From an uncultured Clostridia bacterium (GTDB lineage Bacteria > Bacillota > Clostridia > Oscillospirales > Acutalibacteraceae), in contig CALWIU010000045.1 of the NCBI GenBank assembly GCA_944380845.1, positions 164-64,163 of the forward strand: a DNA stretch of 64,000 bases, written 5' to 3'. The translations under genes were made by a program, and so were the position numbers. Positions 1-64,000 of this stretch are shown here, one piece after another. The notes beneath the pieces are model-generated. The model did no database searches, was not told the DNA's origin, and saw nothing but the letters and a program-made list of their open reading frames with translations. Position 1 is the stretch's first letter, and each line of letters starts with the position of its first letter.

Positions 1-1730
1 TCTACGGATTTCTTTTTATTGACGCCGTAAACCACGCCGAAGGAAACCACACCGACGCTCAACAGGGCAAATAAGATGATGCCCACTTTTGCGGTCGTGG
101 AAAGCGTTTCAATTTTTTCCTGCTGGGGTTGGGAGGCGCTGTCCGTCGTCGGTTCAGCAGCCGGCGCTGTGGTGATTTCCACCAGAAAAATTTCGGTCAC
201 CGGTTCACCGGCAGGATTGGTGATGGTGATGCTGGTCGTGGGCGGAATCGTCTGGGGGGTGGTGGATGCCGGCGGAAGTGTCGCGCCGCCGGTCATGACA
301 TCCTCGTTCTGGGAAGAATTGTTGTTCTGGGGCGTTTGCGCAGGCGGCGTATATTTGGTATAAAGATTTTCCGGGGTGTAGTTGATAATATCTGTACCGC
401 CGTTTTCATAATATTCCTCAATGGAGGAGAGCCTTCCGTCCGTCAACAGGCGGTCGGGAATCAGATCGACCAGCACCTGTGCGCCCAGATTGGTCAAATG
501 GGCGCCGTCTGTCGTGTAGGGAGCGTAGATGCGCGCTTTGTCCTGCGGGTCGCTGAGGGGATCTGTGCTGATGTATTCCGCACCGGAATAATAGCGCAGC
601 CAGTTGTTCACCACCGCCCGCATATCGTCGGCACGCTGTGACCAGACCAGATCGTCTTCTTCTGCGCCGTAAAAACTGCGCTGGTACCCTTTCCATGCCT
701 GTCTGCCGAAAAAGTAAATATCGATTCCCTTTTCTCTGGCCATGCTGATCAGCTGCCGGTATCCCGCAATGATTTCATCTGTGGTAGCCTGCGGAATCAG
801 TCCGTGCATGGATTTGGTCAGCGGGTGCAGAATGTCATTCAGCCCGATTTTCACAAACACGGCTTTCACGCCGGATTGATCCAGAACATCTTCTTTAAAT
901 CTTGTAACGCCGGCTTCACCATACAGGTTGCTGATATTGGTTGCGCCGGTGATATCATGTAAAAGCTGGTTGCCGATGATGGCTTCCTGCGCAACGCCGA
1001 CATTGGTGATCCCCGCCAGATACAGCTTTTCCGCCAAATAGTAAGGGGAGTTGTTGGCAAGGGTAGAGTCGCCGAACCAGACAATGCAGCTGTTGCCCTC
1101 GCCCCAGGTGTCGAGTCCACAGAGAAACGGCGTGGTATGATAGGTAATGGTGCCGGAGGTCAGGGTCAGCGGCGCGTTGCTGGAAAAGGTTTTTTCATCG
1201 ATGACATTTCCCATTTCCACATAGGAAAGGGCGTTGGTCATGCCGCCGGTCGCCATGGCGGAAAACGACTGGTAATAAACGGAAACAGAAAGCTTTTCAA
1301 AGCTCTCGGTGTGCATATCTACCGCGTCGGAATAAATCGTCTGTCCAGCCGGTATGGAAACGGAGCCGCTCCCGTTAAAGGTGACAGGAAGGGAAGTGCC
1401 GTCTATGATCTCGGTATCGCTTCTTTTGCCCGTGCGCGCAATGCGGACGGCGGCAATGTTCAGCGCGGAGGAACCATAGCGGTTGGAAAAGCGCAGCCGC
1501 AGCTTTTCACCGCCAACGGTGGTCTGAATCACGGTGCGGACGCTGGCATTGATCAAAAAATCCGTGTAGACCCTGGAATTGTAATAATATCCGGTATTGA
1601 TGGGCGCCGTGCTCCACGATGCCGCCCAGGTTTTTTCCGCCGCTTCTGCCTCCGGCGTCAGCAGTGGGAACAGCCCCAGGCAAACAACAGCGCACAGCAA
1701 GACACAAAGCGATTTTTTCAGAGATCTCAT
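1..1730 (-). CDS. SGNH/GDSL-family hydrolase (lipase/esterase-like), secreted, with hydrophobic C-terminal anchor; 3' end runs off the window
   Basis: Absent from the ORF track because it is edge-truncated. Minus-strand ATG at 1730 with GAGGAG upstream gives MRSLKKSLCVLLCAVVCLGLFPLL (signal peptide). Motifs follow: IVWFGDSTL (GDS block I), VKIGLNDI (block III), DGAHLT (block V). Then a Pro/Thr-rich linker and KVGIILFALLSVGVVSFGVVYGVNKKK near nt 1. No in-frame stop from 1730 to 1. Plus-strand ORFs 76..363, 129..641 and 1137..1877 are shadows. Confidence 0.8.
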   Translation of the reverse strand, partial: MRSLKKSLCVLLCAVVCLGLFPLLTPEAEAAEKTWAASWSTAPINTGYYYNSRVYTDFLINASVRTVIQTTVGGEKLRLRFSNRYGSSALNIAAVRIARTGKRSDTEIIDGTSLPVTFNGSGSVSIPAGQTIYSDAVDMHTESFEKLSVSVYYQSFSAMATGGMTNALSYVEMGNVIDEKTFSSNAPLTLTSGTITYHTTPFLCGLDTWGEGNSCIVWFGDSTLANNSPYYLAEKLYLAGITNVGVAQEAIIGNQLLHDITGATNISNLYGEAGVTRFKEDVLDQSGVKAVFVKIGLNDILHPLTKSMHGLIPQATTDEIIAGYRQLISMAREKGIDIYFFGRQAWKGYQRSFYGAEEDDLVWSQRADDMRAVVNNWLRYYSGAEYISTDPLSDPQDKARIYAPYTTDGAHLTNLGAQVLVDLIPDRLLTDGRLSSIEEYYENGGTDIINYTPENLYTKYTPPAQTPQNNNSSQNEDVMTGGATLPPASTTPQTIPPTTSITITNPAGEPVTEIFLVEITTAPAAEPTTDSASQPQQEKIETLSTTAKVGIILFALLSVGVVSFGVVYGVNKKKSV

Positions 1731-1983
1731 AGGAGAAAGACTCCTCTCAAAAAAAGTCAGAAAAAGAAGAAAAAAGGGGATAACCCAAAAGTACCGTCCC
1801 TTTGGACGATACGACAATATTCTAACATTATTGCAGAAAGTTGTCAATGTATCTTGCGGAATTCACAGTCTGTTTAAATATTCCAGTTTTTCTGTTTTTA
1901 TGCAAAAAAGCCCGCGGCAGCGGCCGGAACGGATGGGAACAGATGCCCGTATGCGTTCTGCGCCGTCATCGGGGGCAGCAGGG

Positions 1984-2021
1984 CAAAAAAATACGGAAAA
2001 CCCTGCCGCACAGGGTTTTCC
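1984..2021 (-). terminator. Rho-independent terminator of the small minus-strand ORF
   Basis: Stem GGAAAACCCTG / CAGGGTTTTCC (1995-2005 / 2011-2021) with a 5-nt loop. On the minus strand it is followed by GTAT + T7. Confidence 0.6.
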
Positions 2022-2108
2022 GCTTATGGTTATTAGGATCGCGGCGGGAAGCTGCCTTGGGCTTTTCCGCTCCTGTTTTCTTTTGCGTTGTTTCAGCTGC
2101 GTGGGTGG

Positions 2109-2369
2109 TTAGGCGGCGCGGTCAGGCAGCGCAGAAGGGGCTTTGACCGGCTGATAACAGCAGGCGCGGTTAAACGACTGGAGCCGCTTTGCTTTTTGCA
2201 AACGCAAAAAGCGGCGGAAGCGGCGGCGGGTGCGGCGAAGGGTCAGACGAATGGCGCGCCACGCCTTTTTTTCAAAAACAACCAGACGGTCTTGTATCAG
2301 AAACAGAAAAACGATCAGAAAGCCAAAAAGCAGTTCTGCCGCAGTGGTCAGAAGATTGGTCATGGTCAT
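2109..2369 (-). CDS. Small hypothetical membrane protein with arginine-rich C-terminal tail (86 aa)
   Basis: ATG at 2369 lies 6 nt downstream of GGAGG. Sequence MTMTNLLTTAAELLFGFLIVFLFLIQ (one TM) is followed by RLTLRRTRRRFRRFLRLQKAKR. A terminator lies downstream. No family recognised. Confidence 0.4.
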   Translation of the reverse strand: MTMTNLLTTAAELLFGFLIVFLFLIQDRLVVFEKKAWRAIRLTLRRTRRRFRRFLRLQKAKRLQSFNRACCYQPVKAPSALPDRAA

Positions 2370-2786
2370 AAGAATACCTCCCAAAAACGAACAAATGTTT
2401 TATTGCTGCTGTTATCATACCGCATTCGACAGAAAAAGTCAAGGAAATAATCGAACAAATTTTCGGATAACAAACGGGACAAAACACGAACGCTCTTTCG
2501 ATTGCTTTCATAATACAACAATATATAGTGGTTGTCAATAGTTGTTATACAATATCTTTGATTTTACAGGAAAATCGGAAATACAGCAGGGTGTGCGTTT
2601 TTTCGACACCTCACAAACACGCGCTGTTTTTCGGCTGTCTTTTGGGCGGCGGTATGCGGAAGGCGGATAAAAAATTTCCTGCTTGCTTGAAAAAGGTATT
2701 TATATTTTTTCTATTATGTGGTAAAATACAGTATCATGCGGTTCTCTACCCGTAACGGGGCGGCCGCGGCAGGACGAGGATGTTTT

Positions 2787-4067
2787 ATGTTTGTAGATAA
2801 AGTAACAATTTCGCTTCACGCCGGCAACGGCGGCGACGGCGCAGTGACTTTCCGCCGGGAAAAATATGTTGCGGCGGGCGGTCCGGACGGCGGCGACGGC
2901 GGCAAAGGCGGCAATATCGTGTTTGAAGCGGACAGCAATCTGTCTACCCTGGCAGATTTCCGCTATAAAAGAAAGTATAAAGCGGAAAACGGGATGCCCG
3001 GCAGGGGCAGATGCTGTAACGGTAAAAAAGGCGCCGACCTTCTGATTCGGGTGCCCCGGGGAACGGTGATCCGGGAAGCACAGTCCGGCCGGGTGATGGC
3101 GGATATGTCCACGGATGAGCGTTTTGTTGCTGCCAAAGGCGGCAGGGGCGGCTGGGGCAATACCCATTTCGCTTCCTCTACCCGGCAGGCGCCGCGCTTT
3201 GCCAAAAGCGGCGTGCCCGGTGAATCGCTGGATGTGGTGCTGGAACTGAAACTGCTGGCGGATGTGGGACTTTTGGGTTTTCCCAATGTGGGAAAATCGT
3301 CTCTGATCTCTGTGGTCAGCGACGCCAAGCCCATCATTGCCGATTATCATTTCACCACCCTGACGCCGGTGCTGGGCGTGGTGCGCATGGGGCCGGAAAG
3401 CAGCTTTGTGATGGCGGATATCCCGGGACTGATCGAGGGCGCCGGGGAAGGCGTCGGGCTGGGTCATGAGTTTCTGCGCCATGTGGAGCGCTGCCGGCTG
3501 TTGATCCATGTCGTGGATGTTTCCGGAAGCGAAGGACGGGACCCCATCGAGGATTTTGAAACGATCAATCATGAGCTTGCGGTGTTTAACCCGGAGCTGA
3601 GCGCCTGTCCGCAGATCGTCGCAGCGAACAAGATCGATCTTGCGACAGAGGAACAGACAGCGCGCTTCCGGCATTTTATCGAAGAAGAAAAGAAACTGCC
3701 TTATTTTGAAATCATCGCCCCCATTGCCGAGGGCACGAAGGCGCTGATTAACTATACGGCGGCAAGGCTCGCGGAACTGCCGCCGGTGAAAATTTATGAA
3801 AAAGAGGAGATCCCCGAGCAGTATCTGATTTCCCATCAGGGCAGAGGCAATGCGTTTTCCGTTACCGAGGAAAACGGCGTATACTATGTCACGGGGGAAT
3901 GGCTGGTTACGATTCTGAACAAAACCGATCCGGACGATTACGAGTCGTTGCAGTATTTTCAGCGGGTGCTGCGCAAAAGCGGCATCATCGATGCCCTGAC
4001 GGAGAAAGGCATTCAGGAAGGCGACACGGTGGATATTTACGGATTGGAGTTTGAGTATGTGCCATGA
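2787..4067 (+). CDS. obg: GTPase Obg/CgtA
   Basis: MFVDKVTISLHAGNGGDGAVTFRREKYV... is the Obg fold. G motifs GFPNVGKSSL and DIPGLIEGA are present, plus a C-terminal OCT-like domain. Start re-set to ATG 2787 (GAGGA 6 nt upstream); the track start 2718 is an over-extension. Confidence 0.95.
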   Translation: MFVDKVTISLHAGNGGDGAVTFRREKYVAAGGPDGGDGGKGGNIVFEADSNLSTLADFRYKRKYKAENGMPGRGRCCNGKKGADLLIRVPRGTVIREAQSGRVMADMSTDERFVAAKGGRGGWGNTHFASSTRQAPRFAKSGVPGESLDVVLELKLLADVGLLGFPNVGKSSLISVVSDAKPIIADYHFTTLTPVLGVVRMGPESSFVMADIPGLIEGAGEGVGLGHEFLRHVERCRLLIHVVDVSGSEGRDPIEDFETINHELAVFNPELSACPQIVAANKIDLATEEQTARFRHFIEEEKKLPYFEIIAPIAEGTKALINYTAARLAELPPVKIYEKEEIPEQYLISHQGRGNAFSVTEENGVYYVTGEWLVTILNKTDPDDYESLQYFQRVLRKSGIIDALTEKGIQEGDTVDIYGLEFEYVP

Positions 4068-4482
4068 GGATGCGGCGTTTGCCGGTTTGATGGCGGGCGG
4101 CGTGCCGCTCAGCGAAAAAGAGGCGGCGCAGCTTGGCGTTCATGTGCTGGCATTTTTGGGCGACAGCGTGTTTTCGACGCTGACGAGGGAATATGCCGTT
4201 TTGCATATCCGGGGAAAGGCGGATGATATGCACCGCTTTTCGGTCGGTACGGTCAATGCTTCGGCGCAGGCAGGTTCTTTTTTGAAAATACGGGAAATGC
4301 TGACCGACGCGGAAGAGTCGGTATACCGCCGCGCGCGCAACGCCCGGTCTACCCATACGCCGAAAAATATGAGCGAAGGGGCGTATCACAGCGCCACCGG
4401 CGTGGAGGCTCTTTTCGGCTACCTGTACATAAGCGGGCAGTTCGCCCGGATGTATGAACTGTATTTCGCGATGGTTCAGTGA
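4057..4482 (+). CDS. mrnC: Mini-ribonuclease 3 (Mini-III)
   Basis: LAFLGDSVFS..., RRARNARSTHTPKN and ATGVEALFGYLY match the Mini-III signature seen in B. subtilis MrnC. Overlaps the obg stop. Confidence 0.8.
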   Translation: MCHEDAAFAGLMAGGVPLSEKEAAQLGVHVLAFLGDSVFSTLTREYAVLHIRGKADDMHRFSVGTVNASAQAGSFLKIREMLTDAEESVYRRARNARSTHTPKNMSEGAYHSATGVEALFGYLYISGQFARMYELYFAMVQ

Positions 4483-4515
4483 ACGCTTGACGGTTTTGGG
4501 AAAGGCGGCAGATGA

Positions 4516-5415
4516 ATGTCAGAAAAAAGAAAAAAGCCGATCCGAACAGGTTCCGGTGATTATTCGGCGAAAATGTTTGTTTTGGATGCACTGTCCTTTA
4601 CCGTGGGCAGCGCGGCAATCGCCCTGTCGGTCAATATGTTTACCGCGCCCAACCAGATCGCGCCCGGCGGCGCGACCGGTCTGGCAACGGTTATCAATTA
4701 TCTGAGCGGGTTCCCCATCGGTGTGACGATCCTGCTTTTGAATTTGCCGTTGTTTGCCGTGGCGTGGAAGGTGTTCGGCGGAAAATTTCTGCTGCGCACA
4801 GCGGTTATGACGGTGATGAGCTCGGTATTTATCGATGTGGCGGCGTCCTTCATCACGCCCTATTCCGGTGACAAACTGCTGGCGGCGCTGTTCGGCGGCG
4901 TCCTGTCCGGCGTGGGATACGGGCTTGCTTTTGTGCGCGGCGCGACTTCGGGCGGCACGGATATCATCAGCGTGCTGATCAAACGCCGGTACCCGCATAT
5001 CCCGGTCGGTACGCTGGTCATGATCCTGGATATGGTGATTGTTGTCCTGTCCGGGTTTGTCTATAAAAATATCGAAAGTATGCTTTACGCCGTGATTGTT
5101 TTCTTTGTCTCCGGCAGGGTCGTTAATTATCTGACCTACGGCGCAGGCAACGGAAAAATGATTTTGGCTGTCAGCAACAACGGGGCTGAAATTGCCGAAA
5201 AGGTGGTTTCCGAAACCCGGCGCGGCGTAACGGTGATCCCCGTGCAGGGGGCTTATACCGGCGAAAGCAAAAAGATGCTGGTTTCGGTGGTGCGTCCCGC
5301 CGAGGTGCATAAGATTTATTCGATTATCCGCCGCTGCGACAGAGATGCTTTTGTCATCATTGCCCGGGCGGACGAAATCCTCGGGCTTGGCTTTAAGCGG
5401 GACGACACGGTATAA
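4516..5415 (+). CDS. YitT-family membrane protein (DUF2179 C-terminal domain)
   Basis: Multi-TM N-terminus with PGGATG and SGGTDI motifs, plus a C-terminal soluble domain (VTVIPVQGAYTGE...VVRPAEV...), typical of the YitT/UPF0750 family. Confidence 0.85.
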   Translation: MSEKRKKPIRTGSGDYSAKMFVLDALSFTVGSAAIALSVNMFTAPNQIAPGGATGLATVINYLSGFPIGVTILLLNLPLFAVAWKVFGGKFLLRTAVMTVMSSVFIDVAASFITPYSGDKLLAALFGGVLSGVGYGLAFVRGATSGGTDIISVLIKRRYPHIPVGTLVMILDMVIVVLSGFVYKNIESMLYAVIVFFVSGRVVNYLTYGAGNGKMILAVSNNGAEIAEKVVSETRRGVTVIPVQGAYTGESKKMLVSVVRPAEVHKIYSIIRRCDRDAFVIIARADEILGLGFKRDDTV

Positions 5416-5439
5416 TAGAAAAGGAAAGAACAGAAGTCT

Positions 5440-7254
5440 ATGAAAGAACGAAAGGAAAACATTCGTAATTTTTCCATCATTGCTCATATCGACCACGGCA
5501 AGTCCACTCTGGCGGATCGGCTTTTGGAGCTGACCGATTCGGTGGATGAGCGGGATATGAAACAGCAGCTTTTGGATGATATGGATCTGGAGCGCGAGAG
5601 GGGCATTACCATCAAAGCGCACGCTGTGACCTTACAGTATGCTGCCGACGACGGAAAAACCTATACGCTGAACCTGATCGACACCCCCGGTCATGTGGAC
5701 TTTAATTATGAAGTATCCCGTTCGCTTGCCGCGTGCGAGGGCGCGGTGCTGATCGTTGACGCTACGCAGGGAATCGAGGCGCAGACCATCGCCAATACGT
5801 ATCTGGCGCTGGATCACAATCTGGAACTGGTTCCCGTTATCAATAAGATCGATCTGCCGGCTGCCGATCCGCAGCGGGTCGTCGACGAGGTCGAAGAGGT
5901 CATCGGGCTGGATTGTTCGGAAGCGCCGCGTGTATCCGCAAAAACCGGTGAAAATGTCCGTGCGGTGCTTGAACGCATTGTCCGGGATATCCCCGCCCCG
6001 GAAGGGGACGACGACGCGCCGCTCCGCGCGCTGGTCTTTGACTCGGTGTATGACAGCTATAAAGGCGTCATTGTTTATGTGCGGATCATGGACGGTAAGA
6101 TCAAACCCGGAGACACCATGCGAATGATGGCGACGGGCGCAGAATTTACCGTGGTGGAAACCGGGCATATGCGCGCGACCAGCCATGAGAGCTGCGGCGG
6201 ACTGGTTTCCGGTGAAGTGGGGTATATCACCGCTTCCATCAAAACGGTCCGCGACGCCAAGGTCGGCGACACGGTGACCTTGGCGGACAATCCCGCGGAA
6301 CAGCCTCTGGAAGGCTACCGCAAGGTGAACCCCATGGTCTTTTGCGGCATTTACCCCGCCGATGGCGCGGATTATGAAAATTTGAAGGAAGCGCTGGAAA
6401 AATTACAGCTCAACGATGCGGCGCTTTCCTATGAAGCGGAAACTTCCGGCGCGCTGGGGTTTGGTTTCCGGTGCGGCTTTTTGGGGCTTTTGCATTTGGA
6501 GATCGTGCAGGAGCGTTTGGAGCGGGAATACAACCTGGATCTGGTTACAACGATTCCCAGCGTTATTTATAAAATCCATCTGCGGGACGGCACCATGAAG
6601 CAAATCGCCAACCCCACCGAATATCCCGATCCTGCGGTCATTGATTACTGTGAAGAGCCGATTGCCGACGCGCATATTTTTTCGCCGCCGGATTATGTCG
6701 GCGCGATCATGGATCTTTGTCAGGAGCGGCGCGGCGTGTTTAAAAATATGGATTATCTGGCGAAAGACCGGGTAGACATTCACTATGAACTGCCGCTGAA
6801 TGAGATTATTTACGACTTTTTTGACGCGCTGAAATCCCGCACGCGCGGCTATGCCTCTTTTGACTATGAGCTGAAGGGATACGCCCGTTCGCAGCTTGTC
6901 AAGCTGGATGTTTTGCTGAATGGGGATATGGTGGACGCCATGTCCTTTATCATCCATGCCGATAAAGCGTACGGCAGGGCGCGTAAAATCGCCGAAAAGC
7001 TCAAGGACAACATTCCCCGGCAGATGTTTGAAATCCCGATTCAAATCGCCATCGGCGGCAAGGTCATTGCCCGTGAAACCGTCAAAGCGCTTCGGAAAGA
7101 TGTTTTGGCGAAGTGCTACGGCGGCGATATCACCCGGAAAAAGAAGCTGCTGGAAAAACAGAAGGAAGGCAAAAAACGGATGCGCTCCTTCGGCACGGTG
7201 GAGGTGCCGCAGGAAGCGTTCATGGCGGTGCTGAAGCTGGACGACGATAAATAA
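5440..7254 (+). CDS. lepA: Elongation factor 4 (LepA)
   Basis: [29 protein letters not shown] and NKIDLP, with the LepA-specific C-terminal domain; 604 aa. Confidence 0.97.
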
Positions 7255-7297
7255 GAAAAGGGCAAATCCCTGCTACATAGAAAGGATTGATTTCCTC

Positions 7298-8803
7298 ATG
7301 CAGAAAATACCGGTCATTATTCTTCCCGGCATCGGGCAGTCCCGGGTGCAGGTCGTTGATGAAAACGGACAGGCGGTGCGTGACGCATGGCCTCTTTCCG
7401 TGGAGGCGGAGCAGGTCCTCGGACCGCTGAAAGGACCGCTGATGAAAATGATGCTGTTCCGGCGGGACGGCGGCTTTTCCGACGCGGCGGCGCGGGTCAT
7501 TTCCTCTCTGGTCGATGACCTGACTTCTTTGCCGGACGGCACCAGCAAATATCCGCTGAAGGCGCAGCGCTGGGAATTTCCGGTTTCGGAATATGATGAA
7601 AAACAAAAAAACTATCTGGACAGAATGGTTCCCTGCCGCTTTTTGATCGACGCGATCGGTGCGGAAAACATTTTTTTCTTTGCCTATCATTCTTTTGGCG
7701 ACGCTTATGCCATTGCGGATGAACTGGACGGGTACATACAGGCTGTGAAGGCGCGCACCGGCAGCGAAAAGGTGCATCTGATGCCGGTCAGCCTGGGCGG
7801 CGTTCTGGCGCTGGCGTATCTGGATCGTTATTGTGAAAAAGGCGATGTGGATCGGGTCATCAGCGTGGCGGCGGTTTGGGGCGGCACGCATTTGACTGCC
7901 GATATCATGGAGGCGAATTTTGACTGGTCCGACCCGAAACGGACCTTGAAGGCGCTGGGAAAAAACACCGAAGAGACTTTTTCGGGGATCATCGATATGC
8001 TGCCCGGCGGCGTAGCGGAAACGACTTTGACCAAATGCGCCGAAGCGCTTTCCGAAGCGATTGCGGTCAACTCGACCATGATGTGGGGCACCGTGCCGAG
8101 AGATCGTTACCTTTTGCTGCGGCAAAAGTACCTTTTGGACGGTAAGCACGATAAAATTTTAGCGGACGCCGACCGGCTGCACCGCCTCCATGTGGAAAAT
8201 CAGGAATTCGCCGACCGGCTGAAACAGGCCGGCGTGGAAATGTTCCTGCTCTGCGGATACGGCAAGCGGCTGTTTGCGCTCTGCGGCAGCGGGGATGTGC
8301 TCAGCGACGGCATTGTGGATACGGCTTCCGCTTCGCTGGGGGCAAAATGCGCGCCTGTCGGTCAGACCTTTGCTGTTGAAAACCGGCCGACGCTGTCCCC
8401 CGACGGTATGGTGGACGCCGCTTCCTGCCTGTATCCCGACAGCACCTGGTTTTTTGCGGGACAGGGGCACGATGCGTTTGCGGGCAACGATGTCGCCTTG
8501 CGCCTTTGCGCCCGGATCGCGTCCGATCCGGCTTTTTCCGGCGTTGACAGCGACCCGGCGTTCCCCCGTTTTAACGGCTCCAGAGATTTGCGTAAGCTGG
8601 AAAAAACGGAACTGCCGCGGCTGAAAGAGCTGGCGGAATCGGAACTGACCGATCAGCAGAAGGCAGAGCGTCAGGCGCTTTTGCAGGCGTATGACGAGCT
8701 TTGCCGCAAAACCCTTTTGACCGGCAATGGGGAAACGGACGCGCTGCAAAAGCGGATGGCGTCGTTTTTGGCGGGGCTTTCGGCAGGCAATCCGGAAGCG
8801 TAA
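7298..8803 (+). CDS. Alpha/beta-hydrolase, lipase/LCAT-like, no signal peptide
   Basis: N-terminal IPVIILPGIGQS (LCAT/lipase-type oxyanion region). Nucleophile elbow HLMPVSLGG. Candidate acid SDGIVDTAS and His GQGHDAF. Paralogue of 17189..19120. The family name is tentative. Confidence 0.6.
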   Translation: MQKIPVIILPGIGQSRVQVVDENGQAVRDAWPLSVEAEQVLGPLKGPLMKMMLFRRDGGFSDAAARVISSLVDDLTSLPDGTSKYPLKAQRWEFPVSEYDEKQKNYLDRMVPCRFLIDAIGAENIFFFAYHSFGDAYAIADELDGYIQAVKARTGSEKVHLMPVSLGGVLALAYLDRYCEKGDVDRVISVAAVWGGTHLTADIMEANFDWSDPKRTLKALGKNTEETFSGIIDMLPGGVAETTLTKCAEALSEAIAVNSTMMWGTVPRDRYLLLRQKYLLDGKHDKILADADRLHRLHVENQEFADRLKQAGVEMFLLCGYGKRLFALCGSGDVLSDGIVDTASASLGAKCAPVGQTFAVENRPTLSPDGMVDAASCLYPDSTWFFAGQGHDAFAGNDVALRLCARIASDPAFSGVDSDPAFPRFNGSRDLRKLEKTELPRLKELAESELTDQQKAERQALLQAYDELCRKTLLTGNGETDALQKRMASFLAGLSAGNPEA

Positions 8804-8826
8804 AGCGAAAGGAGAGAAGATTTGTT

Positions 8827-9540
8827 ATGCCTGAAAGCATCGTAACGATCAGGAATGTCAGCAAGTCCTATGGAAAGCATCTGGTGCTGGACGATATTTC
8901 TTTTGATGTGCCGGCGGGGAAGATCGTCGGTCTGCTCGGCGCAAACGGCTGCGGCAAAACGACGCTGATGAAAATCATTACCGGGCTGATCCATGATTAT
9001 TCCGGCGAGGTTTTGATTGCCGGTCACCGCCCCGGTGTGTATTCCAAAGCGAGGGTCGCTTTTTTATCGGATCGCAGTTATCTGGCGGAATGGTTCAAGA
9101 CCGAGGACGCCATTGATTATTTTGATGATTTTTTTGAGGATTTCGATCGTCCGAAAGCGATGGAGCTGACCAAACGCTTCGGGCTGGATCTGAAACAGCG
9201 GGTCAAAACCATGTCCAAAGGTATGCAGGAAAAAGTCCGGCTTCTGCTTGTCATGTCCCGCCGGGCGGAGCTGTATGTGATGGACGAGCCGCTGGGCGGC
9301 GTGGATCCTGCCGCCCGAAGCGTGATTTTGGATATCATCATGAAAAACTACGCTGATAATTCAACGCTGCTGTTATCGACCCATCAGGTGCACGACCTGG
9401 AGCAGTCCTTTAATCATATTATCATTCTGGGGCACGGAAAGGTGCTTTTGAGCAGCGATATCTATGATATCCGTATGCAGGGACTGAGCGTAGAGGAAAA
9501 ATACAGGGAGGTGTACGGCAATGCTTGGGAAGTTGATTAA
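8827..9540 (+). CDS. ABC transporter ATP-binding protein
   Basis: Walker A GANGCGKTT, signature MSKGMQEKV, Walker B LYVMDEPLGGVD, H-loop STHQ. Start re-set to ATG 8827 (GGAGAG upstream). Confidence 0.9.
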   Translation: MPESIVTIRNVSKSYGKHLVLDDISFDVPAGKIVGLLGANGCGKTTLMKIITGLIHDYSGEVLIAGHRPGVYSKARVAFLSDRSYLAEWFKTEDAIDYFDDFFEDFDRPKAMELTKRFGLDLKQRVKTMSKGMQEKVRLLLVMSRRAELYVMDEPLGGVDPAARSVILDIIMKNYADNSTLLLSTHQVHDLEQSFNHIIILGHGKVLLSSDIYDIRMQGLSVEEKYREVYGNAWEVD

Positions 9541-10345
9541 AAACGATATGAAATCCATGGCGCGGGGCGTTTCCAATATTTATATTGCGGCGTTTATCGC
9601 CGTCGGCGTGATGGGGATTTGCCTGTTTTTTGATGTCGGCGTCGGCAAGTTCGTCTCTTCGCTGGTGCTTCTGGCGATCAGCATTGCCGCCATTGTTGTT
9701 ACCATTATGGCAACGATGGGAGAATTCCGCAAATCGATGTTCGGCGACCGGGGGTACCTGACCCAAACGCTGCCGGTCAAAGCGCCGACGCTGCTGTTTT
9801 CCAAATGGCTGACCTGCGCTTTCTGGATCACCGTCAGCTACGCCGTGGTTTTCCTTTGCCTGTGGCTGATTTATTATTACTGGAACGGCGAAAGCTCGAC
9901 ACAGGCGCTGACCTATATTTTGCAGTCCCTTCCGGATGTCGGTCTGCCGGCGCAGGACATTCTGGTCAAAACCGTTTTGCTGATTTCGTTAAAGATCCTG
10001 CTTTTGCTGTGGATCTTTATTCTGGAAGTCTTTTTCGTGATGACGCTTGCCAATGTCCGTCCCTTTGACGCGGTGGGCAGCGCCGGTCCGGTGATTTACT
10101 TTTTTGTGGTTTTCGGTCTGGTGACCTTCTGCTCGTCCCGGCTGGAACGGGTCTTTAAATCCGCACTGCTGATCCATGCCGACGGGGCTGTCACACTGAC
10201 GGCCGATGAAGCGCTGATCGATTCGGTTCGCTTTGCCGGCGGGGCTTCGGTGACCCTGACGCAGATTTATTTTCAGATCGTTGTCGCGGTTCTGCTGTTT
10301 ATCATTACGGCTGAGCTGCTGGAAAAAAAGGTGAATGTTAAATAA
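9521..10345 (+). CDS. Polytopic membrane protein, putative ABC-2-type permease partner
   Basis: Overlaps the ATPase gene by 20 nt, suggesting translational coupling. About 6 hydrophobic segments. No motif recognised beyond topology. Confidence 0.55.
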   Translation: MLGKLIKNDMKSMARGVSNIYIAAFIAVGVMGICLFFDVGVGKFVSSLVLLAISIAAIVVTIMATMGEFRKSMFGDRGYLTQTLPVKAPTLLFSKWLTCAFWITVSYAVVFLCLWLIYYYWNGESSTQALTYILQSLPDVGLPAQDILVKTVLLISLKILLLLWIFILEVFFVMTLANVRPFDAVGSAGPVIYFFVVFGLVTFCSSRLERVFKSALLIHADGAVTLTADEALIDSVRFAGGASVTLTQIYFQIVVAVLLFIITAELLEKKVNVK

Positions 10346-10363
10346 GAAAAGAGGTGCGGCGGT

Positions 10364-10960
10364 ATGCTGATCGATATTTCAGCGGATATCACCCTTGCGC
10401 CGGTTTATCCCGGTGATCCGCAGCCGGAACGGCAGCAGGTGCAAAGCCTTGAAAAAGGCGATTTTTGCAATCTGTCCACGCTGTTCTGCTGTCTGCACAA
10501 CGCAACGCATATCGATGCGCCGCTGCATTTTGTGAAGGACGGCAGGTCGATCGAGCAACTGCCTTTGGTGGTGTTTATCGGTCCCTGTCATGTTGTAAGC
10601 GTCGAGCCCGGCGCCATAGACGGGCAGACGGCGCGCAAACTTTGTCCGGATGGCTGCAAACGGCTGCTGGTCAGGGGCGGCGGCAAGGCGTATTTTTCCC
10701 CGGAAGGGGCAAAAGCGCTTGCTGAAACCGGTCTTTTGCTGGTGGGGATCGACGCGCCCTCCGTCGGCGGCGGGGACACACAGCGGGAAACCCACACGGC
10801 GTTTTTGCAAAAGCCTGTCGCCCTGCTGGAAGGACTGCGGCTGGACAACGCGCCGGACGGCGACTTCCTTTTGCTGTCGCAGCCGCTGCTGGTCGGCGGC
10901 GCGGAGGCTGCGCCGGCACGGGCGGTTTTGGCTTCACCGGCGGACATTTTGGGCAAATAA
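10364..10960 (+). CDS. Cyclase-family protein / arylformamidase-like (kynurenine formamidase fold)
   Basis: HNATHIDAPLHF matches the HxGTHxDAPxH metal-binding motif of the putative cyclase family. RBS AGAGG. Confidence 0.75.
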   Translation: MLIDISADITLAPVYPGDPQPERQQVQSLEKGDFCNLSTLFCCLHNATHIDAPLHFVKDGRSIEQLPLVVFIGPCHVVSVEPGAIDGQTARKLCPDGCKRLLVRGGGKAYFSPEGAKALAETGLLLVGIDAPSVGGGDTQRETHTAFLQKPVALLEGLRLDNAPDGDFLLLSQPLLVGGAEAAPARAVLASPADILGK

Positions 10961-11132
10961 GCCGGCCTTCTGTGGATTTTACCGAAAAAAATTTTTGCCG
11001 GCTGATGAGTTTTTCTGCTTTGGCTATTGCAATCATTTTCCAAACATTATAAAATTATCCTGAGGATTTTCGGCAAGGCTGGAAATCTGGTTCCCACAAT
11101 CCTTTATATATCATAGATAAGGAGTATAGAGT

Positions 11133-12326
11133 ATGAGTGTGTTAAACAAAAAGACCATTGAGGATCTGGATGTTAAGGGCAAAAAAGTCCTGGTCCGCTG
11201 CGATTTCAATGTAAAGATGGAAAACGGCGTTATCACCAGCGATAAGCGTGTGGTTGCCTCTCTTCCCACCATCAAATATTTGTTGGAGCATGGCGCGCGC
11301 GTCATCCTCTGCTCTCATCTGGGCAGACCGAAGGGCGCATTTGATCCCGCTTTCTCCATGGCTCCGGTTGCCGAGTGCCTTTCCAAGTATCTTGGTCAGG
11401 AAGTAAAACTGGCTTCCGATGTGGTCGGTCCGTCCGCCCAGGAACTTGCCGCTTCCCTGAAAGACGGCGAAGCGATGCTTTTGGAAAATGTTCGTTTTGA
11501 GCCGGGTGAAACCAAAAACGATGTGGAGCTGAGCAAAAAATTTGCGGCTCTGGCTGACATCTATGTCAATGATGCGTTTGGTTCGGCGCACCGCGCGCAT
11601 TCTTCCACCGCCGGCGTTGCCGCGTTTGTGAAAGAATCCGCCATCGGCTACCTGATGCAGAAGGAAGTCGAAGTGATGGGCAAGGCGCTGGAGAACCCCG
11701 CCAGACCGTTCGTCGCGATTTTGGGCGGCGCCAAAGTTTCCGATAAAATCGGCGTTATTGAAAATCTGCTGGACAAGTGCGACACGCTGATTATCGGCGG
11801 CGGCATGGCGTATACCTTTATGAAGGCGCTGGGTCATCAGATCGGCGATTCCCTTTTGGAAGCGGACAAGATCGATCTTGCTAAGGAAACCATGGCCAAA
11901 GCCAAACAGAAGGGCGTCAAATTCCTGATTCCTGTGGATAACAAAGTGGGCAAGGAGTATAAACCCGATACCGAATCGCAGATCGTTCATTCCGACGAGA
12001 TCCCCGACGGCTGGATGGGTCTTGACATCGGACCGGAAAGCCAGAAGCTTTTTGCTGACGCTGTAAAAGGCGCCGGTACCGTCATCTGGAACGGACCGAT
12101 GGGCGTTTCCGAGTGGGAAAACTTTGCGGCGGGCACCATTGCCGTGGCGCAGGCAGTTGCCGATTCCGGTGCAATTTCCATTATCGGCGGCGGCGATTCT
12201 GCTGCGGCGGTCAAAAAGCTCGGCTTTGCTGATAAAATGACGCATATTTCCACCGGCGGCGGCGCATCTCTGGAATTTTTGGAGGGCAAAGAGCTGCCCG
12301 GCATCGCCGCTATTGACGATAAATAA
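11133..12326 (+). CDS. pgk: Phosphoglycerate kinase
   Basis: [32 protein letters not shown]; 397 aa; AAGGAG RBS. Confidence 0.97.
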
Positions 12327-12355
12327 GATTCCGTAAACCGAAAGGACGATTCCAT

Positions 12356-13120
12356 ATGAATAAAGCTCTCAGACGCCCGGTGATTGCGGGCAACTGGAAA
12401 ATGAATCAGACACCTGCGGAAGCCAAAGCGCTTATCGAGCAGATGAAGCCGCTGGTCGCCGATGCAGATTGTGATGTGGTGCTTTGCGTTCCCTATGTGG
12501 ATTTGCAGGCTGCCATGGAAGCAGCGGAAGGTTCCAACATCCGCATTGGTGCAGAAAACTGCCATTGGGCGCAGAAAGGCGCTTTTACCGGCGAGGTATC
12601 CGCCGAAATGCTCAAGGCAATGGGCGTTCCCTATGTCATCATCGGTCACTCGGAAAGACGGCAGTATTTCGGTGAGACAGATGAGACGGTTCAAAAGCGT
12701 GTTCGCGCGGCTCTGGATGCCGGTCTGACGGTGATCCTGTGCGTCGGCGAATATTTGCAGCAGCGCGAGCAGGGCATTACCGAAGAAGTGGTGCGCCTTC
12801 AGACCAAAATCGCGCTGGGCGGTGTTTCCGCAGAGGAATTGAAAAGAATCATTATCGCGTATGAGCCTGTTTGGGCGATCGGCACCGGCAAAACGGCAAC
12901 TGCCGAGCAGGCAAACGAAGTCAATCACGCCATCCGCGTTTGTGTCGGCGAGCTGTACGGCAAAGAGGCGGCAGATGCGCTGGTTGTGCAGTACGGCGGC
13001 TCTATGAACGCGGGCAACGCCAAAGAGCTTTTGGCGCAGCCTGATGTGGACGGCGGTCTGATCGGCGGCGCTTCGCTGAAAGCGGCTGACTTCTCAGTGA
13101 TCGTCGGCGCCGCTTCGTAA
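12356..13120 (+). CDS. tpiA: Triosephosphate isomerase
   Basis: [31 protein letters not shown]. Confidence 0.97.
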
Positions 13121-13185
13121 GTTTTTCCCTGCGCCGTGAGTTTTTCGCGGCGCGTTTTTTTCAGTGCAGCAAAAGGAGTCAAGTT

Positions 13186-14700
13186 ATGAAAAAACCGTAT
13201 GTTCTTTGTATTATGGATGGTTTCGGCTATAACCCGGGCGCAAAGGGCAATGCCATTGAGGCGGCGAACACGCCGAATCTGGATCGCCTGATTGCTGAAA
13301 ATCCGCACACGCTGATCGGTGCATCCGGGCTGGATGTCGGTTTGCCTGACGGTCAGATGGGCAACAGCGAAGTCGGCCACACCAATATCGGAGCGGGCCG
13401 GATCGTTTATCAGATGCTGGTCAGAATTTCCAAAACCATTCAGGAAGGCAAATTGATCGAAAACAAGCCCATCTATGATGCCATGCAGGCTTGTAAAGAG
13501 AAAAATACCGCGTTGCATCTGATCGGACTTTTGTCTGACGGCGGCGTCCACAGCCATATTGAGCATTTGTTCGGCCTTTTGGATATGGCAAAGAAGATGG
13601 GACTTACCCGCGTTTACATTCATGCCATTACCGACGGGCGCGATGTTTCGGTTGAATCCGGCGTCGATTTCGTCCGTCAGACCGAAGCGCATTGCCAGTC
13701 GCTGGGGCTGGGTAAAATCGCCACCATCAGCGGCAGATATTATGCGATGGATCGTGACTTCGCGTGGGATCGCGAGGAAAAAGCCTATGCCGCAATGGTT
13801 TACGGCGAAGGCGATCAGAACGACAGCGCCGTCAAGGCCATGGAAGCATCCTACGCCAAGGGCGTAACGGACGAGTTCGTCGTTCCGGTGGTGATCGACC
13901 ATGAAGGCATGGTCAAGGAAAACGATTCGGTTATCTTCTTTAATTTCCGTCCTGACCGCGCCCGTCAGCTGACCCGTATTTTTGTTGATCCCGATTTCAA
14001 CGGGTTTACGCGCCGGTTCGGGATGTTCCCGGTGCAGTTTGTCTGCATGACGGTTTATGACGCGACGATGCCGAATGTGCGTGTCGCCTTTGAAAGCGAA
14101 GAGCTGAAAATGACCATGGGCGAGTATATTTCCTCATTGGGCATGACGCAGCTTCGTATTGCTGAAACACAAAAATACGCGCATGTGACTTTCTTTTTCA
14201 ACGGCGGCGTCGAGACGCAGTTCCCCGGCGAAGACCGGATCCTGATCCACTCTCCCGATGTAGCGACCTTTGACCTGAAACCGGAAATGAGCGCCTATGA
14301 GGTTTGCGACGCGGTGGTCGAACAGGTTCTGGCGGGAAAATATGATTTGATTATCATCAATTTCGCGAATTGCGACATGGTTGGTCATACCGGCGTTTTT
14401 GATGCTGCGGTTCAGGCGGTTGAGGCAGTCGATACCTGTGTGGGCAGACTGGCAGACGCGGTAGAGCAGATGCACGGTAAAATGATTATCACTGCCGACC
14501 ATGGCAATGCCGATAAAATGCTGGATGAAAACGGCGAGCCCTTCACGCCTCATTCCACGAACCCGGTTCCTGTCATTACGCTTGGACAGGACAAACCCCT
14601 GCGCAGCGGCGGCCGGCTTTGCGACCTGTGCCCGACTCTGCTGGAGATGATGGGGCTTCCTCAGCCGGAGGAAATGACCGGAAAAAGTCTGATCATCTGA
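13186..14700 (+). CDS. gpmI: 2,3-bisphosphoglycerate-independent phosphoglycerate mutase
   Basis: LCIMDGFG, NSEVGHTNIGAGR, SDGGVHSH, ADHGNAD; 504 aa. Confidence 0.97.
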   Translation: MKKPYVLCIMDGFGYNPGAKGNAIEAANTPNLDRLIAENPHTLIGASGLDVGLPDGQMGNSEVGHTNIGAGRIVYQMLVRISKTIQEGKLIENKPIYDAMQACKEKNTALHLIGLLSDGGVHSHIEHLFGLLDMAKKMGLTRVYIHAITDGRDVSVESGVDFVRQTEAHCQSLGLGKIATISGRYYAMDRDFAWDREEKAYAAMVYGEGDQNDSAVKAMEASYAKGVTDEFVVPVVIDHEGMVKENDSVIFFNFRPDRARQLTRIFVDPDFNGFTRRFGMFPVQFVCMTVYDATMPNVRVAFESEELKMTMGEYISSLGMTQLRIAETQKYAHVTFFFNGGVETQFPGEDRILIHSPDVATFDLKPEMSAYEVCDAVVEQVLAGKYDLIIINFANCDMVGHTGVFDAAVQAVEAVDTCVGRLADAVEQMHGKMIITADHGNADKMLDENGEPFTPHSTNPVPVITLGQDKPLRSGGRLCDLCPTLLEMMGLPQPEEMTGKSLII

Positions 14701-14734
14701 GGCGTTTTTCTGCCTTATGGATCAGGAAGTCTGT

Positions 14735-14780
14735 GCCGGAGCAATGCTTTTCTTTTGCTCCGGCGCAGGCTGTTGTTTTT
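14735..14780 (+). terminator. Hairpin terminator after gpmI
   Basis: 10-bp stem GCCGGAGCAA / TTGCTCCGGC (14735-14744 / 14755-14764). A T-run follows about 10 nt later (GTTGTTTTTT). Confidence 0.5.
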
Positions 14781-14909
14781 TATACCGAATGAAATAACCG
14801 CTGCCGTGGAGACATGGCAGGTGTCCGGTTGTGTGAAATATTTGTGTGAAATTCTAAAAATTGCCATCTTTTTTGTCGGTATTTCTAATATTTTCTATAG
14901 ATGTTATGC

Positions 14910-14938
14910 TTGACTTTTTCCTGAACATGGTGTAGAAT
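14910..14938 (+). promoter_or_regulatory. Sigma-A-type promoter
   Basis: TTGACT, 17 nt, TAGAAT, with TG at the extended -10 position. Upstream of the bare-dockerin gene. Confidence 0.6.
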
Positions 14939-14996
14939 ACAGCTTGAAAGTAACTTTGTTGCTTCAAAGTCTATTTATTTGTACGGAGGAAAAGAA

Positions 14997-15569
14997 ATGA
15001 GAAAAAGTTCTAAAAGCCTTTTGGCTGCAATTGTTTCTGTTGTCCTTGTCCTGTGCATGAGCATGGTCGTTGTCTTCACGGCATTTGCGAATGACGCTCC
15101 CGTCGTTGCTGTTGAGCCGACGACTGCGGAAGGAACGACGGCTGCTGCCGACGATTCTACCGTTCCTGCTGAACCCGAAGAGACAACTACCGCTGTTGCT
15201 GAGCCCACCGAGCCCGTTGAGCCGGATGAAACCACAACGGATGCTGCTGATACCACTGAGCCCGTTGACCCGGTTGTCGGTAAAGTCGGCGATGTCAACA
15301 AGGACGGCGTGATTAACACCACTGACGCTCGTCTTGCACTTCGTATTGCTGTTGCTCTTGAGCATGCTGATGAACTTCAGCTGATCCTTGCTGATGCCAA
15401 CGGCGATATGTATGTAAAGAGCGGCGACGCCCGTATGATCCTGAGATATGCTGTACAGCTTTCTAACAGCGATGACTGCATCATCGGCAGCGATGTCGTA
15501 GCGAGCCAGGTCGCTGAGGATGGCGTAACGGCTGTTAACGATGTCAGCGAGGTTGTTACCGCTGCGTAA
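14997..15569 (+). CDS. Secreted dockerin-only protein (signal peptide, Thr/Pro/Glu linker, dockerin)
   Basis: MRKSSKSLLAAIVSVVLVLCMSMVVVFTAFA signal peptide. Low-complexity EPTT/EPVE linker. Two dockerin Ca-loop/helix segments, GDVNKDGVINTTDARLALRIAV and ADANGDMYVKSGDARMILRYAV (nt ~15288-15461). GGAGG RBS. Confidence 0.8.
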   Translation: MRKSSKSLLAAIVSVVLVLCMSMVVVFTAFANDAPVVAVEPTTAEGTTAAADDSTVPAEPEETTTAVAEPTEPVEPDETTTDAADTTEPVDPVVGKVGDVNKDGVINTTDARLALRIAVALEHADELQLILADANGDMYVKSGDARMILRYAVQLSNSDDCIIGSDVVASQVAEDGVTAVNDVSEVVTAA

Positions 15570-15640
15570 GAACGGCTGTTGACTGACAGATTCGTTCTTT
15601 GTTTGGCAGTCTGCGTACTGCTTACTTAACTTTGCTTAAA

Positions 15641-15671
15641 AAACGGTTTGCTTTGGCAAACCGTTTTTTTT
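15641..15671 (+). terminator. Rho-independent terminator
   Basis: ACGGTTTGC / GCAAACCGT stem, 4-nt loop, T8 tail. Confidence 0.8.
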
Positions 15672-15771
15672 GTGCTCTTTTGCTTTTTGTTAGAAAATTA
15701 CGAAATCTATTGCAGATAATAAAAAAATATGGTATTATTTTCTTATCTGACAAAGAAATCGAGGGGTCAAT

Positions 15772-17187
15772 ATGGCAAAAAAGAAAGCACTTTCCCAAAC
15801 AAGGCTGAGCGGCCGCATTCTTTGGAACCTGCTGATGTTCGGCTTTATGGGACAGGTCGCATGGAATGTAGAAAATATGTTTTTTAATACCTTCCTGTTT
15901 AACTCGGTTTATGCCGATGCGCCGCAGCAGGCGGTGGACGGATCGATCGGCGTGATGAGCGCCATTAACCTGATGGTTGCCCTGTCGGCGGCGACGGCGG
16001 TGATCACGACCTTTATCATGGGCGCATGGAGCGACCGGATGAACCGGCGCAAGGTGTTTATTTCCGTCGGGTATTTGATTTGGGGCTTGACCGTTATGGC
16101 CTTTGGGTACATCACCAAGGACAATACCGCCGCGCTTTTTTCCCTGAGCGACCCGGTGCGTATTTTGACCGCGACGGTTACCATCGTGATCGTCATGGAC
16201 TGTGTCATGACCTTTTTCGGTTCGACTGCCAACGATTCGGCGTTCAACGCCTGGGTAACGGATGTAACGGATTCCGGGAACCGCGGCACGGTGGAGGGCA
16301 TTCTTGCCATCATGCCTTTGGCAGCCATGGCGATCGTCATGGGGCTTGGCGGCGCCATTGCCACCATCGGTTATCATATCTTTTTTATCGCGCTCGGCGT
16401 TTTTGTTTCTCTTTGCGGCGTGGTTGGATTTTTCACTTTAAAGGATTCCAAAAACGGGGAAAAACAAAAAGACGGCAGCTATTGGCGCGATTTAGTTTAC
16501 GGGTTCCGTCCGTCGGTGGTGCGGGAAAACGACCGGCTGTACCTGACGCTGGGCGCTGCCTGTATCTTTAACATCGCCGTGCAGGTGTTTTTCCCGTATT
16601 TGTTCATTTATTTACAGCACGGGCTGGGGCTGGATCTGAATTCTCTTCTTGCCAATCTGACGCCCGGGGTGATCGTGCTGCTTGTGGTTGCTGTTGCGGT
16701 GATTGTGACGGCGATTATCGGCATGGGAAAACTGGTGGATCGTTACGGAAAAAAGCATTTTATCAATTTATCGGTCATTCTGTTTGTTGCCGGGCTTTTT
16801 GCCGGGACCTTTGCCGAAAGCCTCGGAATGTTTCTTGTCTGCTTTATTCCCGCGCTGATCGGCTATGGGATGCTGATGATTATGCTGAATGCGGCGGTGC
16901 GTGATTTTACGCCGGAAAACAAAGTCGGGCTGTTTCAGGGGGTTCGGATGATTTTTATCGTCCTGATTCCGATGATCGTCGGCCCCACAATCGGAAATTT
17001 GTCGATCCGGTTTTTTGATTCGGTACCGTATACCAACGATTACGGGATCGTGACCGAATGCCCCGGCGGCTCCATGTTCGCCGCGGCGGCGGTTGTATCG
17101 CTTCTGATCTTTTTGCCGGTGTACTTTTTGCAGAAAAAAGGCATTGATATCAGGCAAACGGAGAAAAGCAGGAAAGGGGAAAAATAA
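15772..17187 (+). CDS. MFS transporter (GPH/oligosaccharide:cation symporter-like)
   Basis: About 12 TM segments. WSDRMNRRK loop between TM2 and TM3, typical of MFS/GPH carriers. 471 aa. Confidence 0.85.
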   Translation: MAKKKALSQTRLSGRILWNLLMFGFMGQVAWNVENMFFNTFLFNSVYADAPQQAVDGSIGVMSAINLMVALSAATAVITTFIMGAWSDRMNRRKVFISVGYLIWGLTVMAFGYITKDNTAALFSLSDPVRILTATVTIVIVMDCVMTFFGSTANDSAFNAWVTDVTDSGNRGTVEGILAIMPLAAMAIVMGLGGAIATIGYHIFFIALGVFVSLCGVVGFFTLKDSKNGEKQKDGSYWRDLVYGFRPSVVRENDRLYLTLGAACIFNIAVQVFFPYLFIYLQHGLGLDLNSLLANLTPGVIVLLVVAVAVIVTAIIGMGKLVDRYGKKHFINLSVILFVAGLFAGTFAESLGMFLVCFIPALIGYGMLMIMLNAAVRDFTPENKVGLFQGVRMIFIVLIPMIVGPTIGNLSIRFFDSVPYTNDYGIVTECPGGSMFAAAAVVSLLIFLPVYFLQKKGIDIRQTEKSRKGEK

Positions 17188-17188
17188 A

Positions 17189-19120
17189 ATGAAAAAGAAT
17201 TGGCGTAACTTTCTGGCAGCCGGCCTGGTGCTCGCGCTGCTGCTGAGCTCTTTGCCGCTTTCGGCAGGCGCGTCGGAGTGGTCGGATAATCCGGTGGTCC
17301 TGCTGCCCGGATACAGCTCTTCCGCTTTGGAAAAGGTGAATGCGGACGGCACAACGGAACAGGTCTGGGGTGTGGATACCGATGCGATCCTGCAAGCCGC
17401 ACTGTCGCGTATTGCGCAGCTTGCCGTGGGGCTGGGACTGGCTGCTTCCGGCAGTGATCCGGCTTATCTTGCGAAAATCGTCGGTGAGGAATCGTATGCG
17501 ATTTTGGACGGCGTGCGCTGTGCGCCGGACGGAAGTTCGGTTTATGATGTGCATACGGTGTACAGCGAGCCGGAAACGACCAACAACGCCTATTATCTGG
17601 CGCATCCGGACGAGAGCTGGGCAATGTATGAAAGCGATATCATGGGGGATCTGGGCGAGCTTGTCGATCCGGGAATGCTGTTTAATTTTAATGTGGATTT
17701 CCGCATGGGCGCGATCGATTGTGCCGAACAGCTTCATGTGTATATTCAGAAGGTTTTGGCGTATACCGGTAAAGAGAAGGTCAATCTGCTGGCAATCAGC
17801 CACGGCGGGCAGGTCGCCGGAACCTATTTGAGTCTGCACGGCACGGAAGGGCTTGTCGATCATGCGCTGCTCGTTGTGCCGGCGCTGGGCGGCGCCGGTC
17901 TGGCCTATGATTTTTTGAACCGGGATATTGACTTTGATGAGCAGACTCTGGTAAAATTTATTGAGCACGGATTTATGAGCGAGACGGATTATCACTGGCT
18001 TGTCCGTGCGGAAGCGACGGGTTTTTTAGATGATGTTCTGTATGAACTGATCCCGTATTTTCTGGATTCGGTGCTGTATTGGGGCAGCATTTGGGACTTT
18101 ATTCCCACTGCGTATTACGAAGAGCTGAAAGCGCGGTATCTGGATGAAACACAGTCTGCACAGCTCATCGAAAAATCAGATCGGATGCACGAGCAGATCA
18201 TGCCGAATTATGCCGAGTCTTTTGCCGCCTGCCGCGCAGCCGGGGTGAAGCTGAACATCATGGCGGGCACCGATCTGCCGATTGTAACCGGACTTCAGCA
18301 GAACTCCGACGCAATCATTACCACGGCATCTTCTACCGGCGCGTCATGCGCGCCTTTTGGTCAGCGGTTTGCCGATGGGTACCGGGGCAAAGGCTGCGGC
18401 GACGCAAGTCACGAACACCTTTCGCCTGCCATGACGGTGGATGCTTCCACTGCGTATTTGCCGGAAAACACCTTCTTTGTGGAAGGGCTGTTTCACGGCA
18501 TGGAATATTGGGATGCGCATACTTTTGAGCTGCTGAAAAAGCTGCTGCTCACCGATGATATCGAGGATGTGCATTCCGACCCTGCTTTTCCGCAGTTCCA
18601 CGCCACGACCAATCCGGAACAGGCGGTCACGGCGTATTTCGATCATAGTCCCGAGGGATATGTATCTGAGGAAGATACCTGCCTGCAAATCAAAAATCTT
18701 TCGTCCAGGTATCCGGTTCTGGTCGTTTCCGTGGATGTCGCCGGGGCAGATCTGGTGATCCCGGGCGGGAAACGGATCGCGCCGGGAGAGACGCTTTCCT
18801 TTGCGGTCAGCGGCGATGTGGGCGAAACGGCAAGACGGAAGGTGCAGGTTAAAATCCATTATTGCACTTCGCTGGAAACCTTTACGCCGGTGGGCGAACG
18901 GACGCTCAGTTTTATGACGCTGGGCAAAACCGACGCCGCCTTTGATCCGCAGAATCCGTATGCCCCGCTGGATGTGATCAAAAGCGCATTTCCGGAAATT
19001 GCCGGCGACCGGGCGGAAAGCGTTTTGACAAAGCTGGGGCTTTTGGAGTTTGTGGAAATGTTCTTTGATATGATCTATACGATTATAAAAAATATTCAAT
19101 TGCTATTTCAGATAGGATGA
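17189..19120 (+). CDS. Secreted alpha/beta-hydrolase, lipase/LCAT-like
   Basis: Start re-set to ATG 17189, 1 nt after the MFS stop: MKKNWRNFLAAGLVLALLLSSLPLSAGA signal peptide. Motifs NPVVLLPGYSSS, nucleophile NLLAISHGG, NSDAIITTAS, GLFHGME. Paralogue of 7298..8803. Confidence 0.65.
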   Translation: MKKNWRNFLAAGLVLALLLSSLPLSAGASEWSDNPVVLLPGYSSSALEKVNADGTTEQVWGVDTDAILQAALSRIAQLAVGLGLAASGSDPAYLAKIVGEESYAILDGVRCAPDGSSVYDVHTVYSEPETTNNAYYLAHPDESWAMYESDIMGDLGELVDPGMLFNFNVDFRMGAIDCAEQLHVYIQKVLAYTGKEKVNLLAISHGGQVAGTYLSLHGTEGLVDHALLVVPALGGAGLAYDFLNRDIDFDEQTLVKFIEHGFMSETDYHWLVRAEATGFLDDVLYELIPYFLDSVLYWGSIWDFIPTAYYEELKARYLDETQSAQLIEKSDRMHEQIMPNYAESFAACRAAGVKLNIMAGTDLPIVTGLQQNSDAIITTASSTGASCAPFGQRFADGYRGKGCGDASHEHLSPAMTVDASTAYLPENTFFVEGLFHGMEYWDAHTFELLKKLLLTDDIEDVHSDPAFPQFHATTNPEQAVTAYFDHSPEGYVSEEDTCLQIKNLSSRYPVLVVSVDVAGADLVIPGGKRIAPGETLSFAVSGDVGETARRKVQVKIHYCTSLETFTPVGERTLSFMTLGKTDAAFDPQNPYAPLDVIKSAFPEIAGDRAESVLTKLGLLEFVEMFFDMIYTIIKNIQLLFQIG

Positions 19121-19133
19121 GATGAGGTAACCC

Positions 19134-20768
19134 ATGAAGGAACTGTATTTTGTGAATTCTCTGGAAAATATTTTCCCCGATGAAGTCCCCGGCGGACAAC
19201 TGACGCATATTTCGATGCTTCGCAACGAAAGGTATTCTTTTCAGTTGGTCGTGTATTTGCCGGGCGAGGAAACGACAGTGCGCGTCGAACCGCCGGAAGA
19301 ATTGACAGACTGCCTGCATTTTTATGATGTCAAAGCCATTCCGGTTCATGTGCCGGCAAAGGAAAAGTGTGATGATGATTTTCTGCTGCGCGGCGGCAAG
19401 CCGGGCGACTATCCCGACCTTCTGGTTCCCTGCGACGGCGAAGTGCACTGGCAGGGAAAAGGCTGGCACGCTCTTTGGCTGGAAATCGATCCGGGCGAAC
19501 CGCTTGCCGCCGGACAGCGTGAGCTGTCCTTTGCGGTCGAATTGCCGAGGGGCAAGACGACGCTTTCGCTGGAATTGTCGGTGGTGGATGCGCTGCTGCC
19601 GGAACAGGAGCTGGTCTGCACCCACTGGTTTTATTGCGACTGTCTGGCGGATCAGTACGAAGTGCCGATTTTTTCCGAGGAACACTGGCAGCTCATTGAA
19701 AAGTATTTGCGTTTTGCCGTTCAGCACGGCATCAACATGATTTTAACGCCCCTGTTTACACCGCCTCTGGATACGGCGATCGGGTCGGAGCGTCCGACGG
19801 TTCAGCTTGTCGGAGTGACGGCGGAAAACTACGGGTATTCTTTTGATTTTTCGCTTTTGGAACGCTGGATCGATCTTTGCAATGCCTGCGGGGTACGGTA
19901 TTTTGAAATGTCCCACCTCTTTACCCAGTGGGGCGCCAAACACGCGCCGAAGATCGTTGCCAAAACCGCCGAAGGGGAAAAACGCCTGTTTGGATGGGAA
20001 ACCAATGCAGCCGGCGCGGAATACAAGCATTTCCTGAAATGCTTCGCGAAGGAGCTGGATCGTTTTCTTGCGGAAAAAGGCGTCAGGGAGCGCTGTTTCT
20101 TCCATGTTGCCGATGAACCGGGATTTAAGGACTTTATCAGCTACCGCAGCGCCTCCAGGATCATTTCGGAGTGCTTTGGAGAATATCGCAGCATCGATGC
20201 GCTGTCGGAGTACCTTTTCTATCAAAGCGGTCTGACCAAAACGCCGATTCCCTGCATTGACGCCATCGAAGCGTTTAAAGGCAGAGTGCCGGAGCTTTGG
20301 ACTTATTATTGCAGCGTTCCGGCAAAGGACAATTATGTCAATCGCTTTTTGTATTATCCATCGGTTCGCAACCGTGCGCTGGGCGCGGCGCTGTACCGCT
20401 ATAACTGCAAAGGCTTTTTGCATTGGGGATATAACTTCTGGTATACCGTGCTTTCCAAAGGCCGGATCGATCCTTTCACCGACACCGCTTCCGGCGGCGG
20501 CTTCCCGGCTGGCGACGGTTTTGTGGTGTATCCGGGCAAGGACGGACAGCCTTTGCCGTCTCTGCGCCTGAAAGTTTTTTACGATGCGTTGCAGGATCAG
20601 CGGGCGCTTGCCTGTCTGGAAAGCCTTGTAGGCAGAGAACAGGCGCTTCAGACGCTCGCCGATCAATGGGAAGGCTATTCCTTCCGCAGTTATCCGAAAA
20701 CCGGAGAAGATCTGATTGCTCTGCGTGAGGCGGTCAACGATGCGATTGCCGGCGCTGTCAGGAAGTGA
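19134..20768 (+). CDS. DUF4091 / glycoside hydrolase family 123-like protein (cytoplasmic)
   Basis: FHVADEP (Asp-Glu pair as in GH123-type catalytic centres), HLFTQWGAKHAPKI, GFLHWGYNFW, FPAGDGFVVYPG. No signal peptide. Confidence 0.6.
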   Translation: MKELYFVNSLENIFPDEVPGGQLTHISMLRNERYSFQLVVYLPGEETTVRVEPPEELTDCLHFYDVKAIPVHVPAKEKCDDDFLLRGGKPGDYPDLLVPCDGEVHWQGKGWHALWLEIDPGEPLAAGQRELSFAVELPRGKTTLSLELSVVDALLPEQELVCTHWFYCDCLADQYEVPIFSEEHWQLIEKYLRFAVQHGINMILTPLFTPPLDTAIGSERPTVQLVGVTAENYGYSFDFSLLERWIDLCNACGVRYFEMSHLFTQWGAKHAPKIVAKTAEGEKRLFGWETNAAGAEYKHFLKCFAKELDRFLAEKGVRERCFFHVADEPGFKDFISYRSASRIISECFGEYRSIDALSEYLFYQSGLTKTPIPCIDAIEAFKGRVPELWTYYCSVPAKDNYVNRFLYYPSVRNRALGAALYRYNCKGFLHWGYNFWYTVLSKGRIDPFTDTASGGGFPAGDGFVVYPGKDGQPLPSLRLKVFYDALQDQRALACLESLVGREQALQTLADQWEGYSFRSYPKTGEDLIALREAVNDAIAGAVRK

Positions 20769-20776
20769 ACTTTTTC

Positions 20777-20805
20777 TTGCTTTTTTCCCTGCCGCGTTGT
20801 ATAAT
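20777..20805 (+). promoter_or_regulatory. Sigma-A-type promoter of dapF-dapL
   Basis: TTGCTT, 17 nt, TATAAT, with upstream TG. Confidence 0.6.
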
Positions 20806-20859
20806 CATTTTTGATTTTCATCGCGCGCGGCTTTGATTTTGCGCGGAAAGGATGATGGT

Positions 20860-21720
20860 ATGAAATTTACAAAAATGCAAGGCGCAGGCAACGATTATGT
20901 CTATGTCAACGGCTTTGAGGAGACCATACCCGATCGGGTAAAAACAGCGGCGGCGGTCAGCGACCGTCATTTCGGTATCGGCGCGGACGGGCTGATCGTG
21001 ATGGCGCCTTCTGAAATCGCCGACTGTAAAATGGATATGTATAATGCCGACGGTTCCCGCGGCAAAATGTGCGGCAACGGCGTGCGCTGTGTGGCGAAGC
21101 TGGCTTATGATACAGGGATTGCCCGCAAGGATGAAATTGCTGTGGAAACCCTGAGCGGCATTAAGTATATTCATGTAATCAAGAATAAAGACGGTGAAAT
21201 GACCGGCGCGACCGTTGATATGGGCGAGCCGATTTTACAGCCGGAAGAGATCCCGGCGCTTTTTGAGGGGGACAAAGCGGTCAACGCGCCCCTGGCTGTC
21301 GGTGATAAGGAATATATGGTGACACTGGTTTCGATGGGCAACCCGCACTGCGTGGTTTTTACCGAGGATGTAAAAAATTTGCAAATCGAAACAATCGGGC
21401 CGCTGTTTGAAAACCATGCGCGCTTCCCCGACCGGATCAACACTGAGTTTGTCCGGGTGGTTCACGCCAAAGAGCTGGATATGCGCGTTTGGGAACGCGG
21501 CTCCGGTGAAACACTTGCCTGCGGAACAGGCACCTGCGCTTCCGTTGTTGCTGCCGTTTTGAACGGATTTTGCGCACCGGATACCGATATCAAGGTGAAT
21601 CTGCTGGGTGGCACGCTGTTTGTCAATTGGAATACCGCCGATAACCATGTCTATTTGACCGGCCCGGCTGAAACGGTGTTTACCGGGGAATATGATCTGA
21701 AGAAACACGGTCTGGCATAA
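20860..21720 (+). CDS. dapF: Diaminopimelate epimerase
   Basis: [23 protein letters not shown] and ACGTG (the two catalytic Cys regions). Start re-set to ATG 20860. Confidence 0.95.
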
Positions 21721-21740
21721 CAGAAGGAGAGAACGGGAAT

Positions 21741-22955
21741 ATGAAGATCAATGAAAACTTTCTGAAAATTCAGAACAATTACCTTTTTTCTGATATCGCC
21801 AAAAAGGTTGCCGCTTATAAAGAAGCCAATCCGACGGCGGATATCATTCGTCTGGGCATCGGCGATGTGACCCGTCCGCTGCCGAAAAAAGTAACGGAAG
21901 CGATGAAAAAAGCGGTCGAAGAGCAGGAAAGCGCCGAGCATTTCCGTGGTTATCCGCCGGAATACGGGTATGATTTCCTTAGAAGCGCCATCAACCGCCA
22001 TGATTTCGCTTCGCGCGGGGTCACGCTTCAGGACGATGAAATTTTTGTCAGTGACGGCGCCAAAAGCGACTGCGGCAATATCGGTGATATTTTCGATCAG
22101 GATAATCTGGTTGCCATTTGCGATCCGCTGTACCCTGTGTATGTAGATACCAATGTCATGGCCGGGCGCTCCGGTGATTTGGTGGACGGGCACTGGAACC
22201 GGTTCTATTATATGCCCTGCACGGCGGAAAACGGCTTTTTGCCTGCGCTGCCGGACTGCAAGGTCGATCTGATCTATTTGTGCTTCCCCAACAACCCCAC
22301 CGGTATGGCCATTACCAAAGATGAGCTTGCCAAATGGGTCGATTACGCCAACCGCAACGACAGCGTCATTCTTTATGACGCCGCGTATGAAGCGTACATC
22401 ACCGAAGAAAATGTTCCGCACAGCATTTTTGAGATCGACGGCGCCAAAACCTGCGCCATTGAATTCCGCAGCTTTTCCAAAACCGCCGGCTTTACCGGCG
22501 CACGCTGCGCCTATACCATTGTTCCTCACGAGCTGAAGCGCGGCGGCGTCGAGCTGAACGCTTTGTGGGCGCGCCGTCAGGCCACCAAGTTCAACGGCGT
22601 TTCCTATATCACACAGCGCGGCGCGGAGGCGGTCTTTACCGAAGAAGGACAAAAACAGGTGCAGGAAAACATCGCCTATTATCGTCGGAACGCCAAAGTC
22701 ATTGCCGAAGGGCTGAAAAAAGCGGGCTTTTCGGTTTACGGCGGCGTCAATTCCCCCTATATCTGGCTGCGCGTACCGGATGGCATGACTTCATGGGAAT
22801 TTTTTGATTTGCTTCTGCACAAAATGCAGGTTGTCGGTACGCCCGGTTCGGGATTCGGCGCTGCGGGCGAGGGGTATTTCCGTCTGACGAGCTTCGGAGA
22901 TGCGGAAAAAACCAAAGAAGCGGTCGAGCGCATTACCGCGTATTTTCAAAAATAA
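21741..22955 (+). CDS. dapL: LL-diaminopimelate aminotransferase
   Basis: [11 protein letters not shown]...[14 protein letters not shown]-terminus and [10 protein letters not shown] (PLP lysine), characteristic of DapL. Adjacent to dapF. Confidence 0.9.
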
Positions 22956-23011
22956 ACGGGAAAATTGACCAAAAAAAGAAGGATTTGTTCCCGCAAAAAC
23001 GCATATAATTT

Positions 23012-23040
23012 GAAAAAATGATTGACATATCCTTCTGTCC
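23012..23040 (+). promoter_or_regulatory. Consensus sigma-A promoter
   Basis: TTGACA, 17 nt, TATAAT; both hexamers are perfect. Confidence 0.65.
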
Positions 23041-23129
23041 GTTATATAATTCTATTGTATATAATGCAGTTATGCTCTGTATTTATCGATTTTCTCTGTT
23101 TCAACTAAAAAACGGAAGGAAGTTTTCTG

Positions 23130-25106
23130 ATGAGGAACCAAAAGACTTTTGCCTTAAGGCTGGTCGCGTTTCTGCTGGTCTTTTGCGTTGCAGTCGGTGT
23201 TTTGCCAGTGGCGGCATCGGCGGCTGACAGTACGCTGACAGCAGTTTCGCCCGCTGAGGCAGTGGGGGAATATGTGATTCCGGACGGCACCACCGCTATC
23301 GCGGATAATGCCTTTGCCGGATGTACGGAATTGACAAGCGTTGTCATTCCTGCCTCCGTTAAAACCATCGGCGCGAATGCGTTCCAGGGATGCACATCCC
23401 TTGCAACGGTGAAATTTAACGGCGTGCTGGATCGTGTGGGGCTGTTTGCTTTTAATGATACGCTCTGGTATAAAAACTATCCCACCGACTTCATTTATGC
23501 TTCCTCTCCGAGCGGCTTTAATGTCCTGATCGGTTATAAGGGCACGGATGAGAATGTTGCCATTCCCGCTTCCACCACCGTTATCGGTGAGGGCGCTTTC
23601 TACGGCAACACGACCATTAAATCCGTTATTATCCCGCTGCGTACCACCAAAGTTTCCGATTACGCGTTTTACGGCTGCACGAACCTTGCGGATATCACCG
23701 TCCGCGGTGCGCTTACCGACTGCGGCTTCATGGCGTTTGAGGGCACGGCGTGGCTGGATTCCTATGCCGGTGAATTCATCATCTCCGGTACCATGCTCAT
23801 TAAATACAACGGCGACAAAGATGTTGTTTATGTTCCCAATACGGTGACGCGCATTGCTTCCTATGCGTTCTATGACTGCAAGAGCGTAACGACGGTTCGT
23901 GTTCCCGCTTCCGTAACCGATATCGGCGTAAACGCCTTCTATCTTTACAACGACGGCGGCAACAACAAATACGCTGAAATTTATTGCTGGGAAGATACCT
24001 ACGCGGAAACCTACGCCAAACAGAACGGCCTGTCCATTTCTTCGTACCTGAACTATCCGGGCGATGTGGATTCCAACGGCAGCGTTCAAACCGCTGACGC
24101 GCGCGTTGCTCTTCGTTACGCCGCCAAGCTGGAACGCGATCTGACGGATGCACAGTTCCTTGCCGCTGACATCGGCTGCGATGGAAACATCACTTCTTCC
24201 GATGCGCGTTTGATCCTTCGCATGGCAGTCGGCCTTGCCGAGTATACCCCCGAGGATCTGCTCTTTAAGCCCAATACGGATTTTGAAATCCTGATGGCGT
24301 ACACCGAAGCGGTTCGCCTTGCCTATATCAAGGAAGCCGGTTATAAACTCACGGAGTATCAGAGCATTGACGATGTAAAGGTCGGTCCGTCCTTTATCCG
24401 CACCGCGCTGAACAATCCCTTTAAAACCGACTTGACCAAAGAAGACAAAGCGGAAGCACAGACGCTCTCTTCCGATACCGTCGAAGCACTGGAAAAGCTG
24501 TATCTTTGCGACTTGACCAACAATTCCATTATCAAGGATGCAAAATGCGAGCTGACCGAAAGCGATAAATATTATATCACCATCACCTTGAACGATGAAG
24601 TGGATGTCAGCGACACCGATTCTCTGACCCGCTGCATGTTCCCGGTGGTCGGCAGAGAAGATATGGATCGCCTGCTGAATGAAGAGGAAGGCACCTGGTA
24701 TCACGCTTCTTCTACCGATTTTAATTATAAGATTACTTACCAGAATTGCACATTGAACGCCATCGTCGATGTTATGACCGGCAATATCGAAGACATTGAA
24801 ATGAAGATGGGTTATCGTTTCGATGTCTGGGGTCAGATTTACCTGACGAAAATTCACAACAGAGACGATAAGAACGATCCTGTTGGTTACGCCACCAGAA
24901 CCGATACGGTAAAATATACCGATTTCGATTACACGGTGAAAGAATTTACCACCACCACGACTGAACCGACAACCGTTTATGAAGGAGAAGATCCGGAAAA
25001 TCCCGTAACGGTTGTGCCGACCACCAAAAACAATGACGCCGGCAACTTCCTTGCCGGAATCGGCGATGCGCTGGGCGGTATCTTCGGCAGTCTGATCGGC
25101 GGCTGA
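23130..25106 (+). CDS. Secreted BspA-type leucine-rich-repeat protein with internal dockerin and unknown C-terminal domain
   Basis: Signal peptide. Repeated IPxxVxxIGxxAFxGCxxL units (LRR_5/BspA type). Dockerin GDVDSNGSVQTADARVALRYAA...ADIGCDGNITSSDARLILRMAV (nt ~24060-24236). About 290 aa of unassigned sequence, a TTTTEPTT linker and a Gly-rich tail GNFLAGIGDALGGIFGSLIGG. Confidence 0.8.
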   Translation: MRNQKTFALRLVAFLLVFCVAVGVLPVAASAADSTLTAVSPAEAVGEYVIPDGTTAIADNAFAGCTELTSVVIPASVKTIGANAFQGCTSLATVKFNGVLDRVGLFAFNDTLWYKNYPTDFIYASSPSGFNVLIGYKGTDENVAIPASTTVIGEGAFYGNTTIKSVIIPLRTTKVSDYAFYGCTNLADITVRGALTDCGFMAFEGTAWLDSYAGEFIISGTMLIKYNGDKDVVYVPNTVTRIASYAFYDCKSVTTVRVPASVTDIGVNAFYLYNDGGNNKYAEIYCWEDTYAETYAKQNGLSISSYLNYPGDVDSNGSVQTADARVALRYAAKLERDLTDAQFLAADIGCDGNITSSDARLILRMAVGLAEYTPEDLLFKPNTDFEILMAYTEAVRLAYIKEAGYKLTEYQSIDDVKVGPSFIRTALNNPFKTDLTKEDKAEAQTLSSDTVEALEKLYLCDLTNNSIIKDAKCELTESDKYYITITLNDEVDVSDTDSLTRCMFPVVGREDMDRLLNEEEGTWYHASSTDFNYKITYQNCTLNAIVDVMTGNIEDIEMKMGYRFDVWGQIYLTKIHNRDDKNDPVGYATRTDTVKYTDFDYTVKEFTTTTTEPTTVYEGEDPENPVTVVPTTKNNDAGNFLAGIGDALGGIFGSLIGG

Positions 25107-25115
25107 ACCTGCTCT

Positions 25116-25144
25116 ATCTGCGGGCTTGCAAACAGCCCGCAGAT
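25116..25144 (+). terminator. Hairpin after the LRR gene (no U-tract)
   Basis: 10-bp stem ATCTGCGGGC / GCCCGCAGAT. It is followed by an A-rich rather than T-rich tail, so terminator function is uncertain. Confidence 0.4.
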
Positions 25145-25277
25145 GTAAAAAAATTTCGGGAATCATTTGCTTGAATCGCGAAAAAATAGGATCGGGAGCG
25201 TTGTCTCCTTGTAAAAAGCGCACAATATTATTGTGTCATTTTTGGCGGATTTTATGCGTTGCATGTGGAAAAAGTGT

Positions 25278-25306
25278 TTGACATTTGCGAATCGGTATGA
25301 TACAAT
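25278..25306 (+). promoter_or_regulatory. Near-consensus sigma-A promoter of the cohesin gene
   Basis: TTGACA, 17 nt, TACAAT. About 120-nt leader to the ATG at 25427. Confidence 0.65.
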
Positions 25307-25426
25307 TAAGCGTGTTCAGACACTGAGGCACGCATTCGCCGCCCAGGTCTAAATGCTTTACTGTATATAAATGAATCGTCAACCGGCGGTTCTTTATATA
25401 AAAAATTTTCAAAGGAAGGTTCTAAA

Positions 25427-26086
25427 ATGAAACTTGCAAAAAAAGTACTTGCTTGTGTTGTCGTTCTTGCGATCATGAGCACACTTGCCATCAGTGCTTT
25501 CGCTGCTGATGCTTCCTTGGTTCTGTCGGCTGATAAGAGCGCCGCTGAAATCGGCGACACCATTACCGTGGATCTTTCCATGAGCAATGCTACTGGCCTT
25601 GAGAATCTTGGTTTGTTCGTCAGCTACGATGATGCTGTTCTTCAGCTTGAGTCTGTCGCTTCTTCTAACGACAACGCGATTGCTGAGCAGAACGATGCCG
25701 GTGATGTTAGTGTTGGTTATATGAACATGAACTCCAACTCTAACGCTGACCTTGCTCTTGCGAAAATGACCTTCAAGGTTATCGCTGAAGGCAATGCGAA
25801 GATCACTGCTGCTCTCATCACTGATGACAATGGTGAAGCTGATATCGCTGGTGTTACCGTTGGTTCCACCTCCACCTCCATCAGCGTAACCGGTACCGAG
25901 AAGACCACTGCTGCTCCCGACGAGCCCAGTGCTGCTCCTTCTGATACCACCGCTGCTCCTGCTGGCGACGATACCACGAAACCCGCTGACGAAATTCCTG
26001 CTACCGGCGACGCTGGTATTGCTGTAGCCGCTGGCCTTGTTGTTCTTGCTGGCGCTGCTTTCGTTGCTTCCAAGAAAAGAAAATAA
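25427..26086 (+). CDS. Cell-wall-anchored single-cohesin protein (ScaE-like anchoring scaffoldin) with IPATG sortase signal
   Basis: Signal peptide ...AISAFA. Cohesin-like module (GDTITVDLSMSNATGLENLGLFVSYDDAVLQLESV ... LAKMTFKVIAEGNAKI). Thr/Pro/Ala linker. IPATG (25994-26008), then hydrophobic AGIAVAAGLVVLAGAAFVA and KKRK. Confidence 0.75.
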   Translation: MKLAKKVLACVVVLAIMSTLAISAFAADASLVLSADKSAAEIGDTITVDLSMSNATGLENLGLFVSYDDAVLQLESVASSNDNAIAEQNDAGDVSVGYMNMNSNSNADLALAKMTFKVIAEGNAKITAALITDDNGEADIAGVTVGSTSTSISVTGTEKTTAAPDEPSAAPSDTTAAPAGDDTTKPADEIPATGDAGIAVAAGLVVLAGAAFVASKKRK

Positions 26087-26113
26087 TCTCCGGTAACGGG
26101 TGATTAACAAAAA

Positions 26114-26139
26114 GGGGTCTGTTTCAGATCCCTTTTTTT
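26114..26139 (+). terminator. Rho-independent terminator 1 after the cohesin gene
   Basis: GGGGTCTG / CAGATCCC stem (one G-U pair), 3-nt loop, T7. Confidence 0.75.
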
Positions 26140-26142
26140 GTA

Positions 26143-26179
26143 TTGCTGTTTCTTTTTACAGGAAACAGCAATTTTTTTT
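26143..26179 (+). terminator. Rho-independent terminator 2 (tandem)
   Basis: TTGCTGTTTC / GAAACAGCAA 10-bp stem, T8 tail. Confidence 0.8.
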
Positions 26180-26297
26180 GTTTTCTCGCCGAATAACGAC
26201 GCGCAGCGTACCACCAAAAACAGGGGGTAAGGGTTGTAAGCCCATATTGGGACGAGAAGCACGCGCAATGGTTGTTTGCACGAGTTGCGTCATGCTG

Positions 26298-26684
26298 AGC
26301 ATAAAAGATCGGTTATACAAAAAAGAGCAGCGAGGTCTGGCATAAAAAACGGTGGCTCTGGTATAAATGGTAGATCTGTGTCGAGCGATGCGGATCAACT
26401 GCGAGAAAAGGGAGCGGGCAGTGTCAAGCATAAAAGATCGGTTGTGCCAAAAAAGAGCAGGAAATTTGGTATAAGAAATCGACGCACTCTGGTATAAATG
26501 GTAGGTCTGTGCCGAGCAAAGCGGATCAACTGCGAGAAAAGGAGCGGCAGTGACGAGTATAGTAAATCAGTTGCGCCAAAATAAGAGCGGGGAGGTCTGA
26601 CATAAAAATCGGCGGTGAAGAAGAAAATAGCAGGTCTTTGCAGTATATGGAAGTTGAACTGCCCGTGTATGGCGGTGATACCGG
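26298..26684. repeat. Imperfect tandem repeat, 3 units of 129 bp
   Basis: Units start at 26298, 26427 and 26556. Shared blocks are AGCATAAAAGATCGGTT, AAAAAGAGCAG, CTCTGGTATAAATGGTAG(A/G)TCTGTG and GCGGATCAACTGCGAGAAAAGG. Units 1 and 2 are clearly similar; unit 3 is more degenerate. No intact ORF spans the units. Confidence 0.85.
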
Positions 26685-27054
26685 CAGAACCATAGTCAGG
26701 GAAAAAGAATGTTTGGCGCATCTGTTTGTCAATATAAAATGTTTTTTCCGATGTCTATAGGTAGCAAGTGTTTTGTGCTTTCAGAAGACAGATGCCGCAA
26801 AACAGCCGTTCTTTTCTTTTAAAACAGTGTTTTTTATCCGAAAGGACGGCATTCGCTAAAAGAAGGGAATAACAATAAAGACTGGATAAAAAACAGTGTG
26901 GAAGGTTATCATGCTTTTTCGACTCAATAAGCAAAACCACGGGTATAACGGAAAGGGAATGCACAGGAAAGGGATTCTCCATTTTTGGAAGGTATTGTAC
27001 AGAAGCAGATGCAGTTGACTCGACAATAACCGGTTCCCTAACAATGTCTTTTGC

Positions 27055-27089
27055 AGGTAAAAATTGCCCCGAAGCGGGGCTTCGGGGCA
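27055..27089 (-). terminator. Rho-independent terminator of the amidase gene
   Basis: CCCCGAAGC / GCTTCGGGG stem (27067-27088). On the minus strand it is followed by AATTTTTAC. Confidence 0.7.
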
Positions 27090-27175
27090 GCTTCCGTCAG
27101 CAGCAGGTATCTATGCCGGATCAGGGAATGCTGTTATTTTGCGGCCTGTGTGACGGAAGCAGAAAGCGGCAGGCT

Positions 27176-27922
27176 TTACGAATCAAGTTTGGTGGCTTCA
27201 CGCAGGATCTCGCGGGCGTCGGAGGTGGTTACCTTCCCGTCATTATTCATATCCGCAGCTTCTTCCGCTTCCGCCGTCAGTTTTTCCAATGCGGTTGCCG
27301 CACGCAGCGCCAGACGCGCGTCAGCGGTGGTTACTTTCCCATCGCCGTTGACATCGCCTTTCCGCCGTTCTTTGTTCCATGGAACGCCCACAATTTCACA
27401 AAGGCTCTTTGCGATGGCGTCTGCGGTCTTGTCAAACGAGCGATCCCACGCGGTATTGTCCTTCGTGGATGTGATAAAGCCCAGTTCCAACAGACCCGAT
27501 GCACATTTCGTGTATTTATTGACGGCAAAATCCGTGTAGGAAGGCGCGCCTTTTTTTACGCCGCGGTTTCGCAGACCGTCTGCTTCACACGCCGCCCGCA
27601 GAATTTTTGCCGCTTTTTCAACGGTTTTTTCGGTGGCGTCGCTTTTTACCCAAATTTCGTTCCCGGTCGCGTCCGGGGACGCGGAATTGCGGTGAATCGA
27701 CAGATAATATTGCGCGCCCCAGGCGTTGGATTCCGCTGTGCGGTCATTAAGCTTCTTTTCCGTGTCGTCCGTACGGGCGTATTTTACCGACACGCCGCGT
27801 TCCGTCAGCCGTTTGCCGACAGCAAGGGTCATTTTCAGCACATCGTCTTTTTCTTTTCGTTTGCCGCTGCCGGCGCCGCCGTCCTTGCCGCCGTGTCCGG
27901 CATCCAGATAAATTTTCGCCAT
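27176..27922 (-). CDS. N-acetylmuramoyl-L-alanine amidase (Amidase_3) fused to a C-terminal dockerin; no signal peptide
   Basis: MAKIYLDAGHGGKDGGA..., YLSIHRNS, GLLELGFITS = Amidase_3 (CwlC/CwlD type). C-terminus GDVNGDGKVTTADARLALRAAT...ADMNNDGKVTTSDAREILREAT (nt ~27185-27358). Start re-set to ATG 27922 (GGAGGGAG RBS). Confidence 0.9.
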   Translation of the reverse strand: MAKIYLDAGHGGKDGGAGSGKRKEKDDVLKMTLAVGKRLTERGVSVKYARTDDTEKKLNDRTAESNAWGAQYYLSIHRNSASPDATGNEIWVKSDATEKTVEKAAKILRAACEADGLRNRGVKKGAPSYTDFAVNKYTKCASGLLELGFITSTKDNTAWDRSFDKTADAIAKSLCEIVGVPWNKERRKGDVNGDGKVTTADARLALRAATALEKLTAEAEEAADMNNDGKVTTSDAREILREATKLDS

Positions 27923-28379
27923 AGTCTCCCTCCTTTCAGGCAAAGAGAACTTTGCCCGTCAACAGAATATGGCGGATCCGCGCAGGGGGCAGCATCTGTG
28001 AAAAAGAGGGGAAAAAGAAAGATTGCCGTTCATTAACAGCTTTTTTCTTTTGTTTTCGTGCACACCAGCCATGAAGAAAGCGGCGTGCAAAATGCTTTGC
28101 CGCGGGCTTTCTTTGTATGTAAATGGATTTTCTTTGTATGCAATCGGTCAGAATGGAATCCTGCTTGCGCTTCCGCGCATTTGTTTCCCGCCGTTTGCAG
28201 AATTCGGCATGGAAAAAGTGAATGCAAATCATTTTGGTATTCCTGTTTTGTGACTTTCCGTCTGTTTGTCAGAGAGCAGCCCGTTTTTTAAAACAATTTT
28301 TTTGACCGGAGGCGACAGGTATAATGTTCCGATTTTTGCACATACTACGGGTGAAAGAAATCGGAAAGGATGTTTCGCG

Positions 28380-29072
28380 ATGGATTTGAAAAAAAAGACA
28401 ATCATAACCGCGTCTGTTTTATGCTGTTGTGCGGCGATCGGCGGCGCCGCCTATTTTGGAATTACCAACAACGCGGATTCAGATGATGTATTTGTGCCGC
28501 CTACCGGGTATGTGCGGGAGACGACGGAAGCACCGCTGTATACCGACCCGACAGAACCCCCAGCCACGGAGCCGGTCGAACACGCGGCGGTTAGCGATGC
28601 TGCCGATCAGACCGAGACTTCTTCGGCAGAAAGTGCGACGGTCAGCGGCACCTTGCCGCGCCCCAATTATTTTGAACTGCCGCTTGGACTGGATATTTTG
28701 CAGGATTACAGCCGCACCGAACCGGTATTTAACGCCACCATGGGGGATTGGCGCACGCATAACGGTGTGGATTTTGCAGGCGTAATCGGCGATCCGGTCA
28801 AGGCATCGGCTGCGGGTTTTGTAACCGATGTATATGACGATCCGATGTATGGGGTCGTGATGGAAATCGATCACGGCGGCGGAATCACGGCAAAATACTG
28901 TGGTTTGGGAAAAGGCAGCACCATCCCGGTCGGTACGGAGGTCAAAACCAACGATACCATTGGCTATCTGGGAACGGTACCCTGTGAATCGGACGCCGGC
29001 GCGCATTTGCACATGGAAATGACGGAAAACGGGGAGATCGTTGATCCGTTGGTATTGTTTGAATTGGCATAA
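28380..29072 (+). CDS. Membrane-anchored M23/LytM-family metallopeptidase
   Basis: N-terminal TM IITASVLCCCAAIGGAAYFGI. LytM motifs HNGVDF (HxxxD) and HLHME (HxH). The architecture resembles SpoIIQ-type proteins, but that assignment is not supported further. Confidence 0.85.
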   Translation: MDLKKKTIITASVLCCCAAIGGAAYFGITNNADSDDVFVPPTGYVRETTEAPLYTDPTEPPATEPVEHAAVSDAADQTETSSAESATVSGTLPRPNYFELPLGLDILQDYSRTEPVFNATMGDWRTHNGVDFAGVIGDPVKASAAGFVTDVYDDPMYGVVMEIDHGGGITAKYCGLGKGSTIPVGTEVKTNDTIGYLGTVPCESDAGAHLHMEMTENGEIVDPLVLFELA

Positions 29073-29130
29073 GAAGCGGCTGCTGAAAAAGCGAACAGGC
29101 AAAGCCAGGTTCGCACAAAACAAGCCGACA

Positions 29131-29184
29131 AAACAAAAAAACAGCCTCAAAGGAAAAGAAAATCCTTTGGGGCTGCTTTTATTT
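29131..29184. terminator. Bidirectional hairpin terminator between convergent genes
   Basis: CAGCCTCAAAGG / CCTTTGGGGCTG stem flanked by an A-run upstream and CTTTTATTT downstream. Confidence 0.65.
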
Positions 29185-29279
29185 GACAAAGACCGGCTTC
29201 TTGCCGGATCTGCCGCGTTGGCGGGCGTTTTCGCAGAATGATGTTTGATCTGCTGTTACCCGTGCCCGGCATAGCCGCT

Positions 29280-29585
29280 TTATCCTTCGGCTTCGGGCTG
29301 CGTGAGCACGGCGGTCCATTCTTCGGCGCCGTCAAGGGTCACGCCGGTTCCGGCGACAGCTTCTCTCGGTTCGCGCTTTGCCTGCAAGATCCACAGGTCG
29401 GTTCCGACAAATGCTATCACAAAAAGCAGAACGGCGCAAATCGCAACAAGCAGTTTTCCGCCTCTGCCCAGCCGCGGCGGCGGAGCGTCGGCAGGAAAAC
29501 CTTCCTGTTTGCCGCCGGGATAATCCTTTCGGAAGGTATAATAGCCCCGGGTTCGGGAGGGGCGTTTGGGCTGGTCGTTTTTCAT
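29280..29585 (-). CDS. Small single-TM membrane protein (101 aa), translationally coupled to the RnfD-like gene
   Basis: ATGA overlap with the upstream gene. GAAGGGA RBS 8 nt upstream. Basic N-terminus, then LLVAICAVLLFVIAFVGTDLWIL. Confidence 0.5.
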   Translation of the reverse strand: MKNDQPKRPSRTRGYYTFRKDYPGGKQEGFPADAPPPRLGRGGKLLVAICAVLLFVIAFVGTDLWILQAKREPREAVAGTGVTLDGAEEWTAVLTQPEAEG

Positions 29586-30661
29586 TCCGGTTGTCCCTTC
29601 TTTTCGTTGGCGAGTTGATCTAAATACGCTTCATCGGATTGTGCTGTCTGCCAGCGGCGTCTGCCGGGCGCGCCTTTTTTGGGCTTTTTCATACAAGAGG
29701 AGCGGGCAAGGATTTCACTGACGATGTTTACGCCGAGGGCAATCAAACAGGCGCCGTCCTCAAGAAGCGGGATGCGGCGGGAAAGCATGGTCACGATGCC
29801 GGCAGCCACGCCGAAAAGCGCTTGAAAAAACAAACGGTCGGGCAGATAGCGCGTATCACAGAAAACAAAAATCGAAAGAAAAAGAGCCGTGCCGCCGCTT
29901 AATTCCAGCAGAAGCGATTCTGCTGCGGAAAAAGAGCCCCGGGGCAGCAGCAGGGATGACAGAAGGACGATCATCAGAAAAGCCGCCGGATACACACAGG
30001 AGGAGGGGCGCCGGATCAGCCGGTATAGAAAAGCGGTCAGCATAAGCAGCAGACAGGTACTGCCCATCGGACCGGCAACATTGCCGATCAGCAGGTTTAC
30101 CGTGCCCAGCCGCAGGGCGGCAGACGAATCGCCGGCAGATAAAATTTTCAGAGCGGACAGACCCGTTTCCGGAGAAACCGCGCCGGACAGCGCGTCCGGA
30201 ATCGGGAAGGCAAATATCTGTCGGGGAAAAATCAGCGTTAACACCGAAAGCGCCACCAGTGCGGCGGACAAGCCGTCGGAGCGGATCAGCGTTGGTTTTC
30301 TTGTAATGACAGGGTACAGGACCCGAACGGCAATGACCGAAAGAAACACAATCAGCAGAACCGGAACCAGCGAAAAATCAGCGGGCAGCAAAAGCGCGGT
30401 GATCGCGCCGGAAAAAAGACTGCCCGGCAGGTCAACCGGCGGGTTCTTTGCCTTGTAGATTGCTTTCAGCAGGAGAGCGGACAGCAGATCCGCCGCCAGT
30501 GCCGCCAGAACAGCCAAACAGATCAGGCGCAGCGCGCTGCCGCCGTTGTAATACCACGCCATGACCGACGCGAACAAAAGCAGAATCGCCTGATCGATGA
30601 CGGGAGCGTACGGGTTTTTTCGTTGTTCGGTATTTTTTGCGCGTAAAACACGCTGCGGCAC
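29582..30661 (-). CDS. RnfD/NqrB-family membrane protein (orphan)
   Basis: LLIGNVAGPMGSTCLLLML and ELSGGTALFLSIFVFCD...DGACLIALGVNIVSEIL align with RnfD motifs (LGNxxGSxGETS; SGAT FMN-threonine; DGVAFAVLLAN). Start is ambiguous: GTG 30670 (track) or GTG 30661 (better spacing from AGGAAG). Confidence 0.65.
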   Translation of the reverse strand: MPQRVLRAKNTEQRKNPYAPVIDQAILLLFASVMAWYYNGGSALRLICLAVLAALAADLLSALLLKAIYKAKNPPVDLPGSLFSGAITALLLPADFSLVPVLLIVFLSVIAVRVLYPVITRKPTLIRSDGLSAALVALSVLTLIFPRQIFAFPIPDALSGAVSPETGLSALKILSAGDSSAALRLGTVNLLIGNVAGPMGSTCLLLMLTAFLYRLIRRPSSCVYPAAFLMIVLLSSLLLPRGSFSAAESLLLELSGGTALFLSIFVFCDTRYLPDRLFFQALFGVAAGIVTMLSRRIPLLEDGACLIALGVNIVSEILARSSCMKKPKKGAPGRRRWQTAQSDEAYLDQLANEKKGQPE

Positions 30662-30754
30662 ACAAATCACTTCCTGTCAAGTTTTCCAGAATTTTTGCAT
30701 TGCGCGAAGGGCGTGATCGGAATATGATAGTACTGTGAAACGGAGGGTATCAGA

Positions 30755-31318
30755 ATGAAAATCACTGCCGAAAACGATCGCTGTCTGTCGGTGGAACTGA
30801 CGGGCGACGATATGCGCAAGCTGGATATTACATATGAAGAATTGGATTATGCCAACATTGAAACAAGACGGGTGCTTTGGACGCTGTTGGATGAGGCGCG
30901 CCGGACGCTGGGAAAAAGCATCAGCCTGTCGGATCAGTTGGTCATTGAAACAACGCCGGCGCGGGAAGGCGGCTGCCGGATCGTTTTTACATCTGTTCCG
31001 GAAGAGGAAAGCGAGGATCGGCACTTGCGGTTTATTGCCAAAACAGGGAAACTGTTTTGGGAGTTTGTCAGCGCCGACGCGCTTTTGGATTTTTGGGAAA
31101 AAGCGGTTTTGCCGCCCGGATGCCGGCTGACGGTTTATTATAACGACGGAAAATACCGCGCCCTTGCTGAGACCGACCCGTCGGAACGGCAGACCGTTCT
31201 GGCGGCGGCGGAGGAATTCGGTACGGTTTTGCCCGTCAGCGAAGAGCAAATCGCGCAGACCCGCGAAGGCTGGCGGATCCTTTACGAAACGCCGGCGGTT
31301 CCTCAGACGGTAAACTGA
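30755..31318 (+). CDS. Hypothetical protein, possibly MecA-like adaptor
   Basis: GGAGGG RBS. N-terminus MKITAENDRCLSVELTGDDMRKLDITYEELDYANIETRRVLWTLLDEA resembles the MecA N-terminal pattern. This is a weak, pattern-level call only. The 3' end overlaps the rpe 3' end by 16 nt. Confidence 0.4.
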   Translation: MKITAENDRCLSVELTGDDMRKLDITYEELDYANIETRRVLWTLLDEARRTLGKSISLSDQLVIETTPAREGGCRIVFTSVPEEESEDRHLRFIAKTGKLFWEFVSADALLDFWEKAVLPPGCRLTVYYNDGKYRALAETDPSERQTVLAAAEEFGTVLPVSEEQIAQTREGWRILYETPAVPQTVN

Positions 31319-31971
31319 TCGGCAGCCTGTTTCAGACGGGCAATGGCTTCCTTGCGGTCCGGGGCGCGGAAAACCGTGCTGCCGACTGCGAAGGCGTTGG
31401 CGCCTTTTTCGGCGCACAGGGCGATGGTTTTTTCATCAATGCCGCCGTCTACCTGAATGAGCAGCGAAGGATTCACTTCCTTCGCTTTTTCGCGGATGTC
31501 GTGTATTTTATCCAAACAGGACATTTGGAATTTCTGCCCGCCGAACCCCGGTTCAACGGACATGACCAATACCATTTTGAGCCGTTTTAAATACGGGTAT
31601 ACACAATGGGCGGGCGTATCCGGTTTGATGGATACCGCCGCCTGGCAGGTGTTTTCCTTTGTGATGGCGGTGATGACCTCGTCCGGGTCGCAGTCGCTTT
31701 CCAGATGAAAAGTCAGAATATCGGCGCCTGCCTTCAAAAAGTCCGGCACATAAAACAACGGATCGCGGATCATCAGGTGCACATCGAAGGGCAGACGGGT
31801 GTGGGGACGCAGTGCTTTGATCACCGGCGCGCCGATGGTCAGATTCGGCACGAAATTGCCGTCCATGACATCGATGTGTATCCAGTCCGCGCCGGCTTCA
31901 TCCAGCGAACGGATCTCCCGTTCAAGATTGGAAAAGTCGGAGGAAAGAATGGAAGGGGAAATCACGGTCAT
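31303..31971 (-). CDS. rpe: Ribulose-phosphate 3-epimerase
   Basis: ISPSILSSDF, HIDVMDGNFVPN, DVHLM, MSVEPGFGGQKF, VDGG. Start re-set to ATG 31971 (AGGAG 8 nt upstream). Confidence 0.95.
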   Translation of the reverse strand: MTVISPSILSSDFSNLEREIRSLDEAGADWIHIDVMDGNFVPNLTIGAPVIKALRPHTRLPFDVHLMIRDPLFYVPDFLKAGADILTFHLESDCDPDEVITAITKENTCQAAVSIKPDTPAHCVYPYLKRLKMVLVMSVEPGFGGQKFQMSCLDKIHDIREKAKEVNPSLLIQVDGGIDEKTIALCAEKGANAFAVGSTVFRAPDRKEAIARLKQAADQFTV

Positions 31972-32237
31972 ATCGTTCACTCCTTTTCAGATGCCTTTAT
32001 TTTACTATAAAACCGCCGAACGGTCAATGCCCATTCCGGGATCTGTTTTGCGAATGCCGCTGCTTTCCGAAATAGCGGATTTTTTTGTAAACAGCCTTTT
32101 TTGTCTCTATTTCGGGGAAAGCGGACGGCCGTATCGTTCCCTTGACAAGAATAGACAGCAATGGTAAAATAAGCTGTATGTATCTACCCAGTAAGGGACG
32201 GGACTGTTCCCGTTTGATTGGTAAAGAGGTCTTTGTT

Positions 32238-34139
32238 TTGAGCAAAAAACCCCGACACCCCACGGCGTATGCGCGCTTGCGGGTGCTGTTCCTTTTGTTG
32301 GCGGACGCGGTTATTCTGAACGCGACAAATATTTTAACGATTCTGGTTCGCCTGGAATTCAACCTGGTGGATTTTGAAGAAAGCCCCTTCCTGCACAATA
32401 TTCTGCTGTATGCCGCCGTCAACACGGTTTGCACCTGGCTGATTTTTAAGTTCTTTAATATTTATAAGATCCTTTGGGAATATGCCGGCCTTTTGGAGGC
32501 TTTTATTCTGGCGGGCGCGTGCGCCCTGTCAACCAGCATTCAATATGTGGTCATGCAGGCGATCCTGCCCAATATCTTTGCGGTCGGGCCGGTTGTCCTG
32601 CCGCGCAGCTATCCGATTCTGGCGTTTCTGTTCTTCGCTTTGGCAGAGGCGGTTTTTCGTTTTTCCTACCGGCTGCGGGCGATGGCAAAAATTTCTTACG
32701 GCAGAAAAAAACCGCTGGGCGAAAAAGCCCGCACCATGCTGATCGGCGGCGGACAGGCCGGAGCGCTGCTTTTGCGGGACTTGCAGAACAACCCCTTCTC
32801 TTCTCATAATCATGTGGTCTGCATTATCGACGACGATCCCCAGAAAAAAGGTCATTTCCTGAACAATGTTCCCATCATCGGCGGACGGTCGCTGATCCCC
32901 GAGACGGTGAAAAAATACGGCATCACGGAAATCATTATCGCCATTCCCGCCGCGTCGTCGCAGGACCGACGCGAGATCATTGATCTTTGTCAGGAAACAA
33001 ATTGCCGTCTGCGCATTTTGCCCGCTTTGTATCAGCTTGCCGGCGGGGAAGTCAGCATCCAAAGCGTCCGCGATGTGGAAATCGAGGACCTTTTGGGCAG
33101 GGACAGCGTAAAGGTCAATGTGGACGAGATCATGGGCTATGTCAGCGGCAAAACCGTGCTTGTTACCGGCGGCGGCGGATCCATCGGTAGCGAGCTTTGC
33201 CGGCAGATTGCCCGGCATTCGCCGAAAAAACTGGTGATCTTTGATATTTACGAAAATAATGCTTATGCTATACAACAGGAACTGCTGTCAACCGTGCAGG
33301 GTCTGGATCTGGAAGTTTTGATCGGTTCGGTGCGGGATGAAGCCCGGGTGAATATGATCTTTGAACAGTATCGTCCCGATGTGGTGTATCATGCGGCGGC
33401 GCATAAGCATGTGCCGTTAATGGAGAATTCGCCGAACGAAGCCATTAAAAACAATGTTTTCGGTACCTGTCATGTGGCGAGCGCCGCCAATCGCTTCGGC
33501 GCTTCGGTTTTTGTTTTCATTTCTACCGACAAGGCGGTCAATCCGACCAACATCATGGGCGCGTCCAAACGCCTTTGCGAAATGGTGGTGCAGTGCTACT
33601 CCCATTTCTCCAAAACCAAATTCGTTGCCGTTCGGTTCGGCAATGTGCTTGGCAGCAACGGCAGCGTGATCCCGCTGTTCCGTAAACAGATCAAGGCCGG
33701 CGGTCCGGTTACCGTGACGCACAAGGATATTATCCGCTACTTTATGACCATCCCCGAAGCCGTATCGCTGGTGCTTCAGGCCGGCGCTTACGCGAAGGGC
33801 GGCGAAATCTTTATTCTCGATATGGGAAAACCGGTACGGATCGATGATTTGGCGCGGAAAATGATTAAACTGTCCGGGTTTGAACCGGATGTGGATATCA
33901 AAATCGAATATACCGGGCTGCGCCCCGGTGAAAAGCTCTATGAGGAGCTTTTGATGAGCGAAGAAGGCCTGAAAAAGACCCCCAATAATCTGATTTTTAT
34001 CGGCAAACTTGCCGATATCGATCCTGACGCCTTCCAGTCCGGGCTGAACGAGCTGGAACAGGCTTGTGAGAGAAACGCGCCGGATATCAAACAGCGGGTG
34101 GCAGCGCTGGTTCCCACCTATACCATAAAGGACGAGTGA
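32238..34139 (+). CDS. Membrane-bound polysaccharide biosynthesis protein CapD/PglF/WbpM-type (UDP-HexNAc 4,6-dehydratase)
   Basis: Four N-terminal TM segments. TGGGGSIGSEL Rossmann motif, HAAAHKHVP, STDKAVNP, RFGNVLGSNGS. Probable TTG start at 32238 (AAAGAGG upstream); the track start is 32142. Confidence 0.9.
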   Translation: MSKKPRHPTAYARLRVLFLLLADAVILNATNILTILVRLEFNLVDFEESPFLHNILLYAAVNTVCTWLIFKFFNIYKILWEYAGLLEAFILAGACALSTSIQYVVMQAILPNIFAVGPVVLPRSYPILAFLFFALAEAVFRFSYRLRAMAKISYGRKKPLGEKARTMLIGGGQAGALLLRDLQNNPFSSHNHVVCIIDDDPQKKGHFLNNVPIIGGRSLIPETVKKYGITEIIIAIPAASSQDRREIIDLCQETNCRLRILPALYQLAGGEVSIQSVRDVEIEDLLGRDSVKVNVDEIMGYVSGKTVLVTGGGGSIGSELCRQIARHSPKKLVIFDIYENNAYAIQQELLSTVQGLDLEVLIGSVRDEARVNMIFEQYRPDVVYHAAAHKHVPLMENSPNEAIKNNVFGTCHVASAANRFGASVFVFISTDKAVNPTNIMGASKRLCEMVVQCYSHFSKTKFVAVRFGNVLGSNGSVIPLFRKQIKAGGPVTVTHKDIIRYFMTIPEAVSLVLQAGAYAKGGEIFILDMGKPVRIDDLARKMIKLSGFEPDVDIKIEYTGLRPGEKLYEELLMSEEGLKKTPNNLIFIGKLADIDPDAFQSGLNELEQACERNAPDIKQRVAALVPTYTIKDE

Positions 34140-34142
34140 GTT

Positions 34143-34748
34143 ATGAGCTATCCTCCGATCAAACGCGCACTGGACGCCGGATTTTCTGCTGTGCTTCTGG
34201 CGGCGGGAGCGCTTCCGCTTCTGGCTGTCGGCGTAGCGGTGAAATTGGATTCGCCCGGTCCGGCAATTTTTCGCCAGACCCGTCTGGGAAAGGACGGAAA
34301 ACCCTTTGTCATGTACAAGTTCCGTTCGATGGTCGTTGGCGCGGAGCATACGGGGAGCGGCGTTTATTCGCAAAAAGGAGATCCGCGGGTCACTCGCGTC
34401 GGCAGAATCCTGCGCGCAACCAGTGTGGACGAGCTGCCGCAGCTTTGGAACATCCTGAAAGGGGATATGAGCTTCATCGGTCCGCGGCCGGTGCTGACCT
34501 ATCACCCATGGCCGTATGAGGCGTATACCCCGGAACAGCGCCGGCGTTTTGCCGTGCGTCCCGGCGTGACCGGCTGGGCGCAGGTCAACGGCAGAAAAAC
34601 CGTTGAATGGCATAAACGGCTGGAATATGACGCCCAGTATGTTAATAACCTTTCCTTCCGGCTGGATATGAAAATTTTAGCCATGACCATCCGCAATGTG
34701 CTGGAGCGAAAGGATAACGAAAATACGGGAAAGACCGTGGCGACCTGA
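34143..34748 (+). CDS. Small monotopic phosphoglycosyl transferase (PglC/WbaP C-terminal type sugar transferase)
   Basis: KRALD..., [60 protein letters not shown]. Confidence 0.9.
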
Positions 34749-34750
34749 AA

Positions 34751-35563
34751 ATGCTCAAACTGATGTATATCACCAAATCCCCCGAGATTGCCCGGATTGC
34801 CGAGGACGCGGGGGTCGATCGGATTTTTGTCGATCTGGAAAAAATAGGAAAAGAACTGCGGCAGGGCGGGATGAATACCGTCAAATCCGATCACACGGTG
34901 GCGGATGTTGCCGCTGTGCGGTCGGTATTGACCAAAGCACAGCTTCTGGTGCGGGTCAATCCGATCCATGACGGTTCGCAGCAGGAGATTCGCGCGGTAC
35001 TGGACGCCGGAGCGGATCTTATTATGCTGCCCTATTTTGCAACCGAGGAAGAAGCCGCTCTGTTTTCCGGCTGGGTCGGCGGCAGGGCAAAGCGAATGCT
35101 TTTGGTCGAAACGATCGGCGCGGTGGCGCATCTGGACGCGATTTTATCGGCACATCTGACCGATTTTGTGCATGTGGGGATCAACGATCTGCACTTGCAG
35201 ATGAAAAAAAAGTTTATGTTTGAATTGCTGGCGGACGGCACGGTGGAAAAAATCGGCAAAATCTGCAAAGCGCACGCCGTTCCTTTTGGCTTCGGCGGGG
35301 TCGCCGCTCCGGGCGGCGGAAAACTGCCGGCAGAATTTGTGCTGGCGGAGCATTACCGGCAGGGGTCTGACGCGGTGATTTTGTCGCGCAGTTTTTGTGA
35401 TTTGTCCCAGGTGACGGACATTGCCCGGGTGACGGATATTTTTCGTTCCGGCGTTGCTGCCATTCGCTCATATGAGCGTTTTTTACAAAAACAGCCGCCG
35501 CTATTTTTTGAAGAGACGCACCGGCAAATGGCGCGGCGCATTGCCGGTATTACGGAGGGATAA
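34751..35563 (+). CDS. HpcH/HpaI aldolase / citrate-lyase-beta-like TIM-barrel protein
   Basis: VRVNP..., LDAGADLIMLP, LLVETIGAV, VGINDL pattern typical of the HpcH/HpaI family. Substrate unknown. Confidence 0.65.
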   Translation: MLKLMYITKSPEIARIAEDAGVDRIFVDLEKIGKELRQGGMNTVKSDHTVADVAAVRSVLTKAQLLVRVNPIHDGSQQEIRAVLDAGADLIMLPYFATEEEAALFSGWVGGRAKRMLLVETIGAVAHLDAILSAHLTDFVHVGINDLHLQMKKKFMFELLADGTVEKIGKICKAHAVPFGFGGVAAPGGGKLPAEFVLAEHYRQGSDAVILSRSFCDLSQVTDIARVTDIFRSGVAAIRSYERFLQKQPPLFFEETHRQMARRIAGITEG

Positions 35564-35565
35564 GG

Positions 35566-36471
35566 ATGAATCTTCTGGTAACCGGCGCGTTCCCCCTGAC
35601 CGACGAACGGCGGCGCGTGCTGGAAGAAGACGGCTTTACGGTTTTTTATCAGCAGGACGAGCGGGAAAAAACCGTCGATCCCCGCCGCTTTGAGGCTGTG
35701 ATTTGCAACGGCCTGTTTTTATATCAGGACTGGCGGGATTTTACGAATTTAAAAATGGTGCAGCTGACCAGCGCCGGGCTGGATCGGATTGCAGCAGACG
35801 ATATGCGGCAAAGCGGAATCCGTATTTTTAACGCTTCCGGCGTTTACAGCGTGCCGATGGCGGAATGGGCTGTCGGCGGCATTTTGGCGCTGTACCGCGG
35901 CGAGCCGTTTTTCTGGAAAAATCAGCAGCGCAGACAGTGGGAAAAAAACCGCAGTCTGCGGGAAGTATACGGAAAACAGGCGTTGATCTGCGGCTGCGGG
36001 AGCGTCGGCGCTGCAATCGCCAATCGTCTGATGGCTTTCGGCTGCCGGGTACAGGGAATCGACCGGTCGCCCGAAAAATCATTGCCCTTTGCGGTTTTCC
36101 CGGTGGAAAAAACGGAAGAATTGCTGCCGCAGGCCGATTTGGTGGTGCTGTCCCTGCCGCTGACGGAGGAAACCGTGCATTTTCTCGACCGCCGCCGGTT
36201 GTCGCAGATGAAGCGGGATGCGGTTTTGGTCAACTGTGCGCGGGGCGCGCTGGTCGATGAAAAAGCCCTGATCGACACATTGCGGCAGGGCAGGCTTTTC
36301 GGTTGTGTTTTGGATGTGTTTGCAGAAGAACCGTTGGCGCAGGACAGCCCCCTTTGGACTTTTGACCGGGTTTTGATTTCGCCGCACAACAGCTTTGTCG
36401 GCGAGGGGAACGGGCAAAGGCTTTTTGATTTGATACGGAAAAATTTATCGGCAAGGGAGAAAACGGTATGA
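35566..36471 (+). CDS. D-isomer-specific 2-hydroxyacid dehydrogenase family protein
   Basis: ICGCGSVGAAIANRL (GxGxxG), LPLTEET, VNCARGALVD, SPHNS (catalytic His region). Confidence 0.85.
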   Translation: MNLLVTGAFPLTDERRRVLEEDGFTVFYQQDEREKTVDPRRFEAVICNGLFLYQDWRDFTNLKMVQLTSAGLDRIAADDMRQSGIRIFNASGVYSVPMAEWAVGGILALYRGEPFFWKNQQRRQWEKNRSLREVYGKQALICGCGSVGAAIANRLMAFGCRVQGIDRSPEKSLPFAVFPVEKTEELLPQADLVVLSLPLTEETVHFLDRRRLSQMKRDAVLVNCARGALVDEKALIDTLRQGRLFGCVLDVFAEEPLAQDSPLWTFDRVLISPHNSFVGEGNGQRLFDLIRKNLSAREKTV

Positions 36472-37625
36472 AAAAAATCGCCATCATCACCACCCAGTCC
36501 AGCTCCATTGAAAACTGGATCAAGCCGTTTTTGCCGTATTACAGGCAGGAAGGCATTGCCGTAACGGTTCTCAGCCAGATGGATGAAGCGTATCGGGCGT
36601 CGCTGGAAAAGGAATTTCCGGGCGTCACGGCGGTTCCTGCGCCGATCCCGCGGGGCGTTGATTTGTTCGGGTCGCTGCGGGCGGTGCGTTTTTTGTATCG
36701 TTTTTTTCACCGCCAGCATTTTGATATGGTTCAATATTCCACGCCGAACGCTTCGTTTTACGGCAGCGTCGCTTCCTTTTTCGCGCGGGTGCCTGTGCGG
36801 CTTTACTGCCAGTGGGGCATGGTTTTTGTGTCGCAGAGCGGGCTGAAGCGCAAGATTTTTGAGACGATCGAACGCACGACCTGCCGTTTGTCCACCTGTG
36901 TGCAGCCGGACAGCTTTGGGAATTTGAACTTTTGCCGGGAAAAAGGCTTTTACGATGAAACAAAAAGTGAGGTCATCTGGAACGGCAGCGCAAAAGGGGT
37001 GGATCTTGCTAAATTCGACCTTTCGCAAAAGGAGCGCTGGCGTCAGGAAGTACGGCGCGAGCGGGGAATTCAGCAGGATGATAAGGTGATCGGGTTCGTC
37101 GGCAGACTCGGCAGGGACAAGGGCTGTAACGAGCTGTTCGACGCCTTCCGGCAGATCAGTGAAGCCATGCCGCAGGCTCGGCTGCTGTTTGTCGGTCCGA
37201 TTGAAAAAGAAGATACCATTGACGATCTTGCGTATTTTCAGCAGGAACCGCGCATTATAAAAACCGGCAGGGTGCCGGATGTCTGGCGGTATTATGCCGC
37301 GATGGATGTATTTTGTCTGCCCAGTTACCGCGAGGGGTTCGGGATGTCGGTCGTCGAAGCCGAAGCCATGGGCGTGCCGGTGATTGTGACCGACATACCC
37401 GGTCCGACCGACGGAATGCAGGAGGGAAAAACCGGACTGGTTATTCCGGTGCGCAGCGCGCAGGCCATTGTCAAGGCTGCCGAAACCCTGCTGACAGAGG
37501 AAGAAACCTGCCGCACCTTTGGGGAAAACGGCGCGGCTTTTGCCAGAAACGCTTTTGACAGCCGTGTTTTTGCCCGCAAATTGATGGAGAATCGGAAAAA
37601 ACTGTTGTCGCAGGGGGAGAAGTAA
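36468..37625 (+). CDS. Glycosyltransferase family 4 (GT-B, group 1)
   Basis: GFVGRLGRDKG, LLFVGP, LPSYREGFGMSVVEAEAMGVPVIVTD (EX7E region). ATGA overlap with the upstream gene. Confidence 0.9.
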   Translation: MKKIAIITTQSSSIENWIKPFLPYYRQEGIAVTVLSQMDEAYRASLEKEFPGVTAVPAPIPRGVDLFGSLRAVRFLYRFFHRQHFDMVQYSTPNASFYGSVASFFARVPVRLYCQWGMVFVSQSGLKRKIFETIERTTCRLSTCVQPDSFGNLNFCREKGFYDETKSEVIWNGSAKGVDLAKFDLSQKERWRQEVRRERGIQQDDKVIGFVGRLGRDKGCNELFDAFRQISEAMPQARLLFVGPIEKEDTIDDLAYFQQEPRIIKTGRVPDVWRYYAAMDVFCLPSYREGFGMSVVEAEAMGVPVIVTDIPGPTDGMQEGKTGLVIPVRSAQAIVKAAETLLTEEETCRTFGENGAAFARNAFDSRVFARKLMENRKKLLSQGEK

Positions 37626-37714
37626 GAAAAGGGCGTCTGGATTTTCCGCCCTGTTTGCAGCCGGAGTCGCCTCTCCCTCAAAAAGTAAAAAATCGGTTTT
37701 TTTAGCCTGAATTC

Positions 37715-37743
37715 TTGCATTGCCGACAGAATTGTGATAGAAT
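37715..37743 (+). promoter_or_regulatory. Sigma-A-type promoter of the LCP gene
   Basis: TTGCAT, 17 nt, TAGAAT, with TG at extended -10. Confidence 0.6.
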
Positions 37744-37795
37744 AAGTTCGTTTAACAAGAGATTCTGCGGAATGATATTTCCCTGGAGGCATAAT

Positions 37796-39295
37796 ATGGA
37801 CAGCAACGATAAATATACACGCCGCGATTCCAAAGCCGATACCGGAGATCTTCCGGAGATGGATTGGGAAGAACTGACAAAAGAGCGCGAACGCCGCGCC
37901 ATGAGCTACCGGGAACGGCAGCGTCAGGAAAGCCTGCGGCAGGCAGCCGCCCGGCCAAATTCTGCCCGGACGAGTTCCGCCCGGCAGGCCAACCCGTCCG
38001 GACGAACGGCAGCACAGCCCGCAAGCCGGCATCCCCATCCGTCCTCCCGCCCGGGTGAGCAGCAGAGCCGCCCGGTTTCCCGCCAAAGCGCACAGCCGCG
38101 TGCCGGCGCCGCAGCCGGAAAAAAGAACGGGAAAAAACGCAAAAAAAAGATGAGCACGGCCTACCGCGTGATTTGCGGTATTTTGGGCACGCTGATCGGC
38201 TTGATCGTTGTTTTCGCCGCTGCCGCCGTGATCTATCTTTCCCGATTCGATATGAATTTAGTAGAGATCGACGCCAACGACAGCAACAATATGGACAGCC
38301 AGTATACCGAAGTGCTTGAGGATGACGAAGGCGAAGAAATCCGCGTGCTGGATCCCATTTATGAAGGGGACGAGCGGGACAGCTTCCGCGATGCGATCCG
38401 GGAATGGCGTTCGCAGGGCAATGCCTATTTGCAGAGCAATAAGGTCATCAATGTGCTTCTGGTCGGCATCGACCGCAACGAGGACGGTTCAAACGGCCGG
38501 TCCGACACGATGATTCTGGCGTCGTTAAATATGAAAAACAAAACCATCACGCTCTCGTCTTTCTACCGTGACAGCTGGATGTATGAGACTTTTGACAACG
38601 GCGAACGCACAGCGTGGGCAAAGCTGAACGCTTCCTTTGTATACGGCGGCGCCGAAGGGCTGATCGGCAATATCGAGGATTATTATAAAATCCACATTGA
38701 CCACTATGTTGGCGTTGATTTCCAGGGCTTCCAAAGCGTTGTTGACGCTGTGGGCGGCGTGGTTGTGCCGGTGCAGGAGCACGAGGCGGAATATATCAAC
38801 GAGCAGCTTTGTTATGACGCGGTACAGCCCGGCGAGGCGGTTACCATCAGCGGCGATGTGGCGCTGTGGTATGTCAGAATGCGTCATTCCGACGCGGACG
38901 AAGAGGTCAGCCGTACCCGCCGTCAGCGGCAGTTTATCACCGGTCTGATCAATGAGTTCAAATCGCTGTCGCTTTCCGAAATCGACGATGTGGTGTCTTC
39001 TCTGTTCCAATATGTGGAAACGGATATGACCAAGACCCAGATCGTCACCTATGGCATCCGTGCCATGACCGGCAAGTGGTATAATTACCAGATTCAGCAG
39101 CAGCAGGTGCCGGACGAGCCGTACCGCTGGGAATATAACGGCTCGACCTGGGTTTGGATCGTCGATTACCCCGGCGCTGCTTATGCAATGCAAAACACCA
39201 TTTACGGTTACTCCAATATCGTGTTGAACGAAGACCGGTATACGATCGTCGATATCGCCAAAGCGCTGGATCGCGCCGGGTATCAGGTCGTGTAG
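37796..39295 (+). CDS. LCP (LytR-CpsA-Psr) family glycopolymer-peptidoglycan ligase
   Basis: Long Arg/Ser/Pro-rich cytoplasmic N-terminus, one TM, then INVLLVGIDR...GRSDTMILASL, ...NASFVYGG..., YVGVDFQGF, RMRHSDADEEVSRTRRQ. Start re-set to ATG 37796 (GGAGG 6 nt upstream). Confidence 0.9.
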   Translation: MDSNDKYTRRDSKADTGDLPEMDWEELTKERERRAMSYRERQRQESLRQAAARPNSARTSSARQANPSGRTAAQPASRHPHPSSRPGEQQSRPVSRQSAQPRAGAAAGKKNGKKRKKKMSTAYRVICGILGTLIGLIVVFAAAAVIYLSRFDMNLVEIDANDSNNMDSQYTEVLEDDEGEEIRVLDPIYEGDERDSFRDAIREWRSQGNAYLQSNKVINVLLVGIDRNEDGSNGRSDTMILASLNMKNKTITLSSFYRDSWMYETFDNGERTAWAKLNASFVYGGAEGLIGNIEDYYKIHIDHYVGVDFQGFQSVVDAVGGVVVPVQEHEAEYINEQLCYDAVQPGEAVTISGDVALWYVRMRHSDADEEVSRTRRQRQFITGLINEFKSLSLSEIDDVVSSLFQYVETDMTKTQIVTYGIRAMTGKWYNYQIQQQQVPDEPYRWEYNGSTWVWIVDYPGAAYAMQNTIYGYSNIVLNEDRYTIVDIAKALDRAGYQVV

Positions 39296-39323
39296 CCGCA
39301 AAAATTTCCTTTCATAAATTTTG

Positions 39324-39378
39324 AAAACCGTCCTATGCTAACAGCAAGATCTTGCTTTAGCGGAAGGACGGTTTTTTT
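39324..39378 (+). terminator. Terminator hairpin whose 3' arm overlaps the next gene's RBS
   Basis: AAAACCGTCCT / AGGACGGTTTT outer stem with an inner AGCAAGATCTTGCT hairpin, then T7 immediately before ATG 39379. Confidence 0.55.
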
Positions 39379-40197
39379 ATGAAAAAAATCGCTGTGATCA
39401 CCGGGGCGTCTTCCGGGATCGGCAGGGAATTTGCCTGTCTTTTGGACGATATGGGCAAAGTGGACGAAATCTGGCTTGTTGCCAGACGGCGCGAACGGCT
39501 GACACGCCTTGCCGCCGATCTGCGCACGGCCTGCCGGGTTTTGCCGCTGGATCTGACAAAAGCTGAAAGTTTTGTGTATTACCATGAGCAGCTGGCCGGC
39601 AGCGGGGCGCGCGTCTCGTTTTTGATCAACTGCGCGGGGTTGGGAAAATTCGGCAGTTTTGCGTCGAACCGGCAGGAGGACATCGACGACATGATCCGAC
39701 TGAATGTGACCGCTGTGGTCATGATGTGCAAATATACGCTGCCTTTCATGGCGCGGGGCGGGCATATCATCAATATGGCGTCTTCTTCCGCATGGCTGCC
39801 GCTGCCGTATTTTTCGATATATGCCGCGACCAAGGCGTTTGTGCGCCATTTCTCACTGGCGCTGGGCGTGGAGCTGGCGTCTTCCGGCGTCGGCGTCACG
39901 GCGGTATCGCCCCTTTGGATGAATACGGAATTTATCGATATTGCCCGGGACAGCCCGGAGGGGGACGCGGTCGATCGGTTCCTGATCTTGTATGAGCCGC
40001 GACAGACCGCGGTTTTGGCGCTGACGGATGCGCTTTCCGGCAAGGCGGAATCGGTGACGAGGGCGCAGAAGCTGATTCGCCGCGCCGTTTCGCTGCTGCC
40101 GGAAAACACTTCCATGCTGCTCTGGAATAAAATCCGGAAAAAAAGAAATGCGCTGCCTTCTCTGTCCCTTCATCCGCTGCCGCCGGCGGGACAGTAA
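39379..40197 (+). CDS. SDR-family oxidoreductase
   Basis: ITGASSGIG, NCAG, YAATKAF (YxxxK). Confidence 0.85.
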   Translation: MKKIAVITGASSGIGREFACLLDDMGKVDEIWLVARRRERLTRLAADLRTACRVLPLDLTKAESFVYYHEQLAGSGARVSFLINCAGLGKFGSFASNRQEDIDDMIRLNVTAVVMMCKYTLPFMARGGHIINMASSSAWLPLPYFSIYAATKAFVRHFSLALGVELASSGVGVTAVSPLWMNTEFIDIARDSPEGDAVDRFLILYEPRQTAVLALTDALSGKAESVTRAQKLIRRAVSLLPENTSMLLWNKIRKKRNALPSLSLHPLPPAGQ

Positions 40198-40285
40198 AAC
40201 AGCGGTTTTGATTGTGACGGAAACGCGATAAATGTGAATAAAATATGTTGTGTTTTTCATTTTTCATGAATTTTCGGTGCCGGGC

Positions 40286-40314
40286 TTGATTTTTTCGGGC
40301 AGTTGATGTAAAAT
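40286..40314 (+). promoter_or_regulatory. Sigma-A-type promoter
   Basis: TTGATT, 17 nt, TAAAAT. Confidence 0.55.
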
Positions 40315-40350
40315 AGCCACACAAATAACTGGAATTGGAGTTTTTAATTT

Positions 40351-41235
40351 ATGAAGAAAAAACTTGCAGTTGTGATGGCGCTGGTTCTTCTCTGCGGATG
40401 TATTTTTGCCGCTTGCGGTAAGGACGAAGCGAACCCTGCCGGCGAAGAAGGAACGACGGAGACAGAGTTTGTGGAACCCATCGCTGTGTCGCATACGCAG
40501 TACCTTTACGCAACCAATCCGGACGGCTCGTATGAAACGGTTGTCGCTACGGATGCGGAAGGCAATACGAAGACATACCTGAAGGGCGTGAAGCCTGCCG
40601 AGACGAACGCTGCCAACAGCGCTGCGCAGGAAGAGGACTCCGCTCTGTTTGAAGTGGCGACAAACCCGGTGCTTTCTTCTTTTACCGATATCCTGAAAAG
40701 CGGTAATTTTGAAATTCAGGGTTATATGACGGCGGAAGGTGAAGAAAAACTGCCCCTGTCTGTTCTTGTCTGCGGCTCCAACAATCTGCGCATGGGCACC
40801 GAGCTTGCCGGAATCGCCGTCAGCGTTGTTGTTGCCGATGATACGGTTTATCTGGTCTCTGACAAAACCAAATCCTATATTGAAATGACCGATTCGATCA
40901 CCAAGAGCCTTGGTTTTGATAAGGATGAGCTTGTGTTTGACGGATTCGGCAACATCGGCGAAAATGAGTCGCAGGCGGTTCGTTCCGACGCGACCTACAA
41001 CGGAAAAGCGGTGGACTGCTACACCACCACTGCCGAGGACGGAAGCTGCATCAAATTTTATATCGATGGCGACAAAATGGTGAAATTTGAAATGTACGAG
41101 CCGAACGGCGTCTGCACGACCATGATCGAGACGACAGTGGTTCGCGGCGGCGTAACGCTGGATGAGGTTCAGATTCCTGCCGATTATACCAAGAAAAGCT
41201 ATACCGCTTTTGTTGCCGATCTGATGGGACTGTAA
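40351..41235 (+). CDS. Lipoprotein of unknown function (paralogue of the dockerin protein at 59069..59929)
   Basis: MKKKLAVVMALVLLCGCIFAACGKDE contains a lipobox-like IFAAC. The C-terminal region YNGKAVDCYTTTAEDGSCIKFYIDGDKMVKFE matches WNGKTVDVYTQTADGKTETYYYDGINLLSIWQ in the other protein. Confidence 0.75.
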   Translation: MKKKLAVVMALVLLCGCIFAACGKDEANPAGEEGTTETEFVEPIAVSHTQYLYATNPDGSYETVVATDAEGNTKTYLKGVKPAETNAANSAAQEEDSALFEVATNPVLSSFTDILKSGNFEIQGYMTAEGEEKLPLSVLVCGSNNLRMGTELAGIAVSVVVADDTVYLVSDKTKSYIEMTDSITKSLGFDKDELVFDGFGNIGENESQAVRSDATYNGKAVDCYTTTAEDGSCIKFYIDGDKMVKFEMYEPNGVCTTMIETTVVRGGVTLDEVQIPADYTKKSYTAFVADLMGL

Positions 41236-41242
41236 GCGGCGC

Positions 41243-41959
41243 ATGAAAAATGCGGTTGTTACCGGCGCTGCCGGGGGCATCGGAGAAGCGGTCGTCCGCC
41301 GCCTTGCACAGGACGGCTGTCGGGTCTGGGCCTGTTATTACCGATCAAAAGAGAAAGCTCTGCGTTTATACGCGGGGCTTTCCTGCGTTGAGCCTGTTTT
41401 TTTGGATGTGCGGGATTTTCCGGCTGTGGAAGACACCCTCCGCTCGATCGAAAATACCAGCGGCGGCATTGACATTCTGGTCAATAACGCCGGCATTGCC
41501 CAGCAAAAGCTGTTTACCGATTTGACCGACGAGGACTGGCGGGAAATGACCGATACCGATCTGGGCGGGGTCTTTGCCTGCTGCCGGGCGGCACTGCCCG
41601 GCATGATCCGCCGGAAATGGGGACGCATCATCAATATTTCCTCCATGTGGGGGCAGAGCGGCGGTTCCTGCGAGGTTCATTATTCCGCCGCCAAAGCCGG
41701 CGTGATCGGGCTGACGAAGGCGCTTGCCAAAGAGACGGCGCTTTCCGGCGTGACGGTCAACTGTGTTTCGCCCGGTGCGGTGGATACGGCGATGATGGCG
41801 CCGTTTTCCGAAGAAGACCGGAAGGCGCTTTGCGAGGAGATTCCCATGGGACGGCTGGGTACGCCGCAGGAGGTCGCCGCCGCTGTGGCGTTTCTGGCTT
41901 CGCCGGACGCGTCCTATATCACGGCGCAGGTGCTGGGCGTGAACGGCGGAATCGTATAA
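41243..41959 (+). CDS. SDR-family oxidoreductase, FabG-like
   Basis: VTGAAGGIG, NNAGI, YSAAKAGVIGLTK, PGAVDT. Confidence 0.85.
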   Translation: MKNAVVTGAAGGIGEAVVRRLAQDGCRVWACYYRSKEKALRLYAGLSCVEPVFLDVRDFPAVEDTLRSIENTSGGIDILVNNAGIAQQKLFTDLTDEDWREMTDTDLGGVFACCRAALPGMIRRKWGRIINISSMWGQSGGSCEVHYSAAKAGVIGLTKALAKETALSGVTVNCVSPGAVDTAMMAPFSEEDRKALCEEIPMGRLGTPQEVAAAVAFLASPDASYITAQVLGVNGGIV

Positions 41960-41978
41960 ATCAACAGGAAAAAAGCAA

Positions 41979-42020
41979 TTGTCTGCCCTTTCCCGCCATG
42001 GAAACAGCAGGCAATTTTTT
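41979..42020 (+). terminator. Putative rho-independent terminator
   Basis: TTGTCTGC / GCAGGCAA stem (one G-U pair), large loop, T6. Confidence 0.45.
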
Positions 42021-42071
42021 GTTTGAATCGTGAAAAATATATAAAAAATGCAGGAAGTTTTGCTTTTTGTC

Positions 42072-42100
42072 TTTACTTTTTCGCCCGCTTCAAGTATAAT
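42072..42100 (+). promoter_or_regulatory. Sigma-A-type promoter
   Basis: TTTACT, 17 nt, TATAAT. Confidence 0.6.
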
Positions 42101-42167
42101 GTAAAAGAATAATTGTGGTATTGTACGGTTTGATCCGATTGTCCAACAAGAAGGGAATGTGCAGTCT

Positions 42168-45100
42168 ATGACAAATGCTTTTTACGGCAGACGCTCTGCT
42201 TGCAGGGTGCTGTCTGTCTTCCTGGCGCTTCTGATGGCGCTCTCCGTTCTTCCGATCGGCCTGGTCAGCGCTACGGCGGCTTCTGCGCCGCTGCGCGTGG
42301 CGACGCTTGCCGATCTCCATTATTTCGCCGAGGCGGATATGGGCAATAAGGACGAAGGCTTCACAGCGGCGATGGCAACCAATAACACCTTGCAGATGGA
42401 CGGGATTCTGGATTCCGTTTTTGCTGCTCTTGAACGCTCGGCGAAAGAAAACGGGCTTCAGGCGGTGCTGATTGCCGGTGACTTGACTTACGAAGGTGAA
42501 AAAAGCGGCCATGAGGCGCTTGCCGCCCGGCTGAAAGCCTTTGAAGAAGAAACCGGGCTTTCCGTCTATGTGATCAACGGCAACCATGATATCAACAATT
42601 CCGGCGCGGCAAAGTATATCGCCGATGAAAACGGGAATTATTACTGGGAATATGCCGATACGGTTACCGCAGAAGAATTCAAAAGTATTTACGCGGATTT
42701 CGGCTACAACGAGGCGATTTCCGTTTATGAACCTCCGGTGGGCGAGGAAGCCGGCGCTTTGTCGTATTCGGCGCATTTGGGCGACGGTTATCGTTTGATT
42801 GCGATCGACGCCGGTAAATATTCTCCCGACAGCACCGAAGCCGGTATTTATGAAAAAGAAACCGGCGGCAGCATTTCCGATTCCCTGATGCAGTGGATCC
42901 TTGCGCAGCTTGCTGAAGCGAAGGCTGCCGGTGAAATTCCCATCGGCATGACGCACTGGAACCTTGGCGATCAGAATTATTTTTCCACAGTGGCTCTTCA
43001 GGGCTTTGTGATGGACAACTGGCAGCAGGATGCGGAAACGCTTGCCGATGCCGGAATGCACTTTGTTTTTACCGGACATACCCATGACAGCGATATTTCT
43101 TCCGTGGTTTCCGATCACGGCGAGACGCTGTATAATATCACCACCTGTTCTTTGGGCAACTACCCGAACCAGTACCGCGAAACGGTCTTTACCCCCGGTG
43201 CGGACGGCAGCGTCAGCGCTTCCTTTGAAAAGCACGACTGCGACGAGGTGCTGCCGGTAACGGCGGCGGGCAAAACATACCCGGTTCCCTTTAGCGCATC
43301 CTCTTTTGCCCTTTGCTACGGCTCAACCCCCATGGAGTATCTTTCCAAACTGATTGAGCCCGGCCTGAGAAGCCTGTTGTCTGATATCAAGGGCGCCGGT
43401 CTGGTGCGCTATATCGAGGATAAGGCGGATTTCTCCCTTTATTCCTATTTTGATGAACTGCTGCACGGCGGTTTGATGATTAACAACCAGAACATTGTTA
43501 CCGCACAGAACCTGATGGGCGTTGTCAATGACATTGCCCAGCAGATCGAAGACCGGTATATTAACGATCCGGATTATACCATTGAGCTGGTCGATACCTT
43601 CCTTCAGACGCTGCTGGACATGCAGATTTCAGAGTATCCCTGCTCAAAATTCGTCAGTGAATACGGCTTCGGCAGCAACTCCCGCCCCGGCAATCTGGGC
43701 GATCTGATGTTCTCGATCTTCGTGTATAAAACCAACGGCAACGAGGATATTTCCGACGATCCCTTTATGCTGGATGTGCTGGATCGTTTGCAGAGCGGCG
43801 AACTGGTCACGGATTTGATCGGCCTGCTGCGCACGGAGGCGATCGACAAGATCATTGTCGATGATTTCCTGTCAAACATCAATTTGAACCTGGCTTCGTT
43901 CTTTGTGGATTTCGGCTCGAACGATGTCAAGCAGATCATCAACTTTGTGAAAAACTACGCGTCCGGCGAGGCTGTGAAAAAGATCATTGAATATTATGTC
44001 AATGAAGAAACCTTGCAGTTGTACAATCAGGTCGCTTCCGAAGGTCTGGCGCTGATTGGTATTCAGGGCGTGGACATTCTGGCGATTGTTTCCGGCCTGA
44101 TCGCAATGATCGGTGAACCGCAAATCGATCTGAGCGATGTGAGCATCCGCAATATTGCCGACACGATCCTTGGTTTCGGCGTTTTGGATCAGTACGGCAA
44201 GAGCCTGGATGAAGTGATCGATTATTTCCTGAACAAATACATTACCGATGATGTAAAACAGGGCGTCGGATATCAGCTTTCTATCATGCTGGAATCCTTT
44301 GTGATGGATTCCAACCCGCAGGAAAAGGGCGATTATGATGTGGTTTATACCTATCAGGGCCCTGTCGCTGTGGAAGCAACGGCGGAAAATCTGCGCAAGC
44401 CTTCGCTGGTTGCGCCCTCTTATGGCAAAGATGCGACGACCCAGTTCAATTTCAGCTGGACGACAAAATATTCTGTCACCGGTACGGACATTGAATTTTA
44501 TCCGGTAACCGGAGACTCGCTGCCTTCCTTCACCGGCACGCCGGTGACCGGCGTCAATGTGATCGCCGACTATGAGCCGCTTACCCGCGAGTATTACGGC
44601 ATCGATTTCGGGATCACGGGATTTTTACCCTACGAGATCCAAACCATCCGTCATACCATTACCCTGACCGGGCTTGAGCCGGGAACGACCTATATGTACC
44701 GGATCGGCAGTGCGGAAAACGGCTGGTGGAGCGATATCGGTTCGTTTACCACTTCCGGCGGCGATGATTCGCAGTTTACTTTCTTCCACATGACCGACAC
44801 GCAGTCTACTTCCCCTGAGCAGTACGAAAACGGCTGGGCAAAGGTGATGCAGGCCGCTTACAGTCTCTATCCCGACGCACGGTTTGTCCTGCATACCGGT
44901 GATTTTGTGGATAACGGCGACAACTTCAAGCAGTGGCAGTGGTTCTTTGATTCGGCTGCCGGCACCATCCTGAATTCGGCGATCATGCCGGTATCCGGCA
45001 ACCATGACGCCTACGGCATGAATGTGCTTGTCAACAACTTCAAGATCAATTATGACGGCGAAGACTATGATATGGATGATCCCTTTGCCGACCTGGACAG

Positions 45101-45983
45101 TTACTTCCAGTACACGGACAGCGGCATCTACTATTCCTTCGATTACAACAACGCGCATTTCGCCATTTTGAACAGCAACGATCTGAAGGAAAACGGTGAG
45201 CTGACCGATGAGCAGCTGGAATGGCTGACCAATGATATGCAGAGCAGTGACGCGGAATGGAAAATCGTTGCTTTCCACAAAGCGGTTTATTCCAACGGCG
45301 ATCACTACAAAGATGACGATGTGGTGGGTCTGCGCGGTCAGCTGGCGACCCTGATGCCGCAGTTGCAGGTTGACCTTGTGCTGAATGGTCACGATCATGT
45401 ATACTTCCGCACCGAGCCGCTGAACAACAATACCGTTGATGCAGACTGCAACCACGATGTGATCATGCAGAACGGTACGGCGATTGTGGAAGCGATGATC
45501 AATCCCGACGGTACGATCTATTCCATCAACGGCAGTGCCGGTGTCAAGAGTTATACGGGGGTTTCCTCAGAAGAAACCAAAGATTATTTCCCGGATGCGG
45601 CGGCAACTTATCCGTCCGATGAACCGATCTTTACGGCGATTACCATCCGTGACAACCAGTTGATCTTTAAATCCTATGCCGTCGGCGATAACAGCGCTTT
45701 GACGGAAATCGATAGCTTCGGCATCATTAAGGACTTTAACGAGCTGAAACGCGGCGATGTGGATTTGAACGGTTATGTCAATTCGACCGACGCCCGGCTG
45801 GCGCTTCGCTTTGCGGTCGGTCTGGATAAGCTGACCGGCAGAAGCCTGATTGCCGGCGATGTGGATGAAAACGGCGTCATCAATTCCACTGACGCCCGCC
45901 TGATTCTCCGTGCCGCCATCGAGCTGGAGCCTTTCGAGAATCCGTATGTTGACGATACCTATGTCAGACCGAATCTGGCATAA
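42168..45983 (+). CDS. Secreted dual metallophosphoesterase (calcineurin-like plus purple-acid-phosphatase-like) with C-terminal dockerin
   Basis: Signal peptide. MPE domain 1: LADLHYF, AGDLTYEG, INGNHD, FTGHTHD. PAP N-terminal FN3-like region: FNFSWTT...PGTTYMYRIGS. MPE domain 2: FFHMTDTQ, HTGDFVDNGD, SGNHD, VAFHKAVYS, LNGHDHVYFR. Dockerin GDVDLNGYVNSTDARLALRFAV...GDVDENGVINSTDARLILRAAI (nt ~45753-45926). Confidence 0.85.
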   Translation: MTNAFYGRRSACRVLSVFLALLMALSVLPIGLVSATAASAPLRVATLADLHYFAEADMGNKDEGFTAAMATNNTLQMDGILDSVFAALERSAKENGLQAVLIAGDLTYEGEKSGHEALAARLKAFEEETGLSVYVINGNHDINNSGAAKYIADENGNYYWEYADTVTAEEFKSIYADFGYNEAISVYEPPVGEEAGALSYSAHLGDGYRLIAIDAGKYSPDSTEAGIYEKETGGSISDSLMQWILAQLAEAKAAGEIPIGMTHWNLGDQNYFSTVALQGFVMDNWQQDAETLADAGMHFVFTGHTHDSDISSVVSDHGETLYNITTCSLGNYPNQYRETVFTPGADGSVSASFEKHDCDEVLPVTAAGKTYPVPFSASSFALCYGSTPMEYLSKLIEPGLRSLLSDIKGAGLVRYIEDKADFSLYSYFDELLHGGLMINNQNIVTAQNLMGVVNDIAQQIEDRYINDPDYTIELVDTFLQTLLDMQISEYPCSKFVSEYGFGSNSRPGNLGDLMFSIFVYKTNGNEDISDDPFMLDVLDRLQSGELVTDLIGLLRTEAIDKIIVDDFLSNINLNLASFFVDFGSNDVKQIINFVKNYASGEAVKKIIEYYVNEETLQLYNQVASEGLALIGIQGVDILAIVSGLIAMIGEPQIDLSDVSIRNIADTILGFGVLDQYGKSLDEVIDYFLNKYITDDVKQGVGYQLSIMLESFVMDSNPQEKGDYDVVYTYQGPVAVEATAENLRKPSLVAPSYGKDATTQFNFSWTTKYSVTGTDIEFYPVTGDSLPSFTGTPVTGVNVIADYEPLTREYYGIDFGITGFLPYEIQTIRHTITLTGLEPGTTYMYRIGSAENGWWSDIGSFTTSGGDDSQFTFFHMTDTQSTSPEQYENGWAKVMQAAYSLYPDARFVLHTGDFVDNGDNFKQWQWFFDSAAGTILNSAIMPVSGNHDAYGMNVLVNNFKINYDGEDYDMDDPFADLDSYFQYTDSGIYYSFDYNNAHFAILNSNDLKENGELTDEQLEWLTNDMQSSDAEWKIVAFHKAVYSNGDHYKDDDVVGLRGQLATLMPQLQVDLVLNGHDHVYFRTEPLNNNTVDADCNHDVIMQNGTAIVEAMINPDGTIYSINGSAGVKSYTGVSSEETKDYFPDAAATYPSDEPIFTAITIRDNQLIFKSYAVGDNSALTEIDSFGIIKDFNELKRGDVDLNGYVNSTDARLALRFAVGLDKLTGRSLIAGDVDENGVINSTDARLILRAAIELEPFENPYVDDTYVRPNLA

Positions 45984-46004
45984 ACTCCTATTTTGAAGAA
46001 CCAG

Positions 46005-46037
46005 AATCGGTCATTGACAGTATGTTGATGACCGATT
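46005..46037 (+). promoter_or_regulatory. Perfect 10-bp inverted repeat upstream of mcsA (candidate operator and/or terminator of the upstream gene)
   Basis: AATCGGTCAT, 13 nt, ATGACCGATT. It embeds TTGACA (46014-46019). GGTCATTGACAGTATGT resembles a degenerate CtsR heptad direct repeat. Confidence 0.4.
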
Positions 46038-46086
46038 CCTTGCGTTTATCCCTCCCGAATAAAGGGAGGGGAAAGGATAATTGCTT

Positions 46087-46581
46087 ATGTTGTGTCAAAA
46101 TTGCAAAAAAAATGAAGCCACGACCCATATCAAGCGAATCATCAACGGGGCGGCGCAGGAATACCACCTTTGCCGCGCCTGTGCAGAGGGGCTGGGGTAC
46201 AGCGCGCCGTTTGCCTCTTCCTTTTCGGATCTGTTCGGCGCGTTTTTGGGCGATATGCCGGTCAGTCGCCTGAGCAACACGGTGCTTCGCTGCGAAACCT
46301 GCGGCTGTACCTTTGAGGATATTGTGAATAGCGGCAAGGTCGGCTGCGCGGACTGCTACCGTATTTTTTATGACAAACTGCTTCCGTCGGTACAGCGCGT
46401 CCACGGAAAAACCCATCATGTCGGCAAAAAGCCCGGCAGTGCAGGTGCAAAGGGCGGAACGGCGGATCGCCTTGCCGAAGCGAAACAGGAGTTGCAGCAG
46501 GCGATTGAACAGCAGAATTTTGAACGGGCGGCAGAGCTTCGTGATGAGATCCGACAGTGGGAGGAAACAGACAATGGCTGA
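46087..46581 (+). CDS. mcsA: Protein-arginine kinase activator McsA (UvrB/UvrC-motif, zinc-ribbon protein)
   Basis: CQNCKK...HLCRAC, CETCGC...GCADCY zinc-finger pairs. C-terminal UVR motif QQAIEQQNFERAAELRDEIR. Confidence 0.85.
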   Translation: MLCQNCKKNEATTHIKRIINGAAQEYHLCRACAEGLGYSAPFASSFSDLFGAFLGDMPVSRLSNTVLRCETCGCTFEDIVNSGKVGCADCYRIFYDKLLPSVQRVHGKTHHVGKKPGSAGAKGGTADRLAEAKQELQQAIEQQNFERAAELRDEIRQWEETDNG

Positions 46582-47614
46582 AAAATGGTATCTCGCCAAA
46601 GGCGAGCGGGGCGATATCATTCTGAGCGCCCGCGTGCGTTTGGCTCGAAATCTGAAAGAATTTCCTTTCCCGGGGCGGCTGTCCGCCGAGGGGGTCCGTC
46701 TGGTCGGTGAAACGGTTTGCAAAGCGCTGAGCGGCTTCCCGCGTGCTAAGCTCCATGCGATTACCATGGGAGATGTTTCCCCCTGCCGCGCGGTGTCCCT
46801 TGCGGAAAAACATTTGATCTCTCCGGAATTTACCGAGGGGATCCCGACAAGAATGCTGATTTTGTCTGATGACGAGGATATCAGCATTATGGTTTGCGAG
46901 GACGATCATTTGCGCATTCAGGCCATGCGGGCGGGATTTGCGCTGGATGAGGCGTACCGGGCGGCTGACGAGGTTGACCGCTATCTGGACAGCCGGGTGC
47001 AGATTGCTTTTGATGAACGCCTGGGGTATTTGACCCAGAGCCCGGCGGGGCTGGGCAGTGCAATGCGCGCGTCTTTTCTTCTGCATTTGCCGGCGCTTTC
47101 TGTCGGATGGGAGATTTCCCGTCTGTCCTCGACTCTGGATAAGCTGGGGCTGTCGCTGCGCGGTTCATTCGGGGAAAGCGGCAGTGCAAAAGGCGATTTG
47201 TATGTTTTAAGCAACCGCTTGACGCTGGGAATCAGCGAAAAAGAAGCGCTCGACAACCTGAAAGCCATTGCTCTGCAATTGGCGACACGCGAACGCACGA
47301 GACGGGATGAACTGATGAAAGACGCTTCCTTTGCCGATAAGATCCATCGTGCATACGGCGTGCTGAATAGCGCGCGGATGATCCGTTCCGACGAAATGAT
47401 GGAGCTTTTGTCGCTGGTGCGTCTGGGTGCAGCCGACGGCAGTCTGCCGGTCAGAACCGAGACGGTCAATCTGCTGCTGACTTCTTTGCAGCCGGCGACG
47501 CTGAATGCGGATTACGACGAAACAATGGATGCACCGACGCGCGACACCCTGCGCGCTGAACAAATCCGTGCCGCCCTTGCAAAGGATGCGGCGCAGATGC
47601 AGCCGGGCAACTAA
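46574..47614 (+). CDS. mcsB: Protein arginine kinase McsB
   Basis: ILSARVRLARNLKEFPFP, DDHLRIQ, LGYLTQSPAGLGSAMRAS (phosphagen-kinase fold). Start re-set to ATG 46574, overlapping the mcsA stop. Confidence 0.9.
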   Translation: MAEKWYLAKGERGDIILSARVRLARNLKEFPFPGRLSAEGVRLVGETVCKALSGFPRAKLHAITMGDVSPCRAVSLAEKHLISPEFTEGIPTRMLILSDDEDISIMVCEDDHLRIQAMRAGFALDEAYRAADEVDRYLDSRVQIAFDERLGYLTQSPAGLGSAMRASFLLHLPALSVGWEISRLSSTLDKLGLSLRGSFGESGSAKGDLYVLSNRLTLGISEKEALDNLKAIALQLATRERTRRDELMKDASFADKIHRAYGVLNSARMIRSDEMMELLSLVRLGAADGSLPVRTETVNLLLTSLQPATLNADYDETMDAPTRDTLRAEQIRAALAKDAAQMQPGN

Positions 47615-47733
47615 AACAAAAGCCATGGGAAAACACGCCCGCGCCGGGTTAAATGGCGGGAAAAACGGATATACTAAAAGAGGAAAGAAATTTCCTCTTT
47701 TTTTTATACTATCCAAAAAAACCGGAGGGCGTT

Positions 47734-50196
47734 ATGTATCAGTTTACAGGTTTTACCGAACGGGCAGGAAAGGCGCTGAATCTGGCGCTGACGGCGGCAG
47801 AGGAAATGGGGCATACCTATGTAGGCAGTGAGCACCTGCTTTTGGGACTTGCGATGGATGAAGGAAGCGTTGCCTCTCTGCTGCTGGCAAAAAAAGGGGT
47901 AAAAGGGAGCAATGTACGCGATTGGATCCGCGCCGGAGTCGGGGTTGGAATGGCAACCGAGCTGTCGCCGGAAGATTTCACGCCCCGGGCAAAGCACATT
48001 ATTGAAAACGCCTACCGGCTCGCCAGAGGAATGCGGCTTTCTCTGGCGGGAACAGAACATTTGCTGCTTTCCCTGCTGCGGGAGGATGGGGGATTTGGAA
48101 AAAGTCTGTTGGAAAAACAGGGAATTTCTTGCAGCGGCGCGGAAAAGGATTTGCGGAAGATCCTGCTGGGGGAGCCGGTCAGTGCGGCGGAAGCAAGACG
48201 CGCAGAAAAAAAAGAGAAGAAAAATGCCGCGCTGGATCAATATTCCAGGGATCTGACCGAGGAAGCGGCTGCGGGAAACATTGACCCGGTAATCGCCCGG
48301 GATCGGGAGATTGAACGGGTCATTGAAATCCTTTGCCGCCGCAGCAAAAACAACCCCTGTCTGATCGGTGATCCGGGGGTAGGGAAAACCGCCGTTGCGG
48401 AAGGGCTTGCCTTGCGGATCGCCGAAGGGAAGGCGCCTGGGTTTTTATGTGATAAACGGATCGTGTCTCTGGATCTGGTGGGAATGATCGCCGGCGCACG
48501 GTACCGCGGCGATTTTGAAGAACGGATCAAGGCGGTACTGCGGGAAGTGGAGCAGGCGGGCGATATCATTTTGTTCATAGATGAACTGCATACGGTCGTG
48601 GGCGCCGGGTCGGCGGAAGGCGCGCCTGATGCGGCGAATATTTTAAAGCCCGATTTGGCGCGGGGAAACTGCCGCGTAATCGGCGCAACCACGCCGGAGG
48701 AATACCGCAGGGATATCGAAAAGGATGCGGCGCTGGCGCGGCGGTTTCAGCCTGTTTGGATCGAAGAGCCGTCCAGAGAGGACGCATTCAAAATATTAAA
48801 GGGATTGCGCGATCGGTACGAAGCCTATCACCGGGTTAAAATCGGAGAAGATGCACTTCGCAGTGCAGTTGACCTTTCGATCCGGTATTTGCCGGATCGG
48901 TTTTTGCCAGACAAGGCGCTGGATCTTCTGGATGAGGCGGCGGCGAAGGTGCGCCTTTGCGCCGAAAAAAAATCGCCCCAGCTGCAAAGTCTGGAGCAAA
49001 AGGTAAAAAATGCGGCGGAGGAGAAAACCGAAGCGATTTTATCACAGGATTTTGAACGAGCCGCCGCGCTTCGCGACCGGGAACGAGCGCTGCGCCGGGA
49101 ATTAGAGGATAAGGAAAAACCGCCGGTCAAAGCGCCGGCGGTGCGCAGTAAAAATGTTGCGGAGGTCGTGCAGCGAATGACCGGCATTCCGGTTCAGCGG
49201 CTGACCGGTTCCCAGCGGGAGGAACTGACGCATCTGGAAGAGCGGCTGCACCAGCGGATCGTCGGGCAGACCCGGGCGGTGGAAGCGGTTTCGCGCGCCA
49301 TTCGCCGGGGACGCCTGGGGGTCGGAGATCCGGCGCGTCCCATCGGTTCTTTTTTGTTCTGCGGACCGGCAGGCGTTGGCAAAACCGAACTGAGCAAGGC
49401 GGTCGCCGAAGCGGTCTTTGGCGATGAAGACGCGCTGATCCGGCTGGATATGTCTGAATATTCCGAAAAGCATACCGTTTCCCGTTTGATCGGCTCGCCG
49501 CCCGGTTATGTGGGGTATGAGGAAGGCGGGCAGCTGACGGAAAAGCTGCGCCGCCGTCCCTACAGTGTGGTTTTGCTGGATGAAATCGAAAAAGCACACC
49601 CCGACCTTTTTTCCCTTTTGCTGCAAATCATGGATGAGGGCGTTTTGACCGATGCCAAAGGGCGCTCTGTCAGTTTTAAAAACAGCGTGCTGATTATGAC
49701 TTCCAATGTCGGCTCCAAGGTGCTGGGCGGGGCGGAAGGTGCTGTCGGTTTCGGTTCGGGCAATACGCCGAAGCCGTCCTATGATTCCGCCGAAAAACAG
49801 GTTCGGCGGGAACTGCGGCGTCTGTTTCGCCCGGAATTTTTGGATCGGGTCGATGAAGTCGTACTGTTCTTCCCGCCGGAGCCGGATGAAGCGCTTGCCA
49901 TTACCGAGCGGCTTTTGGAAAAACTGCGTGCACGCTGCCGGGAAAAGGGAATCGAACTTTCCTTCAGCGAAGAAGCCGCCAAACAGATCAGCCGAATGGG
50001 CTTTGACAGGAACGGCGGCGCAAGACAGCTTCGGCGGGTCATTCGCCGGGAAGCGGAGGATCGGTTATCCGATTTGCTGCTGCGCGGCGAGCTGGTCAAC
50101 GGTTCGTATGTATTTGATACGGACGGCGATGGCTTCACCGTGCGCTCTGCCGATGCAAAAGCAAGCGCGCTTACCAGCCAGCCCCCGGCGCCTTAA
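47734..50196 (+). CDS. clpC: ATP-dependent Clp protease ATP-binding subunit ClpC
   Basis: Clp_N repeats, GDPGVGKTA and GPAGVGKTE Walker A motifs, UVR linker (FERAAALRDRE). Start re-set to ATG 47734 (GGAGGG RBS). Confidence 0.95.
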   Translation: MYQFTGFTERAGKALNLALTAAEEMGHTYVGSEHLLLGLAMDEGSVASLLLAKKGVKGSNVRDWIRAGVGVGMATELSPEDFTPRAKHIIENAYRLARGMRLSLAGTEHLLLSLLREDGGFGKSLLEKQGISCSGAEKDLRKILLGEPVSAAEARRAEKKEKKNAALDQYSRDLTEEAAAGNIDPVIARDREIERVIEILCRRSKNNPCLIGDPGVGKTAVAEGLALRIAEGKAPGFLCDKRIVSLDLVGMIAGARYRGDFEERIKAVLREVEQAGDIILFIDELHTVVGAGSAEGAPDAANILKPDLARGNCRVIGATTPEEYRRDIEKDAALARRFQPVWIEEPSREDAFKILKGLRDRYEAYHRVKIGEDALRSAVDLSIRYLPDRFLPDKALDLLDEAAAKVRLCAEKKSPQLQSLEQKVKNAAEEKTEAILSQDFERAAALRDRERALRRELEDKEKPPVKAPAVRSKNVAEVVQRMTGIPVQRLTGSQREELTHLEERLHQRIVGQTRAVEAVSRAIRRGRLGVGDPARPIGSFLFCGPAGVGKTELSKAVAEAVFGDEDALIRLDMSEYSEKHTVSRLIGSPPGYVGYEEGGQLTEKLRRRPYSVVLLDEIEKAHPDLFSLLLQIMDEGVLTDAKGRSVSFKNSVLIMTSNVGSKVLGGAEGAVGFGSGNTPKPSYDSAEKQVRRELRRLFRPEFLDRVDEVVLFFPPEPDEALAITERLLEKLRARCREKGIELSFSEEAAKQISRMGFDRNGGARQLRRVIRREAEDRLSDLLLRGELVNGSYVFDTDGDGFTVRSADAKASALTSQPPAP

Positions 50197-51275
50197 CAGT
50201 CTTTCATGACCTCACGGCAAAGCTGTTCGGCGGCTTCCGCCAAATCATCTTCCCGCAGGGCGTGCTCATAATAGGCGTTCATCATGTCCTTTAATTCGCC
50301 TGCCGCGCTCTGCGCTTTGATCGCTTCATTTAACAGCTCTCTGACGGCTTTTTTATTAAAGCCCAGCCGGAACCGGCAGTCCGCTGTTTTATCCCGATCC
50401 AAAAAGCGCGTCATATGTATGGTGCGCTCGGCGCTTTTCGGCGCGGGATGATAGCGGTTTGCGGTATAAAAGGCAAGATTTGCCTGCGGGATCAGCAGAT
50501 GTTCCGCTTTGTCGGCGGGGTGAAGCTGACAGCGGCAAAGGGTGCATGACAGCCCGCGCTGTTCTGCTTCGCGCTTCATGGCGAAAAGCAGGGCGGAAGC
50601 TGCTGTTCCCGTACTGTCATCGATGGCAAGAACGCGGCCGGTGTTGACGATCGTTTTTTCATTGACAAAGACACCGCGGGGGGTAATGGCGCTCAAAAAG
50701 CGGTTAGCTGCCCGGCTTTTTTCCCCTCTTGGCGCGGGAAATTCCCGGGCGGCAAAACGGGCGGCGTAACGGCGTATTTTATCCCGGTCGAGGGCAGGCG
50801 TCAGCAACAGGTCGCTGTCTGTCCAAACCGCTCGTGCCGCCGACAGGTAATTCATGACCCGCCGCTGCTGGACGGCTGCCGCTTTGCCGATCAGCCGCAG
50901 GGCGGAAGCATTGCGCCGCAGGGAATCCCGGTCAAAAAACAGATCGGTGTTGACCAGCGTTTCGACCGCAACGGGATATTTGGCTTCGCGGACGCGGGGA
51001 TAGTTTCCGTCCAGAAAATATATTTTTTGCTCGGGCAGTGCCAGCGCTTCCAGCCGGGTCGGCGCATGGGGACTGTAAATTTTTTCTATTTTCAAATGCC
51101 GTTTTTCCGCTTCGCGAACAATCGGCGCAAGAAAGGCATGGGTACAAAGGTCGCTACCGCCTTTGAACAGATAGATTCGATGTGCTGTATCGGCATCGCA
51201 AAATTCAGAATAGTAGGAATAATGCCCGCCCGCGCAGGGCACGCAGAGAAAAAAGCCGTCGGCGTATTGATTCAT
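50193..51275 (-). CDS. Hypothetical protein; resembles a two-lobed P-loop ATPase family with both Walker A sites degenerate
   Basis: GGGAGG RBS. IYLFKGGSDLCTH and VLAIDDSTGTAAS sit where KGGPGTGKS-type loops would be expected. Each is followed by an H-P-x-x-D-like strand (IYSPHAPTRLEAL, CQLHPADKAEHLL). Family recollection only; low certainty. The 3' end overlaps the clpC stop by 4 nt. Confidence 0.55.
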   Translation of the reverse strand: MNQYADGFFLCVPCAGGHYSYYSEFCDADTAHRIYLFKGGSDLCTHAFLAPIVREAEKRHLKIEKIYSPHAPTRLEALALPEQKIYFLDGNYPRVREAKYPVAVETLVNTDLFFDRDSLRRNASALRLIGKAAAVQQRRVMNYLSAARAVWTDSDLLLTPALDRDKIRRYAARFAAREFPAPRGEKSRAANRFLSAITPRGVFVNEKTIVNTGRVLAIDDSTGTAASALLFAMKREAEQRGLSCTLCRCQLHPADKAEHLLIPQANLAFYTANRYHPAPKSAERTIHMTRFLDRDKTADCRFRLGFNKKAVRELLNEAIKAQSAAGELKDMMNAYYEHALREDDLAEAAEQLCREVMKDC

Positions 51276-51435
51276 AAAGGCGTCCTCCCAACCGATTTTG
51301 TTACAGTATATGCGCGCATTTTCCTGCGTGACGGCAGAAAACCGGTTGTTCTGAAAAAGATCCCTTCTTTTCTTAAGTACCGCGATGAAAAAAAGTAGAC
51401 AGTGTTTGAAATTGTTTGCATTTTTTGGGATTTGA

Positions 51436-51464
51436 TTGATTTTTACCGCCGATCATGTTATAAT
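51436..51464 (+). promoter_or_regulatory. Sigma-A-type promoter
   Basis: TTGATT, 17 nt, TATAAT. Confidence 0.6.
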
Positions 51465-51505
51465 TCCTCTGTATAGGAAATTATTTTCGAACGGAGGATA
51501 AGAAC

Positions 51506-52489
51506 ATGGCAGATGCCAAAAAATGTGTTCTGACCGGCGCAACCGGACATGTGGGATATGCGGTGCTGCTGGAGCTGATCAATCAGGGTGAGGATGTCAC
51601 CATTATGATCCGCAAGGAAAACAAAATCTTTGACGGTTTGAAATGCGCCCATGTCATGGGAGATGTGACGGATTATGATTCGCTGGAAAAAGCCTTTGAG
51701 GGAATGGATACGGTTTACCATGTTGCCGGTGCTGTCGAAATCAACAAGGGCGCTGAGGAAATGACCTGGAAGGTCAATTTTGAGGGGACGAAAAATGTTC
51801 TGAAAGCCTGCCAGAAAACCGGCGTCAGACGGCTGGTGTATATGTCTTCTGTAGACGCCATGCTGCCCCTGCCGAATAACCAGCTGATGGTTGAGCAGAC
51901 TTCCTTTGATCCGGATGAACTGGACGGCACTTACGCCAAGACAAAGGCTGCCGCGACCCAGTATCTGCTGGACAATCACGGCGATGTGGAACTGGTGGTG
52001 CTGCACCCCTCCGCCTGCATCGGCCCATATGATTTTAAAGTTTCCAGCGTCGGTTCCATGGTGCGTATGTGCATGAAGGGCGCGTTCCCGATCACCATGA
52101 CCTTCGGCGCGTACAATTTCGTGGATGTGCGCGATGTGGCAAAGGGTACTTATGCTGCCGCCAAAAAAGGGAGAAACGGCGAGTGCTACATTCTTTGCGG
52201 CGACTATATGTCGGTGGATTCCTTTATTCGCACGCTGTGCCGTGTGACCGGCCATAAAGAGCCGAAAATCAAAATCGGCAACGGAATCGTCTCCATTGCC
52301 GCTCCGATCATGGAAGTATATTATAACCTGACCAAAACCACGCCGCTGTTTACCCGCTATTCGATTCGCAAGCTGAAAGCCAACTGCAATTTCTCTTATG
52401 CGAAAGCCGAAAAGGAACTGGATTATCATCCGATGAGCGTAGAACAGTCGCTGAAAGATATGGTTGACTGGATCAGAAAGAACCAATAA
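51506..52489 (+). CDS. NAD-dependent epimerase/dehydratase-family (extended SDR, dihydroflavonol-reductase-like) protein
   Basis: LTGATGHVG, YHVAG, YAKTKAAA (YxxxK). Confidence 0.85.
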   Translation: MADAKKCVLTGATGHVGYAVLLELINQGEDVTIMIRKENKIFDGLKCAHVMGDVTDYDSLEKAFEGMDTVYHVAGAVEINKGAEEMTWKVNFEGTKNVLKACQKTGVRRLVYMSSVDAMLPLPNNQLMVEQTSFDPDELDGTYAKTKAAATQYLLDNHGDVELVVLHPSACIGPYDFKVSSVGSMVRMCMKGAFPITMTFGAYNFVDVRDVAKGTYAAAKKGRNGECYILCGDYMSVDSFIRTLCRVTGHKEPKIKIGNGIVSIAAPIMEVYYNLTKTTPLFTRYSIRKLKANCNFSYAKAEKELDYHPMSVEQSLKDMVDWIRKNQ

Positions 52490-52500
52490 CCGCTTATGTA

Positions 52501-52537
52501 AAAGCAGCCGAGGTTTTTTGCCGCGGCTGCTTTTTTG
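52501..52537. terminator. Bidirectional rho-independent terminator
   Basis: AAAAGCAGCCG ... CGGCTGCTTTTTT, with an A-run upstream and a T-run downstream. Lies between convergent genes. Confidence 0.75.
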
Positions 52538-52539
52538 CA

Positions 52540-52722
52540 TTAGCCGAGAATGCTTTGCATGCCGTCCAAAACGGAATCAACGGTCTTTAACGCTTTTGCT
52601 GCGGTCTTTTTCATTTTCCGCTTTGCGGCGGATTTGCCGGTCATGCTTGCGCCGACCGCTGCGATTGTGCCGCCGATGGCGGCTGCTGTTCCGATGCCCT
52701 TCATGATTGTGTTTTTGTTCAT
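52540..52722 (-). CDS. Small glycine-zipper / lysine-rich protein (60 aa)
   Basis: ATG 52722 lies 5 nt after GGAG. MNKNTIMKGIGTAAAIGGTIAAVGASMTGKSAAKRKMKKTAAKALK... A terminator follows immediately. Confidence 0.45.
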   Translation of the reverse strand: MNKNTIMKGIGTAAAIGGTIAAVGASMTGKSAAKRKMKKTAAKALKTVDSVLDGMQSILG

Positions 52723-52815
52723 GTTTGCTCCGTCCTTTCTATTGCATTTCATAGTGTATTGTGCTACCATATTGTATAAATATCCTTGGAATTTTCAGGA
52801 AAAGAGGAACTTGTT

Positions 52816-53664
52816 TTGAATCACCAGAAACGCGTGGCGGCGATCCACGATATTTCCGGTTTTGGAAAATGTTCGCTGACGGTCGCCCTTCCGGTGCTGT
52901 CCGCTGCCGGAATCGAAACGGCGGTCATGCCCACTGCGGTGCTTTCCACCCATACCGCCTGCAAGCCCGGATACACCTATCGGGATCTGACGGAAGATCT
53001 TTTGCCGTTTGCCGAAAACTGGAAAGCGAATGAATTGCAGTTTGATGCGATTTACAGCGGTTTTTTGGGAAGCAGTGAACAGATCGAAATCGTCAGCCGT
53101 ATTTTTGACCTGCTGACCAATGATTCGACTTTGAAAATCGTTGATCCCGCAATGGCGGATAACGGCAGAATGTACAGTGTGTTTGACCGTGCCTTTGCGG
53201 TGGATATGGGCGAGCTTTGCCGCAAAGCGGATGTGATCGTTCCCAATTTTACCGAAGCGGCGTTTATGCTGGGGGAAGAATACCAAAACCCCCCGTATAC
53301 CAGAGAATATGTTCGTCAGCTGACCGAGCGGCTGGCGTCCCGCTTCGGCGCATCGGTGGTTTTAACGGGCATTGCCTATGACGATGCGCATATCGGCGCG
53401 GCAGCTTTTGACCACAGAAGCGGCGCTTATACGGAAGCCATCACCCCCAAAGTCGGGGGAATGTACCATGGCACCGGGGATGTATTTGCAAGCGTGCTGA
53501 CCGCCGGTCTGGTGCGCGGGCAGGATCTGATGAAAGCGTGCAAGGCGGCGGTCGAGTATACCTATGCCTGTATTGACCGGACTTTCCGGGAGTACCCGTA
53601 TATGACTTACGGTGTGGACTTTGAAAGCGATTTGTATAAAATGCGCGAAATCACCGCGCCGTGA
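52816..53664 (+). CDS. pdxK: Pyridoxal/pyridoxamine kinase
   Basis: RVAAIHDISGFGKCSLTVALPVLSAAG, DAIYSGFLGS, DPAMADNG, GTGDVFAS. Probable TTG start at 52816 (AAGAGGA upstream). Confidence 0.85.
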   Translation: MNHQKRVAAIHDISGFGKCSLTVALPVLSAAGIETAVMPTAVLSTHTACKPGYTYRDLTEDLLPFAENWKANELQFDAIYSGFLGSSEQIEIVSRIFDLLTNDSTLKIVDPAMADNGRMYSVFDRAFAVDMGELCRKADVIVPNFTEAAFMLGEEYQNPPYTREYVRQLTERLASRFGASVVLTGIAYDDAHIGAAAFDHRSGAYTEAITPKVGGMYHGTGDVFASVLTAGLVRGQDLMKACKAAVEYTYACIDRTFREYPYMTYGVDFESDLYKMREITAP

Positions 53665-53681
53665 TCGAAAAGAGGGTCTGT

Positions 53682-54179
53682 ATGCGTGAATTGAATATTG
53701 TGTTGGTCGAGCCGGAAATCCCTCAAAACACCGGAAATGTCGCGCGAACCTGCGCGGCAACGGGGGCAAGGCTGCATCTGGTCGAGCCGATGGGGTTTAC
53801 GGTGGATGACCGGAAGCTGAAACGGGCAGGGCTGGATTACTGGCATTTGCTGGATATTACTTATTATGCCTCCTTAGCAGATTTTTTTGAAAAAAACAAA
53901 GGCGGCAATTTCACCTATTTTTCCACCAAAGCGCCGAAAGTATATACCGAGGTTTCGTATCCGGACGGTGCGTTTCTGGTTTTTGGCAAGGAAACCAAAG
54001 GCCTGCCGGAAGCGCTTTTGCACGAAAATCCCGAAAGTACGGTGCGCATCCCGATGATCGATGAGGCGAGAAGCCTGAATTTGTCCAATTCTGTTGCCAT
54101 CGGGGTTTATGAAGCCCTGCGGCAGTGGGGGTTCCCGCAATTGAAAACAACCGGGCAGCTTCGGGAATTTCATTGGTAG
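53682..54179 (+). CDS. trmL: tRNA (cytidine/uridine-34 2'-O)-methyltransferase TrmL (SpoU family)
   Basis: LNIVLVEPEIPQNTGNVARTC, FLVFGKETKGLP, IPM...RSLNLSNSVAI. Confidence 0.9.
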   Translation: MRELNIVLVEPEIPQNTGNVARTCAATGARLHLVEPMGFTVDDRKLKRAGLDYWHLLDITYYASLADFFEKNKGGNFTYFSTKAPKVYTEVSYPDGAFLVFGKETKGLPEALLHENPESTVRIPMIDEARSLNLSNSVAIGVYEALRQWGFPQLKTTGQLREFHW

Positions 54180-54197
54180 TCTATCTGATCGTATGAT

Positions 54198-54240
54198 AAA
54201 AAGAACTTCTTTCGGAAGAGCGAAAGAAGTTCTTTTTTTT
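54198..54240 (+). terminator. Rho-independent terminator of trmL
   Basis: 14-bp stem AAGAACTTCTTTCG / CGAAAGAAGTTCTT, then T8. Confidence 0.85.
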
Positions 54241-54246
54241 GCAAGA

Positions 54247-54291
54247 GACAAACGGAACCGTCACGCCCGGTGGGCGGCGGTTCCGTTTGTC
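54247..54291 (-). terminator. Strong hairpin downstream of the EF-G2 gene (no U-tract)
   Basis: 14-bp stem GACAAACGGAACCG / CGGTTCCGTTTGTC with a nested CGCCC/GGGCG stem. Confidence 0.4.
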
Positions 54292-54329
54292 ATAACAGGA
54301 AGAGATTAAACGGGAATGCAATCAGAAAA

Positions 54330-56396
54330 TCAGGACTCGGCGGCGGCTTTTGCGTCGGCGATGACCTTTTCAGCGACCTCGGCGGGCGCGTCCTCATACC
54401 GGCAGAATTCACTGGTATAACTGCCTCTGCCGGCTGTGACCGAACGCAGGACGGTCGAGAAATCGCCCATATTTGCCATGGGCACTTCGGCGGTCAGTTC
54501 CTGCATTTTCGGGTCTTCCGCCGGTCCCATACCCAGCACACGGCCGCGGCGCTTGGTGATATCGCCCATGATATCGCCCAGATTTTCATCCGGCAGCAGT
54601 ACCTTGACGGTGGCGATCGGCTCAAGGATCGTCGGTTTGGCTTCGGGAATCGCGGCTTTCAGCGCAAGCTGGGCAGCGGTCTTGAACGCCATTTCAGAGG
54701 AATCCACGGGATGATAGGAGCCATCATACAGGGTGGCTTTGATGCCGACCATCGGATAGCCGGCAATCATGCCGCGGGCAATGCTTTCACGCAGTCCTTT
54801 TTCAACTGCGGGGAAGAAGTTCTTCGGTACGGCGCCGCCGACCACTTCTTCGGCGAATTCAAAGCCATCGCCGACAATCGGTTCAAAGCGGATCCACACA
54901 TCGCCGAACTGACCGTGACCGCCGGACTGCTTTTTATGGCGGCCCTGTTTGGATACGGTCTTGCGGATGGTTTCACGATAGGGAACTTTCGGCACTTCCA
55001 GATCAACGGATACGCCGAATTTGGTTTTTAATTTGGAAACGACGACATCCAGGTGCTGTTCGCCCTGACCGGCAACGATTTGTTCGCGCGTCTCTTCATC
55101 GATGTAGGTTTTAATACTCGGATCTTCATGCGACAACTTTTTCAGACCGGTGGCGACTTTTTCTTCGTCGCCTTTTTTCTGCACCTTAACTGCCATGGAT
55201 AAGCAGGGAGCGGGGAAGTCGATGCCGTCGATGGTGACGGGCTTTTTCGCATCGCAGAGGGTGTCGCCGGTTTTGAACCCTTCAAGCTTTGTGATAACGC
55301 CGATATCGCCGGCGGTGATTTTTGCGGTGTCTTCGGTCTTCCCGCCTTTTACGGAGACCAGCTTGCCCAGACGGACTGCGTCGCCGGTGCGGGCGTTGAT
55401 GTAATTGCCGTCGGCTTTCAGTTCGCCGGAAGCAACTTTGAAATAGGACATTTTACCGACAAAGGGGTCGGCAACGGTCTTGAAGCAGATCGCTGCGGTA
55501 TTTGCGGAAGCGTCGCAGTCAATTTCCACCGGCTCGCCGTCGGCGTCAACGCCGCTTTCCTTGAGATCGGCGGGGGAGGGCGCGTACTTGCGCAGCGCGT
55601 TCAGAATCAGATCAACGCCTTCCAGCGTCTGCCCCGAGCAAGCATAAACCGGAATAATCAAACCTTCTTTGACGCCGGTTTTCAGCCCCTTGACGATCTC
55701 GTCATGGGTGAACGGCTCTTCCTCGAAAAATTTCATCATCAGTTCCTCGTCTGCGGAGGCGACCGCTTCTGTAAAAGCGGCGTGCAGCTCGGAAATGGTA
55801 TCGTTTTCGGGAATGGCGGTTTCCTGCGCTTTTCCGTCCTGATAAACAAAGGCTTTGTCTTGCAGGAAATTGACATAGGAAACGACTTTGCCGTTTTCGT
55901 AATGGGGCACGACGACCGGGCAAATAACCGTTCCGTAGCGCTCTTTCAGCGCATCGATGGTTTTATAAAAGTTGGTATTTTCCGCATCGCATTTGGTAAC
56001 GGCAAAAATTTTGGCAAGAGAGCGGGATTTAGCGGCTTTGACAGCCTTTTCTGCGCCGACATCAAAGCCGGAACCGGCGGCAAGCACCACCAGAAGGCAG
56101 TCGGCTGCGCGGACACCCTCATAAAGACCGCCGGCAAAATCAAAGAAGCCGGGGGTGTCGATCAGATTGATTTTAACATCTCTCCATTCCAGCGGCGCGA
56201 CGGCGGAAGAAACGGAGATTTTTCTCTTTTTTTCCTCAGGGTCATAATCCATGACGGTATTGCCGTCGGCGACTTTGCCCAGACGATCCGTTGCGCCGGA
56301 AAGGAAAAGCATGGCTTCGGCAAGGGTGGTTTTGCCCCTGCCGCCGTGACCGGCAATGACGACATTACGAATGTCCTGTGCTTGATAGTCTTTCAT
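54330..56396 (-). CDS. Elongation factor G paralogue (EF-G2 type)
   Basis: VIAGHGGRGKTTLAEAM is the EF-G2-type G1 motif rather than AHIDAGKTT. Also DTPGFFDF, TKCD and full domains II-V. AGGAGG RBS. Confidence 0.9.
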   Translation of the reverse strand: MKDYQAQDIRNVVIAGHGGRGKTTLAEAMLFLSGATDRLGKVADGNTVMDYDPEEKKRKISVSSAVAPLEWRDVKINLIDTPGFFDFAGGLYEGVRAADCLLVVLAAGSGFDVGAEKAVKAAKSRSLAKIFAVTKCDAENTNFYKTIDALKERYGTVICPVVVPHYENGKVVSYVNFLQDKAFVYQDGKAQETAIPENDTISELHAAFTEAVASADEELMMKFFEEEPFTHDEIVKGLKTGVKEGLIIPVYACSGQTLEGVDLILNALRKYAPSPADLKESGVDADGEPVEIDCDASANTAAICFKTVADPFVGKMSYFKVASGELKADGNYINARTGDAVRLGKLVSVKGGKTEDTAKITAGDIGVITKLEGFKTGDTLCDAKKPVTIDGIDFPAPCLSMAVKVQKKGDEEKVATGLKKLSHEDPSIKTYIDEETREQIVAGQGEQHLDVVVSKLKTKFGVSVDLEVPKVPYRETIRKTVSKQGRHKKQSGGHGQFGDVWIRFEPIVGDGFEFAEEVVGGAVPKNFFPAVEKGLRESIARGMIAGYPMVGIKATLYDGSYHPVDSSEMAFKTAAQLALKAAIPEAKPTILEPIATVKVLLPDENLGDIMGDITKRRGRVLGMGPAEDPKMQELTAEVPMANMGDFSTVLRSVTAGRGSYTSEFCRYEDAPAEVAEKVIADAKAAAES

Positions 56397-56606
56397 GATG
56401 ATTCCTCCTGTTATGTTTTACACTATTTACATAAAGAAATGGATATTGACAAAAATTTATAAGCAATTTGCAAACTATGGAAAATATTTTAGCACATTCT
56501 TTTGCTGATTTCAATAACTGTTTTGTAAAAAAGTAAGATTTTTTTGTGGATTTTTGTAGAGTCCGCGGAATAGCGGCAAGTTGATGAAAAAGATAAGATT
56601 TGTTCA

Positions 56607-56635
56607 TTGCAAAAAAAAACGCACTGTGTTACAAT
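56607..56635 (+). promoter_or_regulatory. Sigma-A-type promoter
   Basis: TTGCAA, 17 nt, TACAAT, with TG extended -10. Confidence 0.55.
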
Positions 56636-56674
56636 ATCCGTTGTATGTAACGATATGACGGAGCGTTTTATGAT

Positions 56675-57418
56675 ATGAAAAAACAACTCAATGCAATCAC
56701 GCCGATCCCCAAGGGGCAGTATGTGCTGTGGATGGTGATCCGCGTCCTGCTTTTCGCTTACGGGGTGTACGGGCTGTTTAACGGATCGGTGACCAAGTTT
56801 CTAATGGGGATGTTTTCCATCGCCTTTACGCATCTGTGGGATCTGTTTCAGCTTTTGGGCGGCAAAAGCTTTATTACCAGAGTCGGGTATTTTTCCCAGA
56901 CACTGCTGAATGTGTTTATCTTTTTCGGCTGTGTGATCGGGCCTTATTTTAATGACAGCACCAATTTTCAGTCTGTCGATATTTTTGAGCATACCTTCGC
57001 GGGGATTTTAGCTGCCTGGTTCGGGTATGATCTGGCAACGGCGATCCAGGGAAAAAAGCACCATCTCAAGCCCGCGCTGGCGGCGCTGTTCTGTGTTTTG
57101 TTTTCGCTGAGCATCGGCGCGGCATGGGAATTTTATGAGTTTACCATGGATCGTATTTACGGCTATCAGCTGCAAAATTCGCTGGTGCTTGCCGAAACCG
57201 GGTTGGTAGATACCATGGAAGACATGATCTGCTGTGCCGCCGGCTCGCTGATCGGTATGTTCCTGGTGGCATTTTATAAAAACGGCATCATCGGGAAAAA
57301 CCGCCGGGCGATACGACAAAAGGTGAAAGCCCAATCAAAATTTGACCGGGAAGAAGAGCTTGCGTATTTGGACGAATTAAAGAAAACGGAATCTTCCGGC
57401 GATAAGGAGCGTTTATAA
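56675..57418 (+). CDS. Polytopic membrane protein of unknown function
   Basis: About 6 TM segments. AAWEFYEFTMD and VDTMEDMICCAAGS motifs. Charged C-terminal tail. Family not confidently recognised. Confidence 0.7.
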   Translation: MKKQLNAITPIPKGQYVLWMVIRVLLFAYGVYGLFNGSVTKFLMGMFSIAFTHLWDLFQLLGGKSFITRVGYFSQTLLNVFIFFGCVIGPYFNDSTNFQSVDIFEHTFAGILAAWFGYDLATAIQGKKHHLKPALAALFCVLFSLSIGAAWEFYEFTMDRIYGYQLQNSLVLAETGLVDTMEDMICCAAGSLIGMFLVAFYKNGIIGKNRRAIRQKVKAQSKFDREEELAYLDELKKTESSGDKERL

Positions 57419-57419
57419 C

Positions 57420-58265
57420 ATGAGCATTCATATCAGTATTGACAGTACCATTACCCTGCCAAAGGATCAACTGGAAAAATTTTCGATTTCCGTCATGCCG
57501 ATGCACATTGTGTTCAGCGGCGAGAGCTTTGACGACAGCGTCAATATTGACGCAAAGGGGTTGATCGAACGGTACCAGCAGACCGGCGAGATCCCGTCCA
57601 CTTCCGCCTGCTCGATCGGCGAGTATCAGGATCTGTTCAGCCGGTTGACGGCGGATGGAAGCGAAGTCATTCATTTTTGCATGGCTTCCGAAATGTCCAG
57701 CACCTATCAAAACGCGAAAGCCGCAGCGGCGGATTTTCCGTCTGTTTCGGTCGTGGACACCCACAACATCACTTCGGCGACGGGTTTGATGGTACTGAAA
57801 GCCGCCGAACTGCGCAATGACGGGTATTCCGTCCGTGAGATTTTGCGCCGGGTGGATGAAATGATCGGCAAGGTGCGTTCCAGCTTTATTTTGGAGAACC
57901 TGTCCTTTCTCGCCAAAAACGGCCGCTGTCCCAGTGTGGTCGCCTTCGGCGCCAATGTTCTGGGCATCAAGCCTTCCATTGTGGTGGAAAACGGCAAAAT
58001 GTCCGTCGGCAAAAAATACCGCGGCAAATTCGACGCCTGTATTGTGAAATACATCCGCGATCTTTTGGAAAACAACGATAAAATTGATTTGTCCCGCGTC
58101 AGTGTGGAGTATGCCTACGGCATCACCGACGCCCAGATCGATATGATCAAAAAAGAGGTCCGCAAGTATCAGAAGTTTGACGAGACCCTGACGGTCTACA
58201 CCAGTTCGACCATCACTGCCCACTGCGGACAGGGCGTCATCGGTGTGCTGTTTCTCGAAAAATAA
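57420..58265 (+). CDS. DegV-family fatty-acid-binding protein
   Basis: IDSTITLP, PSTSACSIGEY, MASEMSSTYQNA, TSSTITAHCGQG pattern of the DegV family. Confidence 0.9.
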   Translation: MSIHISIDSTITLPKDQLEKFSISVMPMHIVFSGESFDDSVNIDAKGLIERYQQTGEIPSTSACSIGEYQDLFSRLTADGSEVIHFCMASEMSSTYQNAKAAAADFPSVSVVDTHNITSATGLMVLKAAELRNDGYSVREILRRVDEMIGKVRSSFILENLSFLAKNGRCPSVVAFGANVLGIKPSIVVENGKMSVGKKYRGKFDACIVKYIRDLLENNDKIDLSRVSVEYAYGITDAQIDMIKKEVRKYQKFDETLTVYTSSTITAHCGQGVIGVLFLEK

Positions 58266-58274
58266 GGAAAAAGA

Positions 58275-58300
58275 AAAGCCGGAGCATGCTCCGGCTTTTT
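58275..58300 (+). terminator. Rho-independent terminator
   Basis: AAGCCGGAGCATGCTCCGGCTT palindrome, then T5. Confidence 0.8.
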
Positions 58301-58434
58301 GTTTGCAAAAAAACAGAAAAGTAAGGAAGTTGTAAGAAAGTCTTTCTTTTTTATTTGGAAAAATATCATATTCATCTCCTTTTTTGTGCTATACTGAAAA
58401 CAAAAGCTGCAAAAAACAAAAGGAGGAGAATGAA

Positions 58435-59016
58435 ATGAAGAAACAAAAGAAAAACAAACTCTTTAAATCTCTGGCGTTGCTTGTTGCTGCGGTGGTGTTT
58501 GTTGGGGGACTGTCTTTTGTCCGTCCGGCGCGGGCAGACAAAATCTATATCCGGATATCGCCATTCCAGGATCAAACGCACTTTGAAGCCAATCTGCTTA
58601 ATCAACAGATTCTGCACGACCTGAATGTGTTTGCCTCCAGGGACTATCGGGATTTTGTGAGCGTCAATATCTCTTTGGAATGGCAGAACCTTACGCCCTG
58701 GACGGTCCTGTTGGAAGACGGCGAAATACTGGAGGATGCGGCAGCTTTTGTGGTTACCAAGCGCCGGCAGGAGAAGCTTACCACGCTGTATGCCTATGAA
58801 CATACTTTGGGAACCGATGGCTATAGTTTGATCTGTTATCGAGGCAGCTGTAGCGATTCGGAGTTGGAGGAGAAGATTCGGGCGCTGACGATCCGACAGC
58901 CTTATGAGACCGATCTTTTCTCGTTCTTTTCGATGAAGCTTCGTCTTACTGACGGTATATTCGTTTCCGATGAGGAATTTTATGCGCAATGCGAGCGGTT
59001 AAAGAACCAGGAATAA
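58435..59016 (+). CDS. Secreted hypothetical protein (193 aa)
   Basis: AGGAGGAG RBS. MKKQKKNKLFKSLALLVAAVVFVGGLSFVRPARA signal peptide. No family recognised. Confidence 0.6.
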   Translation: MKKQKKNKLFKSLALLVAAVVFVGGLSFVRPARADKIYIRISPFQDQTHFEANLLNQQILHDLNVFASRDYRDFVSVNISLEWQNLTPWTVLLEDGEILEDAAAFVVTKRRQEKLTTLYAYEHTLGTDGYSLICYRGSCSDSELEEKIRALTIRQPYETDLFSFFSMKLRLTDGIFVSDEEFYAQCERLKNQE

Positions 59017-59017
59017 A

Positions 59018-59056
59018 AGAACCCGCCCTGTTTAAAACAGAGCGGGTTCTTTTTCT
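59018..59056. terminator. Hairpin terminator between convergent genes
   Basis: AGAACCCGC / GCGGGTTCT stem followed by TTTTTCTTTT. Confidence 0.65.
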
Positions 59057-59068
59057 TTTGTATGGGGA

Positions 59069-59929
59069 TTATAACAGCTGGTTGATGTCATCCAGCACAT
59101 CCATCATTTCCAGAAGCTCGACCTTCTGGCAGGTGGTTTCGTGGGCGTGCATGACCTTCTGCGGTTCAGCGGTGAAGTTCTGGAAATCCAGTTTGGTGGT
59201 GCGGTCGTTCTCCGTCTGCCAAATGCTCAGCAGGTTGATGCCGTCATAATAATAGGTTTCGGTTTTGCCATCGGCGGTCTGGGTGTAAACATCGACCGTT
59301 TTCCCATTCCATTCGCCTTCGGATTTGACATAGCCTTCATCCAGCAGCGCGGCGGGTTTTTTCAAACGGATCATTTCCGTTGCCATTTCCTCGCGGATCG
59401 CTTCCAGATCAAAATGTTCGCTGCCCGGCTCCAGAGAATCGATGATGCGGTTGAGCGCGTCGATATCCTCCATCGTCAGTTCGCAATAGCGGGCGGAGGG
59501 CTCATGGATGAAACGCATTCCATTGTCAGACAACAGAAGTCCCATGGAAGAAGCGCCGTTTTTAATCAGGAACATCAGCTCATCGCCGTTTTGCCCCAGT
59601 CCCATTGTGGTGCCGTCGGCGGTGGTCTCATAATAATAGGAATCATAATAGGTCAGGCTTTCCAGCTTCAGCGCACAGCGCAGGATCAGACGCGCATCGG
59701 CGCTGGTTACCTTGCCGTCGCTGTTGACATCGGCTTTTTGCGCCGTCTGCTCGTCATACGGGTCAAGGCTCAGCGCAAAGCGCAGCACCTGACGGGCGTC
59801 ATCGGTTTTGGTTTGACCGCTGCCGTTGACATCGCCGACAACCGCGAAGGCGGGCAAAACAAAAATCTGTGCGCACAGCAGCGCTGCCGCCGCTACCGCT
59901 GTCAGTTTTTTCAAAAAATGTTTTTTCAT
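59069..59929 (-). CDS. Secreted protein with N-terminal dockerin and a LolA-like/unknown C-terminal domain
   Basis: Start re-set to ATG 59929 (GGAGGAG RBS). Signal peptide ...VLPAFA. Dockerin GDVNGSGQTKTDDARQVLRFAL...ADVNSDGKVTSADARLILRCAL (nt ~59663-59836). The C-terminal domain is paralogous to the lipoprotein at 40351..41235. Confidence 0.8.
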   Translation of the reverse strand: MKKHFLKKLTAVAAAALLCAQIFVLPAFAVVGDVNGSGQTKTDDARQVLRFALSLDPYDEQTAQKADVNSDGKVTSADARLILRCALKLESLTYYDSYYYETTADGTTMGLGQNGDELMFLIKNGASSMGLLLSDNGMRFIHEPSARYCELTMEDIDALNRIIDSLEPGSEHFDLEAIREEMATEMIRLKKPAALLDEGYVKSEGEWNGKTVDVYTQTADGKTETYYYDGINLLSIWQTENDRTTKLDFQNFTAEPQKVMHAHETTCQKVELLEMMDVLDDINQLL

Positions 59930-59960
59930 GGACTTCTCCTCCGTTTTATTTTCTAATGAC

Positions 59961-59989
59961 AGTATAAAGGATTGTTTCTCATTTTGCAA
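59961..59989 (-). promoter_or_regulatory. Sigma-A-type promoter (minus strand)
   Basis: Minus-strand reading: TTGCAA, 17 nt, TATACT. Confidence 0.5.
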
Positions 59990-60019
59990 GGGGCAGTTCT
60001 TGTCAGGACTGTAAATTGT

Positions 60020-61042
60020 TTACCATCGGTTGTCCGAATGCTCGCAAAAGGCGGTCATCCGGTCGATCGTCAAAACGGTTCCGTCATCAAGCACCGCCTG
60101 ACCGCTCCATTTTCCGAATACCTGATGGCAGCGGTTGCCGACCAGCCCCAGCACCCGGGAGGAAGTGTAATTGTCGTATTCCGGGCGCATGGTGAATTGG
60201 AAGCGCCGGTCATCGGATCGGAAAATCCACGGCTTCATCGGATCGTTTTCGTCATGCTCGAGAGATACCGCGCCGATTTTATGGGCTTTTCCGTCATAAA
60301 ACAGCATATTTTCACTGGCGGCGCTCATGTCGCCGAAGCCCCAGCCGATTTCAAACCCGAACAGCTTGCCGTCAGGCAGCCGTGTGGAACCGTTGCCCCA
60401 GTACCAGTCCTCGTGATAGGGCCAGACGCCGCGCCCCCAGTCCAGCACGCCGAAAGCGTCCGACGGGCTCAGGTGGATCTCCCGGTTCCCGATGCAGATC
60501 GTGCCTTCCGCCGGCATACAATTCCATTTCTGATTCAAATAGAAATGTCCGTTCTGCTTAAAGGGGACTGCCATGGTCAGTGATTCCGCGTCTTTTTGAA
60601 CAAAAAGGGTCAGGTCGCAGACAAAATCTTCTTTCCCCAATTTGCCTGCCGCATGAAAAACGCGCTTTTCTTCCGTTGCCTGCACGCGCATCAGGAAGTT
60701 TTTGTTTTGTACAACGATGGTGTGCGGCTGGCTGGTGTTTTCCGGCAGCGCCATGCGTCCCATGGTCAGCAGCGAAACTTTTGCGGTTTCTTTTTTTTCA
60801 CCGGTGGTTCGGTCAAACAGGCAAAAGCTGCCCGCACCGCCCATGGAAATGTCGGCAAAAGTCATTTGCAGGGTATAGCGCGGGTCGCTGATCTGGTAAA
60901 AATCCCATTCCTTGATGCGGATCGCCGGCGCCTGAATGTCTTTGCGGCGGTAAATATAGTAATTTTTTTTGCAGTAACCGGGCACGGCAACATTGCCGTT
61001 TTTGTCCAAAAGCCTTGTCGGGGATGTAATTTCCCGCTGCAT
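60020..61042 (-). CDS. Cytoplasmic hypothetical protein, possibly DUF2804 family
   Basis: AAGGAGGG RBS. 340 aa, Trp/Gly-rich beta-type sequence (WDFYQI..., DWGRGVWPYHEDWYWGNGS, ...EHSDNRW). The family name comes from memory of similar sequences and is not verified. Confidence 0.55.
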   Translation of the reverse strand: MQREITSPTRLLDKNGNVAVPGYCKKNYYIYRRKDIQAPAIRIKEWDFYQISDPRYTLQMTFADISMGGAGSFCLFDRTTGEKKETAKVSLLTMGRMALPENTSQPHTIVVQNKNFLMRVQATEEKRVFHAAGKLGKEDFVCDLTLFVQKDAESLTMAVPFKQNGHFYLNQKWNCMPAEGTICIGNREIHLSPSDAFGVLDWGRGVWPYHEDWYWGNGSTRLPDGKLFGFEIGWGFGDMSAASENMLFYDGKAHKIGAVSLEHDENDPMKPWIFRSDDRRFQFTMRPEYDNYTSSRVLGLVGNRCHQVFGKWSGQAVLDDGTVLTIDRMTAFCEHSDNRW

Positions 61043-61057
61043 AAGAAACCCTCCTTA

Positions 61058-61088
61058 TAAAAAAACGGGCAAACCGCAGTCTGCCCGT
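61058..61088 (-). terminator. Rho-independent terminator (minus strand)
   Basis: Minus-strand CGGGCA / TGCCCG stem followed by T7. It sits between 61104..62255 and the next gene's RBS. Confidence 0.7.
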
Positions 61089-61103
61089 CGATTGGATCAA
61101 AAC

Positions 61104-62255
61104 TTAGAAGTTGAAACCGTCAAAGAAGTTCCGGAACAAATTCAGAATCATGCGGATAATACGGAACAACCAGTTAAAGATGGTGTTGCTCTGGTCGGAA
61201 GTAATGCCCTGAACCATCATTTCAACGGAATTGGCGGTCATCACTTCGCCGTCCACACGGTAGACTCTGCCGCAGAGGATATAGGAGTCATCGTCCTGCG
61301 GAACATTATCATCGTCCCGGTCAAAGAAATCGTAGACATAGTAAACCTCGTTGTTGGCGCGGTGCTGGTAGATGTTGGCTTCGTGGTAGACCTGCTGGTC
61401 GCTGTCCAGCGGCGGCAGGGGAGAATTGGGAACGGTAGAGGCAAAGACCTTGACCTGCAAGGGATATTCGTCCTGATTAAAGTCGCCGACATTGGTTTCA
61501 ATGGCGCTCAGGCACTCGCGGTAACCGTCCTGCACCAGCAGTTTGACATAGAAGTCCTGACCGTAGATACCGTTCTGACGCTCATAGATCGTTGCCGGGT
61601 CGGGATCGACCAGTTCGCCGTAGCGGTTGAAGATCTGGTTATTGGTGAAAGAATAGAGGTTATATCCCTCTTCGGTATTGGTGGCAGGGAAGGTCACTTT
61701 GATGCGCCGCAGGTCAAAGTTCGGATAGCCGGCGTCGGGCGTCGGAATCTCAAGCAGGTAGCTGTAATCCATGGGCAGCACATAGCGGTTGGTGGTTTCA
61801 TTCGGCTCGATCACAGCGCCGTTGGCTGTGATGGTGACCTGCTGAATGAATTTTTCGTCCATGGTGACGGTGAATTCAAAGAAATTTTCGTCAATGCCGG
61901 TGATTTCGCCGTTTTCATCGGGAATCCCATATTTGGACATATCATAGCTGATGGTATAGTCGATATCCGGGTCTGCCTGATTGTCGCCGTGCTTGCAGAA
62001 AATGACCGTCGGATGCTCGGTGCATTCGGGCTTGACAGGGGGAATGCCGTCATAGGGATCGGGATCTTCCGGCATGGGAAGATGATCGCCGTTGCATTTG
62101 ACGGCGGCGGTATATTTCAGCGTGTCGTTGCCCAGCTCGTCCTTCATATAAACAAAGGGGAGGGTAATGGACTTACCGCCGGCGGCAGAAGCCGTTATGC
62201 TGACGATGCCGGTCAGCATTGCCAGAGCAAGCAGAACGGAAAGTACTTTTTTCAT
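61104..62255 (-). CDS. Secreted hypothetical protein with amphipathic aromatic C-terminal tail
   Basis: Start re-set to ATG 62255 (GGAGG RBS). MKKVLSVLLALAMLTGIVSITASA signal peptide. Asp/Pro/Tyr/Asn-rich body. Tail NTIFNWLFRIIRMILNLFRNFFDGFNF. The 428-aa plus-strand ORF 60993..62279 is its shadow. Confidence 0.7.
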   Translation of the reverse strand: MKKVLSVLLALAMLTGIVSITASAAGGKSITLPFVYMKDELGNDTLKYTAAVKCNGDHLPMPEDPDPYDGIPPVKPECTEHPTVIFCKHGDNQADPDIDYTISYDMSKYGIPDENGEITGIDENFFEFTVTMDEKFIQQVTITANGAVIEPNETTNRYVLPMDYSYLLEIPTPDAGYPNFDLRRIKVTFPATNTEEGYNLYSFTNNQIFNRYGELVDPDPATIYERQNGIYGQDFYVKLLVQDGYRECLSAIETNVGDFNQDEYPLQVKVFASTVPNSPLPPLDSDQQVYHEANIYQHRANNEVYYVYDFFDRDDDNVPQDDDSYILCGRVYRVDGEVMTANSVEMMVQGITSDQSNTIFNWLFRIIRMILNLFRNFFDGFNF

Positions 62256-62416
62256 CGCGGGAACCTCCAAAATAGATAGTCTGCCACAGAGGACATATAT
62301 ACAGCTTCATTATAATAAGTTTGCACAGATTTGTCAAGGGAAGGGGGTTCTTTCGGGACAAATTTACGGATTGTTAAATTTTCCGTGAAGATGCCGCAGT
62401 AATGAAAAAATGGGGC

Positions 62417-62445
62417 TTGACCTTTTTTTATAAAGAGGATATAAT
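62417..62445 (+). promoter_or_regulatory. Sigma-A-type promoter of the SRP RNA gene
   Basis: TTGACC, 17 nt, TATAAT. Confidence 0.6.
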
Positions 62446-62451
62446 ATATAG

Positions 62452-62612
62452 GACAATGAACAGCGAGCCTAATTTCTGTCATGCGGCGTGTGGGTCCTGT
62501 GCGGCGGAGCGCCGTGAACCATGTCAGGCGGGGAACCGAGCAGCATTAAGCGGTATGCCCGTGCGCCACAGTCCGCCTGCACGACGCATGACAGAGCTTA
62601 GGCTTCTTTTTT
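62452..62612 (+). ncRNA. ffs: Signal recognition particle RNA (4.5S/scRNA), apparently short form
   Basis: Domain IV core CCAUGUCAGG-CGG-GGAA-CCG-AGCAGC matches E. coli 4.5S CCAGGUCAGG-UCC-GGAA-GGA-AGCAGC, with a compensatory stem and a GGAA tetraloop. Terminal helices pair CTGTCATGCG/CGCATGACAG and AGCCTAA/TTAGGCT. A U-run lies at 62606-62613. Position directly upstream of dnaX, as in B. subtilis. The ends are approximate. Confidence 0.75.
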
Positions 62613-62628
62613 TGAATGGAGCGGAAGT

Positions 62629-64000
62629 ATGTATCAGGCGCTTTATCGAAAGTACCGGCCCGGTGTGTTTGCCGATGTGATCGGCCAGCCCCAGGTCACC
62701 AAAATCCTCGCCGGCGAAGTTGCGGCGGGGCGGCTTTCGCACGCCTATTTGTTTACCGGTTCGCGCGGCACGGGCAAAACTTCCTGCGCGCGTATTTTTG
62801 CCAAAGCGGTTTGTTGTCTTTCGCCCAACAACGGCGACCCCTGCGGGCACTGCCGGATCTGTCAGGGGATCGACAACGGCAGTATGCTGGATTATTCGGA
62901 AATGGACGCTGCCAGCAACCGCAGCATTGAAGATATCCGCCGCATCCGGGAGGAAGCGTATCTTGCCCCGGCAACGGCAAAGTACCGCATTTTCGTTTTG
63001 GACGAAGTGCATATGCTGACCAACGAGGCTTTTAACGCCCTGCTGAAAATTTTGGAAGAACCGCCGGAGCATGTGATTTTTATCCTGGCGACAACCGATG
63101 TGCAAAAACTGCCGGGAACCATTCTGTCACGCTGCCAGCGGTTCGATTTTATGCGGATCGAACCGTCCGCCATTGCCCAGCGGCTGATGGCAATCGCTGC
63201 CGCCGAGGGCAGAGAACTGACGCCGGACGCTGCGGCGCTGATTGCCGGGGTCGCAGACGGCGCGATGCGCGATGCGCTTTCGGTTCTGGATCGCTGTATG
63301 AGTGAAGACGGGGTTTTGAACGCCGAGGTGATTTCCTCGGTCGTAGGGCTGACCGGGCGCGACGCTCTGTTCCGCCTGACGGATGCCGTTGCCGCCGGTG
63401 ATATTGCGGCGGCGATCCGCCTGACCGATTCCCTGTACCAGTCGTCCTGTGACGGCGAGCGGTTGTGCCGGGAGCTTCTGGCACATTTCCGAAATTATAT
63501 GATTGTGAAGGCGGTTCCGAATTCGTCCGACCTTCTGGTCTGTACGGCGGCGGATCTGGCAAAATACCGTGCGCGTGCCGATAAGCTGCCGATGGAAACC
63601 ATTTTATACTGGATCGATCAACTGAGTGAAGCGGCGGAACGGCTGAAAAAAAGCACCGGCAGCCGGACGGAAACGGAAATGGCGATCGTGCGTTTGTGTT
63701 CGCCGGCTCTTGCGGCTTCCGCAGATGCGCTGCGCGCACGCGTGGCGGCTTTGGAAAGCGAATTGGCTGCTTTGCGGGCGGGGGCTCTCCCTGTCGCTCC
63801 GGCGGCAGCCGCGGAAACCACCGTCTTGCCGGAAAAGCAAGCGCAGCCCGGCGAGCCGGAGGCAAAGAAGCCGCCTGTGACGGAAGCGGACGACGAGCCG
63901 ATGCCGCCGCCTTTTGAAGGGGCGGAAATGCCCTTTGGGGAAGCGGACGACGAACCGATGCCGCCGCCTTTTGACGGGGCGGAAATGCCCATTGAGGAAG
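62629..64000 (+). CDS. dnaX: DNA polymerase III subunit gamma/tau (3' end runs off the window)
   Basis: Absent from the ORF track because it is edge-truncated. MYQALYRKYRPGVFADVIGQ, FTGSRGTGKTS (Walker A), CGHCRIC zinc module, FVLDEVHML, LATTDVQKLPGTILSRCQRF. Confidence 0.95.
   Translation, partial: MYQALYRKYRPGVFADVIGQPQVTKILAGEVAAGRLSHAYLFTGSRGTGKTSCARIFAKAVCCLSPNNGDPCGHCRICQGIDNGSMLDYSEMDAASNRSIEDIRRIREEAYLAPATAKYRIFVLDEVHMLTNEAFNALLKILEEPPEHVIFILATTDVQKLPGTILSRCQRFDFMRIEPSAIAQRLMAIAAAEGRELTPDAAALIAGVADGAMRDALSVLDRCMSEDGVLNAEVISSVVGLTGRDALFRLTDAVAAGDIAAAIRLTDSLYQSSCDGERLCRELLAHFRNYMIVKAVPNSSDLLVCTAADLAKYRARADKLPMETILYWIDQLSEAAERLKKSTGSRTETEMAIVRLCSPALAASADALRARVAALESELAALRAGALPVAPAAAAETTVLPEKQAQPGEPEAKKPPVTEADDEPMPPPFEGAEMPFGEADDEPMPPPFDGAEMPIEE
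63883..64000 (+). repeat. In-frame 57-bp (19-aa) tandem repeat in the dnaX tau linker; continues past the window edge
   Basis: EADDEPMPPPFEGAEMPFG / EADDEPMPPPFDGAEMPIE. Nucleotide units start at 63883 and 63940. Confidence 0.85.

Follow-up and report, generated by a model that had tools for sequence, protein, structure and literature searches.

A cohesin gene flanked by dockerin genes in an uncultured gut Clostridia bacterium raises the question of whether its product is a docking site on the cell surface and, if so, what kinds of protein it holds. The first-pass annotation of the 64-kb stretch of DNA analyzed here (the window) had described a surface hub for non-carbohydrate functions rather than a cellulosome or amylosome, built from six open reading frames, all of which we find at the coordinates originally assigned to them.

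The central product is a 219-aa single-cohesin protein (25427..26086, + strand), characterized by Pfam, NCBIfam, AF2, Foldseek and a family alignment. It consists of a Sec signal peptide (aa 1-27), a cohesin module (aa 28-160; 25508-25906, +), a T/P/A linker forming a T/P-rich stalk (aa 161-189), and a sorting signal of IPATGD, a transmembrane segment and KKRK (aa 190-219; 25994-26083, +). The protein scores 36.4 bits against Pfam Cohesin (PF00963; curated cut-off 24.1) and matches PDB cohesins in profile searches, while its AF2 model is a helix-free, compact beta-sandwich of about 10 strands (pLDDT 93-98 across aa 31-160) for which ranks 1-28 of a Foldseek search against the PDB are all cohesins. 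Both the HMM and the fold thus agree with the cohesin identity proposed earlier. One non-cohesin adhesin domain, CLIPPER, also appears among the Foldseek matches. The C-terminus, previously read as a sortase sorting signal, is confirmed as one of the Ruminococcus-type xPxTG form, exceeding the NCBIfam cut-offs for Rumino_NPXTG (29.2 vs 23.5) and TIGR01167 (18.2 vs 15.9) and falling below that of Pfam Gram_pos_anchor (17.8 vs 20); no sortase gene was found in the 64-kb window or its extensions (~17 kb). The cohesin gene lies among housekeeping genes and is followed by two tandem terminator-like hairpins with T-runs (26109..26172, +), which point to a monocistronic unit.

Directly upstream lies the gene for a 658-aa protein that we call LRR-dockerin-X (23130..25106, +). 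Behind a signal peptide (aa 1-33), it carries BspA-type LRR_5 repeats (aa 45-300; 23262-24029, +; Pfam 3e-36), an internal dockerin (aa 308-372; 24051-24245, +; Dockerin_1 26.1 bits, cut-off 22.9, with the Pfam match spanning aa 310-362), an X domain (aa 375-600; 24252-24929, +), and finally a T/P linker with a Gly-rich hydrophobic C-terminal tail. The repeats and the dockerin had been recognized correctly by Pfam criteria, but the earlier description omitted both the tail and the 225-aa X domain, which is modeled with pLDDT >90 and gave no match in a search against PDB folds (best E 0.02, TM <=0.25). In 11 further loci, each representing another species (L006, L007, L010, L011, L016, L017, L034, L035, L037, L038 and L041), the gene immediately preceding the cohesin gene encodes a full-length homologue of LRR-dockerin-X (34-89% identity). 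Two of these loci, L010 and L016, have an LRR protein that retains only the first dockerin segment. At 25 of 36 related loci, the LRR-dockerin gene is absent upstream of the cohesin homologue.

The same two genes have the best promoters of the region, as judged by match to the sigma-70 consensus. A perfect site (TTGACA-17-TATAAT, 12/12; 23022..23050, +) stands 80 nt upstream of the LRR-dockerin-X ATG, and an 11/12 site with an extended TG (TTGACA-17-TACAAT; 25278..25306, +) precedes the 120-nt leader of the cohesin gene. Both strands of the whole window hold just two 12/12 and five 11/12 sites, with ~0.02 perfect sites expected by chance. Promoter-like sites of 10/12 precede the genes starting at 14997 (14910-14938, +) and 42168 (42072-42100, +), and a weak site of 9/12 precedes the gene at 59069..59929 (59989-59961, -), in keeping with the promoters described before.

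Beyond LRR-dockerin-X, three further secreted dockerin proteins are encoded in the window. The first is a 190-aa dockerin-only protein (14997..15569, +; Dockerin_1 as the sole family, 30.1 bits) made up of a signal peptide, a T/E/P linker and the dockerin (15288-15461). The second is a 1271-aa phosphoesterase (42168..45983, +) in which two Metallophos stretches mark two calcineurin-like metallophosphoesterase domains, accompanied by a purple-acid-phosphatase N domain (Pur_ac_phosph_N) and a C-terminal dockerin (45753-45935; 29.3 bits). In the third, of 286 aa (59069..59929, -), an N-terminal dockerin directly follows the signal peptide (59651-59842; 33.7 bits). No other family reaches its Pfam cut-off in this last protein, and its C-terminal domain drew no match in PHROG or PDB sequence searches, so that the "LolA-like" label attached to it is unsupported.

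The fifth carrier is a 248-aa Amidase_3-dockerin protein (27176..27922, -; Pfam), composed of a catalytic domain (aa 1-185; 27368-27922, -; Pfam 4e-34) and a dockerin (aa 188-248; 27179-27361, -; Dockerin_1 43.1 bits). Both domains bear out its description as a cell-wall amidase with a dockerin, but a signal peptide is missing and the sequence resembles that of an endolysin, with a match to the endolysin family phrog_435 (4.8e-41) that starts at residue 1. An AAGGAGG lies upstream of its ATG at 27922, the N-terminus is shared with the L006 and L007 proteins, and no export signal is seen; surface display would thus need a non-Sec route. Bacillus subtilis CwlC-type and phage Amidase_3 lysins are likewise ~250 aa long and free of a signal peptide, with an Amidase_3 catalytic domain at the N-terminus and a short targeting domain at the C-terminus; in the window's protein, however, that last domain is a dockerin, putatively serving in targeting, rather than a SPOR, SH3 or LysM-type domain. 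Dockerin-bearing cell-wall hydrolases have precedent (PMC6403190). In the three closest species, the amidase and cohesin genes converge on each other. The amidase gene lies ~170-230 nt past the cohesin gene in L006 and L007. In the window the two are separated by a 1.09-kb non-coding spacer (26087..27175), which contains a 131-nt tandem repeat (x2.4; 26298-26608); this spacer is specific to the window's species and absent from L006 and L007.

By the Dockerin_1 cut-off, by a motif scan in all six frames and by an HMM derived from the five hits themselves, the window holds exactly five dockerins, and by the cohesin HMM a single cohesin; ~17 kb of extension beyond the window yielded no further example of either. 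The duplicated loop-helix pattern GDV[ND]x[DN]G...DARxxLRxA reported earlier holds in all five, with slight deviations in three loops: G at position 3 in segment 2 of the LRR protein's dockerin, M at position 6 in segment 2 of the 14997 protein's, and S5/T8 in segment 1 of the 59069 protein's. The recognition helices differ very little among the five, with DARxxLRxA in both segments. Pfam finds no GH or CBM domain in any of the five carriers in the window, as had been claimed.

These features place the cohesin protein close to several known surface anchors. Sca2, the cell-wall anchor of the Ruminococcus bromii amylosome, binds dockerins of an LRR protein, a peptidase and amylases in vitro and has been described as a general surface anchor in a species whose dockerin proteins are mostly non-CAZyme (4 GH13 among 26 dockerins; Ze et al. 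2015, PMC4611034). Like Sca2, the window's protein has a signal peptide, one cohesin and a C-terminal sortase signal, with no dockerin or catalytic module, but it is much shorter (219 vs 534 aa) and the window holds no dockerin on an amylase or other CAZyme. The likeness rests on architecture, and the sole R. bromii cohesin in the PDB (7urp, Sca5) is a weak match by profile and Foldseek. A second parallel is cSca5, the mucinolysome anchor of Limousia pullorum, which belongs to a GTDB-Acutalibacteraceae genus whose genomes were first labeled Anaeromassilibacillus or Acutalibacteraceae sp.; the gene for cSca5 (cohesin plus LPxTG) has the highest expression in its genome, and the protein's predicted partners are most of the dockerins, among them those on peptidases and other non-GH proteins (PMC12997984). 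This expression agrees with the strong near-consensus promoter of the window's cohesin gene, and the two proteins share an N-terminal cohesin and a C-terminal LPxTG-type signal. They differ in size (cSca5, ~322 aa from a 969-nt gene) and in setting: cSca5 of L. pullorum ET540 has thioredoxin and tRNA genes as neighbors rather than an LRR-dockerin gene, and it anchors multi-cohesin scaffoldins carrying mucin-degrading GHs, none of which are seen in the window.

The single-cohesin ScaE of R. flavefaciens and R. champanellensis is also comparable. The cohesin of ScaE is of type III and includes a helix, unlike the helix-free model here; its structures (4iu2, 9gvb) are mid-ranking Foldseek matches (ranks 41-47), and its gene sits in a sca cluster, unlike the window's gene in its housekeeping setting. 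ScaE is held covalently on peptidoglycan by sortase, as is predicted here, and takes dockerins of non-enzymatic proteins (CttA, ScaB); in ScaE-bearing genomes, dockerins also occur on many proteins with LRR, peptidase or unknown domains, and the dockerin proteins of R. flavefaciens include 28 LRR modules (PMC2930009). The NagJ/NagH/NanJ toxin complexes of C. perfringens likewise use cohesin-dockerin pairing, predicted here, outside plant-fiber degradation, and NagJ cohesins are among our best sequence and structure matches, but they sit inside glycoside hydrolases rather than in sortase-anchored scaffoldins.

We therefore consider the 25427..26086 product to be, probably, a sortase-anchored anchoring scaffoldin of the ScaE/Sca2/cSca5 kind, predicted to dock secreted dockerin proteins. 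A sortase encoded elsewhere would attach it to peptidoglycan, and Ca2+-loaded dockerins would then bind the cohesin, probably in either of two orientations. Its first partner may be LRR-dockerin-X, the product of its conserved upstream neighbor, and the surface would display this adhesin-like LRR protein together with the large phosphoesterase and functionally uncharacterized proteins. Should the amidase make use of the cohesin, it may get to the wall through lysis or by a route like that of holins, its dockerin standing in for the usual wall-binding domain.

The surface-hub reading is partly supported: the cohesin, five dockerins, sortase-type signal and strong promoters are all real. A view of 64 kb plus ~17 kb is too narrow for its second half, the exclusion of a cellulosome or amylosome, and the R. 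bromii and Limousia anchors hold CAZyme complexes together with non-CAZyme dockerin proteins. With slightly less than an even chance, the window's anchor belongs to a larger multi-enzyme system that degrades polysaccharides or glycans, like a cellulosome, amylosome or mucinolysome, and whose multi-cohesin scaffoldins and dockerin-bearing GHs lie outside the window. Many scaffoldins with 3-29 cohesin stretches give high scores with the cohesin profile, and the presence of five dockerin genes within 64 kb points to a large repertoire. Drawing five non-CAZyme carriers by chance would happen ~9% of the time in Limousia ET540, where CAZymes account for 21 of at most 55 dockerin proteins (PMC12997984), and in roughly one third to almost one half of draws in R. 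bromii. A GH123 gene precedes the LRR gene by 2.4 kb, but its protein is without a dockerin, and the CAZyme-free carriers and the empty extension also speak against such a system. This possibility is compatible with the anchoring scaffoldin and rivals only the interpretation placed on it; were it true, "non-carbohydrate functions only" would be a sampling artefact.

The family of the cohesin protein comprises ~30 proteins of 206-275 aa with a common architecture, many from MAGs labeled Acutalibacteraceae. The signal peptide is well conserved and the sorting signal almost invariant (mean column conservation 0.80-0.90), and between them lies a variable cassette whose surface is very poorly conserved (0.43). 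The mature module is 38-41% identical to its nearest relative, compared with 88-94% for domains of the neighboring gene, and the cassette's phylogeny is incongruent with that of its neighbors. The exposed module evolves far faster than its surroundings and appears to have been exchanged between lineages, in line with diversifying selection on an abundant surface protein. In a comparison of the window with L007, identity is 88% for the dockerin of the LRR protein and 38% for the adjacent cohesin, so a simple one-to-one co-evolving pair is not evident; either the interface tolerates divergence or the cognate cohesin lies elsewhere.

This contrast argues against tight pairwise co-evolution and hence against a dedicated two-gene adhesin in which the cohesin protein anchors LRR-dockerin-X as its one cognate passenger, with the other four dockerins using cohesins elsewhere and no hub at all. 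Retention of the pair in 11 species-level loci, down to ~26-30% cohesin-domain identity, and the possession of the region's best promoters favor such an adhesin, but the near-identical recognition helices mean that discrimination among the five dockerins is not obvious, Sca2 and cSca5 are promiscuous, and most related loci lack the upstream gene, which leaves this reading unlikely. That the modules do not interact, the dockerins merely binding Ca2+ or stabilizing their proteins and the cohesin-like domain being a generic Ig-like surface or S-layer-type protein such as a variable antigen or phage receptor, would fit the hypervariable, poorly conserved cassette and the CLIPPER match but is very improbable given scores above curated thresholds for both modules, 28 top fold matches that are all cohesins, and a co-occurrence and synteny that parallel experimentally validated systems.

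For this bacterium, a predicted wall-anchored single-cohesin protein is thus a real but mostly ordinary finding, because such surface anchors are already known from Ruminococcus and Limousia, where Sca2 of R. bromii and cSca5 of Limousia have been put forward as general anchors that hold dockerin proteins other than CAZymes at the surface. New here are the conserved LRR-dockerin-X gene directly upstream of the cohesin gene, found at 11 further species-level loci, and a mature cohesin module that, judged from sequence comparison, is a hypervariable cassette.

The product of the gene at 25427..26086 (+), which the first-pass annotation had proposed to be a cohesin, scores 36.4 bits against the Pfam cohesin model PF00963 over aa 33-146 (curated gathering threshold 24.1), and the profile of its family matches cohesins in the PDB, including A. 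cellulolyticus ScaB, C. perfringens NagJ and C. cellulolyticum CipC, at 7.5e-10 to 1e-5. An AlphaFold2 model of the protein, resting on 31 homologues, is all-beta with pLDDT 93-98 at aa 31-160, in agreement with the nine-stranded jelly-roll beta-sandwich expected of cohesins, and a Foldseek search of the PDB with it returned cohesins as 28 of the top 28 matches (E 3.5e-8 and up, target-normalised TM at most 0.72). Because the protein passes PF00963, is modelled as all-beta and finds only cohesins among its top 28 structural matches, our attempt to refute the assignment by failure of the cohesin HMM or fold was unsuccessful. We also recovered the proposed sortase sorting signal, IPATGD-AGIAVAAGLVVLAGAAFVAS-KKRK, composed of an xPxTG motif, a hydrophobic span and a basic tail; it passes NCBIfam Rumino_NPXTG (29.2, cut-off 23.5) and TIGR01167 (18.2, cut-off 15.9) and lies just under the cut-off of Pfam Gram_pos_anchor (17.8 vs 20). 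The protein thus consists of a signal peptide, a cohesin and a wall anchor, with neither a dockerin nor a catalytic module, an architecture it has in common with R. flavefaciens ScaE, R. bromii Sca2 and Limousia cSca5.

All three core and three outlying reading frames of the proposed system are present, and each of the five dockerin carriers passes Dockerin_1 (PF00404, gathering threshold 22.9) with two visible EF-hand-like loop-helix segments. These are a BspA-type leucine-rich repeat protein, here called LRR-dockerin-X (23130..25106, +; LRR_5 3e-36, Dockerin_1 26.1 bits), an amidase (27176..27922, -; Amidase_3 4e-34, Dockerin_1 43.1 bits), a phosphoesterase with two calcineurin-like phosphoesterase stretches and a purple-acid-phosphatase N domain (42168..45983, Dockerin_1 29.3 bits), and the proteins at 14997..15569 (Dockerin_1 30.1 bits) and 59069..59929 (-, Dockerin_1 33.7 bits). 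The "LolA-like" label previously attached to the last of these found no sequence support, its C-terminal domain having no match in Pfam, NCBIfam, PHROG or PDB sequences. The census is the same whether taken by scanning all six frames for the motif, with an HMM made from the five dockerins or with an HMM of the cohesin domain: the window encodes exactly five dockerins and one cohesin. Amongst the five dockerins there are three minor loop deviations, and the helix residues of both segments are near-identical ([ST]x-DAR-xx-LR-xA); if the type I recognition code is a guide, this points to a common specificity and a dual mode of binding.

As the first-pass annotation had stated, none of the five carriers (0/5) matches any glycoside hydrolase (GH) or carbohydrate-binding module (CBM) family, and the GH123 protein encoded in the ~81 kb of genome covered bears no dockerin. 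This coverage includes a ~17 kb extension of the window, obtained by exact-protein look-ups at both ends, in which we found no further cohesin, dockerin or sortase; with a single cohesin in the window and extension and no other scaffoldin in view, there is no multi-cohesin primary scaffoldin in this region. Phmmer searches with S. aureus SrtA and a scan for a TLxTC-type regular expression, over all reading frames of the window and 41 loci, yielded no credible sortase gene, and no sortase-like reading frame turned up in the 36 related loci or the extension.

The central proposal of the first-pass annotation, a general surface docking hub, stands as regards the architecture and the non-CAZyme carriers within the window, but the idea itself was already established. 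The Sca2 cohesin has been reported to bind dockerins of an LRR protein, a peptidase and amylases (Ze et al. 2015, PMC4611034), the dockerin proteins of R. flavefaciens FD-1 include 28 LRR modules, 16 peptidase modules and 155 unknown domains (PMC2930009), and Limousia cSca5, a cohesin with an LPxTG signal, is the top-expressed gene of its genome and the predicted binder of most dockerins (PMC12997984). Dockerin-bearing cell-wall hydrolases and the idea of a "lyticome" have likewise been noted earlier (PMC6403190), and there is a published catalogue of non-cellulolytic "scaffoldin-containing" bacteria, whose dockerin proteins number in the dozens. LRR_5 and Amidase_3 annotations are absent from the accessible part of the supplements of PMC12997984. 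Orthology with cSca5 can be dismissed, since the neighbours of the ET540 gene are thioredoxin and tRNA-Ile genes with no LRR-dockerin gene, so that the two loci are not syntenic. The observation is real and its original interpretation partly supported; whether the system has non-carbohydrate uses only is beyond what 64 kb can decide.

We found that the LRR-dockerin-X gene forms a recurrent pair with the cohesin gene. Eleven other species-level loci carry a full-length homologue directly ahead of their cohesin gene, with 34-89% identity spanning the LRR, dockerin and X regions, and on this basis the pair is a conserved module within the clade; in 25 of the 36 related loci, no LRR-dockerin gene is found upstream of the cohesin homologue. 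Beyond its internal dockerin, the LRR protein continues into a 225-residue X domain (aa 375-600; 24252-24929), a T/P linker and a glycine-rich hydrophobic tail. The X domain is alpha+beta, is modelled at pLDDT >90 and is conserved across the family, with no relative in Pfam, PHROG or a PDB fold search. The tail (25044-25103), GNFLAGIGDALGGIFGSLIGG, occurs in close relatives only. More distant homologues on two related contigs (L010, 7127-9031; L016, 7485-9380) retain only the first dockerin segment, and we take this dockerin to be naturally truncated because the X domain begins where the second segment would be expected. The GH123 gene (beta-N-acetylgalactosaminidase family; 19134-20768, +) lies 2.4 kb ahead of the LRR gene and is preceded by a gene (17144-19120, +) whose secreted 658-aa product has no Pfam match; in Limousia, the GH123 family is mucin-related, carries no dockerin and is confined to one species (PMC12997984).

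The promoter-like sites described in the first-pass annotation are present as it stated. The LRR gene is preceded at 80 nt by TTGACA-17-TATAAT (12/12) and the cohesin gene at 120 nt by TTGACA-17-TACAAT (11/12, extended TG), while 10/12 sites lie ahead of 14997 and 42168, a 9/12 site lies ahead of 59929 and no promoter-like site was found for the amidase gene. Matches at the 9/12 level are no commoner in the window than in shuffled sequence. Perfect matches number only two, and 11/12 matches five, on both strands of the window together, so the two core-region sites are not attributable to chance. The other perfect match (62337-62309, -) lies ahead of a gene for a secreted ~383-aa protein with neither a family assignment nor a dockerin (61104-62270, -). 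An 11/12 site (62417-62445) precedes the bacterial small SRP RNA (62488-62585, +; Rfam RF00169, 57 bits), the only structured RNA found; neither the cohesin leader nor the spacer downstream of the cohesin gene has an Rfam match at the gathering threshold.

Downstream of the cohesin gene lie two terminator-like hairpins, which mark it as a self-contained unit. Between it and the amidase gene lies a 1.09-kb non-coding spacer (26087-27175) with a 131-nt tandem repeat in 2.4 copies (26298-26608); the repeat-bearing spacer occurs in contigs of the same species only and is absent from the loci of two close relatives (L006 and L007). A 189-195-aa "gene" downstream of the cohesin in sister contigs was rejected, as it has a stop in the window and non-coding-like composition and overlaps the 131-nt repeats.

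Within this neighbourhood, the cohesin itself is hypervariable. Mean column conservation across the family is 0.80 for the signal peptide and 0.90 for the sorting signal, and only 0.43 for the cohesin domain. Compared with L007, the nearest relative by flanking genes, nucleotide identity is ~74-89% in the LRR gene, 70-86% in the amidase gene, 85% in the signal-peptide segment (25400-25499) and 84% in the sorting-signal segment (26000-26099), and falls to 43-58% exactly at the mature cohesin and linker (25500-25999). At the protein level, the cohesin domains are 38-41% identical, compared to 94% for the LRR domain, 88% for the dockerin of the LRR protein, 88% for the X domain and 89% for the amidase catalytic domain. 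The phylogenies of the cohesin and its neighbour genes are incongruent: by LRR protein the window is nearest L007 (89%), then L006 (81%), whereas by cohesin it is nearest L006 (69% vs 41% for L007). Amongst strain contigs of the species, non-synonymous change is in excess: the non-synonymous to synonymous codon differences in the cohesin gene are 5:2, 4:1, 4:1 and 3:0, compared to 6:24 for four neighbouring genes pooled in one strain (Fisher p = 0.016), counts that are small and come from strains that are not independent. Several metagenome contigs of the same species (L053, L054, L001 and L005) break off within the cohesin gene or shortly beyond it, which fits either strain-level polymorphism or downstream repeats breaking the assembly. 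Judging from these sequence comparisons, we read the cassette pattern as diversifying selection and/or cassette exchange acting on what is probably an abundant exposed protein. The divergence of the cassette while its neighbours stay conserved also weakens the case for a tightly co-evolving cohesin-dockerin pair.

In the gene of the amidase carrier, the ATG at 27922 has a strong Shine-Dalgarno sequence, AAGGAGG, ahead of it, no in-frame upstream start offers a signal peptide, and the two closest relatives share the same start. The catalytic domain begins at about residue 4 (Pfam Amidase_3 at aa 11-181) and a signal peptide is absent, the layout of endolysins and CwlC-like enzymes. Endolysin PHROGs are its best matches, with phrog_435 at 4.8e-41 matching from residue 1; a prophage origin was rejected, because the gene sits amongst housekeeping genes, beside those of the cohesin protein and an M23 peptidase, with no holin or structural-gene context. 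The gene is convergent to the cohesin gene and follows it in the three closest species only. Its dockerin occupies the place usually held by the wall-binding domain in lysins, and in size and layout the protein recalls B. subtilis CwlC, with the dockerin replacing the wall-binding domain. A membrane-anchored M23 peptidase gene (28374-29072, +) is divergent to the amidase gene, placing two peptidoglycan hydrolases side by side.

Proteins of the cohesin family are ~206-275 aa long, have a common layout and are found only in metagenome assemblies and metagenome-assembled genomes (MAGs), which are labelled Eubacteriales, Oscillospiraceae, Ruminococcaceae, Acutalibacteraceae or Clostridia and come, where a source is named, mostly from animal gut. 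Several ENA and Logan assemblies contain the species of the window, which is not among the GTDB representatives retrieved; of these the closest match is 73% identical and belongs to an "uncultured Eubacteriales" MAG. A full-library profile search returned ~20,000 cohesin-bearing cluster representatives; ~45 of the best 150 are short proteins with a single cohesin, and many others are scaffoldins bearing 3-29 cohesin stretches. On one related MAG contig (L015), a tandem pair of single-cohesin NPXTG-type genes (8950-9636 and 9938-10756) represents an anchor-gene duplication.

Starting from the modules, the sorting and secretion signals and the expression signals observed here, the known behavior of these families would lead to the following mechanism. 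The cohesin protein would be exported by Sec and joined to peptidoglycan by a sortase encoded elsewhere, after which its cohesin is predicted to capture the Ca2+-loaded dockerins of secreted proteins. LRR-dockerin-X is the prime candidate partner owing to its synteny with the cohesin gene, and the amidase would join only after release by a non-Sec route. A bolder reading, which we consider unlikely, is that the cohesin is a fast-diversifying, exchangeable cassette set between a signal peptide that is well conserved and a sorting signal that hardly varies and facing conserved dockerin partners, that it serves both as the docking site of LRR-dockerin-X and as a target of selection by phage or host antibodies, and that the signal-less amidase might find the wall through this abundant, peptidoglycan-linked receptor, its dockerin playing the part of a lysin targeting domain.

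Since the general surface-display view is already in the literature, the gain is incremental, and we regard the LRR-dockerin-X/cohesin pair, the hypervariable cassette and the signal-less amidase-dockerin as modestly interesting leads. The gene pair is a concrete candidate cognate pair, one member of which has a domain of unknown fold; the cassette raises the question of how dockerin recognition is kept while the receptor diversifies; and a dockerin on a signal-less, endolysin-like amidase hints at cohesin-directed wall targeting. More broadly, the locus extends the ScaE/Sca2/cSca5 anchor type, in the form of short anchors, to an uncultured animal-gut Oscillospirales clade known only from metagenomes, and supports the view of cohesin-dockerin pairing in gut Clostridia as a general surface-display device that is not only fibre-degrading.

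Follow-up and report, generated by a model that had tools for sequence, protein, structure and literature searches.

The locus studied here raises the question of how a very small protein with a single cohesin module is held at the cell surface, and what it holds there. Such proteins have known counterparts. Ruminococcus flavefaciens ScaE is linked by sortase and serves as the wall attachment point for dockerin-bearing proteins (PMC5301203, PMC4081043), and sortase signals are also present in R. bromii Sca2 and Sca5, which immunolabelling located at the wall (PMC4611034, PMC12663171). The protein described here is encoded in a window of 64,000 nucleotides, by which we mean the whole stretch of DNA that was analysed. 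It is one more ordinary example of the single-cohesin scaffoldins anchored by sortase, a familiar group that includes ScaE and Sca2, and would extend this solution of a docking post to an uncultured Clostridia lineage of the chicken gut. We put the probability that it acts as a sortase-processed, wall-linked single-cohesin post capturing dockerin proteins at about 0.7.

The gene looks self-contained as a unit of transcription. A promoter of its own and a structured leader precede it, the ribosome-binding site is strong, and two terminators follow:

25278..25306, + strand: promoter TTGACA-17 nt-(TG)TACAAT (consensus scan, 11/12 matches, extended -10)
25313..25426, + strand: 5' leader of ~114 nt, its start placed from the position of the promoter's -10 box
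25364..25400, + strand: conserved leader hairpin TATATAAA-t-GAATCG..loop..CGGTTC-TTTATATA (RNAalifold, 24 loci)
25411..25419, + strand: Shine-Dalgarno sequence AAAGGAAGG, 7 nt before the ATG, invariant in 24/24 aligned loci
25427..26086, + strand, stop codon included: coding sequence of 219 aa with an ATG start (ORF list)
26109-26137 and 26142-26172, + strand: two tandem intrinsic terminators, each with 13 pairs and a T run

The 219-aa ORF at 25427-26086 is present exactly as the earlier note had claimed, and so is the tandem terminator pair 3' of the gene; the monocistronic appearance that the note took from it is borne out by the terminators together with the gene's near-consensus promoter. 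A TTGAC-N17-TATAAT promoter lies at the equivalent position in all 28 orthologous loci inspected, and the identical 219-aa protein is encoded on 5 metagenome contigs. Three runs labelled RNA-Seq that contain the locus consist of contigs of 7-48 kb with flat, DNA-like depth and show no transcript ends.

The protein is made up of the following parts, in agreement with the four-part architecture proposed earlier:

25427..25504, + strand: signal peptide, residues 1-26, with predicted cleavage between AFA and AD (read from the sequence)
25508..25900, + strand: cohesin module, residues 28-158 (Pfam PF00963, AF2, Foldseek)
25901..25993, + strand: Thr/Pro/Ala/Asp-rich linker, residues 159-189 (from its composition)
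25994..26008, + strand: sorting motif IPATG, residues 190-194 (NF033846 and TIGR01167 above cut-offs)
26009..26083, + strand: hydrophobic helix DAGIAVAAGLVVLAGAAFVAS and basic stop-transfer tail KKRK (AF2 helix, conservation)

The signal peptide reads as MKLAKK, a 20-residue hydrophobic stretch and the predicted cleavage site. Residues 2-22 form a helix in the AF2 model, and M1-K5, A24 and A26 are invariant among 33 homologues. A lipoprotein reading of 'LAC' (residues 8-10) was rejected because the Cys lies too near the N-terminus and is Val in several orthologues. The cohesin assignment rests on both sequence and fold. Pfam PF00963 matches residues 33-146 with 36.4 bits (E=7.3e-9), above the gathering score of 24.1, and AF2 models residues 29-157 as a nine-strand jelly-roll beta-sandwich with pLDDT 93-98 in its nine main strands. 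The top 34 matches of a Foldseek search of the PDB are cohesins, and the single exception among the top matches listed is a CLIPPER adhesin domain (9ifr), with 4ums as the best match (E=2.3e-8) and a target-normalised TM-score of 0.72 for 2vo8. In addition, a profile search of the PDB with the family profile reached the type II cohesin 3l8q at E ~7e-12. The linker has no secondary structure and a pLDDT of about 50-60, and its length differs among homologues.

The C-terminus follows the order of a sorting signal, in which IPATG is followed by 21 mostly hydrophobic residues (AF2 helix at residues 199-214) and by KKRK, ending at residue 219. The last 29 residues match the 30-position NCBIfam model NF033846 (Rumino_NPXTG) with 29.2 bits against a cut-off of 23.5, as do 32 of the 33 family members above the cut-off, and TIGR01167 scores 18.2 bits against 15.9, so the earlier reading of this tail as a sorting signal stands. 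The NF033846 model covers the sorting tail only and is silent on the cohesin, and the window protein differs from it in having Ile rather than Asn at position 1. Relatives have been named 'NPXTG-anchored protein' or 'LPXTG-motif cell wall-anchored protein' by NCBI/JGI, and PGAP gives the former name to two of them (P0023 and P0034). All 33 homologues have T193 and G194, and at least 90% of them have P191; an acidic residue nearly always follows, and TG[D/E] together with the helix forms the conserved part of the motif.

Does the Ile at motif position 1 mark the substrates of a dedicated, Ile-specific sortase class, as the earlier note had suggested? IPxTG is the commonest form in the family, and in one relative (locus L046) a second, non-cohesin protein, encoded 8 kb from the orthologue, ends in IPKTG, an unrelated helix and KKKEA; the motif would accordingly serve more than one substrate. 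Furthermore, P4 is thought to be the specificity determinant of Clostridioides difficile SrtB (PMC5118464). Against such a class, orthologues with nearly identical tails have I, V, T, G, H, N or E at this position, the matching NCBIfam model carries NPXTG in its name, and none of ~50 loci has a locus-linked sortase gene. An Ile-specific class is therefore very improbable, and judged from these alignments the Ile is not special.

The search for a sortase covered both PF04203 genes and the TLxTC motif. None was found in the window or in ~20 kb past its right end, taken from long scaffolds of the same organism (~80 kb of its DNA altogether), nor in 36 related loci, taken with 6 kb flanks, or 14 further ones; together these sequences amount to no more than a few percent of a genome. 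Long scaffolds of this organism include ENA ERZ16268153 scaffold_85 (200 kb) and ERZ16268120 scaffold_863 (90 kb). Among the motifs taken by clostridial class B sortase are (S/P)PxTG, NPKTG and NVQTG (PMC5118464). C. difficile SrtB is the best mechanistic model for the processing of IPATG, being a clostridial sortase that takes a non-Leu residue at position 1 and, in NVQTG, a motif even without Pro (PMC5118464). It differs in that its substrates are unrelated to the window protein.

The conservation of the tail also bears on whether the protein is cut at all. The C-terminal helix may instead be a permanent membrane anchor without sortase cleavage, which would place the cohesin between membrane and wall and hold the amidase and other partners near the membrane. 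The helix and basic end have a mean conservation of 66%, rising to 97-100% between relatives, far beyond the need of a sortase stop-transfer segment. With the tail alone as query, phmmer recovered only this family at E<=1e-3 from 1.84 billion representative proteins, so the exact tail sequence is family-specific and the idea of a widely shared sorting signal was discarded. The xPxTG motif is degenerate in some orthologues, where Pro is replaced by K or T (IKKTG, ITKTG) or Thr is missing (IPPLG, GPEAG), the stalk has only ~31 residues, and for R. difficilis scaffoldins held by a membrane helix have been proposed (bioRxiv 10.64898/2026.02.05.704116). A plain membrane anchor, however, would not need the invariant T193 and G194 or the near-constant acidic residue; against it stand also the curated sortase-signal models, above cut-off in nearly all members, and the IPKTG protein with an unrelated helix. 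On balance we regard a permanent membrane anchor as unlikely.

Some observations count against the wall-linked docking post: the motif is non-canonical and the stalk short, no sortase was seen in the searched DNA, the amidase described below has no visible signal peptide, and Pfam Gram_pos_anchor (PF00746) stays below its gathering score at 17.8 versus 20 bits. One orthologue (L002) lies just over that threshold with 20.8 bits.

For the wall-linked post, which we prefer, the following course is proposed. The precursor would be exported by the Sec pathway and cut by signal peptidase I after AFA (A26), while the C-terminal helix and KKRK would keep the protein in the membrane. A sortase, most likely of the clostridial class B type and tolerant of non-Leu residues at position 1, would then cut IPATG between T193 and G194 and join Thr193 to a peptidoglycan precursor. 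At the wall, the 130-residue cohesin on its ~31-residue stalk could take up the calcium-dependent dockerins of secreted proteins.

Which proteins these may be is suggested by the window itself. A Pfam scan of all 113 window ORFs of at least 150 aa found Dockerin_1 in 5 ORFs, whose five proteins were checked individually, and Cohesin is absent among the families matched by at least two ORFs; a family-specific core HMM matches the ORF at 25427-26086 alone among 308 ORF segments of the window. The count in the earlier note, one cohesin in 64 kb against five dockerins, holds in these searches. Unless the genome has further scaffoldins outside the window, the five dockerin proteins would share a single receptor. 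The candidate clients, whose dockerins share the motif D-x-[ND]-x-[DN]-G-x-[IV]-x-[ST]-x-DAR-x-x-LR, are:

14979..15569, + strand: small dockerin-only protein (Pfam Dockerin_1, 30 bits)
23130..25106, + strand: upstream neighbour, a BspA-type LRR protein with an internal dockerin (Pfam LRR_5, Dockerin_1)
27176..27943, - strand: convergent downstream neighbour, Amidase_3 with a C-terminal dockerin (Pfam Amidase_3, Dockerin_1)
42159..45983, + strand: double metallophosphoesterase with a C-terminal dockerin (Pfam Metallophos, Pur_ac_phosph_N, Dockerin_1)
59069..59989, - strand: 306-aa protein with an N-proximal dockerin (Pfam Dockerin_1, 33.5 bits)

The gene neighbourhood comprises DapF, an aminotransferase, the LRR-dockerin protein, the amidase-dockerin protein and an M23 peptidase, and the order LRR-dockerin, cohesin, amidase-dockerin is kept in two other species (L041 and L044). 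The clients would thus be an adhesin-like LRR protein, a muramoyl-alanine amidase, a phosphoesterase and two small proteins. Pfam finds neither an X-module nor a CAZyme domain in any of the five. Because none of the window's candidate clients is a carbohydrate-active enzyme, the system probably represents a general surface-display post like R. bromii Sca2, not a cellulosome anchor. Dockerin-tagged cargo in this lineage would then consist of an adhesin-like LRR protein, a wall amidase and phosphoesterases instead of polysaccharide-degrading enzymes, which supports the view derived from R. bromii that cohesin-dockerin pairs form a general surface-display system in gut Clostridia.

Comparison with individual systems sharpens this picture. 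The label 'ScaE-like' in the earlier note is apt for the layout, since R. flavefaciens ScaE (PDB 4iu2/4iu3, 9gvb) likewise has a signal peptide, a single cohesin, a linker and a C-terminal LPXTG-like signal, but it does not fit the type of cohesin. The family profile reaches the ScaE chains 8ajy and 4iu2 only at E=0.15-0.17, far from its value for 3l8q, and 9gvb is only rank 44 in the fold search with the window cohesin model; the window cohesin is not of the type III found in ScaE, in sequence or in structure. Nor does the context agree: the 64 kb contain no scaC-scaA-scaB-cttA-scaE cluster and no second cohesin, and Pfam shows no X-module or CAZyme domain in the dockerin proteins. With a different cohesin type and a different gene context, the protein is not a ScaE orthologue. 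The amylosome proteins Sca2 and Sca5 of R. bromii likewise have a cohesin and a sortase signal at the C-terminus, and their host is a gut member of the Clostridia that is not cellulolytic. The Sca2 cohesin binds dockerins borne by LRR proteins and peptidases (PMC4611034, PMC12663171). In architecture and in the kinds of dockerin-bearing neighbours the window protein agrees with such a general anchoring scaffoldin, a type to which it may belong (PMC4611034). Sca2 differs in its 534 aa and long stalk, compared with 219 aa and ~31 residues here, and in the window no amylase or other glycoside hydrolase carries a dockerin. The highest target TM-scores to the model (0.67-0.72) belong to cohesins of Clostridium perfringens glycosidases (2vo8, 2jh2, 2w1n), which are similarly compact (~130 residues) and non-cellulosomal, but these are internal modules of large enzymes that take part in toxin/enzyme complexes, not free-standing wall-anchored receptors.

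A second question concerns the cohesin core, which has been replaced between relatives:

25505..25975, + strand: replaced segment, comprising the mature cohesin and most of the linker (nucleotide comparison with L044)

In sliding windows, nucleotide identity with L044 is 97-98% at 25368-25457, falls to 37-60% at 25518-25975 and returns to 78-88% at 25977-26096. The last 60 nt of the leader are 97-98% identical in this comparison and the cohesin core only ~50% at the nucleotide level, and other family members show an even sharper contrast between core and ends. Across the family, leader hairpin, signal peptide and tail are near-identical whereas the alleles of the cohesin core are only 22-36% identical; mean pairwise identity is 64% in the signal peptide versus 24% in the core, and dS is 1.6-1.9 in the core versus 0.1-0.25 at the ends. 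A diversity-generating retroelement or point mutation was rejected as the source, because the divergence is total, extending to indels and to synonymous sites that are saturated, and has sharp breakpoints. The most divergent cores were also considered as a different fold, which was dismissed since core-only hhalign gives 94-98% cohesin probability for most of them. Pfam misses the cohesin in the cores of L004, L014, L031 and L034; the weakest of these, L031, has a cohesin fold in a low-confidence model, with cohesins as all of its top 25 PDB matches.

In L044 both neighbour dockerins are almost unchanged while the cohesin core is only 34% identical, so a one-to-one pairing of cohesin and dockerin is not evident; co-variation of the neighbouring dockerins with the core was looked for and not seen. 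The replacement of a core between near-identical ends, next to unchanged dockerins, is a new result. In canonical cohesins the dockerin-binding sheet is formed by strands 8-3-6-5. In this family the strands of that sheet are the least conserved (0.38-0.44 versus 0.53-0.60 for the others). The swapped core, the unchanged dockerins and the weakly conserved sheet could mean that the module does not dock at all but is a hypervariable surface antigen or adhesin with another ligand, or a decoy or target for phage or host antibody, and adhesins too can have cohesin-like folds, one example among the fold matches being the CLIPPER domain 9ifr. This is quite improbable given five dockerin proteins in the same 64 kb, two of them immediate syntenic neighbours, with no other cohesin there. 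Moreover, R. bromii cohesins are promiscuous towards most dockerins (PMC4611034), so unchanged dockerins beside changed cohesins are not contradictory.

For a docking post with a variable core, a tentative proposal, to which we give rather less than even odds, is that a conserved chassis (promoter, hairpin, signal peptide, xPxTG tail and terminator) carries a replaceable cohesin cassette. Its alleles would long predate the species in which they occur; recombination at the conserved ends would exchange them, and diversifying or frequency-dependent selection would keep them. One possible driver acts independently of docking, for instance through phage adsorption or host IgA directed at the main wall-linked protein; by analogy with agr groups and pherotypes, the alleles may also be groups of docking specificity. 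If dockerin specificity is not the answer, what selects cohesin diversity between near-invariant ends and beside unchanged dockerins? A precedent may be found in scaC of R. flavefaciens, a single-cohesin scaffoldin gene with many very divergent cohesin types within a conserved frame, which makes the types amplifiable with conserved primers (PMC3197198). ScaC is a dockerin-bearing adaptor and not a wall anchor, and its diversity is described within one species, with no analysis of recombination breakpoints or synonymous divergence in the text consulted. A naturally modular chassis of this sort could offer a ready-made surface-display scaffold for gut anaerobes.

The pairing of the leader hairpin is conserved. 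An Rfam search of the leader and the downstream gap returned no family and only sub-threshold chance matches located on the terminators, among them PyrR with 34 bits against a gathering score of 54. RNAalifold predicts 10 pairs across 24 loci, 4 of them with compensatory changes. In the alignment 95.8% of the hairpin cells are paired versus 88.9% in shuffles, with 0 of 500 shuffles reaching the observed value, and slid partners used as a control pair in 26-62% of the cells.

The open reading frame at 25427..26086 (+) is present in the window and encodes a protein of 219 residues. The earlier note had read from it a signal peptide, a cohesin, a linker and a sorting signal, and this four-part layout is upheld by Pfam, an AF2 model and NCBIfam models:

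Residues 1-26: signal peptide, read from the sequence and type I in appearance (MKLAKK, a 20-residue hydrophobic core, then A-F-A/A-D)
Residues 33-146: cohesin (Pfam Cohesin, E=7.3e-9, 36.4 bits against a gathering score of 24.1)
Residues 159-189: disordered linker with a high content of T, P, A and D
Residues 190-219: sorting signal, IPATG-DAGIAVAAGLVVLAGAAFVAS-KKRK

The AF2 model, built with 33 homologues as input, has a mean pLDDT of 83.5, with a helix at residues 2-22 in the signal peptide region and a beta-sandwich at residues 29-157 (93-98 pLDDT per block). Its best PDB matches are cohesins (4ums, E=2.3e-8; 2vo8, TMt 0.72), and the family profile finds cohesin chains from sequence as well (3l8q at 6.9e-12). 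The sorting signal scores above the curated thresholds of NCBIfam NF033846 'Rumino_NPXTG' (29.2; cut-off 23.5) and TIGR01167 (18.2; cut-off 15.9), and below that of Pfam Gram_pos_anchor (17.8 vs 20). We infer, with a probability of roughly 0.7, that the protein is exported by Sec, linked by a sortase at Thr193 and captures dockerins.

About 35 proteins of 206-275 residues have the same layout. Their sources are MAGs of gut and rumen origin with the labels Acutalibacteraceae, Oscillospiraceae, Ruminococcaceae or Clostridia, and two of the proteins already carry names, 'NPXTG-anchored protein' (NCBI pipeline) and 'LPXTG-motif cell wall-anchored protein' (JGI). The count of one cohesin against five dockerins in 64 kb, given in the earlier note, stands: neither Pfam nor an HMM built from the cohesin cores of this family detects a second cohesin in the 64-kb window, and the five dockerin proteins (Pfam) are listed here with the signals around the cohesin gene:

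14979-15569: dockerin-only protein
23130-25106: BspA-type LRR and dockerin protein (LRR-Doc)
25278-25306: near-consensus promoter TTGACA-17-TG-TACAAT, upstream of the cohesin gene
26109-26137 and 26142-26172: tandem terminators 3' of the cohesin gene, 13-pair hairpins with T runs
27176-27943, minus strand: Amidase_3 and dockerin protein (amidase-Doc)
42159-45983: two metallophosphoesterase domains and a dockerin
59069-59989, minus strand: dockerin protein

The repeats of these dockerins have one signature in common, D-x-[ND]-x-[DN]-G-x-[IV]-x-[ST]-x-DAR-x-x-LR, and 0/5 of the proteins are carbohydrate-active enzymes. The two terminators reported before were found again, and because the next downstream gene is convergent, the cohesin gene closes its own transcription unit. 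The order LRR-dockerin, cohesin, amidase-dockerin is retained in two related species (loci L041 and L044); in more distant genomes the cohesin gene is found alone, adjoining a uracil-DNA glycosylase gene. The amidase-Doc protein has its catalytic core (MAKIYLDAGHGG) at the very N-terminus and no visible signal peptide, yet its gene is a conserved convergent neighbour of the cohesin gene in three species. The gap between it and the cohesin terminators is 1.09 kb in the window and contains an imperfect tandem repeat (131 bp x 2.4 copies, 26298-26608). L041 and L044 have only some 160-230 nt there, which marks the stretch with the repeat as an insertion that is particular to the window species; in the conspecific contigs L038 and L040, gene callers annotated a minus-strand ORF of 189 aa on this stretch.

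Across the family, the ends of the protein are conserved and its middle is not: mean pairwise identity is 64% in the signal peptide and 66% in the sorting tail, against 24% in the cohesin core and 25% in the linker. The closest sampled relative of the window genome is L044, whose flanking genes are 83-94% identical (LRR-Doc 89%, amidase-Doc 87%), whereas the cohesin protein is only 49% identical overall (signal peptide 85%, core 34%, tail 97%). The dN is 0.61 in the core and 0.05-0.11 in the flanks, and nucleotide identity falls from 97-98% in the leader and start to 37-60% at about 25518-25975 before returning to 78-88% in the tail, so that the segment replaced is 25505-25975. L041, more distant from the window (flanks 66-84%), has a 69%-identical core, and cohesin distances therefore disagree with flank distances. 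Two pairs of other species representatives show this pattern more cleanly. In L004 and L014 (gene at 6001-6630 in both), flanks are 94% identical in amino acids (88-93% in nucleotides), signal peptide and tail 100% and cores 34%, with dS of 0.17-0.25 at the ends and 1.85 in the core; in L031 (2444-3208) and L034 (2341-3129), the corresponding values are 87% (amino acids), 100% and 22%, with dS of 0.09-0.16 and 1.6. Among related species, then, identity is 97-100% in the signal peptide and tail but 22-36% in the cores, core dS is 1.6-1.9 vs 0.1-0.25 at the ends, and the breakpoints are sharp: the first follows the signal peptide directly, the second falls inside the linker.

Point mutation is excluded as the source of such a pattern. 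The pattern implies instead that the cores are old alleles in a conserved frame, either brought in by recombination or held as long-kept polymorphism. No core swap was seen inside the window's own species, in which four conspecific assemblies differ at only 4 CDS positions. Pfam fails to detect several family cores, but every core examined is still a cohesin: with hhalign run on the core alone, most reach a probability of 94-98%, and the weakest, that of L031, has a cohesin fold in a low-confidence model (core pLDDT about 57-86). The dockerins of both neighbouring genes are nearly unchanged among the window, L044 and L041. The least conserved strands in the family are those that make up the dockerin-binding sheet of canonical cohesins. 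What merits further study is that cohesin cores are replaced like cassettes while the chassis around them is conserved; scaC of R. flavefaciens, whose conserved frame accommodates many divergent types of cohesin, offers a precedent (PMC3197198).

The segment before the gene (25278-25426; promoter, leader and ribosome-binding site) is far better conserved than the core after it. Every orthologous locus inspected carries a TTGAC-N17-TATAAT promoter followed by a 50-136 nt leader, at whose end stands the invariant ribosome-binding site AAAGGAAGG. A hairpin (25364-25400 in the window) precedes this site by about 20 nt and is retained in 24 loci, where 4 of its 10 pairs show compensatory changes; the share of paired cells is 95.8%, vs 88.9% in shuffles and <=62% with slid partners. 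The leader matched no Rfam family, and the hairpin may have a putative role in mRNA stabilisation or regulator binding.

In the sorting signal, NF033846 matches 32 of 33 family members, T193 and G194 never vary, and the residue after them is acidic in nearly all. Position 1 of the motif is I in most members, but V, T, G, H, N or E occurs there in proteins whose tails are otherwise almost identical, so the Ile is not diagnostic and the special sortase class proposed from it in the earlier note finds no support; even the Pro is substituted in members with IKKTG, ITKTG and IKETG. The class B sortase of C. difficile tolerates a varied position 1, accepting (S/P)PxTG, NPKTG and NVQTG (PMC5118464). 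At related locus L046 (18859-19434), 8 kb from the cohesin orthologue, a 191-aa non-cohesin protein with no Pfam family has a signal peptide, short Asp/Leu/Gly-rich repeats, a Thr/Asn linker and a sortase-type signal made up of IPKTG, an unrelated helix and KKKEA. The presence of IPKTG on such a protein argues for a general enzyme as the reader of the xPxTG motif. Neither the window nor any related locus inspected has a sortase gene linked to the cohesin gene, and none was found in the ~20 kb past the window end on longer scaffolds of the same organism, a stretch too small to say much. Downstream of the amidase gene, L041, the genome of the 73% orthologue, encodes a Band_7/zinc-ribbon protein plus two large proteins that combine TIR_2 domains with TPR, WD40 and RCC1 repeats (12832-19915). 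The window and L044 have the M23 peptidase and RnfD-like genes at this place, and the L041 segment may be an insertion of defence genes.

The layout of the protein is that of R. flavefaciens ScaE, which a sortase fixes covalently to the wall (PMC5301203, PMC4081043), and of R. bromii Sca2, whose cohesin binds dockerins of LRR proteins, peptidases and amylases and which has been immunolabelled on the wall (PMC4611034, PMC5814915, PMC12663171). The protein is thus filed among known sortase-anchored single-cohesin scaffoldins. The earlier label 'ScaE-like' fits this layout but not the cohesin type, because the family profile reaches ScaE chains only at E=0.15-0.17 and the ScaE fold ranks 44; moreover, the sca gene cluster of ScaE systems is absent around the gene in the 64-kb window. 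The closest functional counterpart of the window protein is probably Sca2, and its own candidate cargo is non-cellulosomal.

The EF-G of the window organism, an uncultured Clostridia bacterium, has public matches at 89%, 83% and then 69% identity, and the organism turns up, at about 99% identity, in many metagenomes from the chicken gut. Three sequencing runs labelled 'METAGENOMIC RNA-Seq' (X7, X8, X11) hold 22900-28100 on 7-48 kb contigs at flat depth; they behave like DNA metagenomes and give no expression evidence for the locus. ENA assemblies hold longer scaffolds of the organism (90 kb and 200 kb; L047, L049, L050), on which rnpA-yidD-yidC-jag lies past position 64000, suggesting that the chromosomal origin region is near.

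Follow-up and report, generated by a model that had tools for sequence, protein, structure and literature searches.

How an enzyme of the cell wall reaches its substrate is a real question for one gene in the window (the whole 64-kb stretch of DNA that was analyzed). The gene encodes a putative amidase that starts without a leader and ends in a dockerin, and the preliminary description of this DNA had asked how and when such a protein is exported. The best explanation, to which we assign a probability of roughly 0.6, is that the gene encodes a domesticated endolysin, that is, a phage-type amidase with a dockerin, which is kept as a stand-alone chromosomal gene and would be released upon a membrane breach and docked on a neighboring cohesin. 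The descent of the gene from a phage lysin and its retention under selection are very probable. The features of the gene itself are as follows.

27176..27922, minus strand: leaderless amidase-dockerin gene, 248 aa plus stop (open reading frame and translation)
27926..27933, minus strand: ribosome-binding site GGAGGGAG, 3 nt before the ATG (sequence); conserved in the related locus L174
27939..27956, minus strand: 7-bp hairpin GGCAAAG-TTCT-CTTTGCC, just 5' of the ribosome-binding site (alignment and fold); also forms in L174
27065..27089, minus strand: intrinsic terminator of the amidase gene, with an 11-bp stem, 8 GC pairs, and a T tail

The open reading frame is intact. Its longest in-frame extension starts at a TTG at 27943 and adds 7 residues, and an upstream signal peptide was ruled out because a stop codon lies 8 codons upstream. 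The N terminus is hydrophilic, with a maximal 12-residue hydrophobicity of 0.84; the leaders of the cohesin protein and of the four other dockerin proteins in the window reach 2.4 to 3.3. Judged from N-terminal hydrophobicity and the possible upstream starts, the Sec signal peptide expected of secreted cellulosome- or amylosome-type proteins is absent, and the amidase-dockerin protein is the only one of the window's dockerin proteins without a signal peptide. The preliminary description had seen no secretion signal and had placed a ribosome-binding site before the reading frame, and both observations held. It had also considered that a start farther upstream might encode a signal peptide, and on checking, TTG 27943 gave merely the 7 residues. 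The assigned start is supported by the N terminus M-x-K-I-Y/F-I/L-D-x-G-H-G, which is shared by 26 homologues. The segment upstream of the gene is conserved in the alignment with L174. With its own ribosome-binding site and a strong terminator, the amidase-dockerin gene is a unit of its own.

The protein consists of two domains, as the preliminary description had proposed.

27401..27913, minus strand: Amidase_3 catalytic domain, residues 4 to 174, with H10, E24, H77, and E146 invariant (Pfam)
27194..27361, minus strand: dockerin module, residues 188 to 243, with two EF-hand-like Ca loops and three helices (Pfam, PDB matches, and model)

The Pfam match of residues 4 to 174 to Amidase_3 (PF01520) had an E value of 3.7e-34 (118.7 bits versus a cut-off of 27) and covered 172 of the 174 profile positions. 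The residues H10 (DAGHGG), E24, H77 (SIHRN), and E146 (LLELGF), which we take to form the Amidase_3 metal-binding (Zn His/Glu/His) and catalytic Glu motifs, showed no variation in alignments of 26 and 22 sequences, and the corresponding motifs of CwlV (1jwq) and 4rn7 align with them. In an AlphaFold2 model built on the 26 homologues (pLDDT 94), three short C-terminal helices come after the amidase core. In Foldseek, the core matched 4rn7 and 1jwq with E values of ~1e-15, target TM scores of 0.88 to 0.90, and an rmsd of 1.7 Å, and it superposed on CwlV, a C. difficile amidase, and the endolysins PlyPSA and CD27L; Amidase_3 phage endolysins share the fold of the window protein with E values of 7e-14 to 5e-11. 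By its sequence, the catalytic part is an ordinary Amidase_3 domain, and it is predicted to be an N-acetylmuramoyl-L-alanine amidase.

The C-terminal part matched Dockerin_1 (PF00404) at residues 188 to 238 (E 4.5e-11; 43.2 bits versus a cut-off of 22.9), and its sequence also matched the solved C. thermocellum type I dockerins 4fl4, 1clc, and 1ohz_B (E 7.6e-6 to 1e-3). It has the two repeats with canonical 12-residue calcium loops (190-201 and 224-235) of a type I dockerin, with an intact motif in each loop (D190-x-N-x-D-G..D201 and D224-x-N-x-D-G..D235). The dockerin helices of the model span residues 199-209, 217-223, and 233-243. The amidase dockerin is 45 to 51% identical to the dockerins of the window's four secreted host proteins and shares with them the pattern GDVNxxGxV.T.DAR.ALR.

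Relatives of the protein were sought among 5.8 billion proteins. The search returned more than 90 clusters of 245 to 270 residues with the Amidase_3-plus-dockerin architecture, all of them from metagenomes or metagenome-assembled genomes of Oscillospiraceae, Acutalibacteraceae, and related Clostridia. In more distant relatives, the catalytic domain is retained and the protein ends in SH3_3, SPOR, PG_binding_1, or Cpl-7. In longer variants, all of which are leaderless, the dockerin is joined with SH3_3, SPOR, or a second dockerin. To judge from the sequences, these domain combinations are the module shuffling that is typical of endolysins. The alignments show that every family member is leaderless, including the copies in phage cassettes.

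The gene order around the relatives points in the same direction. A holin with two to four transmembrane segments is encoded directly downstream of the amidase-dockerin gene at 18 of 20 species-representative genome loci; the remaining two are a locus at a contig end with tail-like genes upstream and L086, a locus that, like the window's, lies outside a phage context. Besides these genome loci, an adjacent holin was found at L171 and L176. The small downstream proteins belong to three PHROG holin families, one of which is Pfam Phage_holin_5_2, and an XhlA-like protein often lies alongside. Upstream of the phage-context copies are tail, internal-virion, or Dit/XkdX genes. The window protein itself matches five PHROG endolysin families, including phrog_435 (E 4.8e-41), 2742, and 12727. 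Because those 18 loci place the gene in a phage or phage-derived lysis cassette followed by a holin, the family is best classified as a phage-type, holin-dependent endolysin with a putative targeting module in the form of a dockerin. The parallel with a holin-dependent endolysin, which had been drawn earlier as an alternative, thus fits the family.

The window protein resembles the lysins PlyPSA (Listeria phage PSA), CD27L, and phiCD111 (C. difficile phage) in being leaderless and in having an N-terminal Amidase_3 domain and a C-terminal targeting module, and its relatives are likewise encoded beside holins. It differs from endolysins of the PlyPSA/CD27L type in that a dockerin, which is a protein-protein module, takes the place of a targeting domain for carbohydrate or peptidoglycan, and in that the window copy has neither a holin nor a phage context. 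No dockerin-bearing lysin was found in the INPHARED phage genomes, and no dockerin was found on the relatives in the best 80 IMG/VR loci; in both collections, the relatives match the catalytic domain only. No account of a phage endolysin with a dockerin for targeting turned up in a search of the literature. Tail-region proteins with dockerin-like N termini were also seen, with Pfam matches below the threshold.

The window copy lies in a different setting. The 64-kb window contains housekeeping genes, among them obg, lepA, pgk, dapF, clpC, fusA, and genes for polysaccharide synthesis. The preliminary description had noted that no phage genes flank the amidase gene, and none were found across the whole window. 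Eleven holin or XhlA-like queries gave no match with an E value below 0.1 in the window, including the 1-kb gap next to the gene. The lysis cassette with an adjoining holin, which characterizes the relatives, is absent from the window locus.

A tree of 104 family members was calculated, with SH-aLRT supports from a quick search. The window copy falls in a clade of 17 rows (SH-aLRT 99), which splits in two. One sub-clade of 8 rows (SH-aLRT 89) holds every non-phage copy examined, here called the orphan loci (window/L170, L174, L086, L175, L168, and L172). In the sister sub-clade (SH-aLRT 86), the copies were phage-borne at 4 of 4 loci examined (L166, L171, L173, and L176). The window protein is 87% identical to that of L174 and 66% identical to that of L086. 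The orphan copy of L168 is flanked by an Rrf2 gene and an MFS gene, and that of L172 follows a SpoVT-like gene (218.8 bits versus a cut-off of 235.9). An adjacent holin was found at none of the six orphan loci, whereas it immediately adjoins the gene in all phage and module copies. The pattern of the tree is consistent with one capture from a phage and vertical inheritance thereafter.

A gene captured from a phage may be a nonfunctional leftover of a decayed prophage that lies beside a cohesin gene by chance. Such a leftover would agree with the phage origin of the family, with the lack of a partner holin nearby, and with the faster divergence of the amidase than of its housekeeping neighbors (66% versus 75 to 84% amino acid identity to L086). 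The substitution pattern argues against it. In comparison with L174, dN/dS was 0.105 overall, 0.09 for the catalytic domain, and 0.105 for the dockerin, with dS at ~1. In eight chicken-gut metagenome runs, the gene carried six SNPs, three of them synonymous, and no indels, whereas many indels were found in the adjacent noncoding DNA of the same assemblies. The only runs labeled RNA-Seq are metagenomic DNA (they assemble into 20- to 48-kb contigs). All catalytic and Ca-binding residues are intact, and the gene has been retained at six or more loci of the orphan sub-clade with a conserved upstream box, ribosome-binding site, and terminator. The amidase-dockerin gene is under purifying selection, dockerin included. 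A decaying prophage remnant is unlikely because dN/dS is ~0.10 in both domains and indels are lacking in all eight runs, and a chance leftover beside the cohesin gene is highly improbable.

The gene may also serve as the lysis enzyme of a GTA-like particle system or prophage whose holin and other genes lie elsewhere in the same genome. At nine Acutalibacteraceae loci from different species, the cassette occupies one chromosomal site behind shared podovirus-like structural genes, and the same 168-aa gene comes right after the amidase-dockerin/holin cassette in all nine. Because they share one chromosomal site, these loci may represent a GTA-like module that has become fixed rather than active prophages, and they would be in line with a split system of this kind. 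Lysis genes separated from the particle genes are known: in RcGTA, the endolysin/holin locus is split from the main cluster. A further precedent is the FpGTA II operon, in which a holin and an endolysin lie apart from the main cluster (PMC12946183). The window gene resembles the lysis genes of RcGTA and FpGTA in being a host-retained, phage-derived lysin, with relatives in the site-fixed podovirus-like modules of Acutalibacteraceae, and a leaderless lysin needs some membrane-breaching partner. However, the RcGTA and FpGTA lysins keep an adjacent holin, whereas the window copy has none. No holin or structural gene was found within the 64 kb, the adjoining holin of the phage and module copies is missing from all the orphan loci, and the orphan gene is equipped with a terminator of its own and with a promoter-like box that is conserved. 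On the evidence of the window and the orphan loci, a split lysis locus is unlikely.

A candidate anchor for the enzyme on the cell surface is encoded next to the amidase gene.

25427..26086, plus strand: convergent neighbor and proposed docking partner, with a signal peptide, a single cohesin, a Thr/Pro/Ala linker, and an IPATG sortase anchor
26180..27060, no strand assigned: gene-free sequence of ~0.9 kb between the amidase and cohesin terminators, with 129- to 131-nt tandem repeats

The cohesin that had been proposed earlier at this position was confirmed by a match to PF00963 (E 7.3e-9, Pfam), and the sorting signal matched Rumino_NPXTG with 29.2 bits, above the cut-off of 23.5. The convergent amidase/cohesin pair occurs in four lineages (window/L170, L086/L001, L174, and L175). 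For L174, the pairing is read from a contig that ends in the cohesin terminator; the partial gene of L175 is a cohesin gene whose product is 44% identical to that of the window and has an identical anchor. The loci with the pair lie on both sides of the deepest split within the orphan sub-clade, and the pair has been kept despite rearrangement on both flanks. An adjoining cohesin gene is absent at the orphan loci L168 and L172. The gap between the two genes measures ~165 to 375 nt in L086, L174, and L175, and the repeat-bearing insertion of ~0.9 kb was seen in the window species only. No Rfam family was found in the gap or in the 5' region of the amidase gene, where only sub-threshold terminator-like matches appeared.

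The upstream neighbor of the amidase gene varies: a gene for an SfLAP-like membrane protein in L086 and L174 and a gene for an M23 peptidase in the window. The SfLAP membrane protein was considered as an export partner and was rejected; since it is absent from the window, it is not required for export. The divergent M23 protein of the window has SpoIIQ as its best NCBIfam match, far below the cut-off.

Because of the gene linkage and the sequence type of the dockerin, we infer that the neighboring cohesin (25427..26086) may be the docking site of the amidase dockerin, with the chances for and against about even. The conservation of the pair in four lineages and the purifying selection on the dockerin are indirect evidence of cohesin binding. 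Two of the observations, a dockerin of the same sequence type as those of the window's four secreted dockerin proteins and an adjoining cohesin gene, would also suit an exported member of a surface cohesin-dockerin hub, which leaves the cell by a nonclassical route and acts on the walls of other bacteria or in wall turnover (a "lyticome"). Dockerin-bearing wall hydrolases, as cited in PMC6403190, are a precedent for this role. It is, however, distinctly unlikely. The amidase alone among the dockerin proteins of the window lacks a signal peptide, the family is leaderless throughout, also in phage cassettes, and for cellulosome components, PMC5817068 describes signal peptides and export through the Sec pathway.

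The preliminary description had called a dockerin on an autolysin an uncharacterized arrangement, which was too strong. According to the works cited in PMC6403190, the cellulosome of Ruminococcus champanellensis includes a dockerin-bearing lysozyme (Morais et al. 2016), and dockerin-containing wall hydrolases have been reported (Bensoussan et al. 2017). Like the window protein, the lysozyme of R. champanellensis is a fusion of a peptidoglycan hydrolase and a dockerin in Oscillospirales, and docking to a scaffoldin cohesin is given there as proposed or shown (PMC6403190). As far as it is described in that source, it is a lysozyme that forms a cellulosome component, whereas the window protein is a leaderless amidase that probably descends from a phage lysin. 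Dockerin-bearing secreted lysozymes are already known; the window gene encodes a leaderless phage-type amidase with putative dockerin targeting and is genetically paired with the gene of a wall-anchored cohesin.

The domesticated endolysin also invites comparison with CwlC of B. subtilis, a sigma-K-dependent mother-cell lysin with a C-terminal domain of SPOR-type repeats. The preliminary description had regarded the window protein as CwlC-like with a swapped wall-binding domain, and this kinship found no support. The best NCBIfam match of the protein was TIGR02883 CwlD, with 63.2 bits versus a cut-off of 221.55, by which membership in the CwlC or CwlD family was ruled out, and the relatives are overwhelmingly phage lysins of holin cassettes. 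The two proteins share a leaderless Amidase_3 domain with a C-terminal targeting domain, a similar size, and a stand-alone host gene. They differ in that a dockerin stands in place of the SPOR-type repeats, in that the nearest relatives of the window protein are phage lysins, and in that there is no signal of orthology. A functional analogy with CwlC, in which the enzyme would be released by mother-cell lysis, is possible. Weak support for it comes from a box upstream of the gene.

27963..27971, minus strand: candidate -10 box CATATTCTG, of the form CATATnnTG, 49 nt before the ATG

A CATATnnTG box lies 38 to 57 nt upstream of the start at five of the six orphan loci, and across 128 kb of window sequence there are only five exact occurrences of the motif. 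Within it is an ordinary TATnnT box, and chance alone makes its looser form frequent. The motif is similar to the sigma-E/K type of -10 box in C. difficile; at the P2 promoter of sigK, this box is CATATAAT, with a -35 element "AC" for sigma-K (PMC3789822). An AC was found 16 to 17 nt upstream of the box in L086, L168, and L175; neither an AC nor an ATA was found as a -35 element at the box of the window or of L174. A sigma-70 promoter scan upstream of the amidase gene gave no site, and strict sigma-K and sigma-E regular expressions gave no match at the right place in the window. The CATATnnTG box hints at control by sigma-E/K, and this mother-cell-type -10 box would be a further likeness to CwlC.

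A functional analogue of CwlC, that is, a mother-cell lysin under a late sporulation sigma factor, would be a special case of the domesticated endolysin. It would draw on the domain layout, on the upstream box and the AC at the three loci, on the SpoVT-like gene ahead of the L172 copy, and on the SpoIIQ match of the divergent M23 neighbor. Against it stand the missing -35 elements in the window and L174, the ordinary TATnnT box within the motif, whose looser form is so frequent, and the lack of CwlC or CwlD family membership. We regard this special case as possible but doubtful.

For the domesticated endolysin in general, the following course of events is proposed. Because it has no export signal, the amidase would accumulate in the cytoplasm and be held there until the membrane is breached, and only then would it reach the wall. 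The breach may be the work of a holin whose gene lies elsewhere (in a prophage or a GTA-like module), or it may come with programmed lysis, for instance when the mother cell lyses as sporulation ends. A third trigger, nonclassical secretion, is rated low because leaders are missing from all members of the family, in phages and elsewhere. After release, the dockerin would bind the wall-anchored cohesin (25427..26086) in a Ca-dependent manner, and docking would hold the amidase on the wall of the producer or its kin, where it would cut the stem peptide from MurNAc.

To our knowledge, the targeting domains of endolysins described so far bind polymers of the wall, such as peptidoglycan, teichoic acids, and choline. 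We suggest, as a speculative proposal that is rather doubtful at present, that cohesin-dockerin pairs provide a protein "wall receptor" for a whole group of phages and phage-derived particles of gut Oscillospirales. The lysins of this group would bind cohesins on the host surface and not wall glycans, and the same may hold for tail-region proteins and a virion-type glucosaminidase with dockerin-like segments. One host lineage would have captured the lysin together with the cohesin as a two-gene, self-targeted autolysis module, possibly under a mother-cell sporulation sigma factor.

A lysin aimed by a cohesin-dockerin pair would follow a different targeting logic, in which specificity is set by a surface protein. 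This would bear on phage host range and on the retention of lysins on gut debris, would open a route to engineered lysins with programmable targets, and would give cohesin-dockerin pairs a role outside polysaccharide degradation as well. In the orphan clade, the dockerin of 27176..27922 and the cohesin of 25427..26086 are a concrete candidate pair, and the clade is a clean example of a phage lysin that probably became a domesticated host gene. If the sigma-E/K lead proves right, uncultured spore-formers of the gut may have arrived at mother-cell lysis independently, by way of a phage gene.

The gene-free gap between the amidase gene and the convergent cohesin gene (26180-27060, 0.9 kb) is bounded by the terminators of both genes and contains three imperfect tandem repeats of 129-131 nt each. 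The gap had no match in Rfam, and a search within it for a remnant of a holin gene found none. The 0.9-kb repeat-bearing stretch is absent from three other amidase copies outside a phage context (L086, L174 and L175), where the amidase-cohesin spacing is about 165-375 nt.

26298-26684: three tandem repeats
27939-27956 (-): hairpin, perfect 7-bp stem and 4-nt loop
28374-29072 (+): divergent gene, 232-aa membrane-anchored M23 (LytM) protein
L001/L086, 4795-5484, and L174, 2-208: SfLAP-family gene, 6-TM membrane protein

The hairpin is located directly 5' of the amidase RBS and may serve to stabilise the mRNA or as an operator; L174 also forms a hairpin at the equivalent position. In two relatives, L001/L086 and L174, the orphan amidase is immediately preceded by the co-oriented SfLAP-family gene. 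This gene is missing from the window, its place being occupied by the divergent M23 peptidase gene, whose product had SpoIIQ as its top NCBIfam match (61 bits, under the cut-off of 250).

Four metagenome runs labelled "METAGENOMIC RNA-Seq" (X5, X6, X11 and X14) were considered as expression evidence for 22900-31400. They were rejected, as the locus was found in 7-48-kb contigs and the depth was flat across intergenic DNA, indicating that the runs are DNA.

The window encodes four further dockerin proteins, all with a signal peptide (4/4): a bare dockerin protein, a BspA-LRR protein, a 1274-aa phosphoesterase and a protein of unknown domain. The one cohesin within the 64-kb window is common to them.

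14979-15569, 23130-25106, 42159-45983 and 59069-59989: further dockerin proteins

Among related loci, a module with the gene order podovirus-like structural block, amidase-dockerin, holin and small TM protein was found in nine Acutalibacteraceae species. All nine loci share one chromosomal site, with one 168-aa gene (55-87% identical) directly after the module, which looks like a site-fixed, phage-derived element and is possibly GTA-like.

L091, L092, L093, L097, L098, L099, L100, L102 and L104, about 1-10400 in each: module
L102, 6283-7056; L104, 7998-8786; L105, 1162-1956; L106, 7998-8795: half-dockerin hybrid lysins
L091, 5437-6504; L092, 4086-4922; L093, 4413-5342; L094, 4187-5116; L096, 4713-5963; L097, 6410-7387; L098, 5214-6050; L102, 3647-4489: tail-region proteins of phage-derived modules
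L166, 10992-11723; L173, 6805-7533: glucosaminidase of two large phage contigs

In the hybrid lysins, a SPOR-like segment takes the place of dockerin repeat 1, and repeat 2 (GDMDGDGKITAxDAR) is retained. Separately, the 430-aa metagenome protein P0089 begins with about 260 aa of unrelated sequence, to which the C-terminal two-thirds of an amidase-dockerin is joined; either two genes have fused or the assembly is chimeric.

The tail-region proteins and the glucosaminidase each carry a single N-terminal dockerin-repeat-like segment, detected with a custom HMM at E values of 5e-17 to 2e-4 and under the Pfam cut-off. If these segments are real, phage particles too may touch cohesins.
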